This document shows positions 1-64,000 of a stretch of DNA of 64,000 nt, one piece after another; the stretch's first letter is position 1, and every line of letters begins with the position of its first letter. This stretch comes from Terriglobia bacterium. GTDB taxonomy: Bacteria; Acidobacteriota; Terriglobia; UBA7540. The translations under genes were made by a program, and so were the position numbers. The stretch covers positions 1,073 through 65,072 of the forward strand of contig DASUKV010000083.1 in the NCBI GenBank assembly GCA_036278555.1, read 5' to 3'. A model generated the notes under the pieces. It searched no databases. It saw only the letters and a program-made list of their open reading frames with translations, and was not told the origin of the DNA.

Positions 1-2
1 AT

Positions 3-236
3 GAATTCCGGGTTCGGAACCGGTTTCTGATTCAAGATAACATCCGGGCGGGCGTTGCGTACCTGGCCGTGTTGATGCGTGAGTTCCACGGGGACTTGCG
101 GCTCGTGGTTGCGGCCTACTATGCAGGTGCTGGCCGCATTGCGAGGCAAAAACTTGCCTGTTCTTCGCCCGCGATATACAACTACGTCGAGCGGGTGGCG
201 GGGGAGTATCACGCGCTCGAAGCGGGCCGGAGGTGA
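3..236 (+). CDS. Lytic transglycosylase (VirB1/SLT), 3' part, truncated by the window start
   Basis: Manual translation of frame 3 gives DNIRAGVAYLAVLMREFHGDLRLVVAAYYAG...YNYVERV, matching SLT C-terminal motifs. Stop TGA at 234-236. Confidence 0.85.
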   Translation, partial: EFRVRNRFLIQDNIRAGVAYLAVLMREFHGDLRLVVAAYYAGAGRIARQKLACSSPAIYNYVERVAGEYHALEAGRR

Positions 237-239
237 AGC

Positions 240-1283
240 ATGAGATGGCATGGTCAATTTCTGGCGATGATCGTGATTGCGGCTTCCTGTTTTGCGCAGG
301 CGCCCGTCCAGCCGGTGATTGTGTCGAAACCGGAAGTCGATGGCGAGGTTACGGTTGTTGACGTTCGCCCGCATTTTGTAACCGCGATCCGCATGCCCGA
401 AGCGGTTAATTCGGTAGCCATTGGCAATCCTAAGCTATTTCAGGTGGAGCATTCTCCGAACGAGCCGACCGTGGTTTTTGTGAAGGCCCTCACGACTCAG
501 CCGGCAGAATCCAACTTGCTCATCTCGACCAGCGAGGGGCATGAAACCAGCCTGCTGGTGATGAGCCATGGGACAAGTTCCAAAAACGTTGATTTTGTCG
601 TCGAGTATAAGCGGGCCGGGAGCTTCATGATCAAGCCGGATTATCCCGCGGAGTTGATCGGAGAGACCGTCCCCGTGGCGGAGGCGCAGCACGCGGTTGT
701 GCTTGGGCGGGCGGAAGTGCCAACGGCGACTCTCAAGCCCGCATCGTTCACGATGGGAGCGCGGCCCTCACCCGAGCGAGCCCGGCCGGTGGCGCTTAAC
801 GCGCTTTTGACGCGGCAAGAGCACGCGCCGCTGCCGAAACTCTACGGTGAGCGTCCGGGCGTAGAAAACCCCCGTGGCGACCAAGTCAAAGCGGGAGTGA
901 GCGAGGTGATTGACGGCGGTGAGCAGGTCATAGTTCTCTTCAGCGCCATCAATCCCACAAAGCACGCGATATTACTCGTGCCTCCGCAGGTTCAACTGGG
1001 GGGCAAGATCCACACGGGCAAGATCTTCCGCCATTCACGCTGGACGGCTGCTGAGCAGTTGCCGGTTGAGGACTTCAGGTTGAGCACGCGGCGCCTCGCG
1101 CCTGGCGAGCGGGCGGATGGCGTGGTGATGTTCGCGCGACCGCCGTACAAGCAGTCGAGCGAGACGCTTTTCCTGCAGCTTGCCGAGGCGGGCGCGATAG
1201 ACAAGCCAGCGCTCGCGCCGATCGGGTTTGGCGTCAACAAGCTGAGGGCCGGGGAGGCAAGCAATGAACGAGCAGAAAAATAG
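240..1283 (+). CDS. VirB9/TrbG/TraK-like T4SS periplasmic core protein
   Basis: Signal peptide; 'HFVTAIRMPEAVNSVAIGNP..FQVEH...VFVKA...SNLLI' pattern; directly upstream of VirB10. Confidence 0.65.
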   Translation: MRWHGQFLAMIVIAASCFAQAPVQPVIVSKPEVDGEVTVVDVRPHFVTAIRMPEAVNSVAIGNPKLFQVEHSPNEPTVVFVKALTTQPAESNLLISTSEGHETSLLVMSHGTSSKNVDFVVEYKRAGSFMIKPDYPAELIGETVPVAEAQHAVVLGRAEVPTATLKPASFTMGARPSPERARPVALNALLTRQEHAPLPKLYGERPGVENPRGDQVKAGVSEVIDGGEQVIVLFSAINPTKHAILLVPPQVQLGGKIHTGKIFRHSRWTAAEQLPVEDFRLSTRRLAPGERADGVVMFARPPYKQSSETLFLQLAEAGAIDKPALAPIGFGVNKLRAGEASNERAEK

Positions 1284-2724
1284 TGATCTCGAGCCGGGAA
1301 AGACTGAGCACGAGAGCGAAGCGGGACGTGATCCATCCGTCGTCGGGGACGTTGAGCTTGAAACCAACGAACCCATGGACGAGGAAGATGCTGTGAAACC
1401 CGGCTTACTCCATGCGTTCCGTCGCAGTTTCGAGCGAGGCTGGCAGGCGCAGCGAGATCCGAAAAAGGACAAGAGCAGCCGTCAAGAGCTACGCAAGGAC
1501 AAAACAAAATCCCTGCTTGCGCTGGCGGGATTTGCTGGCGCGATGATCTTGATGTTTGTTCTCGTCTTCTCCTCACCCTCAAAGACGCCACGGATCAACC
1601 AACGCCCGCCCGGGACTCCCGACCTCGGCCGGCGAGTGACGCCAGGACAGCAAGCCGGGTCGCAGGAAAACGTTACGCCGCTGATGACTGTCAAGCCAGC
1701 GAGCGGGGAGACCGCAAATAACAACTTATCCACCCCGCAGGATGTGGCGCTCACGGCAACGCCAGCCCCAAGTAGCACGACTCCGCAAAGCGCGCCTCCT
1801 TCCACAGGCGCGCCCTTCAAACATACGCTCGCTCAGATTGACTTTCAGGATCAGGCTTTAGAGCAGCAATACGCTATGCATGGTACGAATCCTCCGGTGG
1901 CGAGCGCGACCGCGCCGGTTGAAAAGACCGATGACTTGAAAACGGCTTCGCTGGTTTTTGTACATGCTCGGGAGCAAGCGACAAAGGCTCGGACGTTCGA
2001 GTCAGCCGTCGAAGAGAGCGCGGTGATGGATTTACTGCCGGTCGGGACGCATCTGGTAGCGCGCCTGGAAGCTCCGGTGTCGACGGCGCTTACCGCACCT
2101 GTTGTTGCGGTGATTGAATACAACTACGAGCAAGACGGAGAAATCATTCTTGCTGCAGGAACGCAGGTCATCGGGAAACTTCGGGGAGCGACCCCGCAGG
2201 GGTACGTTTCGCTCGATTTTAACGAGTTGGAGTTTTCGGATGGAACCACGCAGAAGATTGCGGCCGACGCGATGGGGCTTGACTACAAGCCCCTGAAGGG
2301 GCATGTCACGGGGCGCAACCGCGGGCTGAGGTTCCTGGTGCAATCTCTGACCGGAGTGGGCGAGGTTGCGGCTTACATGGTGGGCGGCAGTCCCGGGAGC
2401 ACGAGCGTGTTTTCGGAAGACGCGCTGTTGCGGGAGCAGTTGGCGGCGAATATGGCGATGGCGGGCCAGCAACAATTCAATCAGCTTGCCATGACTCAGC
2501 ACATTGTGGTGACGGTGCCGGGGAACACGCGGTTCTATCTCGTTCTCGAGCAAGGTGCAACGCCCAAAAGCGCGTCCGCGACCCTCCGTCCGGTCTTGAA
2601 TCCCTCGGGCCTGCCGAACAAGCAGGAGTTGATGGAATTAATGGAGCTAAAGCGGGAACTCGCGGCAGCAGCCCAATCAGCGGGCGGCACCTCGGGCAAC
2701 GCTGTCGCGGCTTCTCGGCCTTGA
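1264..2724 (+). CDS. virB10: VirB10/TrbI-family T4SS protein
   Basis: Single TM helix, Pro-rich linker, C-terminal 'LPVGTHLVARLEAPVST...PVVAVIE...AGTQVIG' TrbI domain. Confidence 0.8.
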   Translation: MNEQKNSDLEPGKTEHESEAGRDPSVVGDVELETNEPMDEEDAVKPGLLHAFRRSFERGWQAQRDPKKDKSSRQELRKDKTKSLLALAGFAGAMILMFVLVFSSPSKTPRINQRPPGTPDLGRRVTPGQQAGSQENVTPLMTVKPASGETANNNLSTPQDVALTATPAPSSTTPQSAPPSTGAPFKHTLAQIDFQDQALEQQYAMHGTNPPVASATAPVEKTDDLKTASLVFVHAREQATKARTFESAVEESAVMDLLPVGTHLVARLEAPVSTALTAPVVAVIEYNYEQDGEIILAAGTQVIGKLRGATPQGYVSLDFNELEFSDGTTQKIAADAMGLDYKPLKGHVTGRNRGLRFLVQSLTGVGEVAAYMVGGSPGSTSVFSEDALLREQLAANMAMAGQQQFNQLAMTQHIVVTVPGNTRFYLVLEQGATPKSASATLRPVLNPSGLPNKQELMELMELKRELAAAAQSAGGTSGNAVAASRP

Positions 2725-2790
2725 AGACCGCCCGTTACATAATCTGGCAATAAGCCTCGGAATAGGCTAAAGTAAGCCCGAAGGCGCCCC

Positions 2791-4932
2791 ATGGAAACTC
2801 CGGGCTATTACCGCCGCTTTAGCCTGACATACTGGGTGTCGTGGCATGTCGCCTACAGCGCACGTCGGTTCGTGAGTGGCCTCTCGGAATCGTTCCGCTG
2901 GGCTTGGAATCAGTCGAAGCAGGATTTGAGCCGCAGGGGCTCTGCCGATCCGAAAAAGGATCGTCCTCTCCTCAAGGTTTCCCTCGCCTTCCTGCCAATT
3001 ATCGGCTTGACTATTCTTTTCCCTCGGCAGTGGTTCCTGAATATTCCTGTGCTCGTAGCGTTCCAGGTGTTTTTCTGGTGGGTATTGCTGTGGCCGCTGC
3101 GGCATGCGCCTTCACTTATAAGAAAAATTCTAAAGATTGTGGTGATGACGGGTTTGGTATTCGATGTGGAGATGACACTCAAGTGGCTGAACGATTCGGC
3201 TCCTGATCCTTTCAGATTAACCACGGGAACTGCCGCAGCACTCGCCGTGCTAGTTGTAGGACTATGGTGGGTCTCGTTTTTCTGGATCATCTTTGCCCGA
3301 CCGAAGCGCAGGAAGCAGCCGGTCCAGTTCATGGCTTCCCAGCCCGCTCAGAATGTCATGGCGCACTCGACCCCGGCGCCCGAGTCGCATGTGCCGAAAA
3401 TCTGTTTCGCCGACGTTGGAGGGATGGAGGAGGCAAAACAACAAATCCGCGATGTGGTTGAAAGCCGCCTGCACCCCGAAAAGTACGCGCGATACGGAGT
3501 GGTGCGAAATGGGATTCTCCTTTACGGGCCGCGCGGGAGCGGGAAAACCTACCTTGCTGAGGCCACGGCAGGTGAGTTTAAGCTGAATTTTCATTACGTT
3601 TCGCCCACCAGGTTCGTTTCCATGTGGGTAGGTGAGACCGAGTCCAGTCTTCGTGGAGCTTTTCTGCGTGCCTTGGTGAATCGTCCTGTATTGCTCTTTA
3701 TCGACGAGATTGACGCCCTGGGATCATTCAGGCAGAAGCTCGGTGACAGCGGAGATCCTGGCGGGGCCGGGCGTATGTACAACAACATGACCATTGAGCT
3801 GATGCAGTCGATCGACCAGATGCGGGAAGAGCCCAACTTTATTGTCATGGCGGCGACCAACTTGATTGACGGCCTCGATGAGGCGTTGGTGCGCGATGGC
3901 CGGTTCGATGTGAAAGTCAACGTCGATCTTCCCGATGAACCTACCCGAGGGAAAATCTTTGAGGCGCAGCTCTCGGCAAAGCCGTGGTTGCGCTTTGACT
4001 TGAAGGAGTTTGCGCGGCGGACGCCGGGGGCGAGCGCCGCCAAAATCCGGTCGCTTGTTGACCGGGCAGCAGTCTATGCCGCTCAAGACGATCGGAAGAT
4101 TGAAGCGCGGGACCTCGAACGGGCGCTCCAAGAATATGGCGGCAAGGACCGGCCGCTTTTCCAACCCGTCGAGTGGGATGATCTGATTGTGGACGGACGG
4201 GTTGAGCGTGAGCTGCGCACGCTGATTCGTCTGGTGGGGAATCCCTTCGCAGCGGAGAAGCTGGGACTCCAGGCGCCCATGGGCGTCTTGCTTTTGGGGC
4301 CGCCCGGCACGGGAAAAACCATGATTGGGAGGCTCATCGCCACGCAGGCAAAGCGCAGTTTTTTGCCCATCACGTCTGCTGACATCACCGAGCCTAAGGC
4401 GATTACCAAGCTGTTTGCGCGGGCGCGTGAAAACAGCCCCTCACTGATATTCATCGACGAGATGGACAGCCTGGTTCCGGCGAACCAGGGATATCTCAAC
4501 CAGTATTACGTGCAGATCGTCGAGCAGTTTCTCATCGAGATCAGCAACTTGCAACCGGAGCATAACGTGTTTCTGGTGGCCACGACGAATCATCCGGAAA
4601 ACATTGACCCGCGCATCCTGCGCGGCGGGCGGTTCTCGGAGAAGATCGAGATTGGAGCGCCTGGATCCCCGGAGACCCGCCGGCTGCTGGACAAGTATCT
4701 GAAAAGCATTAAGTTGGAATCCCCAGTGGGTCTGGATTATCTCACGGAGTGGTTTACGGGAATCACGCCGGCGAACCTTGAAGCCATGATTGCCACCGCG
4801 AAGCGGTACGCTTTTGAGCGGAGCGGCGTTGACAAGCTCGCGCCGCTTAGCCTCGCGGACTTTGATCGGGCGGCTGAGCGCGTGCTAGTCCAGGCGCCCG
4901 TCCAGCCGCGGGCTCTCTCAAACAAGGTATAA
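2791..4932 (+). CDS. Membrane-anchored tandem AAA+ ATPase (CDC48/FtsH-type ATPase domains, no protease domain)
   Basis: N-terminal hydrophobic helices; two complete AAA modules (FADVGG..GPRGSGKT..FIDEID..RDGRFD and GPPGTGKT..FIDEMD..RGGRF). No HExxH motif. Confidence 0.9.
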   Translation: METPGYYRRFSLTYWVSWHVAYSARRFVSGLSESFRWAWNQSKQDLSRRGSADPKKDRPLLKVSLAFLPIIGLTILFPRQWFLNIPVLVAFQVFFWWVLLWPLRHAPSLIRKILKIVVMTGLVFDVEMTLKWLNDSAPDPFRLTTGTAAALAVLVVGLWWVSFFWIIFARPKRRKQPVQFMASQPAQNVMAHSTPAPESHVPKICFADVGGMEEAKQQIRDVVESRLHPEKYARYGVVRNGILLYGPRGSGKTYLAEATAGEFKLNFHYVSPTRFVSMWVGETESSLRGAFLRALVNRPVLLFIDEIDALGSFRQKLGDSGDPGGAGRMYNNMTIELMQSIDQMREEPNFIVMAATNLIDGLDEALVRDGRFDVKVNVDLPDEPTRGKIFEAQLSAKPWLRFDLKEFARRTPGASAAKIRSLVDRAAVYAAQDDRKIEARDLERALQEYGGKDRPLFQPVEWDDLIVDGRVERELRTLIRLVGNPFAAEKLGLQAPMGVLLLGPPGTGKTMIGRLIATQAKRSFLPITSADITEPKAITKLFARARENSPSLIFIDEMDSLVPANQGYLNQYYVQIVEQFLIEISNLQPEHNVFLVATTNHPENIDPRILRGGRFSEKIEIGAPGSPETRRLLDKYLKSIKLESPVGLDYLTEWFTGITPANLEAMIATAKRYAFERSGVDKLAPLSLADFDRAAERVLVQAPVQPRALSNKV

Positions 4933-5236
4933 CTCCTTGTTCAGCAAGACCGTACCTCTCCAACTGCAACTGCTGCTCTCCCGTCAATCCGGTTTATTCC
5001 TCCTGTCAAACCTTTTTCGATCCTTTGCGTCTCAAGCTGAAGCAATGAGTCTGTGGCCGCGTCCGTACCCGCCTTCCACCTGCTTGATTCCCCCGGTGAC
5101 CCCATAGCCGGTTGCAGCCGCCTTGTCAGCACGGATTGTTGCGCAGAAATTTGACGAAATTCGAGGAGTGGTCTTAAGGTCGTTTCGATTGGGCCGCCGG
5201 TAAAAGTTCGAAGAAGGCGGTCCAGTCAGAAAGGAG

Positions 5237-5614
5237 ATGACCATGCGACACACTCTCAGCCAGAGCTCGAAACGGGCTCTGGCGCTCCTCGGGGTAGCGT
5301 TCCTGCTTGGCTGCACCTGGGCGGTGGGCTGGGGCTTCGGACAAAACCTGGGTACGGCCCCGCAGACCGGCGTCGCTGTTCAGGGCGAAACCGGAGCTCA
5401 GCCCGAAGGAGCGTTCTTAAATATGATCAACTGGATCGCCAACGTCATTGCCCCCATCGGGGCGGGTGGCGCGGTGGTAGGCGCGGTCGTCGCCTGGATC
5501 ACCGGCCGGGGTTTCGGGCGGTGGATCTTCGCGGCGGCGGCGCTGCTCGGCGTTTCGGGGATCACGCGGCTGCTCGAATTCTGGATCACCTCGGGGACAG
5601 GAGGTGTGACTTAA
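5237..5614 (+). CDS. VirB2/TrbC-like pilin precursor
   Basis: RBS AGGAG, signal-like N-terminus, two hydrophobic helices; upstream of virB3/virB4. Confidence 0.6.
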   Translation: MTMRHTLSQSSKRALALLGVAFLLGCTWAVGWGFGQNLGTAPQTGVAVQGETGAQPEGAFLNMINWIANVIAPIGAGGAVVGAVVAWITGRGFGRWIFAAAALLGVSGITRLLEFWITSGTGGVT

Positions 5615-5757
5615 CAAAACTGACAGGAACAGGAACTCCCGCATACGGTGTTGCGGGAATTCGGCCGGCGAGGCCGCGCGGAGCCAAGGTTTGAAGCTGC
5701 CAGGAACCGCGCGGCTGTCGGCCGGAAGTTGAATGGCTTTTGAGGCAATGAAACACG

Positions 5758-6414
5758 ATGACGACGCCCCCGCTTTTGAATGACATCATCTCGGTGCTGC
5801 TCGCGCTCTCGCTTCCGGCGGCAATGCTCTCGCTGGTACTGGCCGGGATCAGCCTGAGGAAGGAAGGCGGAGCGATCGGCGGCGGGTTTACGAAATGGGT
5901 TTTCTGGTCGGTGGTATTCCTGACGCTTGAGCCGCTGCTCAGCTGGTTCCCATCGCTCGGCGTAGCAACACCGCCGCTCCCGAGCGGAGGGATCTCGACG
6001 CCGTGGCTGGCAAGCTTTCCATTCGACATCCACACGTTTATGAACAACTTCGTAATGAGGAAGCTAGTGACGGTCCTTGCGGCCTATATGGTGCTGCGCG
6101 CCATTATCGACGCCGCGCAAGGCCAGAACCCGCTGCTCTCGATCCTGGCTGCGATGTTCCTGCTCGGCGCGCAAGGAGTGGTAGGCCTGTTTCAAGGGTG
6201 GAACACAGGGACGCCATACGCCACAGCCGATGTCCTGGCGGCGGCGTGGACTTATCTCGCCGGCACGATCATGCCGATCGCCGCGGGTCTTGCAATTATC
6301 TGGGGCATCTTCAATTTCGCCATGCACAAGCCGTGGCTGCGCATGGTGGGCGTGGCGCTCGCGATGCTCTGTGTTTCAGGCATCTGGAAACTGGTTCTCG
6401 CCATGATGACGTAA
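5758..6414 (+). CDS. Multi-TM protein built from pilin-like repeats
   Basis: About 6 TM segments; the C-terminal unit 'AGTIMPIAAG...LCVSGIWKL' resembles 5237..5614. Confidence 0.55.
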   Translation: MTTPPLLNDIISVLLALSLPAAMLSLVLAGISLRKEGGAIGGGFTKWVFWSVVFLTLEPLLSWFPSLGVATPPLPSGGISTPWLASFPFDIHTFMNNFVMRKLVTVLAAYMVLRAIIDAAQGQNPLLSILAAMFLLGAQGVVGLFQGWNTGTPYATADVLAAAWTYLAGTIMPIAAGLAIIWGIFNFAMHKPWLRMVGVALAMLCVSGIWKLVLAMMT

Positions 6415-6424
6415 GGAGGAGTGA

Positions 6425-6877
6425 GTGTCCATTTACAACGGCATTTTGCACCTGACGAACTGGACGGGCAACGTGATCATGCCGGTCATGGCGGGGCTGT
6501 TCTTCGTGGTTGCTATCGTTAATTTCTCGCGCGGCCGCGAGTACTCGCACCAGATGTACGGGGGCCTCCTGTGCCTGCTGGTTTCGGGCCTCTTGCGGGC
6601 GATGGAGACGTTTGCGGCCCAGCGAGCGTGGAATGACCCTGACGTTTATGCGGTCGCGATCCGGACGTTCGTCGATTGGACAGCGAATGTGCTGCTGCCA
6701 GTGTACGCGGCCTTGCAGGTAGCGGCCGGGGCGCTCGACATGACAACCAATGTCCGGTTTCACCACAGCGCGGGCTGGATGCGGCATTTTGCCGCGGCCG
6801 GGCTGTGCCTGATGGTTTCAGGAGTGCTGCGGCTGGGCGAATTCTTTGTGATTCACGGAACGGGTGGAATCCCATAG
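6425..6877 (+). CDS. Tandem two-unit pilin-like membrane protein
   Basis: Two copies of 'W.xNV..P....VSG.LR..E.F'; ends in GTGGIP versus GTGGVT in 5237..5614. RBS AGGAGG. Confidence 0.6.
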   Translation: MSIYNGILHLTNWTGNVIMPVMAGLFFVVAIVNFSRGREYSHQMYGGLLCLLVSGLLRAMETFAAQRAWNDPDVYAVAIRTFVDWTANVLLPVYAALQVAAGALDMTTNVRFHHSAGWMRHFAAAGLCLMVSGVLRLGEFFVIHGTGGIP

Positions 6878-6918
6878 TGGGAGGAGCGGGTGCAGAGATT
6901 TAAGGAAGGAGCTTAAGT

Positions 6919-7263
6919 ATGCCGCTTGAGGTAACGAGAGTACAGAGAAACTTGCGGATGAGAGTGCGTTTCTTTGGGCTTGAGGCGGAAGACATCTTCG
7001 TGCTGCTCGCAGTTGCGATAGCCGGACAGTTCCTGGGGCATCTCGTCAACCGCGACCTCGCGGGCTTGCCCATGTCGATCGTACTCGAGTGGGGTGTGCC
7101 GGTCCTGGCGATTCCGGGACTCATGCTCTTCAAATATGGGAAGCAGAGGCACTACTTTTCGGATTTCATCGCCTACCGCTCGAAGCCCCATGTCTACTCG
7201 GCGCACGAGGCGGATACATGGCTTACGCGGCCTTATCTAAAGGAGGACGAACCGTGGCGGTGA
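6919..7263 (+). CDS. VirB3-like membrane protein
   Basis: 114 aa with 2 TM segments and an 'FFGLE' motif; overlaps the virB4 start. Confidence 0.6.
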   Translation: MPLEVTRVQRNLRMRVRFFGLEAEDIFVLLAVAIAGQFLGHLVNRDLAGLPMSIVLEWGVPVLAIPGLMLFKYGKQRHYFSDFIAYRSKPHVYSAHEADTWLTRPYLKEDEPWR

Positions 7264-9899
7264 CGCTTGAGACCTACCACAGATCGCTTAAAGCCCCGGC
7301 GCTCGCTGAGCAGCTTAAGATCCGCGACCTTCTGGATGACGTGGCGATCCAGCTCGATGGATCGTTTGTGGCGGGCTACGAGCTTTCAGGGCTGAATTCC
7401 TATTATGCGAGCGACGACCAGCGAAACCGCACAAAGGGGCGATTGGAGGCGCTGGTGCGTTCGTTGCCAGAGCGCTCGATGCAGATGCAAGTGCGGTTCG
7501 AGATCGCCGAAGGTACAGGCGGCGTTATCGACCGCTACAAGGATGAGAACCGGAACGAGAGCCCCATCCTCCAGGCGCTCGACCGCGACCGGATGGCCGT
7601 CTGGCGCGAGCGAGACAGGGCCGGGTACTACCTGCGGCATTTTCTCCACGCCTACTTCATCTGGGATTCGAGGCTACACCATCAGCAGCGGGACTCAGAT
7701 TGGAGCCACCGGACGAGCTACAACCTGTCCGCAAAAAAGTGTATTGAGCGGGGCAGGCAGGAACACGAAGACCTGCTGGCTGGATTCAATAGCTTGCTCG
7801 CGGGAGTCGAGGCGACGCTCTATGCCGGTGGGATGGGAGCGCGCCGGATGACCCACAACGATATCTTTCTCGAAATCAAGCGGGCGTTGAACCCTTTGGT
7901 TGACGACGCGCACCCCTACCGGGAGCCAGAGCTGTCGTTGTTCCCCGAAAGCGCTCGCAGCCAGATGGCGAACGTCAACGTCGAGGATGAGACGGACGAC
8001 TACCTGAAAATCGGAGGCCTGCTCTATTCCTGGGTGACGCTGAAGGACCTGCCGGATGGGACGTTTCCAGGCGTCCTGCGGGAACTGGCAGTCATGGATT
8101 TTCCGATCGTGGTGAACGCCCAGGTGGGGCTGCCCGACCATGCTCAGGCCGTGAAGCGTTGCAAGAAGCAGTTGAGGAAGATGACGGCAGCGCAACGGGA
8201 TATTCATGGCGGCTTCCGGCTGGACATGGACGCTCAGGTCGCGCAGGGGGAGCTCATGCAGGTGCTGAACGACCTGATTTCAAGCTCGCTGCGCGCCTGC
8301 TCGGTGAGCGTGATTGTGGGTGTGAGGACTTCGCGGCCGGCGCGGAACCGCCTGGAGATGGAAGAGGCCGAACGGCAGCTCTCGGATCGCCGGCAGCGGG
8401 TGCTCCATGCGATGGCCCGGATGAACGGCGCGCGCGGCATCGTCGAAGACGCCGCGAAGAAGCGGCTGTTCTTCTCGGGCCTTCCGGCGATGGCTGACCA
8501 CGAAAACTTCCGCGAGCACGACGCGCTGACGCTCCACGCGGCGGATCTGGTCCCGGTTGAGGTTCCGTGGCAGGGAACGCCGAACTCGCCCTTGCTGCTG
8601 CTCGAGACGCCTTACCGGCAGTTGATTCCGTTCTCTCCGTTCGACGCGAACCTGAGCGACGCCAATGTCTTGATTGTTGGGGGGAGCGGCAGCGGCAAGA
8701 CGTTTATGGCCCAGCAATTTCTCCTGATGTGCGCGCGGGCGAATTCGCTGGTTTCAATTCTGGAATGTGGCGACTCCTACGAGCCGCTGGTCCGATTGTG
8801 CGGCGGGCGAGTGATCACGGTTGACCTCGAAGGAAGCGAGACGCTGAATCCGTGGGACTTGCCCCTTGGGGGGACCGAGCCCACCCGGGAGAAGATATCG
8901 TTTCTCAAGAGCCTGGCGCGGCACATGATTGGCGAGACTCCAGGCTCGGACACTTCGCTTCTGGACAGCGTGCTCACGGACGCGATTGCGAGGACTTACA
9001 AACGCAGGGCGGCGCAGTTGTCGAGTCCGATTCCCACGTTCGCGGACTTGAGGGACGAGCTCGCGCAATGGCGGGATGAGGAGCGCAACGAGCGGGCGAT
9101 GGACGAGGCACGCCTGACGGCGCTGAAGCTGCGGCACTGGACGGGTGAAAAGGGGATTTATTCCAAACTCTTCGACGCCCCGACGACGATGCGTCTTGAT
9201 AGCAATTGGCTCTTCTTTAATGTCGAGAAATTTGCTTCCGACCCGAGGCTCGAAACCGCGATGAGCATGATCATCGCGAACGCGGTCTCGGAGCGCGCCG
9301 GCGGCAAGACAGGACAGCCTTCGATTACTGTGCTCGATGAGTGCTGGTTTCTGCTGGACTCGCCGGCGCTTGCGCCCGAAGTGGTGCAACTCTTCCGCAC
9401 CGCCCGGAAGCGCAACTCGAGCGTATGGGGGATCAGCCAGGCGGTGGAGGATTTTGTGGGGACTGAGACGGCGCCGCGGCCGCATGGACCCGGAATCCTC
9501 AAGAACTCGAGCACCAAGATTATAGGCAAGCAGCCGGGGTCGGCAGCGCCGCTCGCCGAGCACCTATCGCTGAACGCGACGGCGATCGGCGAGATCAAGC
9601 AGTTTGGCCCGCCGCGCAAGGGCCAGGGCGGAGAGGCGTTGCTCGTTCTGGGAGAGAAGGCCGAGACGACGCAGACAATCCGGATTGTGCCGACACCCGC
9701 CGACTATTGGGTGGCGACGACTTTCCCGCGCGAACGCAGATACCGACACTGGTATCTGCGTTCGCATGAGGGGCGCCCACAACTCGAGCTTTACCAGGAT
9801 TTGGGGGCGAAGTTCCCACAGGGCCTCGCGGATGCGCCGCCGATTGCAGAAGAGATCTCGGGCGCGGTGGACGAGGCTTGGGCTGAGAAAGCGAGGTAA
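7254..9899 (+). CDS. virB4: VirB4 T4SS ATPase
   Basis: Walker A GGSGSGKT, Walker B VLDECW, 'FRTARKRNSSVWGISQ'. Probable GTG start at 7254 after AAGGAGG. Confidence 0.92.
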   Translation: MAVTLETYHRSLKAPALAEQLKIRDLLDDVAIQLDGSFVAGYELSGLNSYYASDDQRNRTKGRLEALVRSLPERSMQMQVRFEIAEGTGGVIDRYKDENRNESPILQALDRDRMAVWRERDRAGYYLRHFLHAYFIWDSRLHHQQRDSDWSHRTSYNLSAKKCIERGRQEHEDLLAGFNSLLAGVEATLYAGGMGARRMTHNDIFLEIKRALNPLVDDAHPYREPELSLFPESARSQMANVNVEDETDDYLKIGGLLYSWVTLKDLPDGTFPGVLRELAVMDFPIVVNAQVGLPDHAQAVKRCKKQLRKMTAAQRDIHGGFRLDMDAQVAQGELMQVLNDLISSSLRACSVSVIVGVRTSRPARNRLEMEEAERQLSDRRQRVLHAMARMNGARGIVEDAAKKRLFFSGLPAMADHENFREHDALTLHAADLVPVEVPWQGTPNSPLLLLETPYRQLIPFSPFDANLSDANVLIVGGSGSGKTFMAQQFLLMCARANSLVSILECGDSYEPLVRLCGGRVITVDLEGSETLNPWDLPLGGTEPTREKISFLKSLARHMIGETPGSDTSLLDSVLTDAIARTYKRRAAQLSSPIPTFADLRDELAQWRDEERNERAMDEARLTALKLRHWTGEKGIYSKLFDAPTTMRLDSNWLFFNVEKFASDPRLETAMSMIIANAVSERAGGKTGQPSITVLDECWFLLDSPALAPEVVQLFRTARKRNSSVWGISQAVEDFVGTETAPRPHGPGILKNSSTKIIGKQPGSAAPLAEHLSLNATAIGEIKQFGPPRKGQGGEALLVLGEKAETTQTIRIVPTPADYWVATTFPRERRYRHWYLRSHEGRPQLELYQDLGAKFPQGLADAPPIAEEISGAVDEAWAEKAR

Positions 9900-9902
9900 A
9901 GG

Positions 9903-10718
9903 ATGGTCGTAGCGGCGGTGTTCTTCGTGTTGTTTTCGGTGGAGATGGTTAAGGCCAGGACGCGGCGGCAGGCCTTCGCGGTCTTGCTCGCAGGTAGTGT
10001 GGCCGCGATGGTCGTGGCGCCGCGCCCGGTGGGGGCGCAGGGAAGTCTGATCGGCGCGATCCAGGCGGTACTCAATGTGATCAATGGCGTCATTCATACC
10101 GCGCTCACCTCGATCGAGAGCGCGCGGAATGCACTCAACCAGTTGTATCAAGTAAGGCTCTGGCCGCAGCAGCTGATTAATCAGGCACGGGCGATGGTGA
10201 CGCAGATGATCTCCCAGTACCGGACCGCCATGTACAACATTGTCCACTTGAACCTTGCGAGCGCCACCCTGCCTGCTACCCTGGCCCTTGAACAGGTTGT
10301 CCGCGACGGCCAGACCAGCGACTTCAGCACGCTCGCTACGAACTATGCCAACGTCTATGGTCCGGTGCCAGGCGTGAGCTCGGCGAGCCCTTACGACCAG
10401 AACATGACCGACATGGACGACGCGCTGAGCCAGGACACGCTTAAGACGCTTAAGGAAAGTGACGCGGCGGACACACTGACCTTGGGCGTGGCCAACCAGA
10501 TCGAGAACGCAGCCTCGCAGTCGGCGCCGGGCTCTGCGCCGTTCCTGACGGCGACGGCGGTGGTGGGTGCGATCCAGTCGCAGGCGGTCACGCAGAAGAT
10601 GATTGCGGCCGATCTGCGGCAGGAGGCAGGAGCACTCGCCCATCGTACAGCACTCGAAAAGCAGGGAGCGTCAAGCGCGACGAGCCTTGCGAACGCGCTA
10701 ATGAAGCTGTTGCAGTAG
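9903..10718 (+). CDS. VirB5/TrbJ-like secreted helical protein (paralog 1)
   Basis: Signal peptide, Gln/Ala-rich helical sequence, located between virB4 and virB6. Confidence 0.55.
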   Translation: MVVAAVFFVLFSVEMVKARTRRQAFAVLLAGSVAAMVVAPRPVGAQGSLIGAIQAVLNVINGVIHTALTSIESARNALNQLYQVRLWPQQLINQARAMVTQMISQYRTAMYNIVHLNLASATLPATLALEQVVRDGQTSDFSTLATNYANVYGPVPGVSSASPYDQNMTDMDDALSQDTLKTLKESDAADTLTLGVANQIENAASQSAPGSAPFLTATAVVGAIQSQAVTQKMIAADLRQEAGALAHRTALEKQGASSATSLANALMKLLQ

Positions 10719-10734
10719 GCGCGAAGGAGAAACG

Positions 10735-11550
10735 ATGAAGAGACTGATTACCGGAACATTCAGCAGCGCGATCACGTGGATTCAAAGCCATAGGCTGAGA
10801 GCGCTGTGCCTAATCTTGATGCTCGCGATGCTTTGGCCGCGGCCGGTGAGGGGCCAGTTCCTGGATCCCTGCTGCGCGATCATTGCGGCGGGCCTCTCAA
10901 CGATTTCAAAGACGCTCACGAACATTGTCGGTGGCGGCCTGAACCAGATCCTCGCGATAGATCAAAACATCTCGACCTTCGAACAGAAGGTGGTGTGGCC
11001 GGTCAATCTGATCAACCAGGCGCGTGGGCTGGTGGCGAGCCTTGGCGGAACTTACCATCAGATTCAAATTCTGACGAGCCAACCTGTCGCGAGTGCCACG
11101 TTAGGAGTGCCGCGGCAGCTTGAACAAAACCTTCTGTCCGCCAACAGCACTCAGATTCCAAACACCACCACTGACTATACGGCGGTCTACGGCGCCGTGC
11201 CGCCGAGCACCGAATCCTCGCCCGCGGTGCGGAACATGGTGGACATGGGTGACGCCGTGGCCCAGGACGCGATGAAGCGCGCGATAGAAATCGACAACTT
11301 GGCGAACCTTGAACTTCAGGCGGCTAACCAGTTGAATCAAGCGATCCAGAACGCCGCCCCAGGAAGCGCCCCAATCATCGAGGCGCAGGCGGATGCGTGG
11401 CTGGTGCGGGCAAACGCCTACACCCAGGCGGCGACAGCAGACCTGATGCGGGTGCGGGCGGTCGGGCTTGCGAACCAGGGAGAAAACATGAAGCTGGGAG
11501 CTTCGGCGAGCAGTGCGATGGTCCACAAGCTCGAGAACCTTCTGAAGTGA
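10735..11550 (+). CDS. VirB5/TrbJ-like secreted helical protein (paralog 2)
   Basis: Shares WP..LINQAR, ASATL, VYG.VP, NM.DM.DA..QD and APGSAP with 9903..10718. Confidence 0.55.
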   Translation: MKRLITGTFSSAITWIQSHRLRALCLILMLAMLWPRPVRGQFLDPCCAIIAAGLSTISKTLTNIVGGGLNQILAIDQNISTFEQKVVWPVNLINQARGLVASLGGTYHQIQILTSQPVASATLGVPRQLEQNLLSANSTQIPNTTTDYTAVYGAVPPSTESSPAVRNMVDMGDAVAQDAMKRAIEIDNLANLELQAANQLNQAIQNAAPGSAPIIEAQADAWLVRANAYTQAATADLMRVRAVGLANQGENMKLGASASSAMVHKLENLLK

Positions 11551-11562
11551 AGAGGTAAAGGG

Positions 11563-12780
11563 ATGTATTACCAGACGTTATTTAACGGTGCGCTCGCGGG
11601 TGTCAACAGTTCGGGCCTGATGCCGGGAATTATCAAGATCGCGTCGGTGATCCTAATAATCAGCCTGCTGTATTCCGTCTACACCGCCTACACAGCGGGC
11701 GGCGATGTCAGGATCCTGGGAACAGCGGCGATCAAGTACCTGATCCTGGGCTTGGTGTTAGTGAACTATGCGGCAGCATTCGGGGACGTCAACAACATGT
11801 TCAACGGCGTGGCCAATTATATCGTGCACACAGGGCCGGGGATTAGGGATGTGTTTGAATCGTGGGGGCAACAGATCGCCCTGTACTGGCATAACTCACA
11901 CGGAGTTCTTGGAGTCCTTTCTTTTATTTACCACTTAGCAGGAAACGCCGCCGCCGGATTTACAGGCGCGATCCTGGTTGTCGTCGCTTTCCTTCTTTAC
12001 CGCATTGCGTACTTGTTGTTCGCGCTCTTCTACACGGTCTACGGGGCCATCCTTTACGTGTGCGGGCCGTTTGTGCTGGCGCTGATGCCGGCGACAGGGA
12101 TCGGGCAGATCAGCCGCACGTATCTGATCAACCTCATGATCTTCAATGCGTGGGGGCTTATCTATGCGATTTTATCCGAACTGATCTATGCCCTGCACAT
12201 GAGCGACGTGAATACGGTGCTGAGCAACGGCAGTTATCTCAACCTCACGGTCACAAATCCGATGGTGATCTTGGGGGTGGCCAGCCTCCTTTACGCGATC
12301 ATGATTGCGTTGATCCCCTACATCGCAAGCCGGATTGTGCGCGGCGATGTGGGCGGGACTCTGCTGACCGTCGCCGGCGCTGCGTTGACAGCGGCGACGG
12401 TTGCGGCAAGCGCCGCGGGCGCCGCGTTGATGGGAACAGGCGGCGGGTGGTCGTATGGGTCTCAGATAGCAGGAGGTGGTGGAAGTCATGGGGGCGGCGG
12501 GGGTGGGGGCGGACAGGGTGGTGGAATCAGCGAAGGCGCAGGCGGCAGAAGCGTTGATGCTTCGCAAAGCTCGTCGTCCACTCCCCCTCCGCCGCCTGCA
12601 AGCAGTTCAGGTAACGGAGGGGGACGGCGTGGCATTCCGCCGCCCTGGCAGCCCGGCTACAACATGCCCGGTCACCGGCCTGCCTTCAACTTCACACACG
12701 CCGCGAGCTGGTATGGAGGATATGCCGCTCGGGCTGTATATAACCGCATGAAAGGGAGCAGTGGCGATGAACAATCCTAA
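11563..12780 (+). CDS. virB6: VirB6/TrbL polytopic membrane protein
   Basis: Multiple TM segments, 'ILYVCGPFVLALMP' motif, Gly/Ser-rich C-terminal tail typical of TrbL. Confidence 0.78.
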   Translation: MYYQTLFNGALAGVNSSGLMPGIIKIASVILIISLLYSVYTAYTAGGDVRILGTAAIKYLILGLVLVNYAAAFGDVNNMFNGVANYIVHTGPGIRDVFESWGQQIALYWHNSHGVLGVLSFIYHLAGNAAAGFTGAILVVVAFLLYRIAYLLFALFYTVYGAILYVCGPFVLALMPATGIGQISRTYLINLMIFNAWGLIYAILSELIYALHMSDVNTVLSNGSYLNLTVTNPMVILGVASLLYAIMIALIPYIASRIVRGDVGGTLLTVAGAALTAATVAASAAGAALMGTGGGWSYGSQIAGGGGSHGGGGGGGGQGGGISEGAGGRSVDASQSSSSTPPPPPASSSGNGGGRRGIPPPWQPGYNMPGHRPAFNFTHAASWYGGYAARAVYNRMKGSSGDEQS

Positions 12781-13516
12781 GTCGAAACCAACGAATCCGG
12801 AGATCGCGTCGTACACAAAATACTACGAGCATGACGGGCTCTTACGAGCCTATGCGAATCGCGCGTGGCTTGCCGCCATTCTCTTTGGTGTGATTGCGCT
12901 CGGGTCATTTGCCTTTGCGGCCTACGTCCGCATGCAGCCGCCGACAGTCATTCGCGTCGACAAGGATGGCAATGCAACGGTGGTGGGAGGAGCTCGCATG
13001 TTGCCCCCGCATTTTCCCTCGGCTTTTTCTGCCGGTGACGCGAAGGCTGCCGCGCCCACTGATCTTGAAGGCAAGGCGCTGGTTCGGCGGTTCCTCGACG
13101 ACTACCTCATCTACACGCCGGATTCGGTTGACCAGAACTTTTCCGCCGCGCTGAATGTGATGACCGCTAATCTGCGAACTTATACGCTCAACAAGCTCCG
13201 CACCCAGGACATCGTGGGAAAGATCCAGCAGGACCACATCATTTCGGACTTCCGCATCCGGTCGATTGAGCACGTCAAGAACACGCCGGGGACATACATG
13301 GTTTTTGGGGTGAATGAGGTCCACCGGCTCATGGAGGGGACGGAGACTACGGACCGGATTGTGGGGCAATACACAGTGCGGCTGGTCGAGACGGCACGAA
13401 GCGACATGAACCCGAGCGGGCTGTTGGTTGGAGAGTTCAATGCTCAGGAGATGATGGGCCAGCGGGACACGAGCTTAGACCAGCAGAGCGCTTTCGACCC
13501 GGGAGGAGGGAACTAA
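12767..13516 (+). CDS. virB8: VirB8/TrbF family protein
   Basis: Single TM, 'PTVIRVDKDG' motif, NTF2-like body, C-terminal 'NPSGLLVGEF'. Confidence 0.82.
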   Translation: MNNPKSKPTNPEIASYTKYYEHDGLLRAYANRAWLAAILFGVIALGSFAFAAYVRMQPPTVIRVDKDGNATVVGGARMLPPHFPSAFSAGDAKAAAPTDLEGKALVRRFLDDYLIYTPDSVDQNFSAALNVMTANLRTYTLNKLRTQDIVGKIQQDHIISDFRIRSIEHVKNTPGTYMVFGVNEVHRLMEGTETTDRIVGQYTVRLVETARSDMNPSGLLVGEFNAQEMMGQRDTSLDQQSAFDPGGGN

Positions 13517-13662
13517 CAAGTTATCGCCGCATCGGGGCGGCGAAGCCCGCCAGGGGCAGCCTGGCAAATTCATAACTTCAGCGGCTCGCCTGAACCAGAG
13601 ACTATCTGGCGCGGATGTGAGATCCCTTGCTACGGGCGAGCCGCAGAAAGGAGCAAGGAATT

Positions 13663-13980
13663 ATGCCTGCTGAAGTTGCGGTAGCGGAACCCAAGGGACC
13701 ACAAACGGCTGTTCAACATCCCGCCCGGCGACGCCCTGCGCAAGCGGAACCCGAGGGTGAGGTTGCGGTGCGATACTTTCTGGCTGGGAAGGAGATGAAT
13801 GGAGGAAGCCCCTCGCTTGGCCGCGAGCTTTCGAGCGAAAACGATGCGCTGGTTGAATCTCTCAAGACAGGAGTCAATTTCTACGCGGTGTCGGAGTACC
13901 GGGCGGCGCCCGACATGAGCGGCAAGGCGCCGTTGATCAGAAAAGAGGCGGTAAAGAAAGCAGTGAAGAGTGACAAGTGA
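13663..13980 (+). CDS. Hypothetical protein
   Basis: ATG after AGGAG/AAGGA; coherent 105-aa ORF. Confidence 0.6.
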   Translation: MPAEVAVAEPKGPQTAVQHPARRRPAQAEPEGEVAVRYFLAGKEMNGGSPSLGRELSSENDALVESLKTGVNFYAVSEYRAAPDMSGKAPLIRKEAVKKAVKSDK

Positions 13981-14071
13981 CGAAAGCAGTGACAAGTGAC
14001 GAGTGATGAGCAAGCAACATCGGCAACCCATCGCTTTTTGCTTGTCACTTGTCATTCGTCACTCGTCACTT
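13962..14071. repeat. Inverted array of 7-bp tandem repeats (AGTGACR)n forming a hairpin
   Basis: agtgacaagtgacgagtgatgagcaagcaa (13988-14017) is imperfectly complementary to ttgcttgtcacttgtcattcgtcactcgtcact (14038-14070). Confidence 0.8.
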
Positions 14072-14238
14072 AGGCTTTATAAATCATGAAGCGTTCCGCA
14101 GGCTCTTAACTGTGGATGAGTTGTAACAGGCGGCTTCGGGAGAGTTCCGAGCCGGAAACGCAATCTCCGGTCCGGAAAGCAGAAGCCGCTACGAGCGGAC
14201 TCCTTCTTTCCGGGCTTTAACGACCGAGAGGAGGAGCA

Positions 14239-14421
14239 ATGAATCGAGTCGCGATCGTTGTCGTGGCGGTGATCTCGTTATGGACCGGATCGATGATTGA
14301 TCCGGAGAAACTCGAGTACCTGATTGTTGGAGCGATCTTCACTCTGGCAATCGAAGGACTGGTAAGACTCATGATCGGGGTGGCGCGGAAGGTCGTGAGA
14401 CCTAAAGTTCACCACGTCTGA
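14239..14421 (+). CDS. Small two-TM membrane protein
   Basis: Strong RBS GAGGAGG; hydrophobic 60-aa ORF. Confidence 0.6.
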   Translation: MNRVAIVVVAVISLWTGSMIDPEKLEYLIVGAIFTLAIEGLVRLMIGVARKVVRPKVHHV

Positions 14422-14553
14422 TAACTGAATAATGGCCCGGTCGCATCGCTTGACCCGGCCGAAAACGAAACCTTTTCGGCACGGACGAGCGATGAGACCG
14501 CATGCGGCCTCCCCTCCGTCCGTGCCGCCATACACAGAAAAGGAGAAGAGGCC

Positions 14554-17196
14554 ATGCCACAAAATGAGAAAAAGAACGTTCTGCCCGTGCTGCAGCTCGA
14601 AATTGAGCGGACGGGCAAGCTGAAAGAAAAGGTGCTTGACTTGCAAGTGACCATTTCCAATACGCTGCTCGAAGCGCTCTATCCGGGAATTAAGGTGGCT
14701 ACGGTGGACCTTCCCCGGGAACCTCTGAGCGACTACGAAAAGTCTCAGGTCGTGCAGGCGCTGGCGCATCTGGAGTTCGGTGGGATGCGCTATGCCTTGG
14801 TGGGAGCTTCGAGCTCGGCCAAGGACGGGAAATTCTACGCGGTGGAGCAATGTTATGAAAAGGCCATCCGCGAGCGCTTCCAGGCGACTGCTGAGTCTGC
14901 CGTAGTGTATTTCGGCATTCTCGTCGGACCCTGCAAGTCCCTGATCCAGGTTCCCGAGTGCCGCGTCCTGGTGGTTCGGGACTCGGAGCTTGGGACGAAT
15001 GACTGCCGGGGATGGATTAAGCGGTCGTTGTTTGACCGGCTGAATCTTCCAGGCGGGCGGTTCTATCAATTTCGCCTGGCGTTTGCGAAAACGCAGGCCA
15101 AGGGCAGCTTTAAGGTCATGGAAGATGATGTGGCGGAGCTCGTTGAAGCCGACATCATTCTTCCCACCTCTTCGGTCAAGCCCGAGTACCAGGGGCCGTC
15201 ACGCCTGTCGCGCTGGCTGCATGGGGACGCGCAGGTGTTCACCGGTCCGGTCGTGCTTGGCATCCGCGAAGTTTCCCGTGAGCTTGAGTTCGGGTCAAGT
15301 TACACCCTGCTCGAGCATGCGCCACGCGAATCGTTTGAGCAGGAGATCAAGCCGTTCACCGTGGACCAAGTCCGGAAACTGAAGCGGGGGGTCGAAGAGA
15401 ATGACCTGGAAGCACTCTTGAATCTCCTGGGTTCTTCCGAGGCGCAGCGCGAGGTTGAGAGCGGGATCGTCCACGACCCTGAGTACACCTCGGTTGAAAA
15501 CACGACCCTTGAAGCGGTCCTCAAAGCTGATGGCAGCGGGAGCATGATCTATTTCCCGTGGGTCAGGGATCAGCTTCAGCGGCGTCTCGCGGAGTGGGCG
15601 TTCAAGGCGACGACGGCGGGAGGGCTATCGTTCCCGGCGTTTGCGCTGGCCGATGATGGATTCCTCGTCGCGCACGCGGGCGAGGTCTATTGTTCTGCCG
15701 ACTGGATGCCGCGAGATTCCGCCTATACCCGGCTCATGTCCGAAAGGCTCCTCATCGTCCGCTATCCAATTCGGACGAAGGAGGATTTACTGCCCGTGAA
15801 AAATAAGGTGACGGGCGACATGGCGCCGTTGCTCCTGAAGCGGCTGCGGGATGCGGGCTGTCCCATGGCGGAGGGCGACATCATGGAAAAGATCCTGATG
15901 CGCCAGCTGCGGCTCGATGGGACGCTGGCCCTGCATTCCGAGACGGCGAAACGCAATGGAGGCGACTACGATTTTGACACGATTTGTGTGGTCGAGTCGG
16001 AACGCTTCCCCAGATTCGTCGAAGACCGCTTCAACTACCAGGAGCATTTCACCAACACAAAACAGAAATTGCCTAAGAAGAAGAGCGCCTGGTTTACGTT
16101 AGCGGCCGTCGCGCTCGATGCGATGGGCAATTCGATTGGGTCAATCACAACGCTCAAGACGCGGTGTCTGGCGGCGGGGCGCGTGGAGCTTGCCGAGAAG
16201 CTGGCGGTCGAGCTTCAGGCGGCGCTCGATCAACTGAAGCACGGGACTCGCCCGAACTTCAAGCTGATCAAAGCCGTCCGCGATGAGGTTTCAGGCGCGG
16301 CGTGGCTGAAGGCGAAGGAAGCGCAGCGCGTCTCGGAGCTTCCGATGGGTGTTGAGGCGCCTGCGACGGACGTGATTGGCCAACTCTATAACGCCGTCCG
16401 TCCGGAGATTGAAGAACTCTTCACTCAGGCCAAACGCATTCGTGACTATCGCGGGTTGGTTGCTTATGGCACCTATCCCGAGCGAATGTTCACGGAAGCA
16501 CACAAACTCTGCCGCATGTATGCGCAGCGGCTCGGCGAAATCCACGAGAAGCGCAAAGTTCTGGAGAAGGCTGTCGAGGAAGCAACCATGGCGCTTGAAG
16601 GCTGGAAGGAGCAGGACGGCCCGCAGGCAAAGTGGAACCTGACTTTTCGGCTCAACCAGGCAAAAAGCGCTCTCCACCACTGGGAGAAGGACCGCAAAGA
16701 ACTCAAAGCAGTCATCTCTCACATTCAGAAATGGGGTCGCAGCCGGAAGGGAGACCGAAGGTTGTGGCTTCAGGCGCTGTTTGATGCGGCAGCATCGGGC
16801 GACGGGAACGGATCGGTCGTCTTCTACGCCTTGCCCCAGGAGATGGTCAACGCCATCTCGGAACGGACAGGGGGAAGACCGATCGCTGTGGCGCTTCCTG
16901 ATCTCGCTGACGGAGAGGTTGAGATTGACGAGGATGGACGTGTTTATCTCATCTCGCCGAGCCTCGACGGGAAGCCGTACCAACGGTTGCTGTTCCAGGG
17001 CCAGGTGGCTCCGGATGGCAAAGTGCTGGCCCACCCGAACGGCAACGGCCAGTGTGCTGTCGTCAAAGAAGTGCATCCATTTCCCCTTGCGCCTGGGCGA
17101 GGGGAGGCACGGAACGGGAAAGTAGTCTTTCCCAACATCGTCCAACGTCCCCAGGTGCATGTTAATTCGTCCCGGCTCCAAGCCAAAGGCGCTTGA
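14554..17196 (+). CDS. Putative single-subunit two-barrel RNA polymerase (cellular RdRP / YonO-like)
   Basis: Motifs in RdRP order: TNDCRGWI (~DG.G.I), FYQFR...AKG (~FQ.R...KG), IVRYP (~RxP), NGGDYDFD (~GGDxDGD; nt 15964-15978), NSIGSIT (~lG.I.N), AALDQLKHG (~AVD..K.G). RBS AAGGAG. Confidence 0.75.
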   Translation: MPQNEKKNVLPVLQLEIERTGKLKEKVLDLQVTISNTLLEALYPGIKVATVDLPREPLSDYEKSQVVQALAHLEFGGMRYALVGASSSAKDGKFYAVEQCYEKAIRERFQATAESAVVYFGILVGPCKSLIQVPECRVLVVRDSELGTNDCRGWIKRSLFDRLNLPGGRFYQFRLAFAKTQAKGSFKVMEDDVAELVEADIILPTSSVKPEYQGPSRLSRWLHGDAQVFTGPVVLGIREVSRELEFGSSYTLLEHAPRESFEQEIKPFTVDQVRKLKRGVEENDLEALLNLLGSSEAQREVESGIVHDPEYTSVENTTLEAVLKADGSGSMIYFPWVRDQLQRRLAEWAFKATTAGGLSFPAFALADDGFLVAHAGEVYCSADWMPRDSAYTRLMSERLLIVRYPIRTKEDLLPVKNKVTGDMAPLLLKRLRDAGCPMAEGDIMEKILMRQLRLDGTLALHSETAKRNGGDYDFDTICVVESERFPRFVEDRFNYQEHFTNTKQKLPKKKSAWFTLAAVALDAMGNSIGSITTLKTRCLAAGRVELAEKLAVELQAALDQLKHGTRPNFKLIKAVRDEVSGAAWLKAKEAQRVSELPMGVEAPATDVIGQLYNAVRPEIEELFTQAKRIRDYRGLVAYGTYPERMFTEAHKLCRMYAQRLGEIHEKRKVLEKAVEEATMALEGWKEQDGPQAKWNLTFRLNQAKSALHHWEKDRKELKAVISHIQKWGRSRKGDRRLWLQALFDAAASGDGNGSVVFYALPQEMVNAISERTGGRPIAVALPDLADGEVEIDEDGRVYLISPSLDGKPYQRLLFQGQVAPDGKVLAHPNGNGQCAVVKEVHPFPLAPGRGEARNGKVVFPNIVQRPQVHVNSSRLQAKGA

Positions 17197-17210
17197 GCCG
17201 GGGCCTAACT

Positions 17211-17240
17211 CCAGGGAGCCCCGCCCGGCGGGCTCCCTGG
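17211..17240 (+). terminator. GC-rich hairpin after the polymerase-like gene (possible terminator or processing stem)
   Basis: ccagggagcc...ggctccctgg forms a perfect 10-bp stem; there is no U-tract. Confidence 0.45.
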
Positions 17241-17275
17241 AACCCTGACGTTCTGCCGGGCAGTTGGAGGCCAAT

Positions 17276-18127
17276 ATGAAAGCGTTTCTGATCATTGTCG
17301 TGGTTCTCGCGCTCAGTCTGCCGCTATCGCTTTGGGCGCAAACTATTGAAACGCGCGCCTCGGGCGAGAGCCAGATCGTGCGCGTCCGAACCGCGCTCAA
17401 TCACCTTACGGTCATTCAACTCGCGGAGCCTGTCTTGTCGGTGGCGGCGGGAAGCGAAGCGTTCAAGGTTGAGTGGCGGGGCAACAAGGTGTTTGTCGAA
17501 CCGACAGAGGCAGGTGTCTCAACCAATCTCTTTATCTGGACAAAGTCAGGTCGCGAGAACTACGAGCTCGAACCGGCAGGCGCCGTCGCAAGCATGGACT
17601 TTGCGATTGACACCCCGGCGGCTGATCCTCCGCCAACGCCTAAACCGACGGCGAAAGTGAGAAGTTTTGGTGATCCGGTGAAGCTGGCCGCCGAGGCGAT
17701 GCTGGGAGGCACGCCCGTCCGGCAGGAGTGCTGGAAAGCACAGAAGCATCGCGTGCAGGTGTGCGTGCGCGACCTGTTTGAGCAGAAGGGCGAGCTCTAT
17801 GTCCGCTACTCGATTGAGAACGGAACGAAGAAAGTGTATCTCCCAGGAACGCCACAGGTCGTTCGGATTGAGCCAACCATTTCCGCTGCTGTGCTGGGAA
17901 GGCACGCCTACACGCAGTTGAGCGGCGAGGCGATGAAAAACCTGCGCGCTCACTCCGAAGCTTCGATGGCGGTTGTGGCGCACGAGGCGCGCACTGCAGC
18001 GGTCAAACCGGGCGAGGTATGCGTAGGGATGGTTGCCGTAAGACTGGATGGGCACACCCCGGCGGTCGTGAGGCTCGAATTCACGAACGAAGCCGGCCAT
18101 CCGGTTGCGGCCGAATTTGTGATGTAG
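17276..18127 (+). CDS. Second VirB9/TraK-like periplasmic T4SS protein
   Basis: Signal peptide; 'NHLTVIQLAEPVLSVAAGSEAFKVE...VFVEP...TNLFIWT' aligns by eye with 240..1283. Confidence 0.62.
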   Translation: MKAFLIIVVVLALSLPLSLWAQTIETRASGESQIVRVRTALNHLTVIQLAEPVLSVAAGSEAFKVEWRGNKVFVEPTEAGVSTNLFIWTKSGRENYELEPAGAVASMDFAIDTPAADPPPTPKPTAKVRSFGDPVKLAAEAMLGGTPVRQECWKAQKHRVQVCVRDLFEQKGELYVRYSIENGTKKVYLPGTPQVVRIEPTISAAVLGRHAYTQLSGEAMKNLRAHSEASMAVVAHEARTAAVKPGEVCVGMVAVRLDGHTPAVVRLEFTNEAGHPVAAEFVM

Positions 18128-18151
18128 GAGGGGAGGAATGAGGTCAGCGTT

Positions 18152-18409
18152 ATGTGGCGCAGTGAAGATCGAGCCTCGTGGCTGAAAGATGAGGAAGGAG
18201 AAGCGGCACAACAAGAGCGCGGCCTGGCCGATTACCTTGAGGCACGGCCTGAGTGCGGGCTTGGCCGCATGCTGGCGGACCTGGCGCTCGCGCCGCCGGA
18301 CCCGTTTAAGTCCAAGGCGCGGCGCAGGGCAAGGAAAGGCTTTGTCATCACCGTCCTTACGCTTGTCGCCTTTGTAGCGTGGTTCGCTTGGTTCAACCTG
18401 ATTCGCTAG
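18152..18409 (+). CDS. Small protein with C-terminal TM helix
   Basis: Co-oriented ORF in the operon with a hydrophobic C-terminus. Confidence 0.5.
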   Translation: MWRSEDRASWLKDEEGEAAQQERGLADYLEARPECGLGRMLADLALAPPDPFKSKARRRARKGFVITVLTLVAFVAWFAWFNLIR

Positions 18410-18415
18410 GGAGAG

Positions 18416-19357
18416 TTGCTGATGAGGAAGATTGCACAGATTCACCACTACCGGGGCTGGAACGCGGGTAGTGGGCAGTGCGGGCTTGAGATCTTCGAGC
18501 CGCGCGATGGCGTGCCGGTGATCGTGCTCACCGAGCTTCCCTGGAACACGAATACGAGCGTCACCAATATGATCGAGATCCTTGCTGCTGAAGTCGCGTT
18601 GGAATACCTGCCGGACCGCCGGCGTTCCCGACCGGCGTTTCGAGTGATCGAGCACTTGTACGAATGGCTCACAGGTGAGGACCTCTTCGAGCTGATCACG
18701 TTCGCGCTCCCCTGGCCCGCGCTCAAGAAGAACCTGGATCGCGCAACTCTTGGGGCGCCGCGCTGGCGGAGGCTTAAGCGGCAAGAGGTCCTGATTGGCG
18801 AGCCTTACGTTGAATGTTTCCGCCGCTTCAGGCAGGTCCCTCCCCCCTCCTCGGCCACTATTGAAGCCGTTCGCCTGTTAAGGACCCATTTGGGCCAGAT
18901 CGCCAAGTGCCACGGGCCGCTCGCCGCCGCTCTCAGTCGCACGGACTTGCCGGTCGTGGACCCGCCTGAATCGGCGGGTCAGTTATACGTGACAGGACTC
19001 GCGCAATGGCTCTTCTTTCCTGAAAAAGAACATGGCGTCAAGTTATTGAGCGACGAGATGGTCGCATCGCACTGGGATGTTTGGGAGATCAGCCGCCAAC
19101 TTCTTCTCTCGGTGCGGCAGATTAGCGAAATATTCCTCACCCATCTCGAGCTCGTGCGCGATCGCGCTGGCTTCGCTTCGGCTCTCGTCAATTACTTTGC
19201 CCACCCGGAAAAGCTCACCGTCGAAATCATCGAATCGCAGACCGAGCACTCGAAGCTATGGTCCACAGCCAACCGGTATGAGACAACGCCTTGGAAAATC
19301 ACCGAGCACCAACTGCGTTACGGGCCGTGGGAGGAAATTCATGCGCAAGAAGCTTGA
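18416..19357 (+). CDS. Hypothetical protein
   Basis: 313-aa ORF in operon context; N-terminal 'VLTELP.N.NTSVTN..E.LA' looks like a conserved domain. Confidence 0.6.
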   Translation: MLMRKIAQIHHYRGWNAGSGQCGLEIFEPRDGVPVIVLTELPWNTNTSVTNMIEILAAEVALEYLPDRRRSRPAFRVIEHLYEWLTGEDLFELITFALPWPALKKNLDRATLGAPRWRRLKRQEVLIGEPYVECFRRFRQVPPPSSATIEAVRLLRTHLGQIAKCHGPLAAALSRTDLPVVDPPESAGQLYVTGLAQWLFFPEKEHGVKLLSDEMVASHWDVWEISRQLLLSVRQISEIFLTHLELVRDRAGFASALVNYFAHPEKLTVEIIESQTEHSKLWSTANRYETTPWKITEHQLRYGPWEEIHAQEA

Positions 19358-19676
19358 TACAGCATCCCTGTTTGGAGCAACGCTCCTGGCAGTCGCAATC
19401 GAGTGCCCACTCCTGTGGTGGCTTTGGCACACGGTGCGATTTACGGCTGGTCCGGGCGCTTTTTACACCGGCGATTGGATGGGCCCGTTACTCCCCGAGG
19501 CCTGGCTCATCGGCGTTACCACTGCCATGATCCACCGTCTGGGACTTATGGTGTACGAGCGCGAGAAGATGCACATCCACCGCCGTCATTTCCGAAGGCT
19601 TGCGTACTCATTTATCGCGCTTGCTTCGGTCGAGGGGTGTCTCTTATGGATTCCACTGGCGCGGGTGATTCGATGA
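19341..19676 (+). CDS. Small 3-TM membrane protein
   Basis: ATG at 19341 after GGAGG; its stop overlaps the VirD4 ATG (ATGA). Confidence 0.55.
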   Translation: MRKKLDTASLFGATLLAVAIECPLLWWLWHTVRFTAGPGAFYTGDWMGPLLPEAWLIGVTTAMIHRLGLMVYEREKMHIHRRHFRRLAYSFIALASVEGCLLWIPLARVIR

Positions 19677-21466
19677 GAGCGCGCGAGGCGAATCAGGAAA
19701 CTGGCGTCTACGATGGCGCGTTTATCGTGGCTGCCGTTGGAGTAGCTCTCTTCATCGCCGTCTGGTACGTTGCCATCCACCGGTACCATCTCCTGGACAG
19801 CCAGTTCATCGAGGCACTCGGATATCTGGTTGTCCCGGCCACGGGCCTCGGGTGTCTAGCGTGGTTGATCCTCACGGGCCACTCGCGCCGCGAAAACGCC
19901 TGGCCGCACCCCTATCAGGTGATCTCTCCCAAAAAGGATGAACCCCTGGCGCGCGACGCCTGGAGAAAAGACGCAGTGGTGTTGGGTTATGACGTCCATG
20001 GCAAGCCGTGGCTGTGGCCCGACCGCATCCGGGTCATGCAGGGCCTGGTGCTCGGTTTGACGGGCATGGGGAAGACGACGCTCCTGAAGAACATCATTAC
20101 CCAGGACCTGATGCGGGTGATTGACACTCCTGAAGGGCCCAGGCGCATGCCGATCCTGATCCTGGACGGCAAGGGAGAGCGGAAGCTTTTCGAGGAGCTG
20201 CTGCCACACATCCACCACGCCGGGAGGCTCGGCGACCTGCGGGTCATCAATCCCTCCTGGCCTGACATCTCCGTCCGCTACAACCCCTTCCACTGCACCC
20301 AGGACGATTACATGCCGGTGGTGAACATGGTGTTTGGAAGCTTCAACCTGCATGACGAGTTCTTTGGCAAGCACCAGTTGAACTATCTGGCTGATATCGT
20401 GCGGGTACTGGTCTATACGGGGCACAAGTTCAACTTCTATGACGTCCTGGTGATGGCGATTGATCCGGAGGTGTTGCAGGAGCAGGTCGCAAAAGCGATC
20501 CACGAAACCACGCGCATGCCCAACATGACCCTGCAGCGGCGGCTGAACTTCGAGATGTCGGTCAAGAATCTGTACCAGTCCTTTCAGGACCGCGAACGGG
20601 TGCCAAAGATTCAGGGGTTGCTCAATGAGTGCATGACGTTCCTGGATGACGAGCTCTCGATTATCACCGGCCCTTACGAGGATCTGCTTTCGCTTGATGA
20701 GGTGATTGAGAAGGGGCTGATCCTGTTTCTCAGCCTGAACGTCAATAAGAACACCGAGCCGGTCAGAGCATTAGGCAAGATGCTTTTGCAAAACGTGCAG
20801 TTAGTCGTGGGCAGGCGGTACGAGGCTGACGACCCGCGCGCCGCCTGCCGACCAATGACTAGCATCATCCTGGATGAGTTTGCGCCGTTCGGCTACCAGA
20901 ACTTTGCTCACATCCTCCAGACTGCCCGCGGTACCAACACTTCGTTCCTGTTCTCCATGCAGAGTGTCCCGCAACTGCTGAAGGTCGGGCGCGGCTTCAA
21001 GGAAGATGTGACCTCGGCCGCCAACACCATCATTACTTTTAAGACGCATGACGAGACGACGGCAGACTTCTTCCTGCAGGCTTCGGCATTGCGCCCGGTG
21101 ACCAAGCGGACGCGGTCGGTGAGACGGGTGAAGTTCTTCGGGTATGAGAGGTATCGGGAGACGGGCGATGGAAGCGAGCGCGAAGATCTGGAGACGCGAG
21201 CGCTCGACTACCACATCAAGAACCTGCCGACAGGGCAGATCGAGTTGCTGATGACGGATGAGACGCAAGGCACTCTGCACACGACGCTGAGCGTTCGGCC
21301 TCCAGCGGACATTCGCGTGCCAGGCTTCGAACCGGAAGTCTTTCCGCGACTCACCGCGTCACGGGCCGAATCAAAGGATGGCGCGCACCTGCGGTTCAAG
21401 AATTTGGAGTTTGCGAGCCGGCACGGGCGGCGGGCAACTACCGGCTGGGGAGGGCGGGTGCAATGA
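19673..21466 (+). CDS. virD4: VirD4/TraD-like type IV coupling protein
   Basis: Two N-terminal TM helices, Walker A GLTGMGKT, 'ILDGKG', Walker B ILDEFA, 'QTARG...SMQSVPQL'. Confidence 0.9.
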   Translation: MRAREANQETGVYDGAFIVAAVGVALFIAVWYVAIHRYHLLDSQFIEALGYLVVPATGLGCLAWLILTGHSRRENAWPHPYQVISPKKDEPLARDAWRKDAVVLGYDVHGKPWLWPDRIRVMQGLVLGLTGMGKTTLLKNIITQDLMRVIDTPEGPRRMPILILDGKGERKLFEELLPHIHHAGRLGDLRVINPSWPDISVRYNPFHCTQDDYMPVVNMVFGSFNLHDEFFGKHQLNYLADIVRVLVYTGHKFNFYDVLVMAIDPEVLQEQVAKAIHETTRMPNMTLQRRLNFEMSVKNLYQSFQDRERVPKIQGLLNECMTFLDDELSIITGPYEDLLSLDEVIEKGLILFLSLNVNKNTEPVRALGKMLLQNVQLVVGRRYEADDPRAACRPMTSIILDEFAPFGYQNFAHILQTARGTNTSFLFSMQSVPQLLKVGRGFKEDVTSAANTIITFKTHDETTADFFLQASALRPVTKRTRSVRRVKFFGYERYRETGDGSEREDLETRALDYHIKNLPTGQIELLMTDETQGTLHTTLSVRPPADIRVPGFEPEVFPRLTASRAESKDGAHLRFKNLEFASRHGRRATTGWGGRVQ

Positions 21467-22251
21467 GACGGGTGGCATGTGTGGCAGGTTGTATTCTCAG
21501 TCTGGCGATCCCGCTTATGGCGCAGATACATCAGCCTGCACCGAGTCCGCAGTTCACCAGGCCCGCATCAACCTACGACCCGGCAGCTCAGCCGGGGCTT
21601 TATCGTCAGACTTGGTACGATGCGATGCTCCGGCAGTTCAATCCTGACAACCTGGACTGGGGACAGTGGCTGGAGCAGCGACGCGCGGCTTTTCTCGAGG
21701 CCACAGCGGCCAACCCGTATTTCAAATACGGCTTGGTGACAAGCCTGCTGCTCATCCTTGTGACGGTCGCTCTCGCCAAAGCGCTGATTGACAAAAGCCG
21801 GGTAAAGTGGCTCGCGCAGGAGCGATACAACGACCTGAAGCGGCACGACCGGTCCTCACGACAGGAGGCGCGGGAAGCGATCCGGAAGTACAACGAGCAT
21901 ATGGAAAAGTGTAACCGGGTGGTTGAGGCGGAGCTCATCGGGAAGCCTCTCACGCCTCAAACATTCTCCGGTGACGGAGGCGAGTTAACGTTGCCCGAAG
22001 CGCTTACCCAACTCGCGGAAGTAAGGCGAGAGCGTGATGACTTTAGTGGCAGGTTGGAGAAGGCGAATGCCGTGGTTGGCGAACTAGCCCTGCGGGTCAG
22101 TGACGTCGAGGCCGCCGGCAATGGATCGACCGGCGGCAACGGGTCCCGGCAGGATGGCGCATCAACGTCAGATCTGGTTAAGCAGATTAACGGCTTGCGC
22201 GAGCAGCTCTACCGCGAGCGGGAACGGAACAAGCATTTGAAAGGGATGTGA
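21463..22251 (+). CDS. Membrane-anchored coiled-coil protein
   Basis: Signal peptide, one TM, coiled coil; ATGA-coupled to VirD4. Confidence 0.65.
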   Translation: MRRVACVAGCILSLAIPLMAQIHQPAPSPQFTRPASTYDPAAQPGLYRQTWYDAMLRQFNPDNLDWGQWLEQRRAAFLEATAANPYFKYGLVTSLLLILVTVALAKALIDKSRVKWLAQERYNDLKRHDRSSRQEAREAIRKYNEHMEKCNRVVEAELIGKPLTPQTFSGDGGELTLPEALTQLAEVRRERDDFSGRLEKANAVVGELALRVSDVEAAGNGSTGGNGSRQDGASTSDLVKQINGLREQLYRERERNKHLKGM

Positions 22252-22808
22252 CAATCGTGTTGGTCGGCGTAACAGGTTTCGGCAGCGTATGGCGGCGAAG
22301 GTTCGGTAAGGACACCCATGACCCCGAACGCTTCCGGCGCGCGGCGTACTTTAACACGACCGGCATCATGATCGATGGCCGGGTGGTGCATCACCGCAAG
22401 ATTGCCGGGCATGTCAGGTTCAACGGTTTGGGCGGATTCAATCCTTACTATCCACAGCGCGCGGTGGGCGCCGTGTTCGAGTGCGATGAGCCGTGCGTAT
22501 GCAACGGACAGATCAAAGTGTTCTTCGGCCGCCGCCTCGCCCGACCGCAGCGGGCAGATTACTTTCTGGTGGTCATCCGGTCGGCAGAGTTCGGGCATGT
22601 GGATGTGGGAGCGCCAGCCTGGAAGTCCGATGGCTGCCTGCTCATTTCGTTCAGCGAGTATCATGACCAGCAGGAACTGATGCTGCTTGCGCCTCCGGAC
22701 GGATGGGTCAACATGAAGTCGGGACGCCTGGCATTACATTCTGACGTTGCGCGTCGCTGGAGCGCCAAGCTGCGTATCAGTGAAAGAGAAGACGGTGCGG
22801 TACTTTAA
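22248..22808 (+). CDS. Hypothetical protein
   Basis: GTGA-coupled to the upstream gene and overlapping the relaxase start. Confidence 0.6.
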   Translation: MTIVLVGVTGFGSVWRRRFGKDTHDPERFRRAAYFNTTGIMIDGRVVHHRKIAGHVRFNGLGGFNPYYPQRAVGAVFECDEPCVCNGQIKVFFGRRLARPQRADYFLVVIRSAEFGHVDVGAPAWKSDGCLLISFSEYHDQQELMLLAPPDGWVNMKSGRLALHSDVARRWSAKLRISEREDGAVL

Positions 22809-23559
22809 GGGTAGCATCAAGCTGAGTCTGGAGCACGACCATCCGATCCTGAACCAAACCCTCTACAGCGGCTTTGTCACTCAGGATCAGCTCTGGGAGT
22901 TTATGATGCGTGGTGGGCATGAGCTCAATCGCCGTTGTTTCAACTGGCGCGTCAAGCGGCTGGTCGACCACGGCTTCCTTAAGCGGCACGTTCTCTCGAA
23001 CGCCGCCCGTTCATTTGTGTACTCCCTGACTGAAGAGGGAGCCGAGGAGTTGGTGAACCTCCAAGAGTGCCATACCGCCGTGGTGGGATTTTACAATCGC
23101 AATGGCGATGGCGACCGGATGAGGCACGCGATCGATGTCAATGACATTCGGCTGACGCTGGCCCGGCGAGGCTTGCTCGCCGGATGGAAGTCCGATCTGG
23201 AAGTCAGATCGCAGAACGAGTTTACGAATTATGGATACGCCAAGGATTATGACGCGGTGGTTACTCTTCGCCTGGACGGGCAGGATGTACCGTTCGCTCT
23301 GGAGTACGAGCGGCAGGCCAAGGCGCGGGAACGGTATGTCGAGATCGCCGGTTTGATCCAGGGCGAGCGGCGTGTGAGCCGGTTCCTGTACCTGTTCCCG
23401 GAGTACCATCTGCTGTGGTTTGTGCATCAGTTTTTCCAGCACACGGACCGGAGGGTATATTTTGGAGTCTCGTGCGACTTCAAACGGGAGGTTATTTCAA
23501 CGCAGGTGGTTGACCCGGTGCTCCGGCACTACACCCTGGGCGAGGCGCTGCGCACATAG
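22795..23559 (+). CDS. MOB_C / Replic_Relax-type relaxase
   Basis: N-terminal wHTH-like region, 'RHAIDVND', and 'DAVV...ALEYERQAKARERY' matching the MOB_C D-xn-E-x-E-R-x2-K-x3-R-Y signature; downstream of VirD4. Confidence 0.78.
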   Translation: MRYFKGSIKLSLEHDHPILNQTLYSGFVTQDQLWEFMMRGGHELNRRCFNWRVKRLVDHGFLKRHVLSNAARSFVYSLTEEGAEELVNLQECHTAVVGFYNRNGDGDRMRHAIDVNDIRLTLARRGLLAGWKSDLEVRSQNEFTNYGYAKDYDAVVTLRLDGQDVPFALEYERQAKARERYVEIAGLIQGERRVSRFLYLFPEYHLLWFVHQFFQHTDRRVYFGVSCDFKREVISTQVVDPVLRHYTLGEALRT

Positions 23560-23699
23560 CCTTTGCCTTCCTCACTCCTTCCGCCGCTTTCCTCACACCT
23601 TGTACACTCCTTCCTCACGACTTCCCGACGGATCGTGTATCCCATTGAAATAGCTTATGTTGGCTTCTGACTACCCTCTGTTTTTGCTTCGGGAAGTCA

Positions 23700-24330
23700 A
23701 TAAACGACACGCCTTCGGGGACATGGCTGTGCAGATGTGTGGAGGCCGTGATGGGACGTGAGCGCATGTTGGCGCAGCTTATTGCCTGGTTGCTTGATGG
23801 TCGTTCGCTGGATGCGTGTTTGTCTTCGCGCAGCTTCGTGGGCAGCGTTTGTATTTGGTGCGTTCGGCTTGGTTGGCTTATACTTGTCCGGTGTGCCGGA
23901 TGTGCCTTCACCGCCTGTGAGGTGTTGCAGCCTCGCTGGAGCGGTTGCGTGTCGGCTTGGATTCGTCTGCTGCATTGTAGCGTTGTAGCGCGTAATGCTG
24001 TGTGAGCTCTGTATGATCTTGCGCTAGCTTGTGCGTCCGTTTGTTGGACGTTGGGCGGTCTTTGTGGGCTTTACGTTCGAGGTTGTGGGCTGCCTTGCGA
24101 CGTGGCCTGGGTGGCTGTTGCACTCGTTGCGACGTTAGCGTGCCTGGCGTTGTCGTCAATCGTGGCGGCGTGTCACGAGAGTCGCTGCCCGGTTCGTACA
24201 GCCTGGCGTGCGAAGGTGACGTTGGGCTGCGGCTGTTTCGTTGACAATGTGTTCGGCCGTCCATGACCATGTTGGCGGACTTGATTGTTGCTGGCGGCAG
24301 TGGTGCGACGGTGAAGGTCGAAGGGGTAAG
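23700..24330. other. A-depleted, G/T-rich non-coding tract (candidate oriT-associated region or ncRNA)
   Basis: Hand count gives about 38 A in 420 nt (23761-24180, about 9%). No credible ORF. Confidence 0.6.
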
Positions 24331-24531
24331 AAGTCTCGGTGTTCGGATCGCTCGGGCTGACCGCATTGTCCAAGAGGACGCTTCCACCGACATTCCCATC
24401 GACGATCCCGACATGAGGTGCTCTCCTCGAGCGGCCAGCTTTCCTCCCTTGCTTACAATTAGCCGCGATCAGCGATTTCCGCTTATAGCTTAGACAACCG
24501 TTTTGTTCATCAGAAGCCAGCTTGGAACATT

Positions 24532-25590
24532 TCACAGTCTCGCTGATGGTTCAACATCATAAATACGGAGCTCCGCGCTCTGGCTCCCGCGGCGTGGGAC
24601 GGCTAGGTAGAACCGACTTAGCTGCGGCACGAAGCACGAGGTCCGGGCGCCGGGTGCTGTCCTGATGTCAGCAACTCTCCGGTAGTGGTCCCGGTCTCTC
24701 TGTTCGACGACGGAGATGAAGCCTTCCCCACCTGAAATGTAAATCCGTTTGCGCCCCGCGTCATACCACATATCGTCCGCATCTCCCACACACGGACTGC
24801 GGGCCACGGTCCTGCCGGAACTCGTGTCGAGGACGAGCATTTCCGCAGGTTGGCGGCAGACGACAAATAACCGGTGGTCCGCGTTATCGACCGCCATGGG
24901 GAAATTACCCCGCGCGCCTTCGATCGTCCATTTAGCGGCCAATTTCCGTGCGTCGCGGTTCAATACGATGATAATGTGTCCCGCTGTCGGAACATTGACG
25001 TAGATCAGAGGCCCGGCACTTGCCAGTTGGAACGATTCAGGGTGGCCGGGAAGTCTTATGGTTCCGATCAACCTCCCCGTCCGGGCATCCAGAATTCCGA
25101 TCCCTCCGTTGCCATAGCCTATGTATACGTGCCCATCGGATGCTCCGTACCGCGTATCATCAGCATCACTCGGAAAGTGAATCACCCTAAGAAGCCTGTA
25201 GGTACGGCCATCAAAGATGCGGCAAGTTCCGTCCCCGGCGTTGGCGACAACGATGCGATTGGATCGCGGTGCGTACGTCACGCCTTGCGGCTCGCCGAGG
25301 TCGCGGATCGTATGTATGTGTTTCCCCGTGCGGAGATCGAAAACCTCCAGGGTGTTATTCCCCAGCGCGGACATAAAGAGCCGCTGGCCGCGAAGGTCAA
25401 CGTCGAAGTGATCGATGCGCCCACGGACCTCGGGCATTGAGATGATCTGAGCGAGTTTCAAGGGTTGCTGCCCGGCTGCAGCAGAGGCAAGCAGGAGCGT
25501 CACGAGCACAAACCCATAGATTTTTTCCACCACCGGTTTTTGCCTCCTCCAGATTGCTTCCAGCAAAGTTCGTTCACTCTTCGTGCGCAA
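24532..25590 (-). CDS. YncE/YVTN-type secreted beta-propeller protein
   Basis: Signal peptide, 'GRIDHFDVD..GQRLF', repeated blades 'HPESFQL', 'NFPMAVD', 'DADDMWYD', 'GARTS'. Confidence 0.85.
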   Translation of the reverse strand: MRTKSERTLLEAIWRRQKPVVEKIYGFVLVTLLLASAAAGQQPLKLAQIISMPEVRGRIDHFDVDLRGQRLFMSALGNNTLEVFDLRTGKHIHTIRDLGEPQGVTYAPRSNRIVVANAGDGTCRIFDGRTYRLLRVIHFPSDADDTRYGASDGHVYIGYGNGGIGILDARTGRLIGTIRLPGHPESFQLASAGPLIYVNVPTAGHIIIVLNRDARKLAAKWTIEGARGNFPMAVDNADHRLFVVCRQPAEMLVLDTSSGRTVARSPCVGDADDMWYDAGRKRIYISGGEGFISVVEQRDRDHYRRVADIRTAPGARTSCFVPQLSRFYLAVPRRGSQSAELRIYDVEPSARL

Positions 25591-26348
25591 ATTTACGCAA
25601 GGCAGACGCTCCCCGCATCAACTGTCCTCGATGCCGTCGGTTAGGTTTTTCAAACCGCCAGGGAGATTCATTCTGCCATTTGGCGAGCTGATCGAGCGCC
25701 CACTGGTTGCTTTTGTCCTTGTGACACGATATGCAAGGATTGGGGATGCCATATTTAATCGTCATCGCCGGTGAAATAAACCGGAAGGTGTGCCTGTGGA
25801 CCGAAAATGAGTCGACTTCGGTGGCGATGCGCGGCATGTGACATACGATACACTCGCTTCCCGGACTGCCCGCCGGATGGTGCGTGTGCGCCTCAATCGT
25901 AGACCCGCGGGCCGTTCGGGGAATGGGGTCCGTGGCATGTCAGGCACAATTCGTTTGCCCGTTTCATCAGCAGGTCTTGGTAATCGGTTCCATGTGGGTT
26001 GTGCCGGTTCTTGTGCGCAGAGCGATCCGCCCAGTAAAAGAAATTTGGTTGCGCCAAGCTTGTGCGGTTGCAAACGAACGTAGTCGCTCAGCCGGTCTCC
26101 CGGCTGGTAGCCCACCGCCCAGTCGTAGTAGACGCCATGGATCGGTTAACCTTGGGATCTTAGACTACATTGGCCACGCGAGTGCTTTTCCACCGGTTAT
26201 AGACGGAGGCGTGACAAAGCTCGCAAGCTTTCGACTCAACATAGTGCGGGGTTTGCCCTTGTGCCGCTCCCAGCGCGAGTATAGAACATCCCAGCATCAA
26301 TATAAGTCTCGCCACGACTGTTCGAACCGTAGCAACAAACCCAGTCAT
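25574..26348 (-). pseudogene. Degraded multiheme cytochrome c
   Basis: CxxCH motifs CELCH, CLTCH, CIVCH and CISCH are spread over different frames with stops and frameshifts; N-terminal signal peptide. Confidence 0.75.
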
Positions 26349-26667
26349 AACTATTGAACCTGTCGCCGCAAGGGTTGCAACACGCGCTGCCCCGGTGCTG
26401 CGATGTAATTACCCGACCATCAGAATACTACCGGACTCCTGACCTGCCAATCCGGGTCGGGCAGTCTGTATTCCCGTCATGCGCCATAATTCCGTCACAC
26501 GTCGTTGAGCCGGTACGATCGTTCGCCGTATCCGTTTGTTGTTTGGAGGCTGGTCGGCATTGGCGCCAGTTTAACACCCGCAACTTGTTCAGAGTCCGGC
26601 AGCAGCGTGACCTCTTGACTGCACGCGAATACACCGTCTTATCCCAAACGAAAGGAGGAAAGTTTTT

Positions 26668-27123
26668 ATGCACGAAGTTCTGTTAATCACCGATGGAAGT
26701 TGCCCAATGGGGAATCCCGGGCCTGGCGGCTGGGCAGCGATTCTCCAGAGCAACCAACACGAGCGTGTTATTAGCGGGAGTCATCCAGCCACCACGAATA
26801 ACCGAATGGAGCTGGCAGGCGCCATCGAAGGATTGCGCGTACTAAAGACGCGATGCCTGGTAACACTCGTTACTGATTCAATGTACGTCAAACAGGGAAT
26901 TACCGAATGGCTTCCCAAATGGCAGACCAACGGATTCAAGGCAGCGTCAGGCAGACCAGTGCTGAACCAGGACCTCTGGGAGCAGTTGGATCAGTTGGTC
27001 CGGCAACACGAGGTGCATTGGGAATGGACGCGATCCCATAGCGATCATGCCTTGCAAAATCGCGCGGACGCGCTTGCGGCTCAAGCAGCTCGCCAGCAGG
27101 CTGCAGCTCTGGCTCGCGGGTGA
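26668..27123 (+). CDS. rnhA: Ribonuclease HI
   Basis: TDGSC.GNPGPGGW, TTNNRMEL, TDSMYV..GI..W...W, NQDLW, NRADALA; RBS AAGGAGG. Confidence 0.95.
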   Translation: MHEVLLITDGSCPMGNPGPGGWAAILQSNQHERVISGSHPATTNNRMELAGAIEGLRVLKTRCLVTLVTDSMYVKQGITEWLPKWQTNGFKAASGRPVLNQDLWEQLDQLVRQHEVHWEWTRSHSDHALQNRADALAAQAARQQAAALARG

Positions 27124-27289
27124 GCGGAGCGCATACATATAATGATACGCTTCTCGATTCGCGGCAGTCTTCGCCTGCCTGGAGGAGTCTGTTGGAGAAA
27201 AATGTTGACGATGCCCTCTTTGTTCTTGAAAGCTGCCAGCCCTTCGCACGCTGACTTCGTTTATACTTCCGTCTGGAGGAAGACTCAAA

Positions 27290-27751
27290 ATGGCAAGTCT
27301 GACCCCAAAGAGCACTGCTGAATCTGAGTCGGTCCATGTGACCCGCCATCTTGCCGGGTCACCGGAACGTGTTTTCAAAGCCTGGGTCGATCCTGCGCTC
27401 CTTCGGCGCTGGTTGGCTCCAATTGCGGAGGTCGACGCACGCGCGGGTGGGCGCTTCCGCCTTGAAGTATCGAAACCGGAGGGCGCGCACGTAGTCACCG
27501 GCGAATATCTGGAATTTGTCGCCAGCCAGCACCTCGTGATGACCTGGGTGTACGAGGGCCCGATGACGCCGGAGGGGAAAATGAAAGCACTGCTGACAGT
27601 CGAATTCCAAAAGGACGGGGCGCACACCGAAATCAGCTTGCATCCCGAGGGCCTGACCAATCCCCGCTATCTCGAGCCCATTAGGCAGGGCGCGTGGACC
27701 AAGGCTCTGGACCAGATGGACGCACTCCTGGCAAATAGTTCCACAAAGTGA
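27290..27751 (+). CDS. SRPBCC/AHSA1 domain protein
   Basis: 'PERVFKAWVDP..L.RW', 'DARAGGRFR', 'GEYLE', C-terminal 'GAWTKALDQM'. Confidence 0.85.
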   Translation: MASLTPKSTAESESVHVTRHLAGSPERVFKAWVDPALLRRWLAPIAEVDARAGGRFRLEVSKPEGAHVVTGEYLEFVASQHLVMTWVYEGPMTPEGKMKALLTVEFQKDGAHTEISLHPEGLTNPRYLEPIRQGAWTKALDQMDALLANSSTK

Positions 27752-28161
27752 AGTGGCCCATTCACTCGTCATTCGTCTATACCACAACAGGCCACACCCT
27801 TAATGATCGCGACGCAGTTGGTCGTGTCTGGCGCGATTGCTCTTCTAGCAACCGAGTTGCCACTTCGGCTGGTTCTGGACCGCGTGGCATGATCATTTCA
27901 ACATCATTCGCATCCTTACAATCCCAGGATTTTCGGGCCACTGTGGTGTAACGTTATTATTATTGTATGCTGCGCAATGCGGCCCTGAGCGCCTCCCACC
28001 CCGAAGCAGTCGTACCCTCAATTCGCTCTTCAACCACGCGCCTAAATGCAACGTGTTCTTTGGGTGTTGTGTTTCGTACAGTTACCGTCTACAGGTCGTT
28101 GAATAGGCGTGCTGCCAAGTATCGAGTTTGATCTAACTCTAACAAAGGAGGACATTACCGT

Positions 28162-28614
28162 ATGTTCGGCAAAATTACGTTGACCACAATACTGGAAATT
28201 CCGAAAGACGAACCCCTTGAATCGGCAGTAGCGAAACTGCTGGCGATAACCGACGGGGCTGAGATTGCCAGGTGGGTGCAGTTTCGGGCCGGGTTATTGG
28301 TTTTCGTCGTGGTGCCCGGTGACCCGGAGTCGGGAGCATTTTATCTCCTTGACCGTAAAACGGGCGCCTGGCACATGGTGGACTTCGAGGATGACAAATA
28401 CGGCGGCTACTCAGAAGCTGATTTCGAGTGCCTGATGAACGCCTGCCGGTTCGCGCGGCTGGTCGAGCGGCCGCAATTGCTCATAACCTGCCAGTGGCGG
28501 CTGGCTCCCGGCGCTGGTCCCGAGCTGCTTTGCACGCTGCCACGGAAGTTCGAGCGCCGGCACGAGAGATTCAACCACAAATTTAACTTGACAAGTTCTG
28601 CGGTTCAGGCATAG
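28162..28614 (+). CDS. Hypothetical protein
   Basis: Strong RBS AAGGAGG; 150-aa ORF. Confidence 0.65.
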   Translation: MFGKITLTTILEIPKDEPLESAVAKLLAITDGAEIARWVQFRAGLLVFVVVPGDPESGAFYLLDRKTGAWHMVDFEDDKYGGYSEADFECLMNACRFARLVERPQLLITCQWRLAPGAGPELLCTLPRKFERRHERFNHKFNLTSSAVQA

Positions 28615-28741
28615 AAAGAAGGTGGAGTTCCTGTTCCCTCCGTTTCACGCGCTGGCAGATTCTGACCGGCGCGATTCCTCTCTTTTGCTTTAACAATTCC
28701 CCCAACATCGCATGTGACCTTTTACCTCGCGGAGGTGCGTC

Positions 28742-29710
28742 ATGAGGATCGAAGCGAGCGCGGCCGTGGTGTCGGACTACGCGCGACTTTTCGTCAACCG
28801 GGGCACCTACACGGTGCAGTCATCGAAACCGCATCCGGAGAGCAGGCGGTACTACTACTATCGTCCGATGGAGAAGGCGATGGGCAAGGCGTTAAGCCTC
28901 ACCGTGGACACATTGCGGCGGCACCTGGAGGGCGAAATCACCATCGCCCTCTATGCGATCAACCCGGCAACCCAATGCTCGAAGTGGGTTGCCATTGATG
29001 CCGACTATAAGGACGCCATGGATGATCTGTTGAAAGTTCAGCGCGACCTCGAGCGGCAGAAGATCTACGCGGCGCTCGAAAAGAGCCGGCGGGGCGGACA
29101 TTTGTGGATTTTCTTCGCGGAGCCGCAACCAGCACGGGACGGCCGCATCCTGATCCATGATGTGGCATCGAGATTGAGCGTTCCGGTGAAAGGCAGCGGC
29201 GCGGTGGATGGGATCGAAGTTTTCCCAAAACAAGACCATGTGGCGAACGGCGAATTCGGGAACGCCATTCGGGGTCCTCTCGGTATGCATCGCGGCGCTC
29301 GGCAACGGTTCTGGTTCTACGGGGCGAACTATGAGCTGGTGAGCCAGATGTCGTATCTGAAACGCCTGCCGAAAGTGACCGGAGAGCAGTTGCAGCAACT
29401 GATCGCCGGGAAAGGGACACCAGAGGTAGTGGCCAGCCCTGAAGTGAAGGCGAGGTCCTTTGCTCCGCGGTCGAGCAGTGGGCATAAAGAGTTTCGGATC
29501 CTCGCTCACCTTTCCGGCAAGCTTCGGAAAGCCGGCCGGAATTACGTCACGCAGTGCCCATCGTGCGCAGCAGCGGGGCACGATCGGGCAGGCGATAACC
29601 TGGCGGTGCGGATCGATGACCCAACGTTCTACCAGTGTTGGGCTGGCTGCACGAAAGAGATGATTCGGGAAGCCCTGGGCTGCCCGATTCGCTACCGGCA
29701 ATCGGCTTAG
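28742..29710 (+). CDS. AEP-superfamily primase (TOTE-primase-like) with C-terminal Zn-binding domain
   Basis: 'WVAIDAD', 'EKSRRGGHLWIFF', 'EVFPKQD...GNAIRGPLG'; C-terminal CPSC...CWAGC. RBS GGAGG. Confidence 0.8.
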   Translation: MRIEASAAVVSDYARLFVNRGTYTVQSSKPHPESRRYYYYRPMEKAMGKALSLTVDTLRRHLEGEITIALYAINPATQCSKWVAIDADYKDAMDDLLKVQRDLERQKIYAALEKSRRGGHLWIFFAEPQPARDGRILIHDVASRLSVPVKGSGAVDGIEVFPKQDHVANGEFGNAIRGPLGMHRGARQRFWFYGANYELVSQMSYLKRLPKVTGEQLQQLIAGKGTPEVVASPEVKARSFAPRSSSGHKEFRILAHLSGKLRKAGRNYVTQCPSCAAAGHDRAGDNLAVRIDDPTFYQCWAGCTKEMIREALGCPIRYRQSA

Positions 29711-29722
29711 GAGGATGCTTCT

Positions 29723-30394
29723 ATGGCAAAGAATCCGAATTTCTTTGGCTTGGCGCTGCCCGAAGCAGCGCGGGAGAAGCTGCGGAAGGTAGGGATCTTT
29801 GTGCAAACCGTGGTGACGGTCGAGCACCAAAACCTGGCGCAGCGCTATGTGGTGCGCGGAGTCGAGTCGGGTGGAGCGGTGGATGGTTTTGGACACTACG
29901 TCACGTTCGCAGCGGAGGATGGTAGTCCGTTGCCTTATGTCTGCCGGGTTGAGTCGCTGGCGGTCAACGGGCCGCACGCCGTGGTGGTGGCGCCGGTTCT
30001 GCTGCGGGCCGAGATGTTGCGGGTGGGGCACACGTATGAGTTGCTCATCACGCGGCATCGGCCGGGCACGGTCACCAACGGCAAGAAGCCGCCGCTTGTG
30101 AGCGAGGTTGTGTTTCGGGGGGAGCACGGGCATCTGGCAGTGGGGGAGATGGGCCTGCCGAGATTCTGCTCGCGTGCTGGCGAGCCGGTAGAGCTGCCGA
30201 AGGGGTTGACCGGTCTTCTTTCTGGCACGGTGCTCGGGACACTATGCACGGCCTGTGACCATGCGCATTACGTGGTGCCTTGCGAAGGCACTGGACCGCG
30301 GGCCGGGAGTGGCCCCGGACCAGGGGATCGCACCTTCGAGGCGATGGATCATGCATCGCTGGGTGAAATGACTTCGCGGCAACCAAGCATTTAA
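29723..30394 (+). CDS. Hypothetical protein
   Basis: RBS AGGAGG; co-oriented with the primase. Confidence 0.65.
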   Translation: MAKNPNFFGLALPEAAREKLRKVGIFVQTVVTVEHQNLAQRYVVRGVESGGAVDGFGHYVTFAAEDGSPLPYVCRVESLAVNGPHAVVVAPVLLRAEMLRVGHTYELLITRHRPGTVTNGKKPPLVSEVVFRGEHGHLAVGEMGLPRFCSRAGEPVELPKGLTGLLSGTVLGTLCTACDHAHYVVPCEGTGPRAGSGPGPGDRTFEAMDHASLGEMTSRQPSI

Positions 30395-30406
30395 GGAAGA
30401 GGCGCG

Positions 30407-30636
30407 ATGCTTACGAGGAATTTTGACCGCCCGAACTGGCAGTCGCTGAAAAACCTCATCGGGTCACGCTGTGGAGAGCTCATGTGGATGCGGCGCGAGG
30501 GGACGTGGAATTCTACAAGCACATCGATACCCGGCGTTACATCCGCCTCGACTCCCAAGGTCGCTGCTTTCACGAAGGGCGCAAGGGGGTTGAGCCCGCC
30601 AACTTGGATGAGGAACTTGAGTGTGCCTTTGCATAG
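30407..30636 (+). pseudogene. Frameshifted small hypothetical gene
   Basis: After MLTRNFDRPNW...MWMRREG, the shifted frame at GAGGGGAC (about 30500) reads DVEFYKHIDTRRYIRLDSQGRCF...CAFA*. Confidence 0.55.
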
Positions 30637-30648
30637 GGAGCGCGCGTC

Positions 30649-30930
30649 ATGAAGAAGTTCGTGATTGGCACAGCGCTGTGGCTGGGGATTGTGGTGGCGG
30701 TTGCGGTGGTTGCTCTGCATTGGCCGGTCGTGTTTTGGCTGCTGGTGCTGAGTGCCTGCCTTTATCTCGTGTTTGGCCGCCGGGCAGATATTGAGCTGCG
30801 CATGGGCATTGGCAATGGCGAGCGTGAGAGGCGGTTGTATGCGACCGTAGTTTGGAGACGGCCCGCGAAAGCGAAAAGCGAAGTTGCGGATCCCGAGTTC
30901 GATGGCATGAAAGTGGAGGATCGAGTTTAA
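30649..30930 (+). CDS. Small two-TM membrane protein
   Basis: RBS GGAG; hydrophobic N-terminal half. Confidence 0.55.
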   Translation: MKKFVIGTALWLGIVVAVAVVALHWPVVFWLLVLSACLYLVFGRRADIELRMGIGNGERERRLYATVVWRRPAKAKSEVADPEFDGMKVEDRV

Positions 30931-30977
30931 GACCGGTGACATTTAGTCCCAGGGCGAGTGTATCGCGGGAAGTAATC

Positions 30978-31553
30978 GTGGCGGGGATACTTGTCTTTTT
31001 GCTGCTTGCGGGCTGCTATCTCCTGGTCATGGGACTGAGGCACGGCGGGTGGGTCTTTATGGCCGGCTGTTGTCTCATCGAAGCCGGGCATGCCGGCGCG
31101 CAGTGGTTTACGGGCGGCAGGTCCCAAATCGAGAGACTGTTCTGGGCCACCAAAGGCCTTATCACAAGCTGGCGCGACAGGCGAGCCGAGAACAAGGCAC
31201 GTTGGCGTCAAGTTTGCGAACTGGCCGCGGTGCGGCGCACGTACCTCGAAGAGCGAGTAAACGAACTCGTTGAGCTTCACGTTGCGAGCCGATTGGCGGA
31301 ACTTGAAAGAGCCGAGGAATTAAGAGGCAAGCAGGAATGGACCGAGCTCCGGGACGTTTGGAGGGTGCTGATCCTCGATCCCAATACGTCCGAGGAAGTG
31401 AGAGCCTCGTGCCGGGAATGGCTGGCGAAGTACCCGGAAACGCTGGATTATCTCGCGCGGCGGCTCACACAACTGGGTTTGCTCACTGAGAAGGACCTGG
31501 TCCTCGACGAGCGATGGGTAGCGCGCGAGCGGCACAAATGGCGCGTGCAGTGA
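30978..31553 (+). CDS. Hypothetical membrane-anchored protein (start uncertain)
   Basis: TM segments followed by a charged helical region; ORF is open from 30852. Confidence 0.5.
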   Translation: MAGILVFLLLAGCYLLVMGLRHGGWVFMAGCCLIEAGHAGAQWFTGGRSQIERLFWATKGLITSWRDRRAENKARWRQVCELAAVRRTYLEERVNELVELHVASRLAELERAEELRGKQEWTELRDVWRVLILDPNTSEEVRASCREWLAKYPETLDYLARRLTQLGLLTEKDLVLDERWVARERHKWRVQ

Positions 31554-31581
31554 AATACGACATTACGAAAGGAGGCTGACG

Positions 31582-32181
31582 ATGCGAGTTGGGACGAAGA
31601 GCATTTTGTTTGGAGCGCATAGTTTTCTCATTCACCCTTTCGCTGTTTTCGAAGCGTGGTGCCGGCTCTACGGCTTCCCTTGGGATCCGCGGTTATGGGT
31701 TGCGTTCGGCGTCCATGATCTCGGCTATTTCGCGCGCGCTTCCATGGAGGGCGCAGGGACCGAAGTGCACGTGGAGCTGGGCGCAAAGGTCATGGAGAAG
31801 CTCTTTGACCGGCGTTGGGGCGATCTATGCCGGCGCCATAGCCGCGAGTGGTGTATCCGGCACGGGCAATCTTATTCGCGCCTATGCGTCGCTGACAAGC
31901 TGGCGTTTGTCATAACGCCCGCATGGCTGTATCTACCGATGGCACGCGCAACGGGGGAACTGGCCGAATACATGGCCCTCGCGGATGGGCGGCAAGCTGG
32001 GGGGAAGTTCACTGAGGCGGAGCGGTCTCTCCTTCAGTCGGGTGACGCACGCCTTTGGCTCAAAGGCTTGAAGAGCTACACGGCTCGATGGGTTGACGAG
32101 CACCGTAATGAACGACGGGACATGCGGACTATTCGACGGGAGATCCTCAAAAAACTTAGGCTGGCGATTTCGGCGCGGTAA
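31582..32181 (+). CDS. HD-superfamily-like hypothetical protein
   Basis: H...VHDLGY...HVELGA...RRHSR...VADKLA pattern; RBS AAGGAGG. Confidence 0.6.
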   Translation: MRVGTKSILFGAHSFLIHPFAVFEAWCRLYGFPWDPRLWVAFGVHDLGYFARASMEGAGTEVHVELGAKVMEKLFDRRWGDLCRRHSREWCIRHGQSYSRLCVADKLAFVITPAWLYLPMARATGELAEYMALADGRQAGGKFTEAERSLLQSGDARLWLKGLKSYTARWVDEHRNERRDMRTIRREILKKLRLAISAR

Positions 32182-32557
32182 AGGATTGCGCCGGCGCAGC
32201 CCGCGAAGGTGATGACTGCCGGGCGGCGCGAAAGGACTAACACACGAACCAACATCCGGGTGGCGGTAAGGCAGGGCAGCGCGGCGAGCGTGGGATTCCT
32301 GCGGAGCGGCCCGGGAGTCGCGACAGGTGACGGGGCGGGCGTAGCACGGCGAGTGTGGGATTGCCTGCCCTGTTGCTGAGTTTTTTGCCGCTTCAGTTCT
32401 CGAATGGGATTGTACGGGCTTGCCTTGCGAGCGTGGTCTCCGTGGGCTCCTTCCACCTCCACACGCTGGGTTTTCGGGGCCCAGGCAAGGCAATCAATTT
32501 TCCGGCCGGGCGCCTCGAAGATGGAAGGCGGCCGGCGGTTTATCGAGGTAGAAAGTC

Positions 32558-33325
32558 ATGCAACAAAATACGGAAATCACTACGCCAGGTGCACCTCCAA
32601 GCAGTGAGGATGCCCACGCGGAGCGAGAGCTGAAGGCGATTGTGATCCCTCGCGATGGTTCGAAGAAAAGCCAGCCTTTACGCGCCGGAAGCGGGAAGAG
32701 GCAGTTGAAAGTGACGAGCGCTATCGAAGACCAAACACCGGCGGCAAAAACCATCAGCCCGGCGGAGATTAGCAGCTTGGCACAAGGTCAGCAGCCCTTC
32801 CGCCGCAGGCTGCCGGATGAACGGAAAGCGGTCGTGCATCACTTCTCAGTTGGTGGCCACGAGGGCTATCTGATGGTGGGCCTCTACGAGGACGGCCAAC
32901 CGGGTGAAATCTTTATCCGCATGGCGAAGGCCGGCTCAACCATCGCCGGCATGATGGACTCGTTTGGGATTGCTGTTTCATTGGCGCTGCAATATGGCGT
33001 ACCTCTCGCGATCTTAATTAATAAGTTCAGCCACACGCGCTTCGAGCCGAGTGGCTGGACGATGGTCAAAGACATCGGGTACGCCAAGTCTCTGATGGAT
33101 TATGTTTTCCGCTGGCTGGCCTTGAAGTTTCTTCCCGCCTCCTCTCCTCCCCCCACGGGCGCTGGAGGCAGTAATCCTGCCCCGGCGCCCGCCTTCCTTT
33201 CGGCGGATGGGCCGGAGCATAGCGAAGCGGACGCCCCGGCCTGCAAGGAGTGTGGCGCCATCATGAGTCGCAACGGGTCGTGTTACCGCTGTGGAAATTG
33301 CGGATGGACGAGCGGGTGTTCGTGA
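32558..33325 (+). CDS. Stand-alone NrdJ C-terminal TSCPD domain protein with Zn ribbon (start uncertain)
   Basis: 'RRRLPDER...HHFSVGGHEGY..VGLYEDGQPGEIFI.MAK.GST..G.MD', 'RFEPSG', 'KSLMDYVFRWL', 'DAPAC..CG.IM.RNGSCY.C.NCG.TSGCS'. Confidence 0.85.
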   Translation: MQQNTEITTPGAPPSSEDAHAERELKAIVIPRDGSKKSQPLRAGSGKRQLKVTSAIEDQTPAAKTISPAEISSLAQGQQPFRRRLPDERKAVVHHFSVGGHEGYLMVGLYEDGQPGEIFIRMAKAGSTIAGMMDSFGIAVSLALQYGVPLAILINKFSHTRFEPSGWTMVKDIGYAKSLMDYVFRWLALKFLPASSPPPTGAGGSNPAPAPAFLSADGPEHSEADAPACKECGAIMSRNGSCYRCGNCGWTSGCS

Positions 33326-33420
33326 GCGTTGGCCGCACGGAATCTCGAAAATGCACGAGTCTCGGATTTTTGATGCCGGGCATCTCGAGCTGGCGCGGAA
33401 TGCTCCGAAAGGGAGAAAAG

Positions 33421-33663
33421 ATGTCGCTGAACACGTTGTCCAGTCTCCCGCAGCTTCCAGAAGCTGACGAGTTTCCGCTTTTTCTGTACCTCTACGATCC
33501 GCGGGGATTTTACAGAGGCGCGAAGCGTTTGAACAATAGCCAGGAGCTGAAGACTGCATTCGAGCGTGAGATCATTCCTGCAATCCGTGAAGGCCGGGAG
33601 GTGAGGATTTGTGATTCTAATGATTTTCTTTGCGTCCATGCGAAAGCAGGAAAGGTCGTCTAG
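33421..33663 (+). CDS. Small hypothetical protein
   Basis: ATG after GGGAG; 80 aa. Confidence 0.45.
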   Translation: MSLNTLSSLPQLPEADEFPLFLYLYDPRGFYRGAKRLNNSQELKTAFEREIIPAIREGREVRICDSNDFLCVHAKAGKVV

Positions 33664-33717
33664 CCGGCGGATGGAAGAACTGGCAAGGTCTGACCGAGCA
33701 GGTGGTGGCGTGCGCGG

Positions 33718-35310
33718 ATGGCCCAGATGGATGGTGAGCAGGTCACGGGGCAGAATTTGACGGGGGCCCGCATGCAGCCGAGGGGTTCGAGTAGCAGTGT
33801 GGACGTGGAGAAACTTGCGCGGGTCTGGGGGCTCCCATCCCTGACTGCACTTTCCTTTCTGGTCCCGATCGCTTTTCTCTACTGGCAGCTTGGAGGACCT
33901 CGAGCTTTACTGGCCGATCCGAGCACGGGCGTCCATATTCGTACGGGCCAGTGGATCCTCGCCCACCACGCGATCCCTCGACACGATCTGTTTTCTTTTA
34001 CGCTCGCTGGCAAATCCTGGTGTGACTGGGAGTGGCTGAGCGATGTCATTTTCGCCGCAGCGTATCGGTTATATGGATTATCTGGCGTGGCGGCGCTCAG
34101 TCTGGCGCTGCTCTGTCTGAGTTCAGTTGTCATTTACCGGACAGCCCGAATTCACACTGGCCCGATCGTTGCAGGCGCGGTCTGCGGGCTGGCGATGGCG
34201 ACAACAAGCATTCACTGGCTGGCGCGGCCACACCTGTTTACTTGGCTCTTGCTCGCGGTGTGTTGCTGGTTGCTGGAAAAGAAGCTCCTGAGGCTCCAAC
34301 GGAGATGGTTCTGGGTCTTGCTTTGCCTCATGGCGCTTTGGGTGAATCTCCATCCTGGGTTTGTGGCGTGGTTTCTCGTTTTAGGCGCGCGGCTCTCGGG
34401 CAGTTGCCTCGACTGGCGATTCGAGAGCACGAAAACGGACCGCGCGAATTATCAAGCAGAGGCAAAATGGTGCTGCTTGCTACTCGCTGCTTGTGCGGCG
34501 GTCACGCTGGCTAATCCCTACTCCGTTCATCTCCTGCAGCACGTTGCCTCCTACCTGTTCGCCCCGTCCACGGTCACGGCACACGTCGAGGAATGGCTTT
34601 CTCCGAGCTTCCGTAACGCCCGGCTGGCATGGTTCGATATCCTGCTGCCGCTGGCAGGCGCGGCGGGAGTGTGGCATGCCATGAAGGGGCGTTTCTACTG
34701 GTGCCTGTTGACCTTCGGGTTCATGCACCTTGCGCTCCAATCAGTGCGCAATGTGCCGCTGGTTGCGATTGTCTGCGCGGCGCCGCTGGCTGCGGCGGCG
34801 GAAGACGCTTTGGCAGAGTTTGATTATGGGCGCGCGTTGCGGGAAGCTGCCAAGGCGCTGGTAGGAATGAAGTCTGACTGGGGAACGATTATCGCGTGGG
34901 CGCTGGGCGTGGCGATGCTTGGGACTGTGAGCGCGTCGCCAGTAATGCTGGGGCGGGCTGGGGGCATCCCCGCCAAAGCAATCGAGCGGCTGCCTGCCGG
35001 ACGGCTCTTCACGACCGATCAATGGGCGGACTACTTAATCTATGCCAAGCCCAGACGCGAAGTATTTTTTGACGGTCGCAACGATTTTTACGGGCCGGGG
35101 TTTGTGAAATCCTACCTTCAAGTCATGCGGGCTCAGCCGGGCTGGGATGACATCCTGGAGGAATACGGTGTGTCCGTCGCGCTTGTCCCCACTGACAGCG
35201 CGATCCAGGCTGCCCTCAGTCATGACGCGGCGTGGATGACGGTGTATCAGGATTCAAAGGCGACCACGCTCTTTAGGAGAGACAAATTTGATGGAGGGCG
35301 GAAACGTTGA
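33718..35310 (+). CDS. Polytopic membrane protein, GT-C glycosyltransferase-like
   Basis: 'D...HIRTGQWI...P..D.FSFT..G..W...EWL', 'RPHLFT', 'LWVNLHPGF', 'NPY', 'FFDGR.DFYG'; about 11 TM segments. Confidence 0.65.
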   Translation: MAQMDGEQVTGQNLTGARMQPRGSSSSVDVEKLARVWGLPSLTALSFLVPIAFLYWQLGGPRALLADPSTGVHIRTGQWILAHHAIPRHDLFSFTLAGKSWCDWEWLSDVIFAAAYRLYGLSGVAALSLALLCLSSVVIYRTARIHTGPIVAGAVCGLAMATTSIHWLARPHLFTWLLLAVCCWLLEKKLLRLQRRWFWVLLCLMALWVNLHPGFVAWFLVLGARLSGSCLDWRFESTKTDRANYQAEAKWCCLLLAACAAVTLANPYSVHLLQHVASYLFAPSTVTAHVEEWLSPSFRNARLAWFDILLPLAGAAGVWHAMKGRFYWCLLTFGFMHLALQSVRNVPLVAIVCAAPLAAAAEDALAEFDYGRALREAAKALVGMKSDWGTIIAWALGVAMLGTVSASPVMLGRAGGIPAKAIERLPAGRLFTTDQWADYLIYAKPRREVFFDGRNDFYGPGFVKSYLQVMRAQPGWDDILEEYGVSVALVPTDSAIQAALSHDAAWMTVYQDSKATTLFRRDKFDGGRKR

Positions 35311-35939
35311 AGCATCTGATCAGGATCGTTATCGCTCTGCTCGTGATTTCGTGGGCGTGGCACTACGGGCGGGAAACGTTTAACCGATGGGTTGAGCGGA
35401 CTTCGCGGGTGGACTTCTCAACGCCCGCAATGCCTGCGGCGGCGGGGTCCTTCTTTGGATTTCCCAACGGAGAGCACTTTTCGCCGGGAGAGAATCTGGA
35501 ACGGCTGGATTACGAAGTTGTTCGCCGCGCGCATCGTTCGCTCGATATTTCAATGTACGCATTTACAGACCGCGTTCTTGCGGCCGAGGTCGTTGACGCA
35601 GCCCGGCGCGGTGTCAAAGTGCGCATCTACCGCGACGGCGAGCAGTATGAAGAAGAACAGGAGCGGGCTTTCCGATACGGCTCGACGACGGATATGTTCC
35701 GCGGTCAGCCCAACATCCACATTCGCGTCAAGCCTCCCAGCCGCTGGCTGTTGATGCACGAAAAGGATGTCTGCGCTGATCGTTCGCTGCTGCGGACCGG
35801 TTCGGCTAACTGGTCTCCGAGCGGAGAAAAGCGGCAGGACAACGATTCTGATTACGTGACTGATTGGCGGGGTATCGAGCGGTTTGAGCGAAATTTCGAA
35901 GTTTTGTGGAACCGCAGGTCCAACTTCATCGTTCAATAG
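35307..35939 (+). CDS. Phospholipase D-family nuclease (Nuc-like)
   Basis: 'SLDISMYAFTD...A.RGVKVRI', single HxK(x4)D 'HEKDVCAD', 'TGSANWS'; N-terminal signal/TM. Confidence 0.85.
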   Translation: MKHLIRIVIALLVISWAWHYGRETFNRWVERTSRVDFSTPAMPAAAGSFFGFPNGEHFSPGENLERLDYEVVRRAHRSLDISMYAFTDRVLAAEVVDAARRGVKVRIYRDGEQYEEEQERAFRYGSTTDMFRGQPNIHIRVKPPSRWLLMHEKDVCADRSLLRTGSANWSPSGEKRQDNDSDYVTDWRGIERFERNFEVLWNRRSNFIVQ

Positions 35940-36069
35940 CCTGCCCGTCTCCACGCTCCTCGACAGTTCAAGTATGCGCCTGACGCGTCCTGCTATCAGG
36001 CTCTCCCTCCAAAAGTGAAGTTTCGACGCCCTCGGTTGGTGTTTCGGGCGCCCGGAGAAGAGGTGTGTC

Positions 36070-37125
36070 ATGACAACGCTTCCACTCGACCTAAGTCGCC
36101 AAAGCCCAGAAGCCAAGGCTTTCGAGGCCGGACTTCGCCTGCGTGTCGTCGGCCAGGATGACGCTATCCGGCGCTTGGCAGAGGTATATCAAGTTTATCT
36201 GGCAGGCTTGGCCGCTCCCGGGCGGCCACTGGCTAACCTGCTCTTCCTTGGTCCGACCGGTTCGGGCAAGACACGATTAGTCGAGGCCATGGCGGAGGCG
36301 TTGTTTGGCAACGCGCGCGCCGTGATCAAGATTGATTGCGCCGAGCTCCAGCACAGTCACGAAATCTCCAAGCTTATCGGCTCGCCGCCGGGCTACCTCG
36401 GGCATCGGGAAACACAACCGTTGCTCACTCAGGAAACCCTCGATCAGCACCACACGGAGAAATTGAAGCTGTCGCTGGTGCTCTTTGACGAAATCGAGAA
36501 AGCCAGCGACTCCTTGTGGCAACTGTTGCTGGGTGTACTGGATAAAGCCACGCTGACGCTGGGCGACAACCGCCGCGTGGACTTCTCGCGGACCGTGATC
36601 GTTATGACGTCGAATCTCGGGGCGCGGGAGATGGCGCGGTTGATGGAGGGAGGGATGGGGTTTCATTCGTGCGGGTGCGAAAGCTGCGAAGAATTGGATG
36701 CGAAGCTTGAGCGCACGGCGATCGACGCGGCCCGGCGGAAGTTCTACCCGGAGTTCATGAACCGGATCGACAAAGTGATGGTATTCCGCCCATTGGGCCG
36801 CGTGGAGTTGGAGAAAGTACTGGGTATTGAGCTGGCTCGAATTGGGGACCGGATCGCGGCCTCGACGAGCGGCCGTCCGTTTGTCTTCCAGTGCACGCCG
36901 GCGGCACGGGATTTCTTGCTCGCTGAGGGGACTGATCCCCGGTATGGAGCGCGTCATCTTAAGCGCACCCTTGAGCGCCATCTGGTGTTCCCATTCGCTA
37001 ACCTGATGGCGACGGGACAGATCGGCGAGGGCGAGGTGCTTGTGGCGGACCACGGTCCGTTGAACGGGCATCTTTCATTTGCCAAGCGGGCGTGCGAGGC
37101 GTTGGTACACGTCGCGGCCGCATGA
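36070..37125 (+). CDS. Single-NBD ClpA/ClpB-like AAA+ ATPase (D2 domain only)
   Basis: 'VVGQDDAI', GPTGSGKT, 'KLIGSPPGYLG', LFDEIEKA, 'MTSNLG', 'PEFMNRID', 'YGARHLKR'. Confidence 0.9.
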   Translation: MTTLPLDLSRQSPEAKAFEAGLRLRVVGQDDAIRRLAEVYQVYLAGLAAPGRPLANLLFLGPTGSGKTRLVEAMAEALFGNARAVIKIDCAELQHSHEISKLIGSPPGYLGHRETQPLLTQETLDQHHTEKLKLSLVLFDEIEKASDSLWQLLLGVLDKATLTLGDNRRVDFSRTVIVMTSNLGAREMARLMEGGMGFHSCGCESCEELDAKLERTAIDAARRKFYPEFMNRIDKVMVFRPLGRVELEKVLGIELARIGDRIAASTSGRPFVFQCTPAARDFLLAEGTDPRYGARHLKRTLERHLVFPFANLMATGQIGEGEVLVADHGPLNGHLSFAKRACEALVHVAAA

Positions 37126-37247
37126 GGAGCCATCAGCAAACGGTCGCTCTCACCTGGGCGATTTGTGCGCCGGACGTGAGCGGATGCTTATTCACCCTTG
37201 CCTGCTGTTCGAGCCGCAGAAAATTCTTAAAGCAAGGAGTCAGAGTT

Positions 37248-38360
37248 ATGGAATTTACGACTGATGCGTCGAAGTTCGCCGAGGCCCTGGAGCAGATTCA
37301 GGGTGCGGTGGACAAGAAGAACACGATGCCGATTCTCTCTCACTGTTTTGTAGAGGCCAGCAATCAAGGATTGCGATTGACTGCCACGGACCTGGAGCTG
37401 GGCATTCAGCTGTTTTGTCCGGCACAGGTGAAGGATGCTGGCGGCGGGGCGATTCCGGCCCGGCGGCTGCTAGATATTGTGCGGTCGGTTGGAGAGGGTG
37501 ACGTTCGCGCCCGAGAGATGGAAAATCACTGGATCCGAATCGCCTCCAGCCGGTCCATCTTCAAGCTCGCGGCTATGGCCAAAGACAACTTTCCCGCGAT
37601 GCCTGACGTTCCTCAATCCCTTGGCAGCGTGCCCTCAGGAGCATTGCGATGGTTGATCGACCGCACGGCTTTTGCCGTCAGCCAGGACGACGGGCGATAC
37701 ACGCTGAACGCCGCTTTGTTAGTCCTGAAGGCCGACAGTGTTCGGATGGTCGCAACGGATGGCTCACGATTGCCGCTGGCCGGGCAGGATGTGGAAGTCA
37801 ACGGACTGCAAAACGAGGAACGGTTGCTGATTCCGAAGCGGGCGCTCGGCGCTCTGCGGCGGTTGGCGGACACGGAGGAAAGCGATATGCCGGTCCACAT
37901 CGCCAAGGATGACGGCCACCTGTTTTTTACGGTTGGCGATGGGGTCCTCATCATCCGGATGATTTCGGGGCAGTTTCCCAATTACGAAGGTGTCCTACCC
38001 CAGTCGAACGATATCGTCGCGACGGTGGATACGGCAGCCTTCCGTAAGGCGCTGGAGCGGGTGTCTCTGCTCGCGCCGGAGCGAGGGCACGGCGTTTCTT
38101 TTGCCTGGGATCCCGGACGCATCACGCTGTCCGCAACGGGCAGTGATGCGGGCGAGGCCACCGAATCGCTCGATGCGACTTATAGCGGGGAGCCTTTACG
38201 AATTGGATTTAACTGCCTGTTCGTGATGGATTTCTTCAGCGCGGTAAGAACCGGGCAGGTGGAAATCGCCCTGAAGGACGAGCAGAGCGCTGTTGAGTTC
38301 CGGCCGCTGGAGGACGAACATGGCCAATACCGGTACATTTTGATGCCTATGCGGCTGTGA
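37248..38360 (+). CDS. dnaN: DNA polymerase III beta sliding clamp
   Basis: 'MPILSH', 'ATDLEL', 'VATDG.RL', 'GQFPNYE', 'IGFN', C-terminal 'YILMPMRL'; not flanked by dnaA/recF. Confidence 0.95.
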   Translation: MEFTTDASKFAEALEQIQGAVDKKNTMPILSHCFVEASNQGLRLTATDLELGIQLFCPAQVKDAGGGAIPARRLLDIVRSVGEGDVRAREMENHWIRIASSRSIFKLAAMAKDNFPAMPDVPQSLGSVPSGALRWLIDRTAFAVSQDDGRYTLNAALLVLKADSVRMVATDGSRLPLAGQDVEVNGLQNEERLLIPKRALGALRRLADTEESDMPVHIAKDDGHLFFTVGDGVLIIRMISGQFPNYEGVLPQSNDIVATVDTAAFRKALERVSLLAPERGHGVSFAWDPGRITLSATGSDAGEATESLDATYSGEPLRIGFNCLFVMDFFSAVRTGQVEIALKDEQSAVEFRPLEDEHGQYRYILMPMRL

Positions 38361-38997
38361 GAACTGAGTTAATTTCGAGCGACTGCGGACTCCCTTGGGT
38401 TGGCGGCGCGTGGATGGTCCTCCAGCCGCACGATATGGACAAAAGGTTGGAGCGGTTTAGGCGCCGCGCCGCGGTTTCCGCATTTCTTATTTCCATAGAA
38501 TCGTGCAGAGGTCTGCCCAAAATCACGGCGCCTCGCCCCGCCGCACGCTAACAAGTCGCCACCCGCAAATCTGTGCACAGCTGAGGTGCCCCTTTTGTGG
38601 CTCGGACGCGGTTCGTCTGCGCAAACAGCTCGAAACGGCGTATTCGGGCGGTGAAAGATCGTGTGCCGCGATGCCCGCCGGGAAAGTCGCTTTTCAAGAT
38701 GTGCGGTCAGTATGTTCGAGATGGCTGAATTCGAACCGCTGTGTGCCTGTACGTTTCCGAAGCGGGACGATGACGAGGATGAGGGCGAGGTTCAGGGTGA
38801 CGACAACTTGCCCCTTGGATGAGGCCTTTGCATGGGAAACCGGCTTGGTAATGAAGGCGATCGTCCGGGCCCAAGGGTGAGCGGCGTTTGAGTGGCCAAG
38901 CGCAGGAGGTTATGATCAGAACTGTGTATTTCGCATGGCGCGCGGGGCGTGTTCTGAGGGCGCCCTGAACATTCATTGCATCGCCCACGAGAAAGAA

Positions 38998-39180
38998 ATG
39001 ACCAAGAACGTCCAGCAGCAGCTTGAGCTTGCGCAGGCTCTTTTAAGGTTTGCGGTGCAAGCTCCCACCGCCGAGCAGCGTGACGATCACCTTCATCAAG
39101 CCAGGAACTGCGTCAACTTGGCGCTTTCCATGTTGCAGGACCTAGATCTGCGTTTACGTTCTCTCGCAGTGGAACGGTGA
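38998..39180 (+). CDS. Small hypothetical protein
   Basis: Short helical ORF; no other support. Confidence 0.35.
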   Translation: MTKNVQQQLELAQALLRFAVQAPTAEQRDDHLHQARNCVNLALSMLQDLDLRLRSLAVER

Positions 39181-39364
39181 AGGTCAGCGCCATCCTACAC
39201 CAGCCGGTTTAAGAAAGGCCAAGGACCCCTTGGGACCCTCGTGTCCTGCGCGGTTTGCGACAGGGTGGGGCCAGGGCCTGATTAATAATCTGCTGTTGGT
39301 GGACGCACCTATCTATATGTATCGGGTGGCGCTTCGGCTATACTACGTGGAGGAAGGAGGAATC

Positions 39365-39595
39365 ATGACAAAAGTCATCGAGGCTGTTTTCGACGGCGTG
39401 ACATTCCGCCCGGAGGAAGCACCTGATCTACCTCCAAATACTCGCGTACTTCTGACCATTGAAAGCCTGCAAACTCCTGATACGCCCGGATCGTTTTTGC
39501 GTACCGCCCGTGCATTAGCGCTGTCCGGCCCGCGCGATTGGTCGGCCAACATCGAGGATTACCTGCATGGCCGGAAGACTCATCCTGAGCAGTAG
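39365..39595 (+). CDS. Antitoxin, AF2212/DUF104-like
   Basis: 'IEAVFDGVTFRPEE..DLPPNTRV.LTI...GP.DWS.NI..YL'; upstream of a PIN toxin. Confidence 0.8.
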   Translation: MTKVIEAVFDGVTFRPEEAPDLPPNTRVLLTIESLQTPDTPGSFLRTARALALSGPRDWSANIEDYLHGRKTHPEQ

Positions 39596-40013
39596 CGTTT
39601 TTCTGGATACGGCATACGCAATCGCACTTGCCTCTGCCACCGACGAGTTCCATCCTCGGGCTCTAACGCTGGCCGAAGAATTGGAAGCGCGCGGGACCCG
39701 GATACTGACAACCTGGGCCGTGTTGCTGGAAATCGGAAACGCGCTTTCCAGGAGGGCGTATCGCCCGGCCGCGGTCCAACTGCTTTCGTCCCTCCGGACG
39801 GACCCAAATGTGGAAGTCATCGCGCTTTCAGACCAGGTTTTAGGGCAGGGGCTAAAGCTCTACTCTGAACGTCCCGATAAAGAATGGGGCCTCACCGATT
39901 GCATCTCGTTTGCGGTTATGAAGGCGCACGATGTGACAGAGGCTCTCACCACAGATGAGCATTTCCAGCAGGCTGGCTTCAAGGTACTGTTGCGTGAAAC
40001 CTTAGCGCCCTAA
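39567..40013 (+). CDS. vapC: PIN-domain toxin VapC
   Basis: 'VFLDTAYAIAL....D.FH', 'VLLEIGN', 'WGLTDCISF.VM', 'LTTDEHFQQAGF'. Confidence 0.9.
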   Translation: MAGRLILSSSVFLDTAYAIALASATDEFHPRALTLAEELEARGTRILTTWAVLLEIGNALSRRAYRPAAVQLLSSLRTDPNVEVIALSDQVLGQGLKLYSERPDKEWGLTDCISFAVMKAHDVTEALTTDEHFQQAGFKVLLRETLAP

Positions 40014-40130
40014 TCCGCTGCCCCTGACCGCGTATTACCCCTCTCCACGAACGGTTTTCCTCAGGTCTTTGAATTCGCTCGTTTTGCTTCAAGTCTTTTC
40101 GTAAGCGTTAGGAAGGAAGGAGACACTTCG

Positions 40131-40541
40131 GTGTCGAAATATTGCCAGATTGAAACGGTTTTGCGCGATGAGGAGTATCTCGTCGAGGCGCTTCGTGAAA
40201 TGGGCTACAAGCCGGAAGTGCATGCGGAGGGCGCCCAACTGAACTCCTATTACTCTGAGCAGGAAGCCAAGATCGCCCATGTCATCATCCGGCGACGGGA
40301 ATTGCCGGGAGCTTTCGGGGACATTGGTTTTGTGCGGCAGCCAGACGGCCAGTTGAGCAAGATCGGTGATGAACTGGACCGGCAATACGGGGCGCGATGG
40401 CTGGGCCGTGTGGAGCAGCTTTACAAGGAAAAGCAGACGCTGGCCACGGCTCGCGCCAAGGGATACATCCTCAAGAAGCGTGAAGTTGTGGAAACTTCCA
40501 CCGGGCAACAGGTGCGGCTGCAATTTGTGGTGCGGAGGTAA
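40131..40541 (+). CDS. DUF1257 (Ycf35-like) protein
   Basis: 'SKY..IET...D...L..AL.EMG', 'DIGF.R..DG', 'QLY......A..KGY'. Confidence 0.75.
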   Translation: MSKYCQIETVLRDEEYLVEALREMGYKPEVHAEGAQLNSYYSEQEAKIAHVIIRRRELPGAFGDIGFVRQPDGQLSKIGDELDRQYGARWLGRVEQLYKEKQTLATARAKGYILKKREVVETSTGQQVRLQFVVRR

Positions 40542-40544
40542 GCG

Positions 40545-40736
40545 ATGCCGGAAAAGACCATCACCATTACGATTGATGAGCAAGGGAGCTCGACGCTCGA
40601 TCTGGAAGGCTTCGTGGGCAAAGAGTGTGAGAAGGCGTTTGAGGACTTTCGGGGCGGCGACACCGTGAAGATGGAGCGAAAGAAGCCGGCGTATTGCACG
40701 AATCGGCAAGCTGAAGAGCAGAAGAGCCAACGGTGA
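40545..40736 (+). CDS. DUF2997 protein
   Basis: 'ITITIDEQG...DLEGFVGKEC'; adjacent to DUF1257. Confidence 0.75.
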   Translation: MPEKTITITIDEQGSSTLDLEGFVGKECEKAFEDFRGGDTVKMERKKPAYCTNRQAEEQKSQR

Positions 40737-40748
40737 AGGAGAACTTCC

Positions 40749-41354
40749 ATGCTTCTTCATGCATTAATTCCAGCGAGCCGCGCCAATGGCCCCGGGCTGC
40801 GGGCGGTGGTTTTCTTTCAAGGGTGCGCGCTGGGTTGCAAAGACTGTTGGAACCAGGATTCGCATCCTTTCCAGGGGCCGGATCTTGCGGTCGAAGCTGT
40901 GGCTCGCGAGGTGCTTCGCGCCAACGCGGAACATTCGCTCGAAGGCGTCACGTTCTCCGGCGGCGAGCCGATGCAGCAGGCAGACAGGGTATTGGCATTG
41001 ATTCGAACCATCCGCCGCCATGCGCCCGCGCTGACTTTCGGCATGTTCAGTGGCTACTCGGAGCGCGAGCTTACTGAAGGTCGATATTCGGTCTGGAACC
41101 GGCAGATGGCTCTCGAGGAAAAGCGACGCCTGTGGGACGCAACCCGCACCCACCTGGACTTCGCCGTGCTGGGCCGCTTCAACCCGGCGCTGCCCGGCAA
41201 CGAACCGCTCCGCACCAGCCGAAATCAAGTTCTCCGCCTCTTCAGCGGCCGATACACAGTGCCCGATTTTGACGAGCAGCTTGTCGAAGTCCATATTGAC
41301 GACAACGGTCGCGCGGAAATCACCGGCTTCCCATTGCTCGGCCTGCCTTGGTAA
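40749..41354 (+). CDS. NrdG-like radical SAM 4Fe-4S protein
   Basis: 'NGPG.RAVVFFQGC.LGC.DCWN', 'GVTFSGGEPMQQ', 'FSGY', 'R.S.NQ'. Confidence 0.88.
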   Translation: MLLHALIPASRANGPGLRAVVFFQGCALGCKDCWNQDSHPFQGPDLAVEAVAREVLRANAEHSLEGVTFSGGEPMQQADRVLALIRTIRRHAPALTFGMFSGYSERELTEGRYSVWNRQMALEEKRRLWDATRTHLDFAVLGRFNPALPGNEPLRTSRNQVLRLFSGRYTVPDFDEQLVEVHIDDNGRAEITGFPLLGLPW

Positions 41355-41417
41355 AAACGCCCCCGCCTCTCGCCCTGGTCTCCCCTTCATAATTTTCTTC
41401 TGAAAGGAGCCCCTCCG

Positions 41418-42953
41418 ATGATCCGTTCGATGGAGGAGTTTGCGTCGGCGTTCCGCGCCGCGCGCAGCGTATCAACGCCGTTGGTGGCGATCCGCACGGC
41501 CGACCCGGCGAGCACAACCCGTTTGATAACGGATGCCGTCAGGCAGCATCGGCCGGTTCCCGGGGTCGTGGCTTGGGATGTCATGCGCGGCATGCGCGCC
41601 GTCAGCAAAGATGCCGGCGATGCCTTAGCACATGCGTTGGGCAATCGCGAGCCCGACGCCGTGGGGCCCGCCGACGCCTTGCTCGTGGCGCGGGAACTTG
41701 CGGAGGACGCTGTATTACTCTACGCAAACGCGCATCGGTTCTGGAACGAATCGGGCGTCATGCAGGGAGTCTGGAACCTGCGCGACGCCTTCAAGGTAAA
41801 TGGCCGGCTGCTGGTGCTATTCGCTTCGCCCGGCGCAACCCTGCCACCGGAGCTGGCACAAGATGTCCTGGTGCTGGACGAGCCTTTGCCGTCAGAGGAT
41901 CACCTGGAGCGCATCGTGACGGGAACATTTCACGACGCCGGCCTGGATGATCCGGATAGTGCGCTACTTGGCAAGGCGATCGATGCCTTGATGGGCCTGG
42001 CGGCCTTCCCAGCCGAACAGTCGCTTGCCATGTCGCTGGTCAAGGGCGCACTCGACCCGGAAGACTTGTGGGAGCGGAAGCGGCAGATTATCGAGCAGAC
42101 ACCAGGCCTCTCGGTCTGGCGGGGCGGAGAAACTTTTGATGATCTTGGCGGCCTCGATAACGTGAAGCGCTTTTTGCGGGCCGTGCTCGCGGGCGTCGAT
42201 CCGCCGCGCGTCATCGTTTTCATCGACGAGATTGAGAAAGCGTTTGCCGGGACCGGCACCGACCTCTCGGGTGTCAAGACCGAGATGGCAGGCACGATGC
42301 TCACCTGGATGCAGAACCACGAGGCCGATGGGACGATCTTCATAGGCCCACCCGGCGCAGCGAAGTCGGCAGCCGCGAAGGCTACCGGAAACACCGCCGG
42401 CATCCCCACCATCGCGTTTGATCTGACGGCGATGGAGAGTTCCCTGGTTGGAGCATCTGGCGACCGCTTGCGGACGGCGCTCAAGGTGGTGGAGGCCGTC
42501 TCGCAGGGGCGCGCGCTGTTTATCGCCACGTGCAATTCCATCACCAGCCTGCCGCCCGAGCTGCGGCGGCGCTTCACGCTGGGCACTTTCTTCTTCGACC
42601 TTCCCACGGCTGAGGAGCGTGAGGCGATCTGGGCGATCTATTTCAAGAAGTATGGTCTGTCCGGCGAGCTGCCGAACGACCAGGGTTGGACCGGGGCGGA
42701 AATCAAAGAGTGCTGCCGGAAGGCGTACCGGCTGGAGCTGAGCCTGGTGGAAGCCTCGCAGTACATCGTTCCGGTGTCACGCTCCGCCGCCGGGCAAATC
42801 AAGGCGTTGCGTCAGATGGCGTCGGGGAAATTTATCAGCGCTTCGAAGCCCGGCGTCTACCATTACGAGGAAGAAACCCCGCCACCGCCGCGCCGGATGA
42901 TCCGGTTGAACGAGCCACTCACGGTCCTTCCACCTCCGCGCACCGAGGCGTGA
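41418..42953 (+). CDS. Ycf46-like AAA+ ATPase with swapped Walker B / Walker A segments
   Basis: Inactive N-terminal AAA-like domain, then FDDLGGL, FIDEIEK (about 42225), GPPGAAKS (about 42345), IATCN, LPPELRRRF, FFDLP, WTGAEI. Confidence 0.85.
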   Translation: MIRSMEEFASAFRAARSVSTPLVAIRTADPASTTRLITDAVRQHRPVPGVVAWDVMRGMRAVSKDAGDALAHALGNREPDAVGPADALLVARELAEDAVLLYANAHRFWNESGVMQGVWNLRDAFKVNGRLLVLFASPGATLPPELAQDVLVLDEPLPSEDHLERIVTGTFHDAGLDDPDSALLGKAIDALMGLAAFPAEQSLAMSLVKGALDPEDLWERKRQIIEQTPGLSVWRGGETFDDLGGLDNVKRFLRAVLAGVDPPRVIVFIDEIEKAFAGTGTDLSGVKTEMAGTMLTWMQNHEADGTIFIGPPGAAKSAAAKATGNTAGIPTIAFDLTAMESSLVGASGDRLRTALKVVEAVSQGRALFIATCNSITSLPPELRRRFTLGTFFFDLPTAEEREAIWAIYFKKYGLSGELPNDQGWTGAEIKECCRKAYRLELSLVEASQYIVPVSRSAAGQIKALRQMASGKFISASKPGVYHYEEETPPPPRRMIRLNEPLTVLPPPRTEA

Positions 42954-43116
42954 TCATCGCAACGCGCTTCAGCAGTGTACTCAAGGCATAACGAACAGCC
43001 GCCGTGAAGTCCGCCCTTCCCGGCGCCATCCTTTCGTTCAACTCATTCAACCGTTACGGCTACCCGTTTGAAGGCCGTCCTGTCGGCCTACCATCTCTCT
43101 TTCTGGAGGTTCATCC

Positions 43117-44034
43117 ATGGCTACAGCACCCCTGATCTTTGATCTTCAAACGCCCGGAGACGACCTGGCTCGCAAGACCGTTTTCGTCAAGCTTCGCCTG
43201 GGCCTGCTGGGCAATAGCCGTAAGGTCAGCCCGGCTCAAGTCGAAGTCGACGCCGACAAAGCCTCTATCCATGTGTCCAAATCCCTGCTGAATTCTTGTG
43301 AGCTTGAGGCCATTCGCCGGCTTGACGGCGAGATGCGCCGGTACTTGTACGGCGTCTGCCTCCCGTTCGAGCCCGGCATTCACCTGCTTCCGATTCCTTT
43401 GATCGAAACGGTGGACAGCAGGCTGCGTGAGTTTCAGGGGAAGCGCCAGGAGTTGGTCGAGGTGTTTCTGGCTGCGTACCCGAGGCTTTGCGAAGAGGCT
43501 GCCAGCAGGTTGCGCACGCTTTACAATCCGCTCGATTACGCTGCGGTTGAGGAAGTCCGCTCGGCCTTTTCCTGTTCGTGGCAATACGTCAGTTATGGCG
43601 TTCCAGACCAGCTTCGCGCCGTCTCGGAACGGATGTTCCAGGAGGAACGCGACAAGGCAGCGGACCGTATGGCCGAAGCCTACACCGAAGTCCGGCAGGT
43701 GTTGCGGGAGGCGATGGCCGAGCTGGTGGCCCATTTGCGAGACCGGCTCGCCGACCAGCCAGACGGCACGCCACAGCGGGTGCGCGAATCCACCGTCCAG
43801 AAACTGAGGGAGTTTCTGGATACGTTCGATTTCCGCAACGTGACGAACGATCAGGAACTGAAGGACCAAGTCGAGCGGGCACGAGGGTTGTTGGCCGGAA
43901 CAACGACGGACGCAATCCGCAACACGGCGGAGTTGCGGGTAAGGGTAAGGGACGGCATGGCGAATATTGCCGGGCGTCTCGAAACGATGGTTTCCGATCG
44001 GGTGGGACGGAAGTTCCGCCTTGACGAAGCGTGA
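43117..44034 (+). CDS. DUF3150-like helical protein
   Basis: 'SKSLL', 'G..LLP', 'F...YP', 'YNPLDY...EVR..F' then a helical C-terminus; RBS GGAGG. Confidence 0.65.
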   Translation: MATAPLIFDLQTPGDDLARKTVFVKLRLGLLGNSRKVSPAQVEVDADKASIHVSKSLLNSCELEAIRRLDGEMRRYLYGVCLPFEPGIHLLPIPLIETVDSRLREFQGKRQELVEVFLAAYPRLCEEAASRLRTLYNPLDYAAVEEVRSAFSCSWQYVSYGVPDQLRAVSERMFQEERDKAADRMAEAYTEVRQVLREAMAELVAHLRDRLADQPDGTPQRVRESTVQKLREFLDTFDFRNVTNDQELKDQVERARGLLAGTTTDAIRNTAELRVRVRDGMANIAGRLETMVSDRVGRKFRLDEA

Positions 44035-44389
44035 AGTGCGCCGCGAGGGCACGGTGGGTGAGAGGTCAGAAATTGAATGGACGGACGCGACCTGGAATCC
44101 TGTTGTGGCGTTCAACCGGCGGTCCGGGAAACGGTGCTAGCTCTGCACGTAGGCGAGCGAAGGATGCCAGTTCGGCAATGCGGAGCGGATCAAGCGCGCG
44201 CTCGGAAAGGCCACAAGCGGGCAGGTCGGCTCCCGGATGGACACGAATGGAATGAATTTTCGGCGGCACGCTGAGCGTGGCGAACAAGGAATAACAGTTT
44301 GGCGCGGATGCGGAAGTTGGCGCCCGTGCCACCGAACGGCCCACGGTCCCGCAAGATCGTGTGCCGCCCGCGCGAAAGGTTACGGAACC

Positions 44390-44839
44390 ATGCGAAGGGC
44401 CGATGGACGGGTTAGTGAAAGAGCGGTTCGTAAAGCTGAATTGCGGCCTGAAGAGCAAGCCATTGTGTCGAAATATCCTCCTCCGTCAGCGATGGAGCCG
44501 GAGCCTGACGACCTTCGAGCCTTCGCGGATGGGCTGAAGTCGAAACCCGAGCGAGCTCACATCGAGAAAGCGTACAGCGAGGCGGTCGAGTTCGAAAAGT
44601 ATTGGGGTGCGGTGTACGAAGATCTTCGGGTGCACGGAGTCAGAGCTCTTGAAAACTATTACGAGGACGCTGACTTCGGAGAAGTGGGCAGCAAGATCGA
44701 GGCGCTCGAAGCGATTCTTTGGGCCTTGCGCTGCGACATTCTACGATCAAGACGCGATCAACGCGCCATGGAGCTGAAGTACGCCTTCCGGGCCGCACCA
44801 GACAAACGCGCGGCATTTACTCAGATGGTTCTCTTTTGA
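44390..44839 (+). CDS. Hypothetical protein ending in a QxxLF motif (start uncertain)
   Basis: Protein-like C-terminal part of ORF 44237..44839; ends TQMVLF. Confidence 0.5.
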   Translation: MRRADGRVSERAVRKAELRPEEQAIVSKYPPPSAMEPEPDDLRAFADGLKSKPERAHIEKAYSEAVEFEKYWGAVYEDLRVHGVRALENYYEDADFGEVGSKIEALEAILWALRCDILRSRRDQRAMELKYAFRAAPDKRAAFTQMVLF

Positions 44840-44871
44840 GTCAAGGGAACTATGGCCGGGGAGGGGACGCC

Positions 44872-45126
44872 ATGACTCGACTGATTGATCGCCGCACGCG
44901 GCTGATGTTCGAGACACCGTTTCTGATTGGCAAGCGGCCGCTCATCGCAGCGATTGAGCCCTGGGGCTTGCGACTTCGCGAAAAAGGGCGACGCGGTAGC
45001 GACCTGCCTATGACGTGGGCGCAGGTGTGGAACCGGGCGGCCATGATCGCTGCCCCAGGTTCGAGCGGAAACCAACAAGGAGGATTCAACAACGAGAAGG
45101 ACATTCAGAAAGGAGAAAGTTCATCT
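44872..45126 (+). CDS. Small hypothetical domain, in frame with ssb with no stop between them
   Basis: ATG at 44872 with GGAGG RBS; reads through into ssb. Confidence 0.45.
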
Positions 45127-45585
45127 ATGAGCGTAAACAGGGTAATATTAATTGGCCGGGTGGGAAAGGACCCGGAGGTCAAGTATGCGGCTTCTGATAT
45201 GCCAATCTGCCGGTTCCCGCTGGCTACCAACGAGAGATTCAAGGACAAGGCAGGCGAACGTCAGGAACACACCGAGTGGCATTCGATCGTTGCGTGGGGC
45301 CGGCTCGCAGAAATTTGTGGTCAGTACCTCACGAAGGCGAAGCTCGTCTACATCGAAGGAACCATCCGCACCCGGAAGTGGGACGACAAGGACGGAAAGG
45401 AACGTAAATCCTTCGACATCGTTGCCAACCAGATGAGGATGCTGTCCTCTTCAAACGGGGACGGGACGAAATCTAAAGCTGAAAGCGCCAAGCCCGCGCC
45501 TCCGATCGGAGCTTCTCAGACCACAGCTCAACCGTCGTACGAGGACAACCCCTTCGAAGCTGACCCATCGGATGTTCCATTTTAG
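45127..45585 (+). CDS. ssb: Single-stranded DNA-binding protein
   Basis: MSVNRVILIGRVGKDPE, TEWH.IV.WG.LAE, YIEG.IRTRKW, acidic tail DVPF; own RBS AAGGAG. Confidence 0.95.
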   Translation: MSVNRVILIGRVGKDPEVKYAASDMPICRFPLATNERFKDKAGERQEHTEWHSIVAWGRLAEICGQYLTKAKLVYIEGTIRTRKWDDKDGKERKSFDIVANQMRMLSSSNGDGTKSKAESAKPAPPIGASQTTAQPSYEDNPFEADPSDVPF

Positions 45586-45659
45586 GGTCATCGAGCCCTA
45601 TCCTTAGCAGGGTTCGAATTCGCTGGGGGCTGGCCTGAGGCTCTTTGGCCGGCCAACCC

Positions 45660-46079
45660 CTATTCTTGGTTTTTACCGGAGACAATGCGGGCGCGACCCA
45701 TGGCCTTGCACGCCAAACTTCTGGTGCGGAGGCTTGTATAGTGTGCGATAGCCTCATAATCCCGGTCCTTGCGCCACACCAGCGTGCGGGTTTCAATTGC
45801 GATGGCGGCAATGAGGCAGTCTGCCGAGGACCGAATGGTGTAGTCCGTGGCTTGTCCGAGCCGGTAAATCCCGACGGCGGACAATGAACCGCTCAGGGCG
45901 GCAAGGCCAATAAAGCCCCTGTGAAATGCGTCGTTCGCCGGATGGCTGCAGATTCCTTACAGAACCTCTTAGTCAATGGGTTCGCAGGCGGCAAAATTGG
46001 CCAGAGCTTCTTCAGAAATTCTCGATCCCAGCCGTCTACTCAACAATTCGATCCAGACGGACGCGTCGACCAACCTCAT
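45660..46079 (-). pseudogene. vapC: VapC PIN toxin pseudogene
   Basis: MRLVDASVWIE... in frame with IRSSADCLIAAIAIE...KDRDYEAIA, interrupted by two TAA codons. Confidence 0.75.
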
Positions 46080-46317
46080 CGGCGGCCTCGCATTGGACGT
46101 TTAGCGTGAGCGCGCCCTTCCACCCTGTCCTCGCACATTTCCTCGAGACTTCCCTGCCAAAGCCCACGGCCAAAGAACTGGGGTAGGATCTGAATCTTGC
46201 GAATCGGAGGACCTCCGCCAAGGCCAGATTGATGGTGGCCGAGTAGGTCTTCACTCCCAGCACGGTCGTCGCTTGGTCGAGAAGTTCCGGATCTAACACA
46301 AGATTGGTACGTTTTAT
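46080..46317 (-). pseudogene. vapB: VapB antitoxin pseudogene
   Basis: (ATA)KRTNLVLDPELL..A...LG.KT...TIN.AL.E, then a frameshift to RKIQ..PQFFG.GLWQGSLEEM.EDR. Confidence 0.7.
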
Positions 46318-46577
46318 GCGCAATAGTATACGCCCTGAGGCCCGGCGTGCGGCCGTATGAACCAGCCGGCGCTCGGCTAACCGCGTGGGCTCCATTGAAT
46401 TCAGGCTAAGCAGTCAAGCCTCGTTCTGCCGTGCTCTGATTCGCGCAAGGCTCGCGCGACGCGAGGCCGGCCTTTTTGGCAAATTCCTTTCAGTATGCGT
46501 GTCAGCGAAATACAGGCTAAGTCAAGCGGCGGCGACGGGGCGTTCGGAAATGGCAACACAATCGCAGGGAGGCAAAG

Positions 46578-46964
46578 ATGGCAGACGATTTTACGCGCAT
46601 TGTGGAGGAGTACGAGGCAAGCCGGAAGCGGGAGAGGGATGCAGCTCGGGAAGCCTTGCTTGCTCTATCCGTGGAGCTCCGGGCCGTCGGAGTAAGCAAC
46701 GTTTGCGCGACCTTCAACGGCTACGGAGACGAAGGAACGATTGAGAGTGTCGAGTTTCTCGATGCCCAGGGAGAGCTTGTGACCAGCGAGTGGCCGGAGC
46801 GGTTCCCTAATTTGCAAGAGAGCTTCTACTCCCTGCTTCCTGCCGGTTACGAGCAGAACGAAGGCAGTTCAGGAACGGTGTCGCTCGACGTAGAGCACGG
46901 CCACGTCGTGGTCGATGTCAACTGGAATGTCACCACTACCGAAAATGAGCACTACGAGGTATAG
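46578..46964 (+). CDS. DUF6878-like protein
   Basis: 'L..VGV..V.ATFNGYGDEG.IE', 'GYEQNEG..G.V..DV'; paired with DUF6915. Confidence 0.7.
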   Translation: MADDFTRIVEEYEASRKRERDAAREALLALSVELRAVGVSNVCATFNGYGDEGTIESVEFLDAQGELVTSEWPERFPNLQESFYSLLPAGYEQNEGSSGTVSLDVEHGHVVVDVNWNVTTTENEHYEV

Positions 46965-46966
46965 CC

Positions 46967-47380
46967 ATGGCCCATCCGATCCGGCACGCGGAATCATCCG
47001 CACGCAAATTTGGAGGCAAGGCGGAGGATTACCTTGCAGTTCACAGCTGGTTTGACGAGTCGAAAGCCTTCTTTCCGGACTTCCGGCACCGTGCATTGAG
47101 GCATCATAGCCAGGGGATCTTCATGGCGGAGCGCTTGTTTGGGGCGAGCCTCGTCAACAGCGATGGTAGAGTCGTCGCCGTCCGCTATCTCGGCGAACAA
47201 CATGTCAGAGAGGACTTAGGCCGCATTCCCACGCTTCAGGATTGGCTGGTGAACCTGAAGCCGGCGCCGTGGATGTACGGCCAAAAGCTCGAGTTGGAGA
47301 ATGAAGTAGGTCAGCCGTCGTCCGGCCAATCCGACGGTGGACATAACGAAAAGAGGCGAACCGCCGAGGAGAACCAATAG
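46967..47380 (+). CDS. DUF6915-like protein
   Basis: MAHP..HA.SSARKFGG..EDY..VH.WFDESK...DFRHRALRHH..GIF...EQHV.EDLG.IP...DW. Confidence 0.8.
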   Translation: MAHPIRHAESSARKFGGKAEDYLAVHSWFDESKAFFPDFRHRALRHHSQGIFMAERLFGASLVNSDGRVVAVRYLGEQHVREDLGRIPTLQDWLVNLKPAPWMYGQKLELENEVGQPSSGQSDGGHNEKRRTAEENQ

Positions 47381-47471
47381 AAGTCTGACCGGGCGCTCTT
47401 ATCACGCCACGCTTCTTTGGGCTGACAACCCACATCTGGCATGTTACTCTTATCACAGCAGGAGTTAGACT

Positions 47472-48023
47472 ATGGCTACAAAAACTTTGCTAACGGTTCA
47501 AGATTATGCAGCGCTTGAAGAGCCGGTGGGTGTGCGCTACGAACTCAGCAACGGGGAGCTCATTGTGACACCGTCAGCCAGCCAGTTTCACAATCGAAAG
47601 CGGGATGACTTCAATAGCTTCCTGTGGGCCTTCGTGAAAGAGCGCAAACTGGGCGAGGTGACCAGCGAGACGGACCTGATATTAGCGGAGGATATTGTCC
47701 GGAGACCTGATGTGGCTTTTATTCGCGCGGACCGTCTCAAGGGAATTGACCTCGATCAATCCCCGTTGCCTGTCGCTCCTGACTTAGCAATTGAAATTGT
47801 CTCCAAAAACGACCGCGCCGATGACCTGATGCTGAAGGTGTCGCAATACCTTCAGGCGGGCGCCAAGGCCGTGTGGCTCATGTACCCGAAGACCCACTTC
47901 GCCTATCGCTATGTTCCCGGCAAACTCGAACCGGAAGTTCGCACCGCCGAGGCCGGAGATAAATTCGAGGAGCCGGGATTATTGCCCGGATTTGTCCTTC
48001 CGCTCACTCAGATTTTCAGCTAA
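47472..48023 (+). CDS. Uma2 (DUF820) family endonuclease
   Basis: 'YELSNGEL...P....H', 'RRPDVAF', 'PDLAIEIVS.ND', 'K...YL.AG...VW'. Confidence 0.9.
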   Translation: MATKTLLTVQDYAALEEPVGVRYELSNGELIVTPSASQFHNRKRDDFNSFLWAFVKERKLGEVTSETDLILAEDIVRRPDVAFIRADRLKGIDLDQSPLPVAPDLAIEIVSKNDRADDLMLKVSQYLQAGAKAVWLMYPKTHFAYRYVPGKLEPEVRTAEAGDKFEEPGLLPGFVLPLTQIFS

Positions 48024-48139
48024 CTTCCGCTCCCGTCCCGTCGCTGCATCCCAAACTGGCCTCACCGTAATCTTCTGATTTCCGGTATTGCTGGACGCTC
48101 GTCGTCTTGCCAGACAGGGCGCTCAACCACAGTCTTCCT

Positions 48140-49069
48140 TCAGGAGAAATCGTCGGGTTTTGCGAGTGGCAGTGACGTCTGGATAGCGGGCGCCGGCGCG
48201 GCGGCGGCGACCGGTACGAGGTCGGGATACTCTTCAAGCAGTGATTCAGGTGCTTGGACGATGCGTCCCGTAACCAGAGCGATCAATTGCAACCCATTGG
48301 CGACAGCTTTTCCTCTAGCATGATTGTTGGTGATGACAAAGGTGACTTTGCTTCGTTGAGCGACATGCCGGATGCGTTCTACCCAGGGGTCTAATTCCTC
48401 CAGCCGGTAAAGATAGTTGTAACGCTGGCCGGGGTTCTCGTTTGTGGTAAACCATTCCTTGTAGTTTCGCCCGTGCAGCCGGACGTATCCTACGGGCGCA
48501 GTGACGTTTTCAGTCGGTTTGATGGACCGCCCGATCACGGGCTGGTCGATGTTGCAGAACCCGACGCCCAGCTCGCTGAGCATTTCGAGGATCTCTGGCT
48601 TGTTCCACGAACTGTGCCGAACTTCAATCACCAAGGGGCATTCCCGGAACTGCCTGCAAAGATCGGCAACATACTGGCGGTTTTCAGGATCGTTTTTGAA
48701 TGACCACGGAAACTGCAACAACAACGCTCCCAGCCGTCCCGCTTCGGCGAGAGGAGCGATCCCATCCTTGAAAGCTCGCTCGTCTTCCGGCGTCGCGTTT
48801 CGATCGTGCGTGAAGCCCTGCCAGAGCTTAGCGGTAAATGTAAAGCTCGGATGGTGCTGCACCTGGCGAAGCCATTCCTTCACCACTTCAGGTCGCGGCG
48901 GGTTATAGAAACTGGTGTTGACTTCAACGGCGTCAAAGAATTGCGCCAGGTATTCCAGTTCATGAAAGCCTCGGGGTTTGCGTTTGGGATAGACGATTCC
49001 GCGCCAATCTGGATAGGACCAGCCTGCGGGGCCGATGCGAATAACGGCTTGTGAGGGAGCGTCCGCCAT
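48140..49069 (-). CDS. DUF72 (YecE-like) protein
   Basis: 'IG.AGWSY.DW.G..YP', 'VEVNTSFY', 'LLQFP.SF', 'EVRH.SW', 'YVRLHGRN', 'YNYLY'. Confidence 0.92.
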   Translation of the reverse strand: MADAPSQAVIRIGPAGWSYPDWRGIVYPKRKPRGFHELEYLAQFFDAVEVNTSFYNPPRPEVVKEWLRQVQHHPSFTFTAKLWQGFTHDRNATPEDERAFKDGIAPLAEAGRLGALLLQFPWSFKNDPENRQYVADLCRQFRECPLVIEVRHSSWNKPEILEMLSELGVGFCNIDQPVIGRSIKPTENVTAPVGYVRLHGRNYKEWFTTNENPGQRYNYLYRLEELDPWVERIRHVAQRSKVTFVITNNHARGKAVANGLQLIALVTGRIVQAPESLLEEYPDLVPVAAAAPAPAIQTSLPLAKPDDFS

Positions 49070-49078
49070 GATGTGAGT

Positions 49079-51325
49079 TTAGCTCAGGATCGGCGGAATA
49101 GAAGCTGCGAAGGACTCGAATCTTTTAGAAAGTGACGGAGATGCGGTAGTGAGAGCAAGGGAGTGCGCGAAGTGGGTGAAAGGTTGGAATGCCTTCTCCA
49201 GCGCCTCCTGGTAAGCCTCGTCGTCGTAGCCTCTCCAGGCTTCCCACAGAGTCCAGGCGCGAACCCGGTCATCCAGTAATTTGGAGTGGACATCGGTGAT
49301 GATGAACTGGATGTTTTCACCAGGCCGTACCTGGACGCCAGCGCGGTCGAGTTGCCGGGCAACGATAGCCGTCAGATTATTCTTCTGATAGTCCTTCGGG
49401 GAGCGAGTCAGCCGTCGGCTGATCACCAGTTCTTCAGGCGCAACACTGCACTCGATCAGCCGGGCAAGATATTGTTCGCAGACTTCGCGCGCCTCGTCAA
49501 GTTTCGCGCAATAAGACTCGAAATCCCATGCTTCTGCCAGAACAGCAAGCACCTCCCGCTGCATCCGGGCGACCAAGGGCGGTGTGTCATGGCGGCGGCA
49601 TTCGAGACCCCTGATCTTAATTTCGCCACTTTGGGATACCGCGAAAAAGCGATTCGGTACCGGAATCTCAGCGTCCTGCTTTGAGGGCAGGAAAACAACG
49701 TAGCGATAAACTGCTTCAACGGCCAGCGGTAGGTTGGTCTTCGCCTCGATCTGCCGGGCGAGCCGTTCGTAATCTTCGCCCGTCGCTTCAAGCTTCTGGA
49801 CGTAGAGCGAATCCACTAACGCATGGAGCACCCGGTAACCGGACCCTTCCGCCGTCTCCTTGGCCACCAGCAGTTGTTCTCGCGCCATCGCATTGATGGC
49901 TTCATGGGCTTCGATCTTGCCGAAGCGGGCGTTCTTATAGCCGGTGTAGCCAAAGCAACAAACTAAAAGCCATTTCAGCGCGTCGCGCCGCAGTTTGTAT
50001 TCCTCCGCATCATGATCTCTGGCTTGCTGTTTATAAAGCTGGCGCTTTTGAATCAGGCGTTCCACGACCCGGCTGGTAATTCCGCGCCTGCGCTGGCAAA
50101 CCCGATAGCCCAGTTCGGGGATCCTTGGTCCGTCCGGACAGCAACCGCAATTGACCGTCTCGGGCGAGATATTGAATGTTGCCATGATGGTCGGGTACTC
50201 GCTGATGAAATCCAGCTCCGCAACGTTCTCAAAGAAGCCCGGACGTGGGGCAAAGACCAGTCCACCCCGGTCCGCCGCCAGAAGCTCATCGGGATGCTTG
50301 GGATTCTCGGGCTCGGCCTTCTGTTCGGGAATCAGCGTCCCGTCCTTATAGGCCAGCTCCATCTGCATGTAGGAAATGCCCGTGCCGGTCGTGGTCCGGG
50401 CGGCGTATTGAATGGGGAGTTTGGTCACGCGCGCCAGTTCCCACAAGCCGTCCAACTCGCACTGGCCGGCAATGAAGGAATTCTGTGTGTCGATATGAAG
50501 CCTGCCAAAGAGGGTGCTGGCGCTTTCTTTGAACAAGATGCGCCCGTAGCTCATATAGGTCCGTGCTGCGCTGTGCTGGACAGGCGCCTGATCGCGGTTG
50601 AGGGAAAGGCAGATATCCCTCTTGGCTGCCTGCCGGAACAGTAGGGGGAACAGCACCGCGTCTCCCCACTCGCTTAGGATGATGTCAGGGTCGTGCGTCC
50701 GCAGCAGGCGCTCGAAACTTTCCACAACGGGTTCATCCGCATCCTCTAGCACCCGCCACTCTCCGTCGATGGCAATCTCGATGGCTCCCTGGCGTCCATG
50801 CTTGGGGTTCACACGGCTGAGCCCTTCCAGACGAATCTGCATGATTCGCAGAGGCGGCAGATCATAAGTCGTAGACCATTCATCATCATCGCAGGCAAGC
50901 GAACTGATTTTGCCAGCATCGTTCACCTCGGCGCTGACGCGGCCAAGCGGAAAAATTCCTTTCTCCCAGCAATAGACGGATGCAAGCATCAAGTCGGAAT
51001 TGTAAAGCCGGAGGCTGGCGTCAAACCGGCGCACAAAGCGGGCGAGAGTTGAAAACAGCAGCAGGTGATAAACCGTCACCTGCAACACTCGCAGCGGCTG
51101 TCCGTCCCAGATGCTGGCTCTTTCTTTGAGCGCGCAATGAGCTGGGAATCTTGCCTCAATCGCTTGCGCCAGGCGGGAAAGCCGGGTCTCGTGCCCCTGC
51201 ACGTAGAAGCAGGGTCGGAATGACCGGTCAATCAGACGATGGTGTTTTCCGTTCGCTTCGATCAGCCACAGCGCCATCCCTTCGCGGCAGGGGCAGAGGT
51301 CGAGAATCCATCCATTGAGTTTCAA
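49079..51325 (-). CDS. B-family DNA polymerase, PolB2-like
   Basis: 'ELDFISEYP.IM..FNISPET', 'LKWLLV.CFGY.GYKNARFG.IEAHEAINA', 'HALVDSLYV', 'IRGLE.RRHDTP'. Probable TTG start at 51325. Confidence 0.9.
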   Translation of the reverse strand: MKLNGWILDLCPCREGMALWLIEANGKHHRLIDRSFRPCFYVQGHETRLSRLAQAIEARFPAHCALKERASIWDGQPLRVLQVTVYHLLLFSTLARFVRRFDASLRLYNSDLMLASVYCWEKGIFPLGRVSAEVNDAGKISSLACDDDEWSTTYDLPPLRIMQIRLEGLSRVNPKHGRQGAIEIAIDGEWRVLEDADEPVVESFERLLRTHDPDIILSEWGDAVLFPLLFRQAAKRDICLSLNRDQAPVQHSAARTYMSYGRILFKESASTLFGRLHIDTQNSFIAGQCELDGLWELARVTKLPIQYAARTTTGTGISYMQMELAYKDGTLIPEQKAEPENPKHPDELLAADRGGLVFAPRPGFFENVAELDFISEYPTIMATFNISPETVNCGCCPDGPRIPELGYRVCQRRRGITSRVVERLIQKRQLYKQQARDHDAEEYKLRRDALKWLLVCCFGYTGYKNARFGKIEAHEAINAMAREQLLVAKETAEGSGYRVLHALVDSLYVQKLEATGEDYERLARQIEAKTNLPLAVEAVYRYVVFLPSKQDAEIPVPNRFFAVSQSGEIKIRGLECRRHDTPPLVARMQREVLAVLAEAWDFESYCAKLDEAREVCEQYLARLIECSVAPEELVISRRLTRSPKDYQKNNLTAIVARQLDRAGVQVRPGENIQFIITDVHSKLLDDRVRAWTLWEAWRGYDDEAYQEALEKAFQPFTHFAHSLALTTASPSLSKRFESFAASIPPILS

Positions 51326-51575
51326 GGTTAATCCCCAGGCGCGCCTCGATAGCGCGCAGCCGAATTTCATGGTCAAGCCCGATGGCCACGTTGATCGCGT
51401 CCATGGCATTCACCGGGAACTGGTAAGTGCAAGCTTGAGAAAACAAGCGAACCCGGTTGAACATCGAATCCAGGTACGCCCTTTCCTCCTGACGAAGCGC
51501 GCGGCCAAAAACACGCTGCCAGCTTTGCAACTCCTGCTCAATCAGATCACGGAAGGTTGCTACCGTACGTCCCAT
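51228..51575 (-). CDS. Small PolB2-partner protein (PPB2 / arCOG07300-like)
   Basis: 'MGRTV.TFR..IE.E...W...F.RALR.E.R..LD.MF'; overlaps the polB start. Confidence 0.8.
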   Translation of the reverse strand: MGRTVATFRDLIEQELQSWQRVFGRALRQEERAYLDSMFNRVRLFSQACTYQFPVNAMDAINVAIGLDHEIRLRAIEARLGINLETQWMDSRPLPLPRRDGAVADRSERKTPSSD

Positions 51576-52297
51576 CGTTTGCCTCGTTTAGTCACCGTAA
51601 CGCGGGTATCCCCTTCAACATTCTGCCTGGGGCAAGCCACTTGCTGTCGCGCTCTTCCATCCCCAATCGCGCGCAGCGAAATGCCTTGGACCTCGCGGAG
51701 TGGCGGGTGAAGTGACAATGTGAGCCTCCCTTGCTCGTTGCGATCAAACCTCCAGACCTCAGTTGCTGCCCTCCGCGCTCGCTCGATAAAACTCCTCCGC
51801 GAGTCATCTGGTGTGAAACCAGCGGACGAAGAAAAAACGGCGAGAGCCAGTGGCGGCGCAGCGCGTGAAGCCCAATGTCTGAGGTCTCCAAGGGCATGCT
51901 CAAATGCAAGGCACGCGTCCCAGTCACGAATATCCTGATCGAGATAGAGCGCAGGGAAAGCGGTCACAATCAAGACTTGAGCCAGAAAACAGGCAATGAA
52001 TTGCGGAACCCGGGCAATGAGTTCAGTAAGCTGAAAGCAGGTGAACGCTCGCGCAATCTGAACCTGGCGGCTAAACTGCTCAAAGGAAATGCCAGACTGC
52101 CGGGCCAACCTCGCCATCAGATGAGGACTGGCAGAATTCGCACCATCCAGAAACAGAATGCGCTGTCCCTTCCGGATCAAGCCTGGCAAAAAGTAATGGC
52201 TTAGCCGAGGCGCTTCCCGGTCCCCCTCAAACAGCGCCAGCCCTTTCGACGGCAAGGTCCAAGGGTTTCGAGTCGTTGACAGGGTTGCAGGGTTCAT
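51560..52297 (-). CDS. Inactivated RadA/RecA-like protein (iRadA, ImuA-analogous)
   Basis: 'ILFLDGANS', 'IARAFTCFQL', 'LY.DQD'; no intact Walker A; first gene of the polB2 operon. Confidence 0.75.
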   Translation of the reverse strand: MNPATLSTTRNPWTLPSKGLALFEGDREAPRLSHYFLPGLIRKGQRILFLDGANSASPHLMARLARQSGISFEQFSRQVQIARAFTCFQLTELIARVPQFIACFLAQVLIVTAFPALYLDQDIRDWDACLAFEHALGDLRHWASRAAPPLALAVFSSSAGFTPDDSRRSFIERARRAATEVWRFDRNEQGRLTLSLHPPLREVQGISLRAIGDGRARQQVACPRQNVEGDTRVTVTKRGKRWDVR

Positions 52298-52323
52298 CTT
52301 TTTGCCTCCGCTTCTCTTTTCAA

Positions 52324-52352
52324 ACCATAGGCGAATAAAAAGCAAATGTCAA
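52324..52352 (-). promoter_or_regulatory. Sigma70-type promoter of the iRadA-PPB2-polB2-DUF72 operon
   Basis: Minus strand TTGACA-(17 nt TTTGCTTTTTATTCGCC)-TATGGT, 27 nt upstream of the probable ATG. Confidence 0.7.
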
Positions 52353-52498
52353 GGCGGTGCGTTTTACTTGCACTTAGAGACGGCCGCCTCAGACCCCAGG
52401 GGGAAACTCTTTACGCCTGAACCGCTGCCTTCTTGTCAGCGCCCCCGCGACCGCCACCGCTGGCGACTTCTAAATTCTGTTCCAAGGAGCAAACCGTC

Positions 52499-53854
52499 AT
52501 GATCATTGGAGTGACCCACGACTCCGGTGGCCGTGCTATCCAGCGGCTATCGGTTTCAACCAAGATTGCCATCGGTCTGCCGCCGAATGGCGACCGCAAT
52601 TATCCCACCAAGCTCGACCACTTCGTTTTCTTGCGCAAAAAGAGAACCACTAAGGGTGTCGAGTGGGAACCCGACCCGGAGTTAACCGGGCATTACGGTA
52701 AGGACTGCCGGGAAATCCGCATCGTCCTGATTGACGACGATATGGAGAACATCTTTCCGTCTTCGTATGCCTGGTGGACGGCGGTGGAGAGGAAGTGCTG
52801 GGGCGACGGAACATCAGCGACCCGGCGAACTCCCGAGAAGCCCGTCGGCCAGCCGTGGACGCCGTGCGGAAACGGTTGCCCTGAGTTGGCGTCAGGTTTG
52901 TGCAAGCCCAGCGGCGACTTGAGATTTGTCCTGGCTGACTTCCCAAGGCTAGGGAGCGTGTGCCGCATTCACACCACTTCGTACCGCTCGATTCGGCAGA
53001 TCCATTCCGCCCTTCAGGAGATTCAAAGCTTTACCTGGGGCCGGCTGGCCGGGCTCACGGCGAAGCTGGTGGTCCGCCCTGAGGACACCGCGTATTTCGA
53101 TGTCAAGGAGAACCGCAAGAAATCAACCACCATCTGGGCGTTGAGCCTGGAAGTGGATGGGGAAGACATGCAAAAGCTGGTTGCGAACCTCACCGAGAAC
53201 GCGCGCGTGTTTGCCGAGACGCGGAAGCTGCTGGACAGTGGCCGAGTGATTGAGGTGGTTGAAGACGAGGAGGAGCAGGCTCCCGAACTGACGGCAGAAT
53301 TCTACCCACCGGCGTCAGGCACGCCCGCGCCCGGAGGCTCGCCGCCCGTGGCGGGAGCTCCGGCTTCTGGCGCAAACGGCTCCGTGACTGGGGCCGATCA
53401 TCCGCAGCACGGCCTTCCGCCAATTTCAAGTAAGCTAGCGACAAAACCTCCGCTCCGCGAACCGCAGCGGAAAGCGCCACAGTCAAAAGGCGAAGATCAC
53501 AGTCCGGCAACACCTGGGAATGGTATTCCACAGCAGCCGGCATCTAGCGGATCGAAGCCAAACGGCACAGAGACGCCCCCCGGGGCGCAGGCAAAGACGA
53601 GCGTTATCCGCGGCATCGTCGGGCCGTTCGAGCCGGACGAATCGGGTAACACCATGCGCCGCAACAACAGTGGCGTCGAGTATGTAGTGTTTAAGATTTC
53701 GCAGGGTGACTCGGCGGCCACGGTCTATTGCAACCGTCCCGAAATGCTGCCCGAGATTGCACAACGTCAGGGTCGCAAAGTGAACGCCCAGGTTGCGCTG
53801 GTCGGCAACAACGGCCAATCGTATTACGTCCTCGATCACTTTATGGAGGATTGA
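52499..53854 (+). CDS. Phage Gp3-like (recombination directionality factor-like) protein
   Basis: 'KIAIG....YP.KLDHF.F', 'CWGDG..A.R', 'C..GC....CKP.G.L.F.L', 'TTS..SI..I'; Pro-rich linker and C-terminal OB-like domain. Confidence 0.7.
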   Translation: MIIGVTHDSGGRAIQRLSVSTKIAIGLPPNGDRNYPTKLDHFVFLRKKRTTKGVEWEPDPELTGHYGKDCREIRIVLIDDDMENIFPSSYAWWTAVERKCWGDGTSATRRTPEKPVGQPWTPCGNGCPELASGLCKPSGDLRFVLADFPRLGSVCRIHTTSYRSIRQIHSALQEIQSFTWGRLAGLTAKLVVRPEDTAYFDVKENRKKSTTIWALSLEVDGEDMQKLVANLTENARVFAETRKLLDSGRVIEVVEDEEEQAPELTAEFYPPASGTPAPGGSPPVAGAPASGANGSVTGADHPQHGLPPISSKLATKPPLREPQRKAPQSKGEDHSPATPGNGIPQQPASSGSKPNGTETPPGAQAKTSVIRGIVGPFEPDESGNTMRRNNSGVEYVVFKISQGDSAATVYCNRPEMLPEIAQRQGRKVNAQVALVGNNGQSYYVLDHFMED

Positions 53855-53858
53855 GACC

Positions 53859-54509
53859 GTGGCTATCGAATTCACCTTCGATTCACAACGGCACCTCTAT
53901 CTCGTCCAAGGAAGGCCTGTGCCCAGCGTGACTCAGGTGCTCCACGCTGCCGGCCTCTCGACCGATTATTCGACCGTTGTCCCTGAAGTGCTGGAGCACA
54001 AGCGCGTCATCGGGGAATATGTGCACAGGGCCACGCAGTACCTGGATGAAGGGAGCCTCGACCGTGAGAGCGTTGACCCGGAGTTAAGAGGATATCTTTC
54101 CGCTTACGAGGCTTTTCTCAGGGAATCAGGCTTCAAGGCTCAATCGATCGAACAGCGGCTGGTCGGCTGTGTAAGCGGCATGCTGTGCGGCGGAACGGTG
54201 GATCGGATCGGGACAATGGCCGGCAAGTTGTGGGTCCTTGACCTCAAATGCATCGACCGGCTCTATCCCAGTTTTGCTATTCAAACCGCTGGCTACGAAT
54301 TACTCTTACCGAAGTCAGTTGTCCCGCCCTTCCGCTACACTCGCGCCGTGCTTCAGTTGAAGCCGAACGGTTCGTACAAGCTCACCAGCTATGACGATCT
54401 TGCGGACTTCGATGTCTTCCGCGCCGCGCTCGCGGTCACGGTGTGGAAGATCAACCACGGTATGGTGATTGAAACGGGTGCCTGGTCAGAACTTGACGAA
54501 GCGGCATAA
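53859..54509 (+). CDS. Phage-type PD-(D/E)XK nuclease
   Basis: 'F....H.Y...G..VPSVTQVL', 'G..VH.A', 'GTVDRI....VLDLK', 'Q.AGY'. Confidence 0.8.
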   Translation: MAIEFTFDSQRHLYLVQGRPVPSVTQVLHAAGLSTDYSTVVPEVLEHKRVIGEYVHRATQYLDEGSLDRESVDPELRGYLSAYEAFLRESGFKAQSIEQRLVGCVSGMLCGGTVDRIGTMAGKLWVLDLKCIDRLYPSFAIQTAGYELLLPKSVVPPFRYTRAVLQLKPNGSYKLTSYDDLADFDVFRAALAVTVWKINHGMVIETGAWSELDEAA

Positions 54510-54576
54510 ACGCTCAGCCTCGCTGTTCGTTCGAATCTCACCAGAGAGCCTTACAACCTGCAGGAGGCATCGGTAT

Positions 54577-55422
54577 ATGGAAACAGCTTTGACACTTACA
54601 AGCCCGCCGGAATTGACAGTCTCAGAAGGCGAGAAGGCGCAACTTTCTGCCTTAGTTCAGGCAAAGATTGTGGAAACGGAAACCCTCACCGTGGTTTCGA
54701 CTGACGCGCAGTTCGAGGCTGCTGGTGAGGAACTGAGAGCGATCGCAGAGCTGCGTTCGCAGCTGGAGAGTGCCGTCAGGCCTTATATCACCTTCTGGCA
54801 TCAGGGTCACAAGACGCATACGCAATTATTGGCGACGCTCGACGGGCCGCTCGAAGCCGGGGAACGGTCGATCAAACAGGGTCTATCCCGGTACCAGCGG
54901 GAGAAGGAGGAAGCACGACGCCGGGAAGAAGAGCGGCTGCGGCGGGAAACGGAAGAGCTGCGCCGCAAGCTCGAAGAGGAAGATCGCAGGCGGAGGGAAA
55001 TGGTGGCGGAAGCGGCCAGGCGGAAGCTTGAAGAAGAGGCGCTGACCGAAGCGGCTGCCCGCGAATCTGAAGGCGACCATGAAATGGCCGAACTGATCCT
55101 CGAGCACGCGGTCGAGCAAACGGAAGCCATGCCCGAGCTGGAACCCCGTGTTCCCATGGTGCTCGTAGCGCCCGTGATCCAGGCATCCACGCCCAAGCTG
55201 CACGGGGTGGGTTTCCGCGAGGTGCCGAAGTGGCGCATGCAGTGCGGGCACGAGCGGGCCGATGACCCGAGTTGCGCGACCTGCCGGTGTGTCCCGCGAG
55301 AGTACCTGGTGCTCGATCCTAAGCGGGTGCAGGCGCGAGTCAACGGTTTCGGGGTCAACACCGGCATTCCCGGTATTGAGGTATGGACGGAGTGTCAGGC
55401 TAGCGTCCGCAGGAAGCTGTGA
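54577..55422 (+). CDS. Phage-type coiled-coil protein
   Basis: Long E/R coiled coil, C-terminal 'VPREYL..D..........IPGIEV'; RBS AGGAGG. Confidence 0.7.
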   Translation: METALTLTSPPELTVSEGEKAQLSALVQAKIVETETLTVVSTDAQFEAAGEELRAIAELRSQLESAVRPYITFWHQGHKTHTQLLATLDGPLEAGERSIKQGLSRYQREKEEARRREEERLRRETEELRRKLEEEDRRRREMVAEAARRKLEEEALTEAAARESEGDHEMAELILEHAVEQTEAMPELEPRVPMVLVAPVIQASTPKLHGVGFREVPKWRMQCGHERADDPSCATCRCVPREYLVLDPKRVQARVNGFGVNTGIPGIEVWTECQASVRRKL

Positions 55423-55523
55423 TGTGCGCGTGTGTGTGGTGGAATGGGTTTCAATCGCATCGTCCGATCATGACCGGCTTTGCCAGTTGTTTCATGCGGT
55501 AGGATTATACCGCGCAGCAGGGT

Positions 55524-55934
55524 CTACCGAAGAAGGTCGATGCCGGCCTTTTGAGCAGCGGCTCGCATCTTGCTATCCAGTGTCGCCAGCGGCAGGTTGC
55601 GGCGGAGCGCCAGTTCAAAATACGCGGCATCATAAGCCGTCAATCCCGACTGGCGAGCTGCTGCAATCAGAGCAGAGGGCGTCGTGGGGTTGACTTCGAG
55701 GAACGCAGCGAGGCGTTCGATATCGCTGATGTGTCCTGAAACGATCTGGATGGATGCCCGGCCACTACGTTCCGCCGTCATTAGAGCATTACAGACTTCG
55801 TAATACCAGAGGTCGGGGACAACCCCAATCGTCCCCGACTGGAGCATGTGTAACGCGCGCTGGGCTATGCGTGGTGTTGGTTTGTCAACCATCCAACCGA
55901 TGGCTGTCGAAGCGTCCAGGACCAGATACTTCAG
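55524..55934 (-). CDS. vapC: PIN-domain toxin VapC
   Basis: In-frame upstream sequence gives LKYLVLDAS..IGW; 'P.LW.YEV.N.L', 'LTAYDAAYFELA...LATLD'. Confidence 0.88.
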   Translation of the reverse strand: MKYLVLDASTAIGWMVDKPTPRIAQRALHMLQSGTIGVVPDLWYYEVCNALMTAERSGRASIQIVSGHISDIERLAAFLEVNPTTPSALIAAARQSGLTAYDAAYFELALRRNLPLATLDSKMRAAAQKAGIDLLR

Positions 55935-56170
55935 AAGCGCCTCCCCTCATCGATCAAACTCTTGATCGCGACCCCTTTGGGAAGTTTGATCCGGGGACGG
56001 CTCCTGATGGAGTCAAAAATTTCTTTCAGGGTCCGCTCGCGCTCTGCGGGCATCGGCAGCAAACGCGCCTGCCCTCTTCCACGGCGCGTGATAATGATCT
56101 CTTCGCCCCTGGACGCCCGCTCCACCAGTTGCGAGAGCTTCTGTTTGGCCTCGAAGATCCCTACGGTCAT
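55931..56170 (-). CDS. Phd/YefM antitoxin
   Basis: 'VGIFEAKQKLSQLVERA..GEEIIITRRG...ARL.P'. Confidence 0.92.
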   Translation of the reverse strand: MTVGIFEAKQKLSQLVERASRGEEIIITRRGRGQARLLPMPAERERTLKEIFDSIRSRPRIKLPKGVAIKSLIDEGRRF

Positions 56171-56211
56171 AGGTCTAATGCCTCCTGGACAGATAAAAGT
56201 CTAACAAGATG

Positions 56212-56241
56212 ATCGTACTATCCAGCTTGTTGACACGTCAA
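56212..56241 (-). promoter_or_regulatory. Promoter and palindromic operator of the phd-vapC pair
   Basis: Minus strand TTGACG-18-TACGAT; palindrome TTGACACGTCAA (56230-56241) overlaps the -35. Confidence 0.5.
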
Positions 56242-56519
56242 GCGCGCCAGTTCCGGATGGTCCATCGTGGCCATCAAGCAAGAGGGCCCTGCCGGAGGAA
56301 GAAGGGGCGGCTTTGTCAGCCCACTCTCTTGCAGCCTTTACGGGGGCCAAGATCAGATCTTCCGCCCCGTCCGGAGGACCAAAGCGAGAGATGGGCATCG
56401 GTCGCCGCGGCTGGAGGAGTGTCTCGCGCAGGTTATCGACGGCCATGCGCAAGGCGCGATCAGTTTATGGCAAGACGGCGGGCCAGCCCGCCGATTTCAG
56501 AAACACAAAGGTGACCACC

Positions 56520-58135
56520 ATGACTAAAACCCAGAAATTTGAACGCCTTCCGCTGGCAAACCTCGTGCTGCCGGCCTTTAACCCGCGTCAGCACGAGGAC
56601 CCTCATCTCTCGAAGAGCTCGCCGCCAGCATTGCTCAAAAGGGTGTGCTTGAGCCCATCATCGTGCGCCCGAAGGGTGAGAAATACCAGATTGTCGCTGG
56701 CGCCCGGCGCTTTAAGGCCAGCCGGATCGCAAAGCAGAAAGACATCCCGGCGATCGTCCGCGAGCTAACCGATCAGGAAGCGGCTGAGTTTGCGGTCATT
56801 GAGAACCTGCAGCGTGCGGATGTCCATTGGCTCGACGAAGCCAAGGGGTTCGAAAAGCTGCTCGTGGACGGCATGACAGCCGACGCGCTGGCCAGGCGCG
56901 TGGGCAAGCACAAGGTCTACATCTACCAGCGGCTGGCGCTCACCAGGCTGATTCCGAAGCTCCAGAAGCTGGCCTATGAAGGCAAGATCAGCCTGGGTGT
57001 TGGCCTGCTCCTCGGCCGCCTCACGCCCACGGTGCAAGGTGCCGCGACCGAGGAACTCGGGAAATACGGCCGCCTCACGGCGAGCGAAGTCAAGCGCTAC
57101 ATTGAGCAGCACGTCTACCTTGATCTCTCGCAAGCTCCCTTTGATACGAGCGACGCAAGCTTCGTGCCTAAGGCCGGGGCCTGCATCGCTTGCCCCAAGC
57201 GCACCGGCGCGAGCCCTCTGCTCTTTGCCGACATCAAGGCCAAAGACACGTGCACGGATCCGGTTTGCTTCCAGGCGAAGTGCGAGGCGCTGATCACCCA
57301 GCAGCAGGAGAAGTATCCCAGGGCGCTCAAAATCGCTTACGGGGACGTCGAATGGGGAGACCGCGAGCGGCTGAGCCAGGAAGCGGTCATCTTTGAGGAT
57401 CGTGGTTACAGTTCCTACGGGGACAAAGAGCCGCACTGGCAACAGTCGAGCGCCGGTGCCTGCGACTTCACCCAGGATGCCATTGTGGTGGCAGGGGACC
57501 GGCGGCGCTTGGGCGAGCATAAGCTCGTCTGCGCGGAGCCGAGGTGCTCTCTTCACGCCTCGGCGCGCGGCGGCCAGCGAGTGCCGAAACAGCCCGGCGT
57601 GCTCAACGAGGAGCGTGCAAGGCAGATCGAAGAGCTCTGGCAGCGCCGGACGCGGCACGCCTGCCGGGTGGCAGTGCACAACGCGGTCCGGGCTCAGCAG
57701 GAGCAAGCCAGTCCGGTTCCGGTTGAGGCTCTGCGGTTCGCGGTGCGCGAAGCCTACCGCAACGCCCACATTTACTCCGACGGACGCGCCTACCTGGAGT
57801 CGCTTTGGCTTGGCGACAACAAGAAAGCGGAGAAGGGGATTGACAACTTGATTGAGGCTGCCGATCACCATACCCTGCTCCGCCTGCTGATCGACTTCCC
57901 GCTGGCCAATGACGTGGCGGAGAAATTCGCGGATGGGAAAGAAGTCGAGCTCGTTGCAAATGCGTATGGCCTGGACGTGAAGGCCCTCTCCACTCCGGTG
58001 GTCAGCGAGTGGGAAGAAAAGAAGCAGGTTTCCTACGCCAAGCGCGACGCGCGGCTGGCTAAAGAGCGCGCACAGCTCGAAGCAGGGAGGAAGGCTACAG
58101 GGAAACCCAAGAAGAACGAGGCTAACGCCAATTGA
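56520..58135 (+). pseudogene. parB: ParB/Spo0J-family protein with a frameshift near 56605 (pseudogene or sequencing error)
   Basis: MTKTQKFERLPLANL...NPRQH in one frame continues as LEELAASIAQKGVLEPIIVRP...IVAGARRFKA...ENLQRADV in another. Confidence 0.8.
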
Positions 58136-58565
58136 TGGTTAGTTAAAGGCGCTCTCGTGCTTGGCCGGGCCTCAGGCCTTGCCCAGCACGAGCCAGCTCC
58201 TGTGGAGCGCCCCTGTTTCGGTACGGGGAGATTGAGGGATCATAACGTCCAACATCGTTCTCAGCCGATCTCAAGCTTTGGAGGCGTGTGCGAAGGTGGG
58301 GAGTGTTCGGGAATCCTGGCTCCAGAAGAGGTCTTCCGCCCAATTAGTGACAGCTAAAGCTTGGGTTTCTATTTCCAGCGCCGCGATCTGGACCGGGCCG
58401 AGAGAGACCTCAAGCGGTACAGTGATGGTTTGCGGGACGGCATGGACCAGCGATTTAGCACGATGAATGTGGGTTCTCCGAAATGAAGGATTTTATCAAG
58501 TTCGAAATCTCCGGACTGGCAGACAGCATCGACCGGCTTGAGCATCCTGTGGTTAGACTGTAACC

Positions 58566-58814
58566 TCACGATTCAATCACTTCGGCCGTCGTCACCGGTT
58601 CCCCAAGGGCAGCCTTGACCTCGCGCATCCACGACCTCGAATTCCCTCCATGGACGACGCGCCGAAGGAATCCCAAGCGTTCGGCAATATTGCCCCGATT
58701 AGCGCGAATGCCCTCTTTCGTGGTCCTTGTATAGAGTGCGAGAAACGCGTCCATGCTTTGAGGCTGGGCAAAGAGGTAGGTCGCATGGCCGAGTTGGGGA
58801 GTTTCCACGATCAC
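58566..58814 (-). pseudogene. Diverged duplicate of the C-terminal ~80 aa of the adjacent J-domain-like gene
   Basis: VETPQLGHATYLFA.P.SM..FLALY..T.KE.IR.NR.NIA.RLGF..R.VHG is shared with 58870..60402. Confidence 0.75.
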
Positions 58815-58869
58815 CCCGCTCGATGCGTCTTATATCGGGAATTGAAGATTTCAAGCAAGTCTTTACGTG

Positions 58870-60402
58870 TTACTGGAGTAGGTCTACCGATTCTCCGATG
58901 CGGGCGTTCAGTTCTTTGACCCACGCGCGGGGATGGACCCCGTGCACAATCCGGCCCAGAAAACCGAGTCGCGCGGCAATGTTGTCGCGGTTCTCCCGAA
59001 TCGCTTCCTTGCTGGTCTTGGCATAGAGCGCCAGAAATATCTCCATGCTGGCCGGCCGCGCGAACAGATACGTGGCATGTCCCAACTGTGGCGTCTCGAC
59101 CGCAACCGCCCCGGCATCGAAGATATATTCGTTATGAAAAAGGTAGAGGCGTCGGGCCCGCTGACAGAGCTGGCGGTAGAAGAACGGGTCGTAATCCGGC
59201 CTCCAGGTCAGTTGGGCCACGTCAAAGTCTCCCGGCACACCGAGCTGTCCCAGCATTCGCTCGAGCTCACGTTTCTCCACCGGCCCCCGTTCGATTCGCG
59301 CCCGAATTTGGTCCAACATCCGGGAATACTGGCCGAACCGATGATAGGCCTTGCGTGCCGCGACCAATTGTTCCTGGAGGTTCGCCGGCAGCTTGATATT
59401 CAGACGGCTGGGCAGCGCGCTTTCCCATTCAATTAGACACCACTTGCCCGACTGCATGCGGTACTTGCCCGCCCGCACAAACGTCCCCTGGATCTCAACC
59501 TTCGCCGCCACGAGGTGCCGCCACTGGTTCCACGTCGCATTCCAAACGACTGGCATCACGCACTGATCAACCAGAACTTCCAGCTTCCGTCGCGCATCAC
59601 GATACAGGGCCGTCGTCGGGTAGAAGTCGAATTTCCGGAGCGGGGCGTGAAAGCGCCGCTCGCGCAGCTCGGGTCGGAAGGCTAGCAGGCGCCTGACAAA
59701 GAACGTTTGACCGTCGCGCGAGCGGTCTCCACTCACGAGCAGCGATCCAAACCCGCCGTAGGGAAACAGCGCCGGGGCTTCCCGATCTTTGAGCAAGGCA
59801 TCATAACAAGCCCGCAGTTCCGGGTGCGCCAGGATGTTGTAGGCGCGCTCCAAGGCCTTGTAGGCGCTCTTGGGCGCTCCTTCCTTCTGAAGTTCAAGCT
59901 GCCGGATTTTGAATGAGAGCCGTAATTGTCCTGGGTCGGCATACTGAGGCATACGCACGATCTCGTACAGCGTCGGCTGCTTGCCCCACTCGCGCTGGCG
60001 GTCGGCCACGTAAAAATAGTCGCGGAGGACGTGGCAGGGAAGCTGAATTGACGCGATCCCCAGCCGGCTGCCGGTCACTCCTGCTGTGACAAACAGTTCC
60101 TTGCGCTTGTCTTCTTTCGGCTGAGTCGCGTAGCCAATCGGAGCCTGGTAGAGCTCCCGCATCCGGCGCGAGGAAGGGTTCTTAAGAACGTGGATCTCTA
60201 CTCCGGCCTGGTTCGGGGCAATGGGAGCCTCAACTTGATCTCCGGAGGCCAGATGGGTGGCAAGGAATGCCGAGAGCAACACGGCTGCGCCCTGGCTCAG
60301 CACGCACTCGGCGGCACCGTCCTTTGTCGGCCGGATACCCGTAATGCAACCACGATGAATGGTTTCAGTCGAGACGGTCTTGGAGCTCGCCAAGGCTGGC
60401 AT
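58870..60402 (-). CDS. Hypothetical protein with an internal J-domain-like region lacking HPD
   Basis: 'TLYEIV.....A...QLR..F...QLE......ALERAYNILA.PELRA.YD'. Probable ATG at 60402. Confidence 0.7.
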   Translation of the reverse strand: MPALASSKTVSTETIHRGCITGIRPTKDGAAECVLSQGAAVLLSAFLATHLASGDQVEAPIAPNQAGVEIHVLKNPSSRRMRELYQAPIGYATQPKEDKRKELFVTAGVTGSRLGIASIQLPCHVLRDYFYVADRQREWGKQPTLYEIVRMPQYADPGQLRLSFKIRQLELQKEGAPKSAYKALERAYNILAHPELRACYDALLKDREAPALFPYGGFGSLLVSGDRSRDGQTFFVRRLLAFRPELRERRFHAPLRKFDFYPTTALYRDARRKLEVLVDQCVMPVVWNATWNQWRHLVAAKVEIQGTFVRAGKYRMQSGKWCLIEWESALPSRLNIKLPANLQEQLVAARKAYHRFGQYSRMLDQIRARIERGPVEKRELERMLGQLGVPGDFDVAQLTWRPDYDPFFYRQLCQRARRLYLFHNEYIFDAGAVAVETPQLGHATYLFARPASMEIFLALYAKTSKEAIRENRDNIAARLGFLGRIVHGVHPRAWVKELNARIGESVDLLQ

Positions 60403-60410
60403 TTGAGCTG

Positions 60411-60438
60411 AGCGTATCACGAAGGCAAAAGGTGTCAA
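60411..60438 (-). promoter_or_regulatory. Sigma70-type promoter, probably giving a leaderless transcript of the J-domain-like gene
   Basis: Minus strand TTGACA-16-TACGCT (TG-extended), 8 nt before the ATG; no RBS. Confidence 0.5.
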
Positions 60439-60475
60439 GCCTTGTGAGTGCCTATACGAAGATGGTAGTCGCCCA

Positions 60476-62683
60476 CTAGCCTGCTGCCTCGATGGCCGCC
60501 GCGACATCGATAGCCAACTCCTCGGCTCGCCACAGGGCGCCGCGGATTCTCGTAACTTCCAGTTCTCTAGATGCGATTTGGCCAGCAGGCTCGCCCCTTC
60601 CTCTGGCGGCAGCAAGCTCTCGTTCGTGACTCGACAGCATCCGTCGAAACATGGGAGCTGCACTCTTCTTCGGTTGCGCATGGACACACCCCAGACAAAC
60701 CAGGCCCCGCGGGCAATGCTCGCCGGTAGGCAGCGCGCATAGGTGCGTGCCCATATCGCGCATCCCGCAACTCGCTGTGAAGGTGGCCCATTCCTCGGCA
60801 GTTGGATTGCGTAGACTCTCCTCTCCATGAAAGGCGATATAAAGACCACGCACCGCCTTTCGATACTCCTCGACCATGGTTTGCGGATAAAGCTTGGCGT
60901 AAACCATAACGGTGTCGATTGAGGCGTGGCCAAGCAGCGCCTGGATTACGTGTACCGGGGTGTTGTTGTTGAGATGTTCGGAGGCGAACACCCGGCGGCA
61001 GTCGTGTGGATGCAACTGGAGCGCAGTGCCATCCGCCTTGCGTAGGCCAGCTGCTGCCGATAACAACTTCAGGCGAAGGCGAATTCCCTCCGGACCTAGC
61101 GGACTCGGATGTCTGGGTGCTTGCAGCAAGTAGGGAGCACAGGGCAGCGCGCGCTTTTCGTGATAATCCCAGTGATCGCGGAAGGGTACAGCATCCGCAC
61201 CATAGAAGGCCTTGACATGTCGAATGATCTCCGCGATCACTCGGCCCAAACCATCCCCGATCGGGATCACCCGCGCTCGGTCGTACTTCGATGGTTTGAC
61301 GTGCAGCATATAGTAAATGTGTCCCTCCGGCGTGTGACGTTTCAGAAGGTCGAGGGTCGTTAGTTCGGATGCTTCCTCAATTCGGAGGCCGCTCTGGACC
61401 AGCAGTTCCAGTAGAGCCCAGTCCCAGAAGGCATCCGCTTCCGCCAACTTACAGCGGGCGCCCGCTTGAGCCGCACTGAGAGCGCTCTCTGCTTCGCGCC
61501 AACGCCGGAAGGCCAGTGCGCGAATGTTCGGCATCTCGCGCTCCAGATCGAGAACAAGAGCAGTCATCCGTTTCATCTGTTGTTTTCGGGCCTTGTTGAA
61601 GCCGACTCCCAGTAAGTCGTGTCGGGTCAGCGGAACCGCCCGAGGAGCAAAGGATGCGAGGGGAGAATCGGGCTCGGCAGCCCAAGCGCAGAGGTCGTTA
61701 AAGAACGTGCGAACGTTCACGAGCCAAGCATGTGCCGTGAGACGCACCGCCGCTTCGTCACGGTTTTCACCGTGCTCCACTTCGCGAGCACGCTCAATGG
61801 CGTAGGGAATATAGGCTCGGCCATGAACAGGGAGTACGTCGGCGGGATTGGTGACTTCCGCGTACCGTTGTGCAAGAAAGCGCCAGAAATGACCGAGTGA
61901 GCTCACTTTCTCCTGCAGAGTTGAATAGTGGTCGCTGATACGCGTGCTATACGTTTCCAGGTAGAGAATCATAACGGGCCTAAAATCGTCCGGCATATTC
62001 GCCATGGCAACCAGCTCCGCGATAGTTTGACGGCCACGCCGAAGGCGACGGGCCGGTGCGCGTTGCGGAGTTCGGGCAAACACTCGCATCGAACAGAGCG
62101 CAGTATCTAATATGTCCGTGCCGAGGGATGCGGCAGGGATGGCGTTCAAATCCTGCTCGAGAATCTCGGCCAGGGAGTTATAGCCGTGAACCATTAGAAT
62201 GCGAACACCCGTGCTGATGGCGCGATGCTGACCATTCGGGCTTGCCCAGGAAATCGCCCTGACAACTTTCGCGAGGCGGTCATGCTCCTGGAGAAGTAGA
62301 TCATCCTCAGGCAGGCGGGCGACCCATCTCACCAGGTGGACCCTGGAAAGCCAGTCCCAGCTAGGAAGCACGAGGCGGGCCATGACGACGACCCGAGCGC
62401 CCCACATCCAGCGGGCGGTGGGACGTCGTTCTTGGCCGGCCATCCATTTGGGCCATACAGTTCGTTCGAAACTGTCCCACCGCTCTTGTAGGGATTGCCC
62501 GCCACAGCCGTCCAGCGCGTCAACCACATCCTTGCAGCCGGACTTTAAGCGGTACTTGTCGCCTCTCGTGAACCGGAGGGACTGAATAGCTGTGTTAAGA
62601 TGCTTTAGCAATTCACCGTGTTCGTATAGTGCTCTCCCCAGATCTGGGATGTGGTATATCTGCGGACTCCGAATCGTTTCCAC
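60476..62683 (-). CDS. Large tyrosine recombinase (Tn554 TnpB-like)
   Basis: SGLRIEE, PSKYDR, HPHDCRR, LLGHASIDTVMVYAK; Cys-rich C-terminus C...C...C..C. Confidence 0.9.
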   Translation of the reverse strand: METIRSPQIYHIPDLGRALYEHGELLKHLNTAIQSLRFTRGDKYRLKSGCKDVVDALDGCGGQSLQERWDSFERTVWPKWMAGQERRPTARWMWGARVVVMARLVLPSWDWLSRVHLVRWVARLPEDDLLLQEHDRLAKVVRAISWASPNGQHRAISTGVRILMVHGYNSLAEILEQDLNAIPAASLGTDILDTALCSMRVFARTPQRAPARRLRRGRQTIAELVAMANMPDDFRPVMILYLETYSTRISDHYSTLQEKVSSLGHFWRFLAQRYAEVTNPADVLPVHGRAYIPYAIERAREVEHGENRDEAAVRLTAHAWLVNVRTFFNDLCAWAAEPDSPLASFAPRAVPLTRHDLLGVGFNKARKQQMKRMTALVLDLEREMPNIRALAFRRWREAESALSAAQAGARCKLAEADAFWDWALLELLVQSGLRIEEASELTTLDLLKRHTPEGHIYYMLHVKPSKYDRARVIPIGDGLGRVIAEIIRHVKAFYGADAVPFRDHWDYHEKRALPCAPYLLQAPRHPSPLGPEGIRLRLKLLSAAAGLRKADGTALQLHPHDCRRVFASEHLNNNTPVHVIQALLGHASIDTVMVYAKLYPQTMVEEYRKAVRGLYIAFHGEESLRNPTAEEWATFTASCGMRDMGTHLCALPTGEHCPRGLVCLGCVHAQPKKSAAPMFRRMLSSHERELAAARGRGEPAGQIASRELEVTRIRGALWRAEELAIDVAAAIEAAG

Positions 62684-63974
62684 AACGTCCTCCTGGTGCC
62701 GACCTCGACTGCGTGGCGGCCTTCTCGAGCTCCTCGATCGTTGTCTGGTCGTAGGCAAAGGCATAGCGCACCTCGGCGGGTCGCTCGGTCGGTAGAATGC
62801 CACTTGCTTGGCTCTTTGTGTGATCGAAGGTGGATTTCACGGCCCTCACGGCCTTTACCAAGGCGTCGTGATCGACGTGCATGTACAGGTCTGCGGTGGT
62901 ACTTATTTGAGCATGGCCAAGAAGTTCCTGCGCCACTTTCAGGTTTCCAGTCGTTTCCATCACTGCTTGTGCCAGGGTGTGGCGGAATAGGTGAGCATGG
63001 ACGCTGATCCCTGTCTTGCGGCTGACGTACCGCAAGGAAGACTCAAAGGCAGTGTACGTGAGGGGCTTGCCTTTGCCTCTGCGCAAGCCCAACCAAGCCG
63101 CTGGGGTTGCCGTGGTCGTACCGCGCTCTTCTGCCAAGTAGCGATGGAAGAGCGGCCAGAAATCTTCGGTCACCGGCACTCGGTGTTCGTCCCGATCGCC
63201 CTTGAGACGCACGGTGATGGTCCTACGTCTCTCGTCGATATCGGTCAAGACCATTCCCAACACTCCATGCCTTCCGGCAACATCACTCCAGTCGCCAATG
63301 CGTTGTGCTGTACGGAAGAGCAGCGTGAGGATAGACTTGTCGCGATAGGAAACGGCGGTGCCGATGAGCTGCTCCGCCAGGAATGGGTCCAGCGTCTGGT
63401 GAATCTCTCGGGGCACGCGCCGTCGAAATTCCCCGGCCCGTCCGCGAGGTGGTCGGTCTCGACCCGTTAGGCCATGACGACCGTCAGTGCCGACGGCGGC
63501 GGAAATGGGGTTATCCCGTTGGAACCATGCGCCGCTGCCGCGGTCTTGATCCTGTCGGATCCGGAAGGTGAAATACGAGGCCAACACGCTGAGGCGGTGA
63601 TTGATGGTACGGGGTCGCCGCCCCTCGTGGGATGAGCCCGTTCTGCCATCTTTCTCGACGGGACTCGGTTGCGGGACACGCCGACCACCAGGGTGATACT
63701 TCGGGGTGCGGCTGAAGGCGGCGATGTATTGCTCCACGACGTGGCGCCTCGTGTCGTCCACTCCCTTGCCCGATTCGCGCAACCAACCAAAAAAGTGGGC
63801 AAGCGCGGTTGCATAAGAGTGCAGCGTATAGGCGGAGCGTCCACAGGCTGCCAGGTAGAGCAGAAACTCATTGATCTCGGCAGCGGGAGCGCCATCAGCG
63901 CCTCGAACCTGGAAGGGAGCAAGAGCCGTCGGAGTCCTTTCAACTTTGAAGGAAGACATAGCGACATCATACAT
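62613..63974 (-). CDS. Tyrosine recombinase (Tn554 TnpA-like)
   Basis: N-terminal SAM-like 'S.YTL.SYA..L..FF.WL', TAQRIGD, LKGDR, HAHLFRHT, LLGHAQISTTADLYMH. Confidence 0.9.
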   Translation of the reverse strand: MYDVAMSSFKVERTPTALAPFQVRGADGAPAAEINEFLLYLAACGRSAYTLHSYATALAHFFGWLRESGKGVDDTRRHVVEQYIAAFSRTPKYHPGGRRVPQPSPVEKDGRTGSSHEGRRPRTINHRLSVLASYFTFRIRQDQDRGSGAWFQRDNPISAAVGTDGRHGLTGRDRPPRGRAGEFRRRVPREIHQTLDPFLAEQLIGTAVSYRDKSILTLLFRTAQRIGDWSDVAGRHGVLGMVLTDIDERRRTITVRLKGDRDEHRVPVTEDFWPLFHRYLAEERGTTTATPAAWLGLRRGKGKPLTYTAFESSLRYVSRKTGISVHAHLFRHTLAQAVMETTGNLKVAQELLGHAQISTTADLYMHVDHDALVKAVRAVKSTFDHTKSQASGILPTERPAEVRYAFAYDQTTIEELEKAATQSRSAPGGRCGNDSESADIPHPRSGESTIRTR

Positions 63975-64000
63975 GTCGGCGAGTACCCGAGGGCGGCCTC

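Follow-up and report, generated by a model that had tools for sequence, protein, structure and literature searches.

A predicted single-chain two-barrel polymerase of the QDE-1/RdRP type is a fixed transfer-block gene of an Acidobacteriota ICE family

Single-chain, two-barrel RNA polymerases are known from fungi, plants and phages. The cellular RdRPs (PF05183), including Neurospora/Thielavia QDE-1 and plant RDR2, act in RNA silencing; QDE-1 initiates RNA de novo on ssDNA and uses R962 for contact with the 2′-OH and P964 as a proline gate (PMC9508822). Beyond the Asp triad, the invariant two-barrel residues are QDE-1 D709, R738, K743, R962 and P964 (PMC2919709). Among mobile elements, SPbeta YonO, a polymerase of about 100 kDa, transcribes the late genes of its prophage (PMC5467207), and the gp64-type non-virion RNA polymerase of Thermus phage P23-45 uses GC-rich promoters (10.1101/2022.12.01.518664). 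According to the accessible part of its preprint (10.1101/2020.03.07.982082), gp66 from phi14:2 (a crAss-like phage), a virion-packaged protein of 2180 amino acids, is translocated together with the DNA and transcribes ssDNA far better than double-stranded DNA (dsDNA). Bacterial selfish elements encode further single-subunit, two-barrel RdRP-like proteins, proposed to be primases by Iyer and Aravind; in the portion of PMC3417536 that summarises them, the named partners are REase/URI nucleases and RNase H, not a T4SS. In the accessible parts of the conjugation literature, priming and early expression are ascribed to host RNA polymerase or to Toprim/AEP primases. RP4 TraC, R64 SogL and the F-plasmid Frpo ssDNA promoters are functional analogues that prime or transcribe the transferred strand, and some elements send primases along with the ssDNA (PMC5512222 among sources accessible in part), but these rely on Toprim/AEP folds or host RNA polymerase and none is two-barrel.

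Here we analysed a window (the whole stretch of 64,000 nucleotides under study) from the Terriglobia bacterium contig DASUKV010000083.1. The original prediction placed an 880-amino-acid open reading frame (ORF) between virB8 and a second virB9/virD4/relaxase block. This placement was confirmed and is refined by two small ORFs, of 105 and 60 amino acids, in the interval between virB8 and the polymerase gene (Table 1), whose ATG is directly preceded by AAGGAGAAGAGG. The six motifs on which the assignment was based are all present in the expected order: TNDCRGWI (residues 148–155), FYQFR (170–174) with AKG (182–184), IVRYP (401–405), NGGDYDFD (468–475), NSIGSIT (526–532) and AALDQLKHG (556–564). 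The ORF is not a product of chance because 1357 of 7995 scored candidates are homologues at E ≤ 0.001, its motif residues are near-invariant and its dN/dS is 0.12–0.14 against two relatives; from this comparison the two rows for VirB4 and that for L001 VirD4 were dropped, as their values (>1.9, with tiny dS) are implausible and likely to be alignment artefacts. For expression, no RNA run was listed, and two small-share runs are probably DNA.

Table 1 Features of the transfer region and its surroundings in the window
Feature	Position	Strand	Evidence
First VirB9-like gene and VirB10/TrbI-like gene	240..2724	+	TIGR02781 E 6e-5; TrbI matches in orthologues L123 and L119
VirB4 ATPase	7089..9899	+	TIGR02746 E 6e-45; TIGR00929 E 3e-38
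VirB8	12761..13516	+	PF04335 E 2e-9
Conserved 105-aa ORF 5′ of polymerase	13663..13980	+	In 60/67 loci where ≥1.5 kb of upstream sequence is present
Hydrophobic 60-aa ORF that has a leader-like structure of its own	14239..14421	+	Matched only in 2/80 related loci, both close relatives
Conserved structured leader of polymerase gene	14429..14553	+	Folding predictions
Predicted single-chain two-barrel (QDE-1/RdRP-type) polymerase, 880 aa, ATG start	14554..17196	+	Conserved motifs and predicted fold
First-barrel D150, R174, K183, probable equivalents of QDE-1 D709, R738, K743	15001..15102	+	Conservation, n = 134
R403-Y-P405, probable equivalent of QDE-1 R962/P964	15760..15768	+	R and P 134/134
D471-Y-D473-F-D475, predicted Mg-binding loop; Phe replaces usual Gly	15964..15978	+	Homologue alignment, n = 134
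C-terminal all-beta domain, residues ~770–872, variable tail	16861..17169	+	Beyond QDE-1/RDR2-aligned part (alignments end ~775)
Second VirB9-like gene, immediately 3′ of polymerase	17264..18127	+	CagX E 8e-8
VirD4 coupling protein	19403..21466	+	PF02534 E 2e-8
MOBC-type (Replic_Relax) relaxase	22747..23559	+	PF13814 E 5e-6; NF041423 E 2e-12, below its cutoff
YGACTAY motif right behind relaxase, candidate oriT core	23668..23674	+	Motif count versus shuffles
Three-gene cassette with archaeo-eukaryotic primase (AEP-TOTE family)	28162..30394	+	PF22548 E 2e-27
Tyrosine integrase genes, right end of window	60476..63974	-	PF00589

The original prediction depended on a double-psi beta-barrel (DPBB) fold, and Foldseek and VIA comparisons of an AlphaFold (AF2) model (pLDDT 87, pTM 0.80) indeed give a predicted two-barrel fold of the QDE-1/RdRP type. 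Residues ~3–775 of the model match QDE-1, RDR2 and gp64. The top Foldseek matches were QDE-1 (E 6e-16, TM 0.50) and RDR2; 28 matches were counted at E ≤ 0.001, and the 21 listed are all two-barrel polymerases. VIA returned Z scores of 18–22 over 520–620 residues, with RDR2 at 22.0 (609 aligned, 8.4 Å), QDE-1 at 19.3 (617 aligned, 4.4 Å) and gp64 (PDB 8f72 and 8f5m) at 19.4 and 18.9, a tie with QDE-1; phi14:2 gp66 matched at E 1.7e-5 and Z 8.0. The likeness to the cellular RdRPs thus extends over a single-chain core of ~600 residues, but identity to QDE-1 and RDR2 is 12–16%, and the polymerase differs from them in its extra C-terminal beta domain, in its loop residue (below) and in its place in a bacterial ICE rather than in RNA silencing. 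Identity to gp64, a phage enzyme, is 9–10%. Folded alone, the C-terminal domain gave no fold match above Z 3.5.

Equivalence to QDE-1 residues was assigned from motif order and sequence context. On this assignment, all eight invariant two-barrel positions, which YonO and YonO-like enzymes share (PMC2919709), have candidates that are conserved in 130–134 of 134 homologues. These include D150 (130), R174 (131) and K183 (132) in the first barrel, as well as the Asp triad, whose conservation had been named as decisive: D471, D473 and D475 are kept in 132, 133 and 132 homologues, respectively. Even in homologues with as little as ~25% identity, the triad and the fourth Asp hardly vary, and neither do the basic residues or RxP. 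At loop position 474, in place of the Gly of the canonical DxDGD, 120 homologues have Phe, 11 Gly and 2 Tyr. The precedent invoked for such a loop was correct, as gp66 is active with DFDID and requires all three Asp, according to the accessible part of the preprint (10.1101/2020.03.07.982082). By analogy with this crAss virion enzyme, the Phe may leave the polymerase idle until it meets ssDNA.

Direct searches with the polymerase returned no match in Pfam, PDB (sequence and two profiles), NCBIfam or PADLOC, and the gathering cutoff of PF05183 was not reached. Among close homologues, 9 of 54 match PF05183 at E ≤ 1 (best 8.8e-4). A sister clade, joined to the family by HHalign at E 5e-104, is closer to Pfam RdRP (17 of 23 members at E ≤ 0.1, best 2.7e-10) and has an invariant, canonical DxDGD loop; its polymerase genes adjoin ArdC and RadC genes, with no T4SS gene in view at these loci, and the basic job of the family therefore seems to be independent of an adjoining T4SS. 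No relatives were found in GenBank phages, or in IMG/VR with the patterns used, and PHROGs gave no match for four family members; unlike YonO, the polymerase showed no detectable sequence similarity to phage families in these searches, and its context is an ICE with a T4SS. Relatives on a Pseudanabaena plasmid and on marine islands may belong to the group of Iyer and Aravind. The polymerase family is present in 52 of 401 sampled Terriglobia genomes.

The polymerase is a core, fixed transfer-block gene of an Acidobacteriota ICE family. Across homologues the T4SS synteny proved to be conserved, with virB8 on the 5′ side in 61 of 61 informative loci and, on the 3′ side, the second VirB9-like gene in 67 of 69 and virD4 in 56 of 57. 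The gene is co-inherited with VirD4/VirB8: for 33 loci the polymerase and VirD4 trees have 20 supported splits in common and none in conflict. No intact element of the family without the polymerase was found. The window holds a VirB4-type T4SS, a coupling protein, a relaxase and an integrase, as expected of an ICE; its contig starts within the element and lacks a tRNA. The integrase adjoins tRNA-Ala in relatives G376 and G524, and a 64-nt att repeat (98%, copies ~45 kb apart) delimits G376, whereas no att repeats were found in G549, G541 or G524 within the ranges fetched. G376 is a complete 45-kb ICE that retains the polymerase with little besides tra genes and cargo. No AEP, SSB or RNase H match was obtained in G376, so a separate cluster of leading genes that could be transcribed is lacking there, and no further primase is in view. 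The AEP primase cassette is common but not universal (6 of 7 widely examined elements), and RNase H lies nearby in 1 of 7. The same genome also holds a related T4SS (L174) that lacks the polymerase and has a relaxase of the MOBH type; this single case (n = 1) hints at a link between the polymerase and the DNA-processing module. When further MOBH-type systems free of the polymerase were sought in the 401 genomes, only polymerase-type loci came back. The YGACTAY motif occurs on the + strand in 32 of 45 non-redundant regions and on the − strand in 2 (shuffles: mean 1.8, maximum 4), which makes it a candidate oriT core.

By prediction, the leader base-pairs with the Shine–Dalgarno (SD) sequence of the polymerase gene and so masks it, while alternative pairings would expose it. 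When RNAalifold was applied to a MAFFT alignment of the leader, a single hairpin of 6 pairs survived, 3 of them showing double changes; covariation support is accordingly weak for a long-range switch, which comes from single-sequence folding. The leader was rejected as a repeated polymerase promoter, there being one copy per element and the next best match in the window having E 0.15. A 12-mer that we take to be boxA-like was not enriched (4 matches versus 3.3 expected), sigma-70 and terminator scans stayed at chance level, and the only two Rfam matches in the window were also chance-level. An Atlas search with the 105-amino-acid protein found unnamed clusters only, and a complex prediction with the polymerase scored 0.00 and gave no answer.

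With a probability of about one in two, the polymerase is a putative ssDNA-templated RNA polymerase whose target is the transfer intermediate and whose main task is second-strand priming. Its synthesis would accompany that of the transfer machine and, with translation gated by the leader, would stay low. The MOBC relaxase would nick at YGACTAY behind its own gene and the single strand would be pumped out. The polymerase would then begin primer-independent RNA synthesis where this strand is exposed, either in the donor or, provided that the enzyme passes through the T4SS like the primases RP4 TraC and R64 Sog, in the recipient. The RNA would prime complementary-strand synthesis and might double as early mRNA. 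Most element genes have the + strand as their coding strand; RNA copied from it, were it the one transferred, could serve only as primer or antisense, and transfer of the − strand would allow mRNA. We count in favour the QDE-1/RDR2 fold and the activity of QDE-1 on ssDNA, catalytic conservation, the position between the Mpf genes and the coupling protein/relaxase, co-inheritance with VirD4, the gene content of G376 and the contrast with L174, along with the precedents, noted above from sources accessible in part, of gp66, of primases sent with ssDNA and of the primase role proposed for bacterial RdRP-like enzymes. Against it count the AEP cassette, which makes a second priming enzyme look redundant in six of the seven elements; the tie by Z between QDE-1 and the promoter-directed transcriptase gp64; the rarity of RNase H nearby; the sister clade without a T4SS in view; the tentative assignment of the oriT and of the transferred strand; and the Phe loop, given that the non-Gly loop of gp66 crystallised in an inactive shape (accessible part of 10.1101/2020.03.07.982082). 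In addition, the last 25 residues are net positive in 50 of 72 members and strongly acidic in 14, so that the tail, not uniformly basic, offers no clear translocation signal.

The main rival reading, possible although we think it improbable on balance, is that the polymerase is instead a dedicated dsDNA transcriptase of the tra operon, like SPbeta YonO or P23-45 gp64, and, as a member of that operon, forms a positive-feedback donor-state switch held off by the SD-hiding leader. The predicted gating suits a switch, but each element has a single copy of the leader motif rather than one ahead of several genes. The characterised phage enzymes of the group are DNA-dependent transcriptases (PMC5467207; 10.1101/2022.12.01.518664); however, P23-45 gp64 is the product of a pre-early gene and transcribes early and middle genes, whereas the polymerase gene lies mid-block. 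The Z score of gp64 speaks for this reading, but Foldseek E-values favour QDE-1/RDR2 (1e-15) over gp64 (1e-9). The minimal G376 ICE retains the polymerase beside mostly tra genes and cargo, and AEP already supplies priming in most elements, yet the regions 5′ of the first tra gene in six elements, a small and divergent sample, have no common motif and no 8-mer in more than three.

We consider it very unlikely that the enzyme works as an RNA-templated (or dual) polymerase, producing antisense or dsRNA that serves regulation or anti-defence in the manner of eukaryotic RdRPs: RdRPs are the closest solved folds and the sister clade matches Pfam RdRP beside ArdC/RadC genes, but PADLOC matched neither the polymerase nor its small neighbour, no Argonaute, Dicer-like or RNase III family was found among the window proteins scanned, and the gene is inherited like a structural tra gene, unlike exchangeable defence cargo. 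Least credible of all is that the fold is catalytically dead and has been co-opted as a component of the transfer complex that binds nucleic acid or has a structural role. The change from Gly to Phe would suit this reading, but the near-invariant catalytic residues, the Gly retained in 11 members and the activity of gp66 without Gly (preprint accessible in part) speak against it.

A bolder reading, which we regard as doubtful, is that these ICEs send an RNA polymerase of their own into the recipient by way of the T4SS, along with the ssDNA. There it would prime and transcribe the incoming strand independently of the host's RNA polymerase, sigma factors and primase. The enzyme would be held inactive in the donor by its non-Gly loop and SD-hiding leader, and would be to conjugation what virion RNA polymerases are to phages.

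The locus had been put forward as the best candidate for a new system in the window. The enzyme itself is not new in kind, as RdRP-like polymerases of bacterial selfish elements, with a primase role, have already been proposed (PMC3417536, accessible in part). The literature searched, in which the work of Iyer and Aravind was covered through the PMC3417536 summary, yielded no two-barrel polymerase with a fixed position inside a T4SS block; nor, in the sources as far as accessible, was RNA synthesis by such a polymerase on element ssDNA during transfer described for conjugation.

If active, the polymerase would add an enzymatic step that is new to conjugation, and knockouts combined with transfer assays would give a direct test of the proposal that bacterial RdRP-like enzymes are selfish-element primases (accessible part of PMC3417536). 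With QDE-1 and RDR2 as its closest solved folds, the polymerase also has a bearing on where the RNA-silencing polymerases of eukaryotes came from. A 2012 survey reported that nothing was known of conjugation in Acidobacteria (PMC3548315); this ICE family opens the process to study in that group.

The original prediction described an 880-amino-acid reading frame with six polymerase motifs, and both the frame and all six motifs, in the correct order, proved to be real. The claimed neighbourhood is also borne out: the gene lies 3′ of VirB8 and 5′ of a second VirB9-like gene, VirD4 and a relaxase of the Replic_Relax (MOBC) type, and farther upstream are VirB4, the first of the two VirB9-like genes and one resembling TrbI. 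GC content around the gene (0.57–0.60) is the same as in the remainder of the window, which spans nearly the whole 65,189-base contig; the contig start falls inside the element.

Positions of features in the window and of the second type IV secretion system (T4SS) locus
Feature	Position	Strand
Short hydrophobic ORFs 5′ of VirB4	5237-6877	
Two tandem 271-aa paralogs 3′ of VirB4	9903-11550	
105-aa ORF	13663-13980	+
Long imperfect palindrome of GTGACAAGTGA-like repeats, 3′ of the 105-aa ORF	13967-14072	
60-aa hydrophobic ORF region	14114-14421	
Polymerase	14554-17196	+
YGACTAY, candidate oriT core	23668-23674	
Replication/establishment cluster	26668-58135	
L174, second T4SS	G000:C378, 231-13432	

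The protein had no matches in Pfam, PHROGs, NCBIfam, PADLOC or PDB sequences. Its AlphaFold2 model, built from a 134-row alignment (pLDDT 87.1, pTM 0.80), has 28 Foldseek matches in the PDB at E ≤ 0.001, and all 21 among the matches listed are two-barrel polymerases. Foldseek matches include QDE-1 (E 6e-16, TM 0.50), RDR2, gp64-type Thermus phage enzymes (E 9e-10), phi14:2 gp66 (1.7e-5) and gp96. VIA-align alignments, which take in residues ~3–775, gave Z scores of 22.0 for maize RDR2 (609 aligned, rmsd 8.4), 19.4 for gp64 (520, 7.0) and 19.3 for QDE-1 (617, 4.4). Viral structure models agree with the two-barrel match, and the ESM Atlas lists a matching cluster at a score of 0.95, with PF05183 on 39% of its members. 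The final ~100 residues are predicted to form a beta domain, for which a fold search gave no matches. In one Terriglobales subclade (L051, L056 and part of L059–L071) the tail is acidic, with a conserved final W-V-M-like motif; members outside it have a basic tail.

Candidates for the eight invariant residues named for two-barrel RNA polymerases (PMC2919709) were mapped by motif order and context. Among 134 homologs, conservation extends to the first-barrel candidates D150 (130), R174 (131) and K183 (132), to R403 and P405 (134 each) and to the Asp triad D471 (132), D473 (133) and D475 (132). The invariance of R403, taken with QDE-1 R962, which touches the 2′-OH (PMC9508822), points to RNA as the probable product. 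We consider the protein very probably an active RNA polymerase.

Homologs number 1357 among 7995 scored candidates, 595 cluster representatives match at E ≤ 0.001, and at least 316 of 639 pattern-matched stretches from GTDB genomes encode a relative; the titles of the best 80 GTDB relatives name Acidobacteriota in 79 cases and Acetobacteraceae in one. Matches occurred in 52 of 401 genomes sampled evenly from the host's class and in 7 of 401 in a phylum sample, all 7 within that class. Of the 71 fully contained copies, 68 have an open frame that is 780 codons or longer and includes five motifs. The dN/dS values against two relatives (0.137 and 0.124) are similar to those of VirB8 (0.105 and 0.102), three VirB4/VirD4 rows with implausible values having been left out of the comparison.

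Gene order was counted across 80 loci, with VirB8 scored only where the upstream flank was at least 3 kb. VirB8 lies 5′ of the polymerase in all 61 such loci, the 105-aa ORF lies upstream in 60 of 67, and on the downstream side a second VirB9 is present in 67 of 69 loci, VirD4 in 56 of 57. Conversely, 52 of the 64 full or near-full VirB8 matches of this family in the class sample (leaving aside small fragments and a divergent copy on C378, a contig of the window's own genome) have a polymerase match, in some cases partial or broken, within 20 kb downstream. The remaining 12 all reach a contig end within 7 kb, and in none of these does VirB9/VirD4 come after VirB8 with the polymerase missing. 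Trees were compared for 33 loci in which five genes are complete: 20 of the 26 supported splits in the polymerase tree recur in that of VirD4, with no conflicts; polymerase distances correlate with those of VirB8 (0.90) and VirD4 (0.84), compared with 0.72–0.92 among T4SS genes themselves. As integrases adjoin tRNA-Ala in two relative genomes (G376 and G524), and a 64-nt att repeat lies ~45 kb away in G376, the family elements are ICEs. In L091, L101 and L102, 6–14-kb insertions separate virB8 from the 105-aa ORF, which stays at their downstream end and adjoins the polymerase in L101 and L102, suggesting that the two travel as a sub-unit. The 271-aa paralogs (~30–35% cross-matches in relatives) and the short hydrophobic ORFs beside VirB4 are kept across the family with no Pfam matches; our guess is that they are possibly VirB5- and VirB2-like.

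The ~125 nt 5′ of the polymerase start codon are conserved, single copy per element and without Rfam matches. They fold much more stably than shuffles, with z −7.5 for the window's copy and a mean of −4.4 across 33 leaders (32 below −2); for the leader of the neighbouring gene the mean is −1.2, and 9 of 33 fall below −2. The Shine–Dalgarno sequence is predicted to be unpaired 0.17 of the time, versus 0.37 after upstream shuffling, with the native value the lower one in 25 of 33 cases; this gap is absent from the control (0.52 versus 0.56; 16 of 30). Deleting the first 40 nt in silico raises mean accessibility from 0.17 to 0.38 (67 leaders), as would be expected for a switch. Covariation support is confined to one hairpin, whose A-U to G-U replacements speak for the + strand. 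Under DNA parameters the two strands fold nearly equally well (z −4.4 and −4.0), so the leader might also act as an ssDNA structure. The nearby 60-aa hydrophobic ORF, matched only in L001 and L042, has a structured leader (z −2.4) faintly like that of the polymerase (nhmmer E 0.15); it may be akin to type I toxin genes. The palindrome gave nothing in Rfam beyond a chance miRNA match.

In seven elements surveyed across 80–120 kb, a three-gene archaeo-eukaryotic primase (AEP) cassette lies 3′ of the relaxase in six, an SSB homolog occurs in four and RNase H in one. The complete G376 ICE has the polymerase, with no tblastn match to the AEP cassette, SSB or RNase H; its scanned ORFs are cargo, relaxase or unassigned. 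The replication/establishment cluster of the window holds RNase H, AEP primase, beta-clamp, SSB, ParB, a family B DNA polymerase with DUF72 and a Gp3-like recombination protein with two exonucleases, and such content differs mostly from element to element. L174, a related but divergent T4SS in the same genome, has contiguous VirB8-VirB9-TrbI and a MOBH (TraI_2) relaxase but no polymerase, and no close relative in 400 other genomes sampled.

A strand-specific YGACTAY motif lies near the relaxase stop, mostly 70–140 nt beyond it, in 32 of 45 non-redundant regions (1.8 in shuffles), and is plausibly a candidate oriT core of this MOBC family. GCAA...TTGC arms precede it in some related regions. 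MOBC relaxases are restriction-enzyme-like, and CloDF13 MobC yielded no covalent intermediate (PMC6736028, PMC12857230), so these elements may process their DNA otherwise than the F model describes.

We estimate a probability of about one-half that the polymerase would carry out ssDNA-templated RNA synthesis on the transfer intermediate, mainly priming. This role is favoured by the closest folds, the mid-block position, retention in the minimal G376 ICE, where no second primase is in view, and the precedent of primases transferred in conjugation (PMC5512222); it is weakened by the tie of gp64 in fold score and by the AEP cassette that most elements carry. The less likely alternative is that the enzyme transcribes the tra block in the manner of YonO or gp64 (PMC5467207; 10.1101/2022.12.01.518664). 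RNA-templated regulation is improbable. A dead enzyme is more improbable still. At position 474, Phe occurs in 120, Gly in 11 and Tyr in 2 of 134 homologs; phi14:2 gp66, whose non-Gly loop has an inactive shape in the crystal, transcribes ssDNA strongly and requires all three Asp (10.1101/2020.03.07.982082). Translocation of the polymerase through the T4SS is neither supported nor excluded.

Phages, plasmids and selfish elements are already known to encode single-chain two-barrel polymerases (PMC2919709; PMC7824862; PMC3417536), and a primase role has been proposed for those of selfish elements (PMC3417536). Full-text literature searches, mostly without subscription papers, turned up no description of such an enzyme within a T4SS block, and neither 'RNA polymerase' nor 'Acidobacteri' occurs in a 2025 T4SS review. 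The kind of enzyme is thus known; its T4SS-block context looks new.

A sister clade of 25 proteins (HHalign probability 100, E 5e-104) has an invariant DxDGD; 17 of 23 members match Pfam RdRP (E ≤ 0.1), compared with weak matches in 9 of 54 close homologs of the polymerase. These proteins (L144–L171) are ~780 aa long and lie in low-GC metagenome islands. Thirty of their loci have no matches to the window's T4SS genes, and 56 ORFs from 11 loci, on short contigs, include resolvases, integrases, RadC (5), ArdC (2), DUF932 (2) and Mu Gam (2), with T4SS families absent; the islands look like a separate, undescribed mobile-element family. Proteins 22–25% identical to the polymerase occur on six cyanobacterial plasmids; the three examined have no annotated T4SS genes within up to 12 kb. 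On Pseudanabaena plasmids (L081–L083) the homologs belong to a repeated block that also encodes methyltransferases, a SNF2-type helicase, a Rho-N domain protein and a hypothetical protein of ~1500 aa. The enzyme family is therefore one of mobile elements, with one branch fixed in a transfer block.

Follow-up and report, generated by a model that had tools for sequence, protein, structure and literature searches.

An internally permuted Ycf46-like AAA+ ATPase with Walker B ahead of Walker A in an integrative conjugative element

The locus and the order of the ATPase motifs

The window, by which is meant the whole stretch of 64,000 nucleotides analysed, is an integrative conjugative element from position 7089 to position 64000. 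The genes assigned within it are as follows.

7089-9899, VirB4-like gene
12761-13516, VirB8
17264-18127, CagX/VirB9-like gene, match below the cut-off
19403-21466, coupling protein
22747-23559, Replic_Relax relaxase
26668, RNase H
28742, AEP primase
37092, DnaN (clamp)
40131..40541, + strand, DUF1257 gene (Pfam)
40545..40736, + strand, DUF2997-like gene, 63 aa (phrog_23133, E 4e-4; no Pfam match)
40749..41354, + strand, NrdG-like radical SAM gene (profile match)
41418..42953, + strand, internally permuted Ycf46-like AAA+ ATPase gene P0001, 511 aa (PF00004, HMM blocks, phrog_8638)
43117..44034, + strand, DUF3150-family gene (Pfam PF11348)
about 45130, SSB
49079-51409, - strand, family B polymerase
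52433, Gp3-like recombination factor
56645, ParB
60476-62803 and 62613-63974, - strand, tyrosine recombinases

The ATPase lies in a module with the gene order DUF1257, DUF2997-like, radical SAM, AAA, DUF3150. An iterated profile of the 63-residue DUF2997-like gene found an ORF of the cultured phage Tunturi 3 that carries PF11211. Related modules were present on contigs C97, C121, C4 and C129 of the same genome. The window also encodes, at 2791-4932 on the left end of the element, a Cdc48-like AAA ATPase of two modules, each collinear with the normal-order profile, and a stand-alone AAA protein resembling the second module of ClpB (36070-37125; AAA_2 and ClpB_D2-small, with no first module) beside DnaN, with copies 68-70% identical on contigs C264 and C152.

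The open reading frame of P0001 is preceded by the Shine-Dalgarno-like sequence AAAGGAG and was divided into the following parts.

41418..42122, + strand, degenerate N-terminal AAA module, aa 1-235 (predicted secondary structure, strand ladders, motif counts, fold matches)
42132..42191, + strand, FDDLGG motif and helix alpha0 of the active module, aa 239-258 (predicted secondary structure, HMM)
42207..42326, + strand, relocated block B, aa 264-303: beta3 with Walker B (D270, E271), pore-loop-2 region, helix alpha3 (HMM 299-341)
42327..42503, + strand, block A, aa 304-362: beta1, Walker A GPPGAAKS (K316), alpha1, beta2, pore loop 1 (LVG), alpha2 (HMM 240-298)
42510..42854, + strand, aa 365-479: beta4 with sensor 1 (N373), shortened second region of homology (SRH) with R384-R385, beta5, helical lid with sensor-2 position A427 (HMM, conservation, coupling)

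The first-pass annotation had placed at 42130..42620 an AAA+ core in which Walker B precedes Walker A. The motifs were found at those positions, and the gene itself starts ~710 bases further upstream with a degenerate first AAA module. All four blocks that had been listed were present, in the order given, in a single open frame on the + strand (ORF 41418-42953): FDDLGGL at aa 240-246, the Walker B block VIVFIDEIEK...MLTWMQ at aa 264-303 with the DE codons at 42225-42230, GPPGAAKS at nt 42345-42368, and sensor 1 N373 at 42534 followed by R384-R385 at 42567-42572. The description of both Walker motifs as essentially intact holds for their presence and needs one correction, namely that an alanine precedes the Walker A lysine.

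A reference HMM was built from 124 normal-order Ycf46-like proteins, comprising plasmid and phage relatives and 120 homologs of the nearest one. This profile matched P0001 as four separate blocks with the middle two swapped: aa 19-256 with HMM 11-233 (E 9e-40), aa 264-303 with HMM 299-341 (E 6e-11), aa 304-362 with HMM 240-298 (E 4e-18) and aa 365-479 with HMM 342-458 (E 1e-36). The out-of-order local matches that the first-pass annotation had expected from alignment to a Ycf46-like profile were thus obtained, block B (HMM 299-341) standing before block A (HMM 240-298). A single collinear match was obtained with all 124 of the 124 normal-order controls, a result that is partly by construction since the same proteins built the HMM. 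Phrog_8638 likewise matched P0001 (E 4e-45) in four stretches versus one in the normal-order control, and an alignment to VAT from the PDB search was out of order, with query residues 265-311 on VAT 381-429 and 304-369 on VAT 321-385. The swapped blocks abut almost exactly, with almost no residues lost or duplicated, and the GG motif lies a median of 128 residues from sensor 1 in permuted versus 131 in normal-order proteins. At the level of sequence, the arrangement is shown to be a non-circular swap of two adjacent blocks, equal to a circular permutation of an internal segment of ~100 residues only, and the permutation of the P-loop core proposed earlier is borne out by the four-block mapping. 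That the swap is real is virtually certain.

Distribution of the permuted form and origin of the swap

The order of the blocks in relatives was determined by HMM mapping, as regex motif counts missed some of the more distant proteins. The gene is present in the genome in three full copies (100, 88 and 85% identity), all permuted. A search for homologs of the same order had been proposed, and the closest homologs proved not to be canonical, block B preceding block A in 121 of 121. Among distant representatives (42-60% identity, plus the phage protein) the same order was found in 137 of 151 and the canonical order in none; 14 of the 151 were unclassed owing to a weak B match, inteins or, in one case, a deletion. 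Viral loci were permuted in 80/80 when chosen by the lid motif and in 80/80 when chosen by N-module motifs alone, the latter choice being independent of block order with patterns taken from permuted members, and the two sets overlapping. An intact permuted gene was present at 79 of 80 metagenome loci, the copy at the other (L167:5617-7536) being split by a stop, and gp103 of Tunturi 3 has the same Walker B-first order at 44% identity. The named hosts are Acidobacteriota. The family contains at least 205 permuted sequences less than 62% identical to each other; of the 1,321 clusters matching at E 1e-30 or better, the analysis covered the best 150. A search of the phylum in which three candidates were scored per genome gave the permuted form in at least G000 and G084 and a match of any kind in at least 14 of 401 genomes. 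A viral scan with the phage protein alone as query found nothing, and no RNA datasets carrying the gene were listed among the sequencing runs.

An assembly artefact or a one-off rearrangement could give the same appearance, and the source genome is incomplete and fragmented (83% complete, 474 contigs). The check for misassembly relied on Logan contigs from four runs of four studies, soil and cave among them. All 30 bins of the gene were covered and no joint was listed inside it; the first junction lies within contigs of runs X1 and X5, the second and third within one contig of run X3, while no single contig of those runs spans the whole gene. Against an artefact also stands the order itself, common to hundreds of independent sequences and a cultured phage. 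The artefact reading is already refuted by the family, and its probability is negligible.

Several irregularities were observed among the copies. At nt 42315 the window has A (Asn300) versus G in the contigs of all four runs, and both paralogs have Asp; the difference, which lies outside the motifs, is a private variant or a consensus error. In P0221 (273 aa) the N module runs directly into beta4 of the active module, the whole stretch from one beta4 strand to the other being deleted along with both Walker motifs, possibly by recombination at equivalent strand starts or by assembly error. A second partial gene copy was present within a few kb at metagenome loci L168, L169, L171, L174, L179 and L192.

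In FastTree trees comprising 42 normal-order and 205 permuted rows the order changed once, whether the unswapped parts alone (support 100) or only the two blocks (94) were used. Since permuted members were collected by their similarity to the query, a single origin refers to the sampled family only. The swap probably arose once; the simplest route, we infer, is that the beta1-alpha3 segment was duplicated in tandem and the outer halves were then lost. A duplication intermediate or duplicated Walker motif was not found among 735 sequences, a weak negative in that the top matches were ranked by total score.

Predicted fold and active site

The N module (aa 1-235) has the normal strand order and neither the Walker A lysine nor the Walker B acids. 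Its coevolution ladders were b1-b4, b3-b4, b2-b3 and b1-b5, and its fold matches were the AAA domains of clamp-loader and Rca. For the whole protein, a first AlphaFold model from 43 close rows was of moderate confidence (pLDDT 73.9) and a model from 150 diverse rows reached pLDDT 95.9 and pTM 0.90. A monomer prediction had been suggested as a check, with a model lacking an assembled ATP site to count against the permutation; the prediction obtained was confident and did not refute it. The elements predicted along the chain are alpha0, beta3, alpha3, beta1, alpha1, beta2, alpha2, beta4, alpha4, beta5 and the lid. The best fold matches were classic-clade AAA motors, including NVL (Z 16.3, rmsd 5.6, 403 aligned), spastin (Z 15.9, rmsd 3.0, 204 aligned) and FtsH (Z 15.3, rmsd 2.6, 186 aligned); the sequence relatives in the PDB were the distant p97, VAT and Msp1 only. 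No permuted AAA stood out among solved structures searched with Foldseek and VIA-align.

Strand neighbours were evaluated by coevolution in 439 rows, a modest depth with an effective number of 245 for about 250 columns. The four top ladders joined the Walker B strand to beta4 (2.03), the Walker A strand to beta5 (1.66) and to beta4 (1.64), and the Walker B strand to beta2 (1.40), each value being reached by 1.5-4.5% of random segment pairs. The N module, serving as normal-order control, gave the same four-ladder pattern. Strong single couplings fitting the ordinary AAA arrangement were V265-S362, F308-F393, I272-A370, L246-A315, W297-E359 and K287-E340. Overlap with the couplings of the normal-order set, which is underpowered at an effective number of 48, was weak: 16 of the top 100 lay within one residue versus 5 by chance, and among the top 50 the number was 6, no higher than the largest null value.

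These data bear on an alternative in which the fold follows chain order, with the Walker B strand in the beta1 slot, or in which the blocks are domain-swapped between subunits, in either case with altered active-site geometry. Some members keep a P-R-G motif, normally ahead of beta1, ahead of the Walker B strand, as a chain-order fold might have it. The ladders expected from chain-order packing were nevertheless at background (0.88-0.95, reached by 15-18% of random pairs), and couplings of Walker A with beta5 (F308-F393, A314-F393, P311-L395), of alpha0 with alpha1 (L246-A315, V249-A319) and of alpha3 with alpha2 and beta4 (W297-E359, W297-F368) were those of a normal AAA domain. A domain swap would be compatible with the monomer model, coevolution being blind to cis versus trans contacts; the shortness of the new linkers and the confidence of the monomer model along its whole length argue against it. 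Altered geometry by either route is quite unlikely. The preferred reading is a normal fold: the wiring is changed and the shape is likely not, because the ladders and couplings fit the ordinary arrangement. A five-stranded parallel sheet with helical lid is predicted to be kept, as judged by both the model and coevolution, and the spatial order is probably beta2-beta3-beta4-beta1-beta5 as in ordinary AAA domains. The canonical sheet order is also the basis for judging which new connections reach neighbours. The earlier view that the rewired helices would lead to neighbouring strands holds in part: coevolution favours the order beta2-WB-beta4-WA-beta5, in which two of the three new connections reach a neighbouring strand, and the alpha0-to-Walker B link skips beta4.

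Of the features that define the AAA+ superfamily, a Walker A lysine with Ser/Thr, a Walker B acidic pair, sensor 1 and an arginine finger are present. The chain order of Walker A, Walker B and SRH is not that of the superfamily; Walker B comes first and the SRH still follows both. Across the 439 family rows the catalytic residues were nearly invariant: K316 (100%), S/T317 (100%), D270 (99%), E271 (100%), N373 (100%) and R385 (100%), while the residue before the Walker A lysine was Ala in 54%, as in the present copy, and Gly in 29%. Purifying selection was indicated by a dN/dS of ~0.1 overall and 0.01-0.10 within the swapped blocks, as calculated from the three genome copies. Pore loop 1 was usually LVG with no aromatic residue (405/534 rows), and LVG is common to normal-order relatives too. 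The spacing from sensor 1 to the arginine finger was 12 in 539/594 permuted versus 14 in 135/141 normal-order sequences; the SRH of permuted members is two residues shorter and mostly has adjacent RR versus the RxxR of normal-order proteins. Intein-like inserts occupied three different sites: two in Walker A (P0173, P0205), one of them right after its lysine, and one at sensor 1 (P0123), one insert scoring above the Pfam cut-off for inteins and two just under it. Inteins tend to occupy essential motifs.

The top coupling in the active domain was R384-A427 (z 20). R384 was present in 91% of the 439 rows, and the two positions exclude each other: R384 only in 399 rows, R427 only in 38, both in 0 and neither or gaps in 2. 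On a tree of 263 rows built without those columns the toggle changed 22 times, and 15 of 15 independent pairs were concordant (p 6e-5). The pattern points to one phosphate-contacting arginine that may be supplied either in trans (R384) or in cis (R427), and the mutual exclusion therefore suggests that the ATP site lies at a subunit interface. Further couplings indirectly fitting neighbouring subunits, in addition to R384-A427, were T387-R434, E302-K430 and V260-Y437.

A protein bearing these motifs might nonetheless be a decoy with weak catalytic activity or none, which binds nucleotide or poisons the AAA rings of the host. The carriers are phages and mobile elements, and about half of the family has a non-consensus GxxGxAKS Walker A. 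The invariance of the Walker B Glu, sensor 1 Asn and arginine finger speaks against a decoy, as does the strict one-arginine rule, which implies selection on the phosphate-binding site; in addition, no normal-order Ycf46-like copy was found in the present genome at 83% completeness. A decoy is very unlikely, and a normal three-dimensional site with, by inference from the conserved residues, an active ATPase is highly probable.

Gene neighbourhood, proposed function and significance

DUF3150 was the steadiest partner of the ATPase, present at 10/12 genome loci, 76/80 viral loci and 42/79 metagenome loci, the last often short, and at 56/80 loci of a second viral set with shorter flanks. The radical SAM gene accompanied mainly cellular copies (10/12 genome, 48/79 metagenome and 4/80 viral loci). 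Normal-order relatives had the same DUF1257, DUF2997 and DUF3150 partners, in 2 to 4 of 17 mostly short loci, and the swap therefore occurred without obvious change of job. On the Pseudanabaena plasmid pPg_01 (L018:1496-7440) a normal-order AAA/DUF1257/DUF2997 module comes after grpE and a gene for Hsp70, which hints at a role as chaperone. On a Treponema plasmid (L019:4360-8584) a normal-order relative has a 4Fe-4S gene on one side and a phage baseplate V gene on the other.

A permuted ATPase that is active and folds normally could likewise serve in replication, for example in loading or remodelling a DNA-protein complex with the sliding clamp or SSB of the element. Its module has DnaN, SSB, AEP primase, RNase H, family B polymerase and the Gp3-like factor around it; at metagenome loci SSB was within the flank at 27/79 and DnaN at 6/79; and replication ATPases are favoured by inteins. 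Beside viral copies, by contrast, SSB (0/80 in one set, 1/80 in the other) and DnaN (0/80 in both) were nearly absent while DUF3150 stayed, and the fold neighbours of the active module were protein-remodelling classic-clade motors. A replication role is accordingly considered unlikely. The reading preferred here, with a probability of roughly 60%, is that P0001 is a two-module Ycf46-like AAA+ protein, likely a ring-shaped ATP-driven protein remodeller acting for the mobile element with DUF3150 and having a predicted normal ATP site. That a ring-shaped remodeller works with DUF3150, DUF2997 and DUF1257 is put at slightly better than even odds.

In the mechanism proposed, the strands would keep their usual places in the sheet so that a normal ATP site forms, and the rewiring would be confined to three loops, all at the strand-start edge of the parallel sheet and away from that site. 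ATP would bind at K316/S317, with E271 and N373 positioning the attacking water and R385 of the next subunit acting as arginine finger. The second arginine would come in trans from R384 or, in a smaller part of the family, in cis from a sensor-2 arginine at position 427. A hexameric ring is envisaged to thread protein substrate past the LVG loop, the degenerate N module serving as a scaffold or adaptor tier and the DUF3150, DUF2997 and DUF1257 proteins, judged from gene linkage only, as adaptors or substrates.

The nearest known proteins are normal-order Ycf46-like two-module AAA proteins, represented by phrog_8638, WDT82709.1 (Ca. Manganitrophus plasmid), WP_281009472.1 (Pseudanabaena pPg_01) and AHC30467.1 (Rhizobium phage L338C). 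These share with P0001 a degenerate N module and one active AAA module, homologous in every segment, as well as DUF1257/DUF2997/DUF3150 neighbours and the LVG pore loop. The permuted proteins differ in having the Walker B block ahead of Walker A and RR in place of RxxR and in forming a separate clade; their mean identity to the normal-order proteins is 23% over the N module and 35-42% over the active one. Classic-clade motors (p97/Cdc48, VAT, NVL/Rix7, FtsH) were the best sequence and fold matches among solved structures, but their matched sequences all have Walker A before Walker B; in contrast to p97, the family has no p97-type substrate-binding N domain and a sensor-2 arginine in about 9% of members only. 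Most members have Ala at sensor 2, as AAA proteins generally do according to the available part of PMC5039278. The same part of that source gives an extra arginine directly before the arginine finger as a mark of the meiotic clade (Vps4, spastin, katanin), and R384 of the family fits this description; spastin and Vps4 were also among the top fold matches. The family departs from the meiotic clade in its permuted core and in the absence of a MIT domain, Pfam giving PF00004 only and the N part being an AAA module. Since it also differs in its two-module architecture and its descent from Ycf46-like proteins, the RR motif is likely convergent. Two further assignments were rejected: the anti-phage ATPase IteA (NF042959) matched only aa 358-439 with 24.7 bits versus a curated cut-off of 510 bits, and CDC48 membership was ruled out on score.

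Natural reordering of catalytic motifs with the three-dimensional site kept has precedents. In circularly permuted P-loop GTPases of the YlqF/YawG family the permutation rotates entire ends and leaves Walker A ahead of Walker B, and permuted DNA methyltransferases were reportedly treated by Bujnicki in 2002, in a paper that PMC10853773 cites. Unlike the YlqF/YawG GTPases, the present proteins have two internal blocks that trade places while the ends of the domain stay put. To our knowledge, P-loop NTPases are taken to have the two Walker motifs in a fixed order, A first and B second, and every annotation profile incorporates that order. Pfam recognized only half an AAA domain in P0001, with positions 2-54 of the PF00004 profile on aa 307-359, and because profiles assume the Walker A-first order the family is labelled 'AAA family ATPase' or 'hypothetical' from such a half-domain match. 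The literature searched, the main texts of openly accessible papers, gave no account of an AAA+ domain in which Walker B comes first. The word 'permuted' in the available parts of PMC7824862 and PMC10853773 refers to methylases, the words 'ATPase', 'Walker' and 'AAA' do not occur in the available main text of the Tunturi paper (PMC11924767), and DUF3150 was found in one paper of the literature searched.

The results establish a real and well supported topological variant of Ycf46-like AAA+ ATPases. A broader view is held at about even odds, namely that these proteins are an old and large family of functional AAA+ motors, carried by phages and ICEs and of undescribed topology, in which an arginine moves freely between trans finger and cis sensor-2 positions and which would power a four-gene machine (AAA, DUF3150, DUF2997, DUF1257) that remodels proteins of the host or of the element when a new cell is entered. 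One family would then sample both AAA+ active-site designs. The repeated exchange of finger and sensor-2 arginines is a natural experiment on a feature separating AAA+ clades. An internal swap under purifying selection, which would surprise a specialist on AAA+ proteins, means that connections along the strand-start edge of the sheet can be rewired in an AAA+ core. The family thereby offers a direct test of beta-alpha unit shuffling in P-loop evolution and of whether the coupling of ATP to pore-loop motion depends on chain connectivity, and the presence of the gene in a cultured phage with a cultured host (Tunturi 3) makes it testable.
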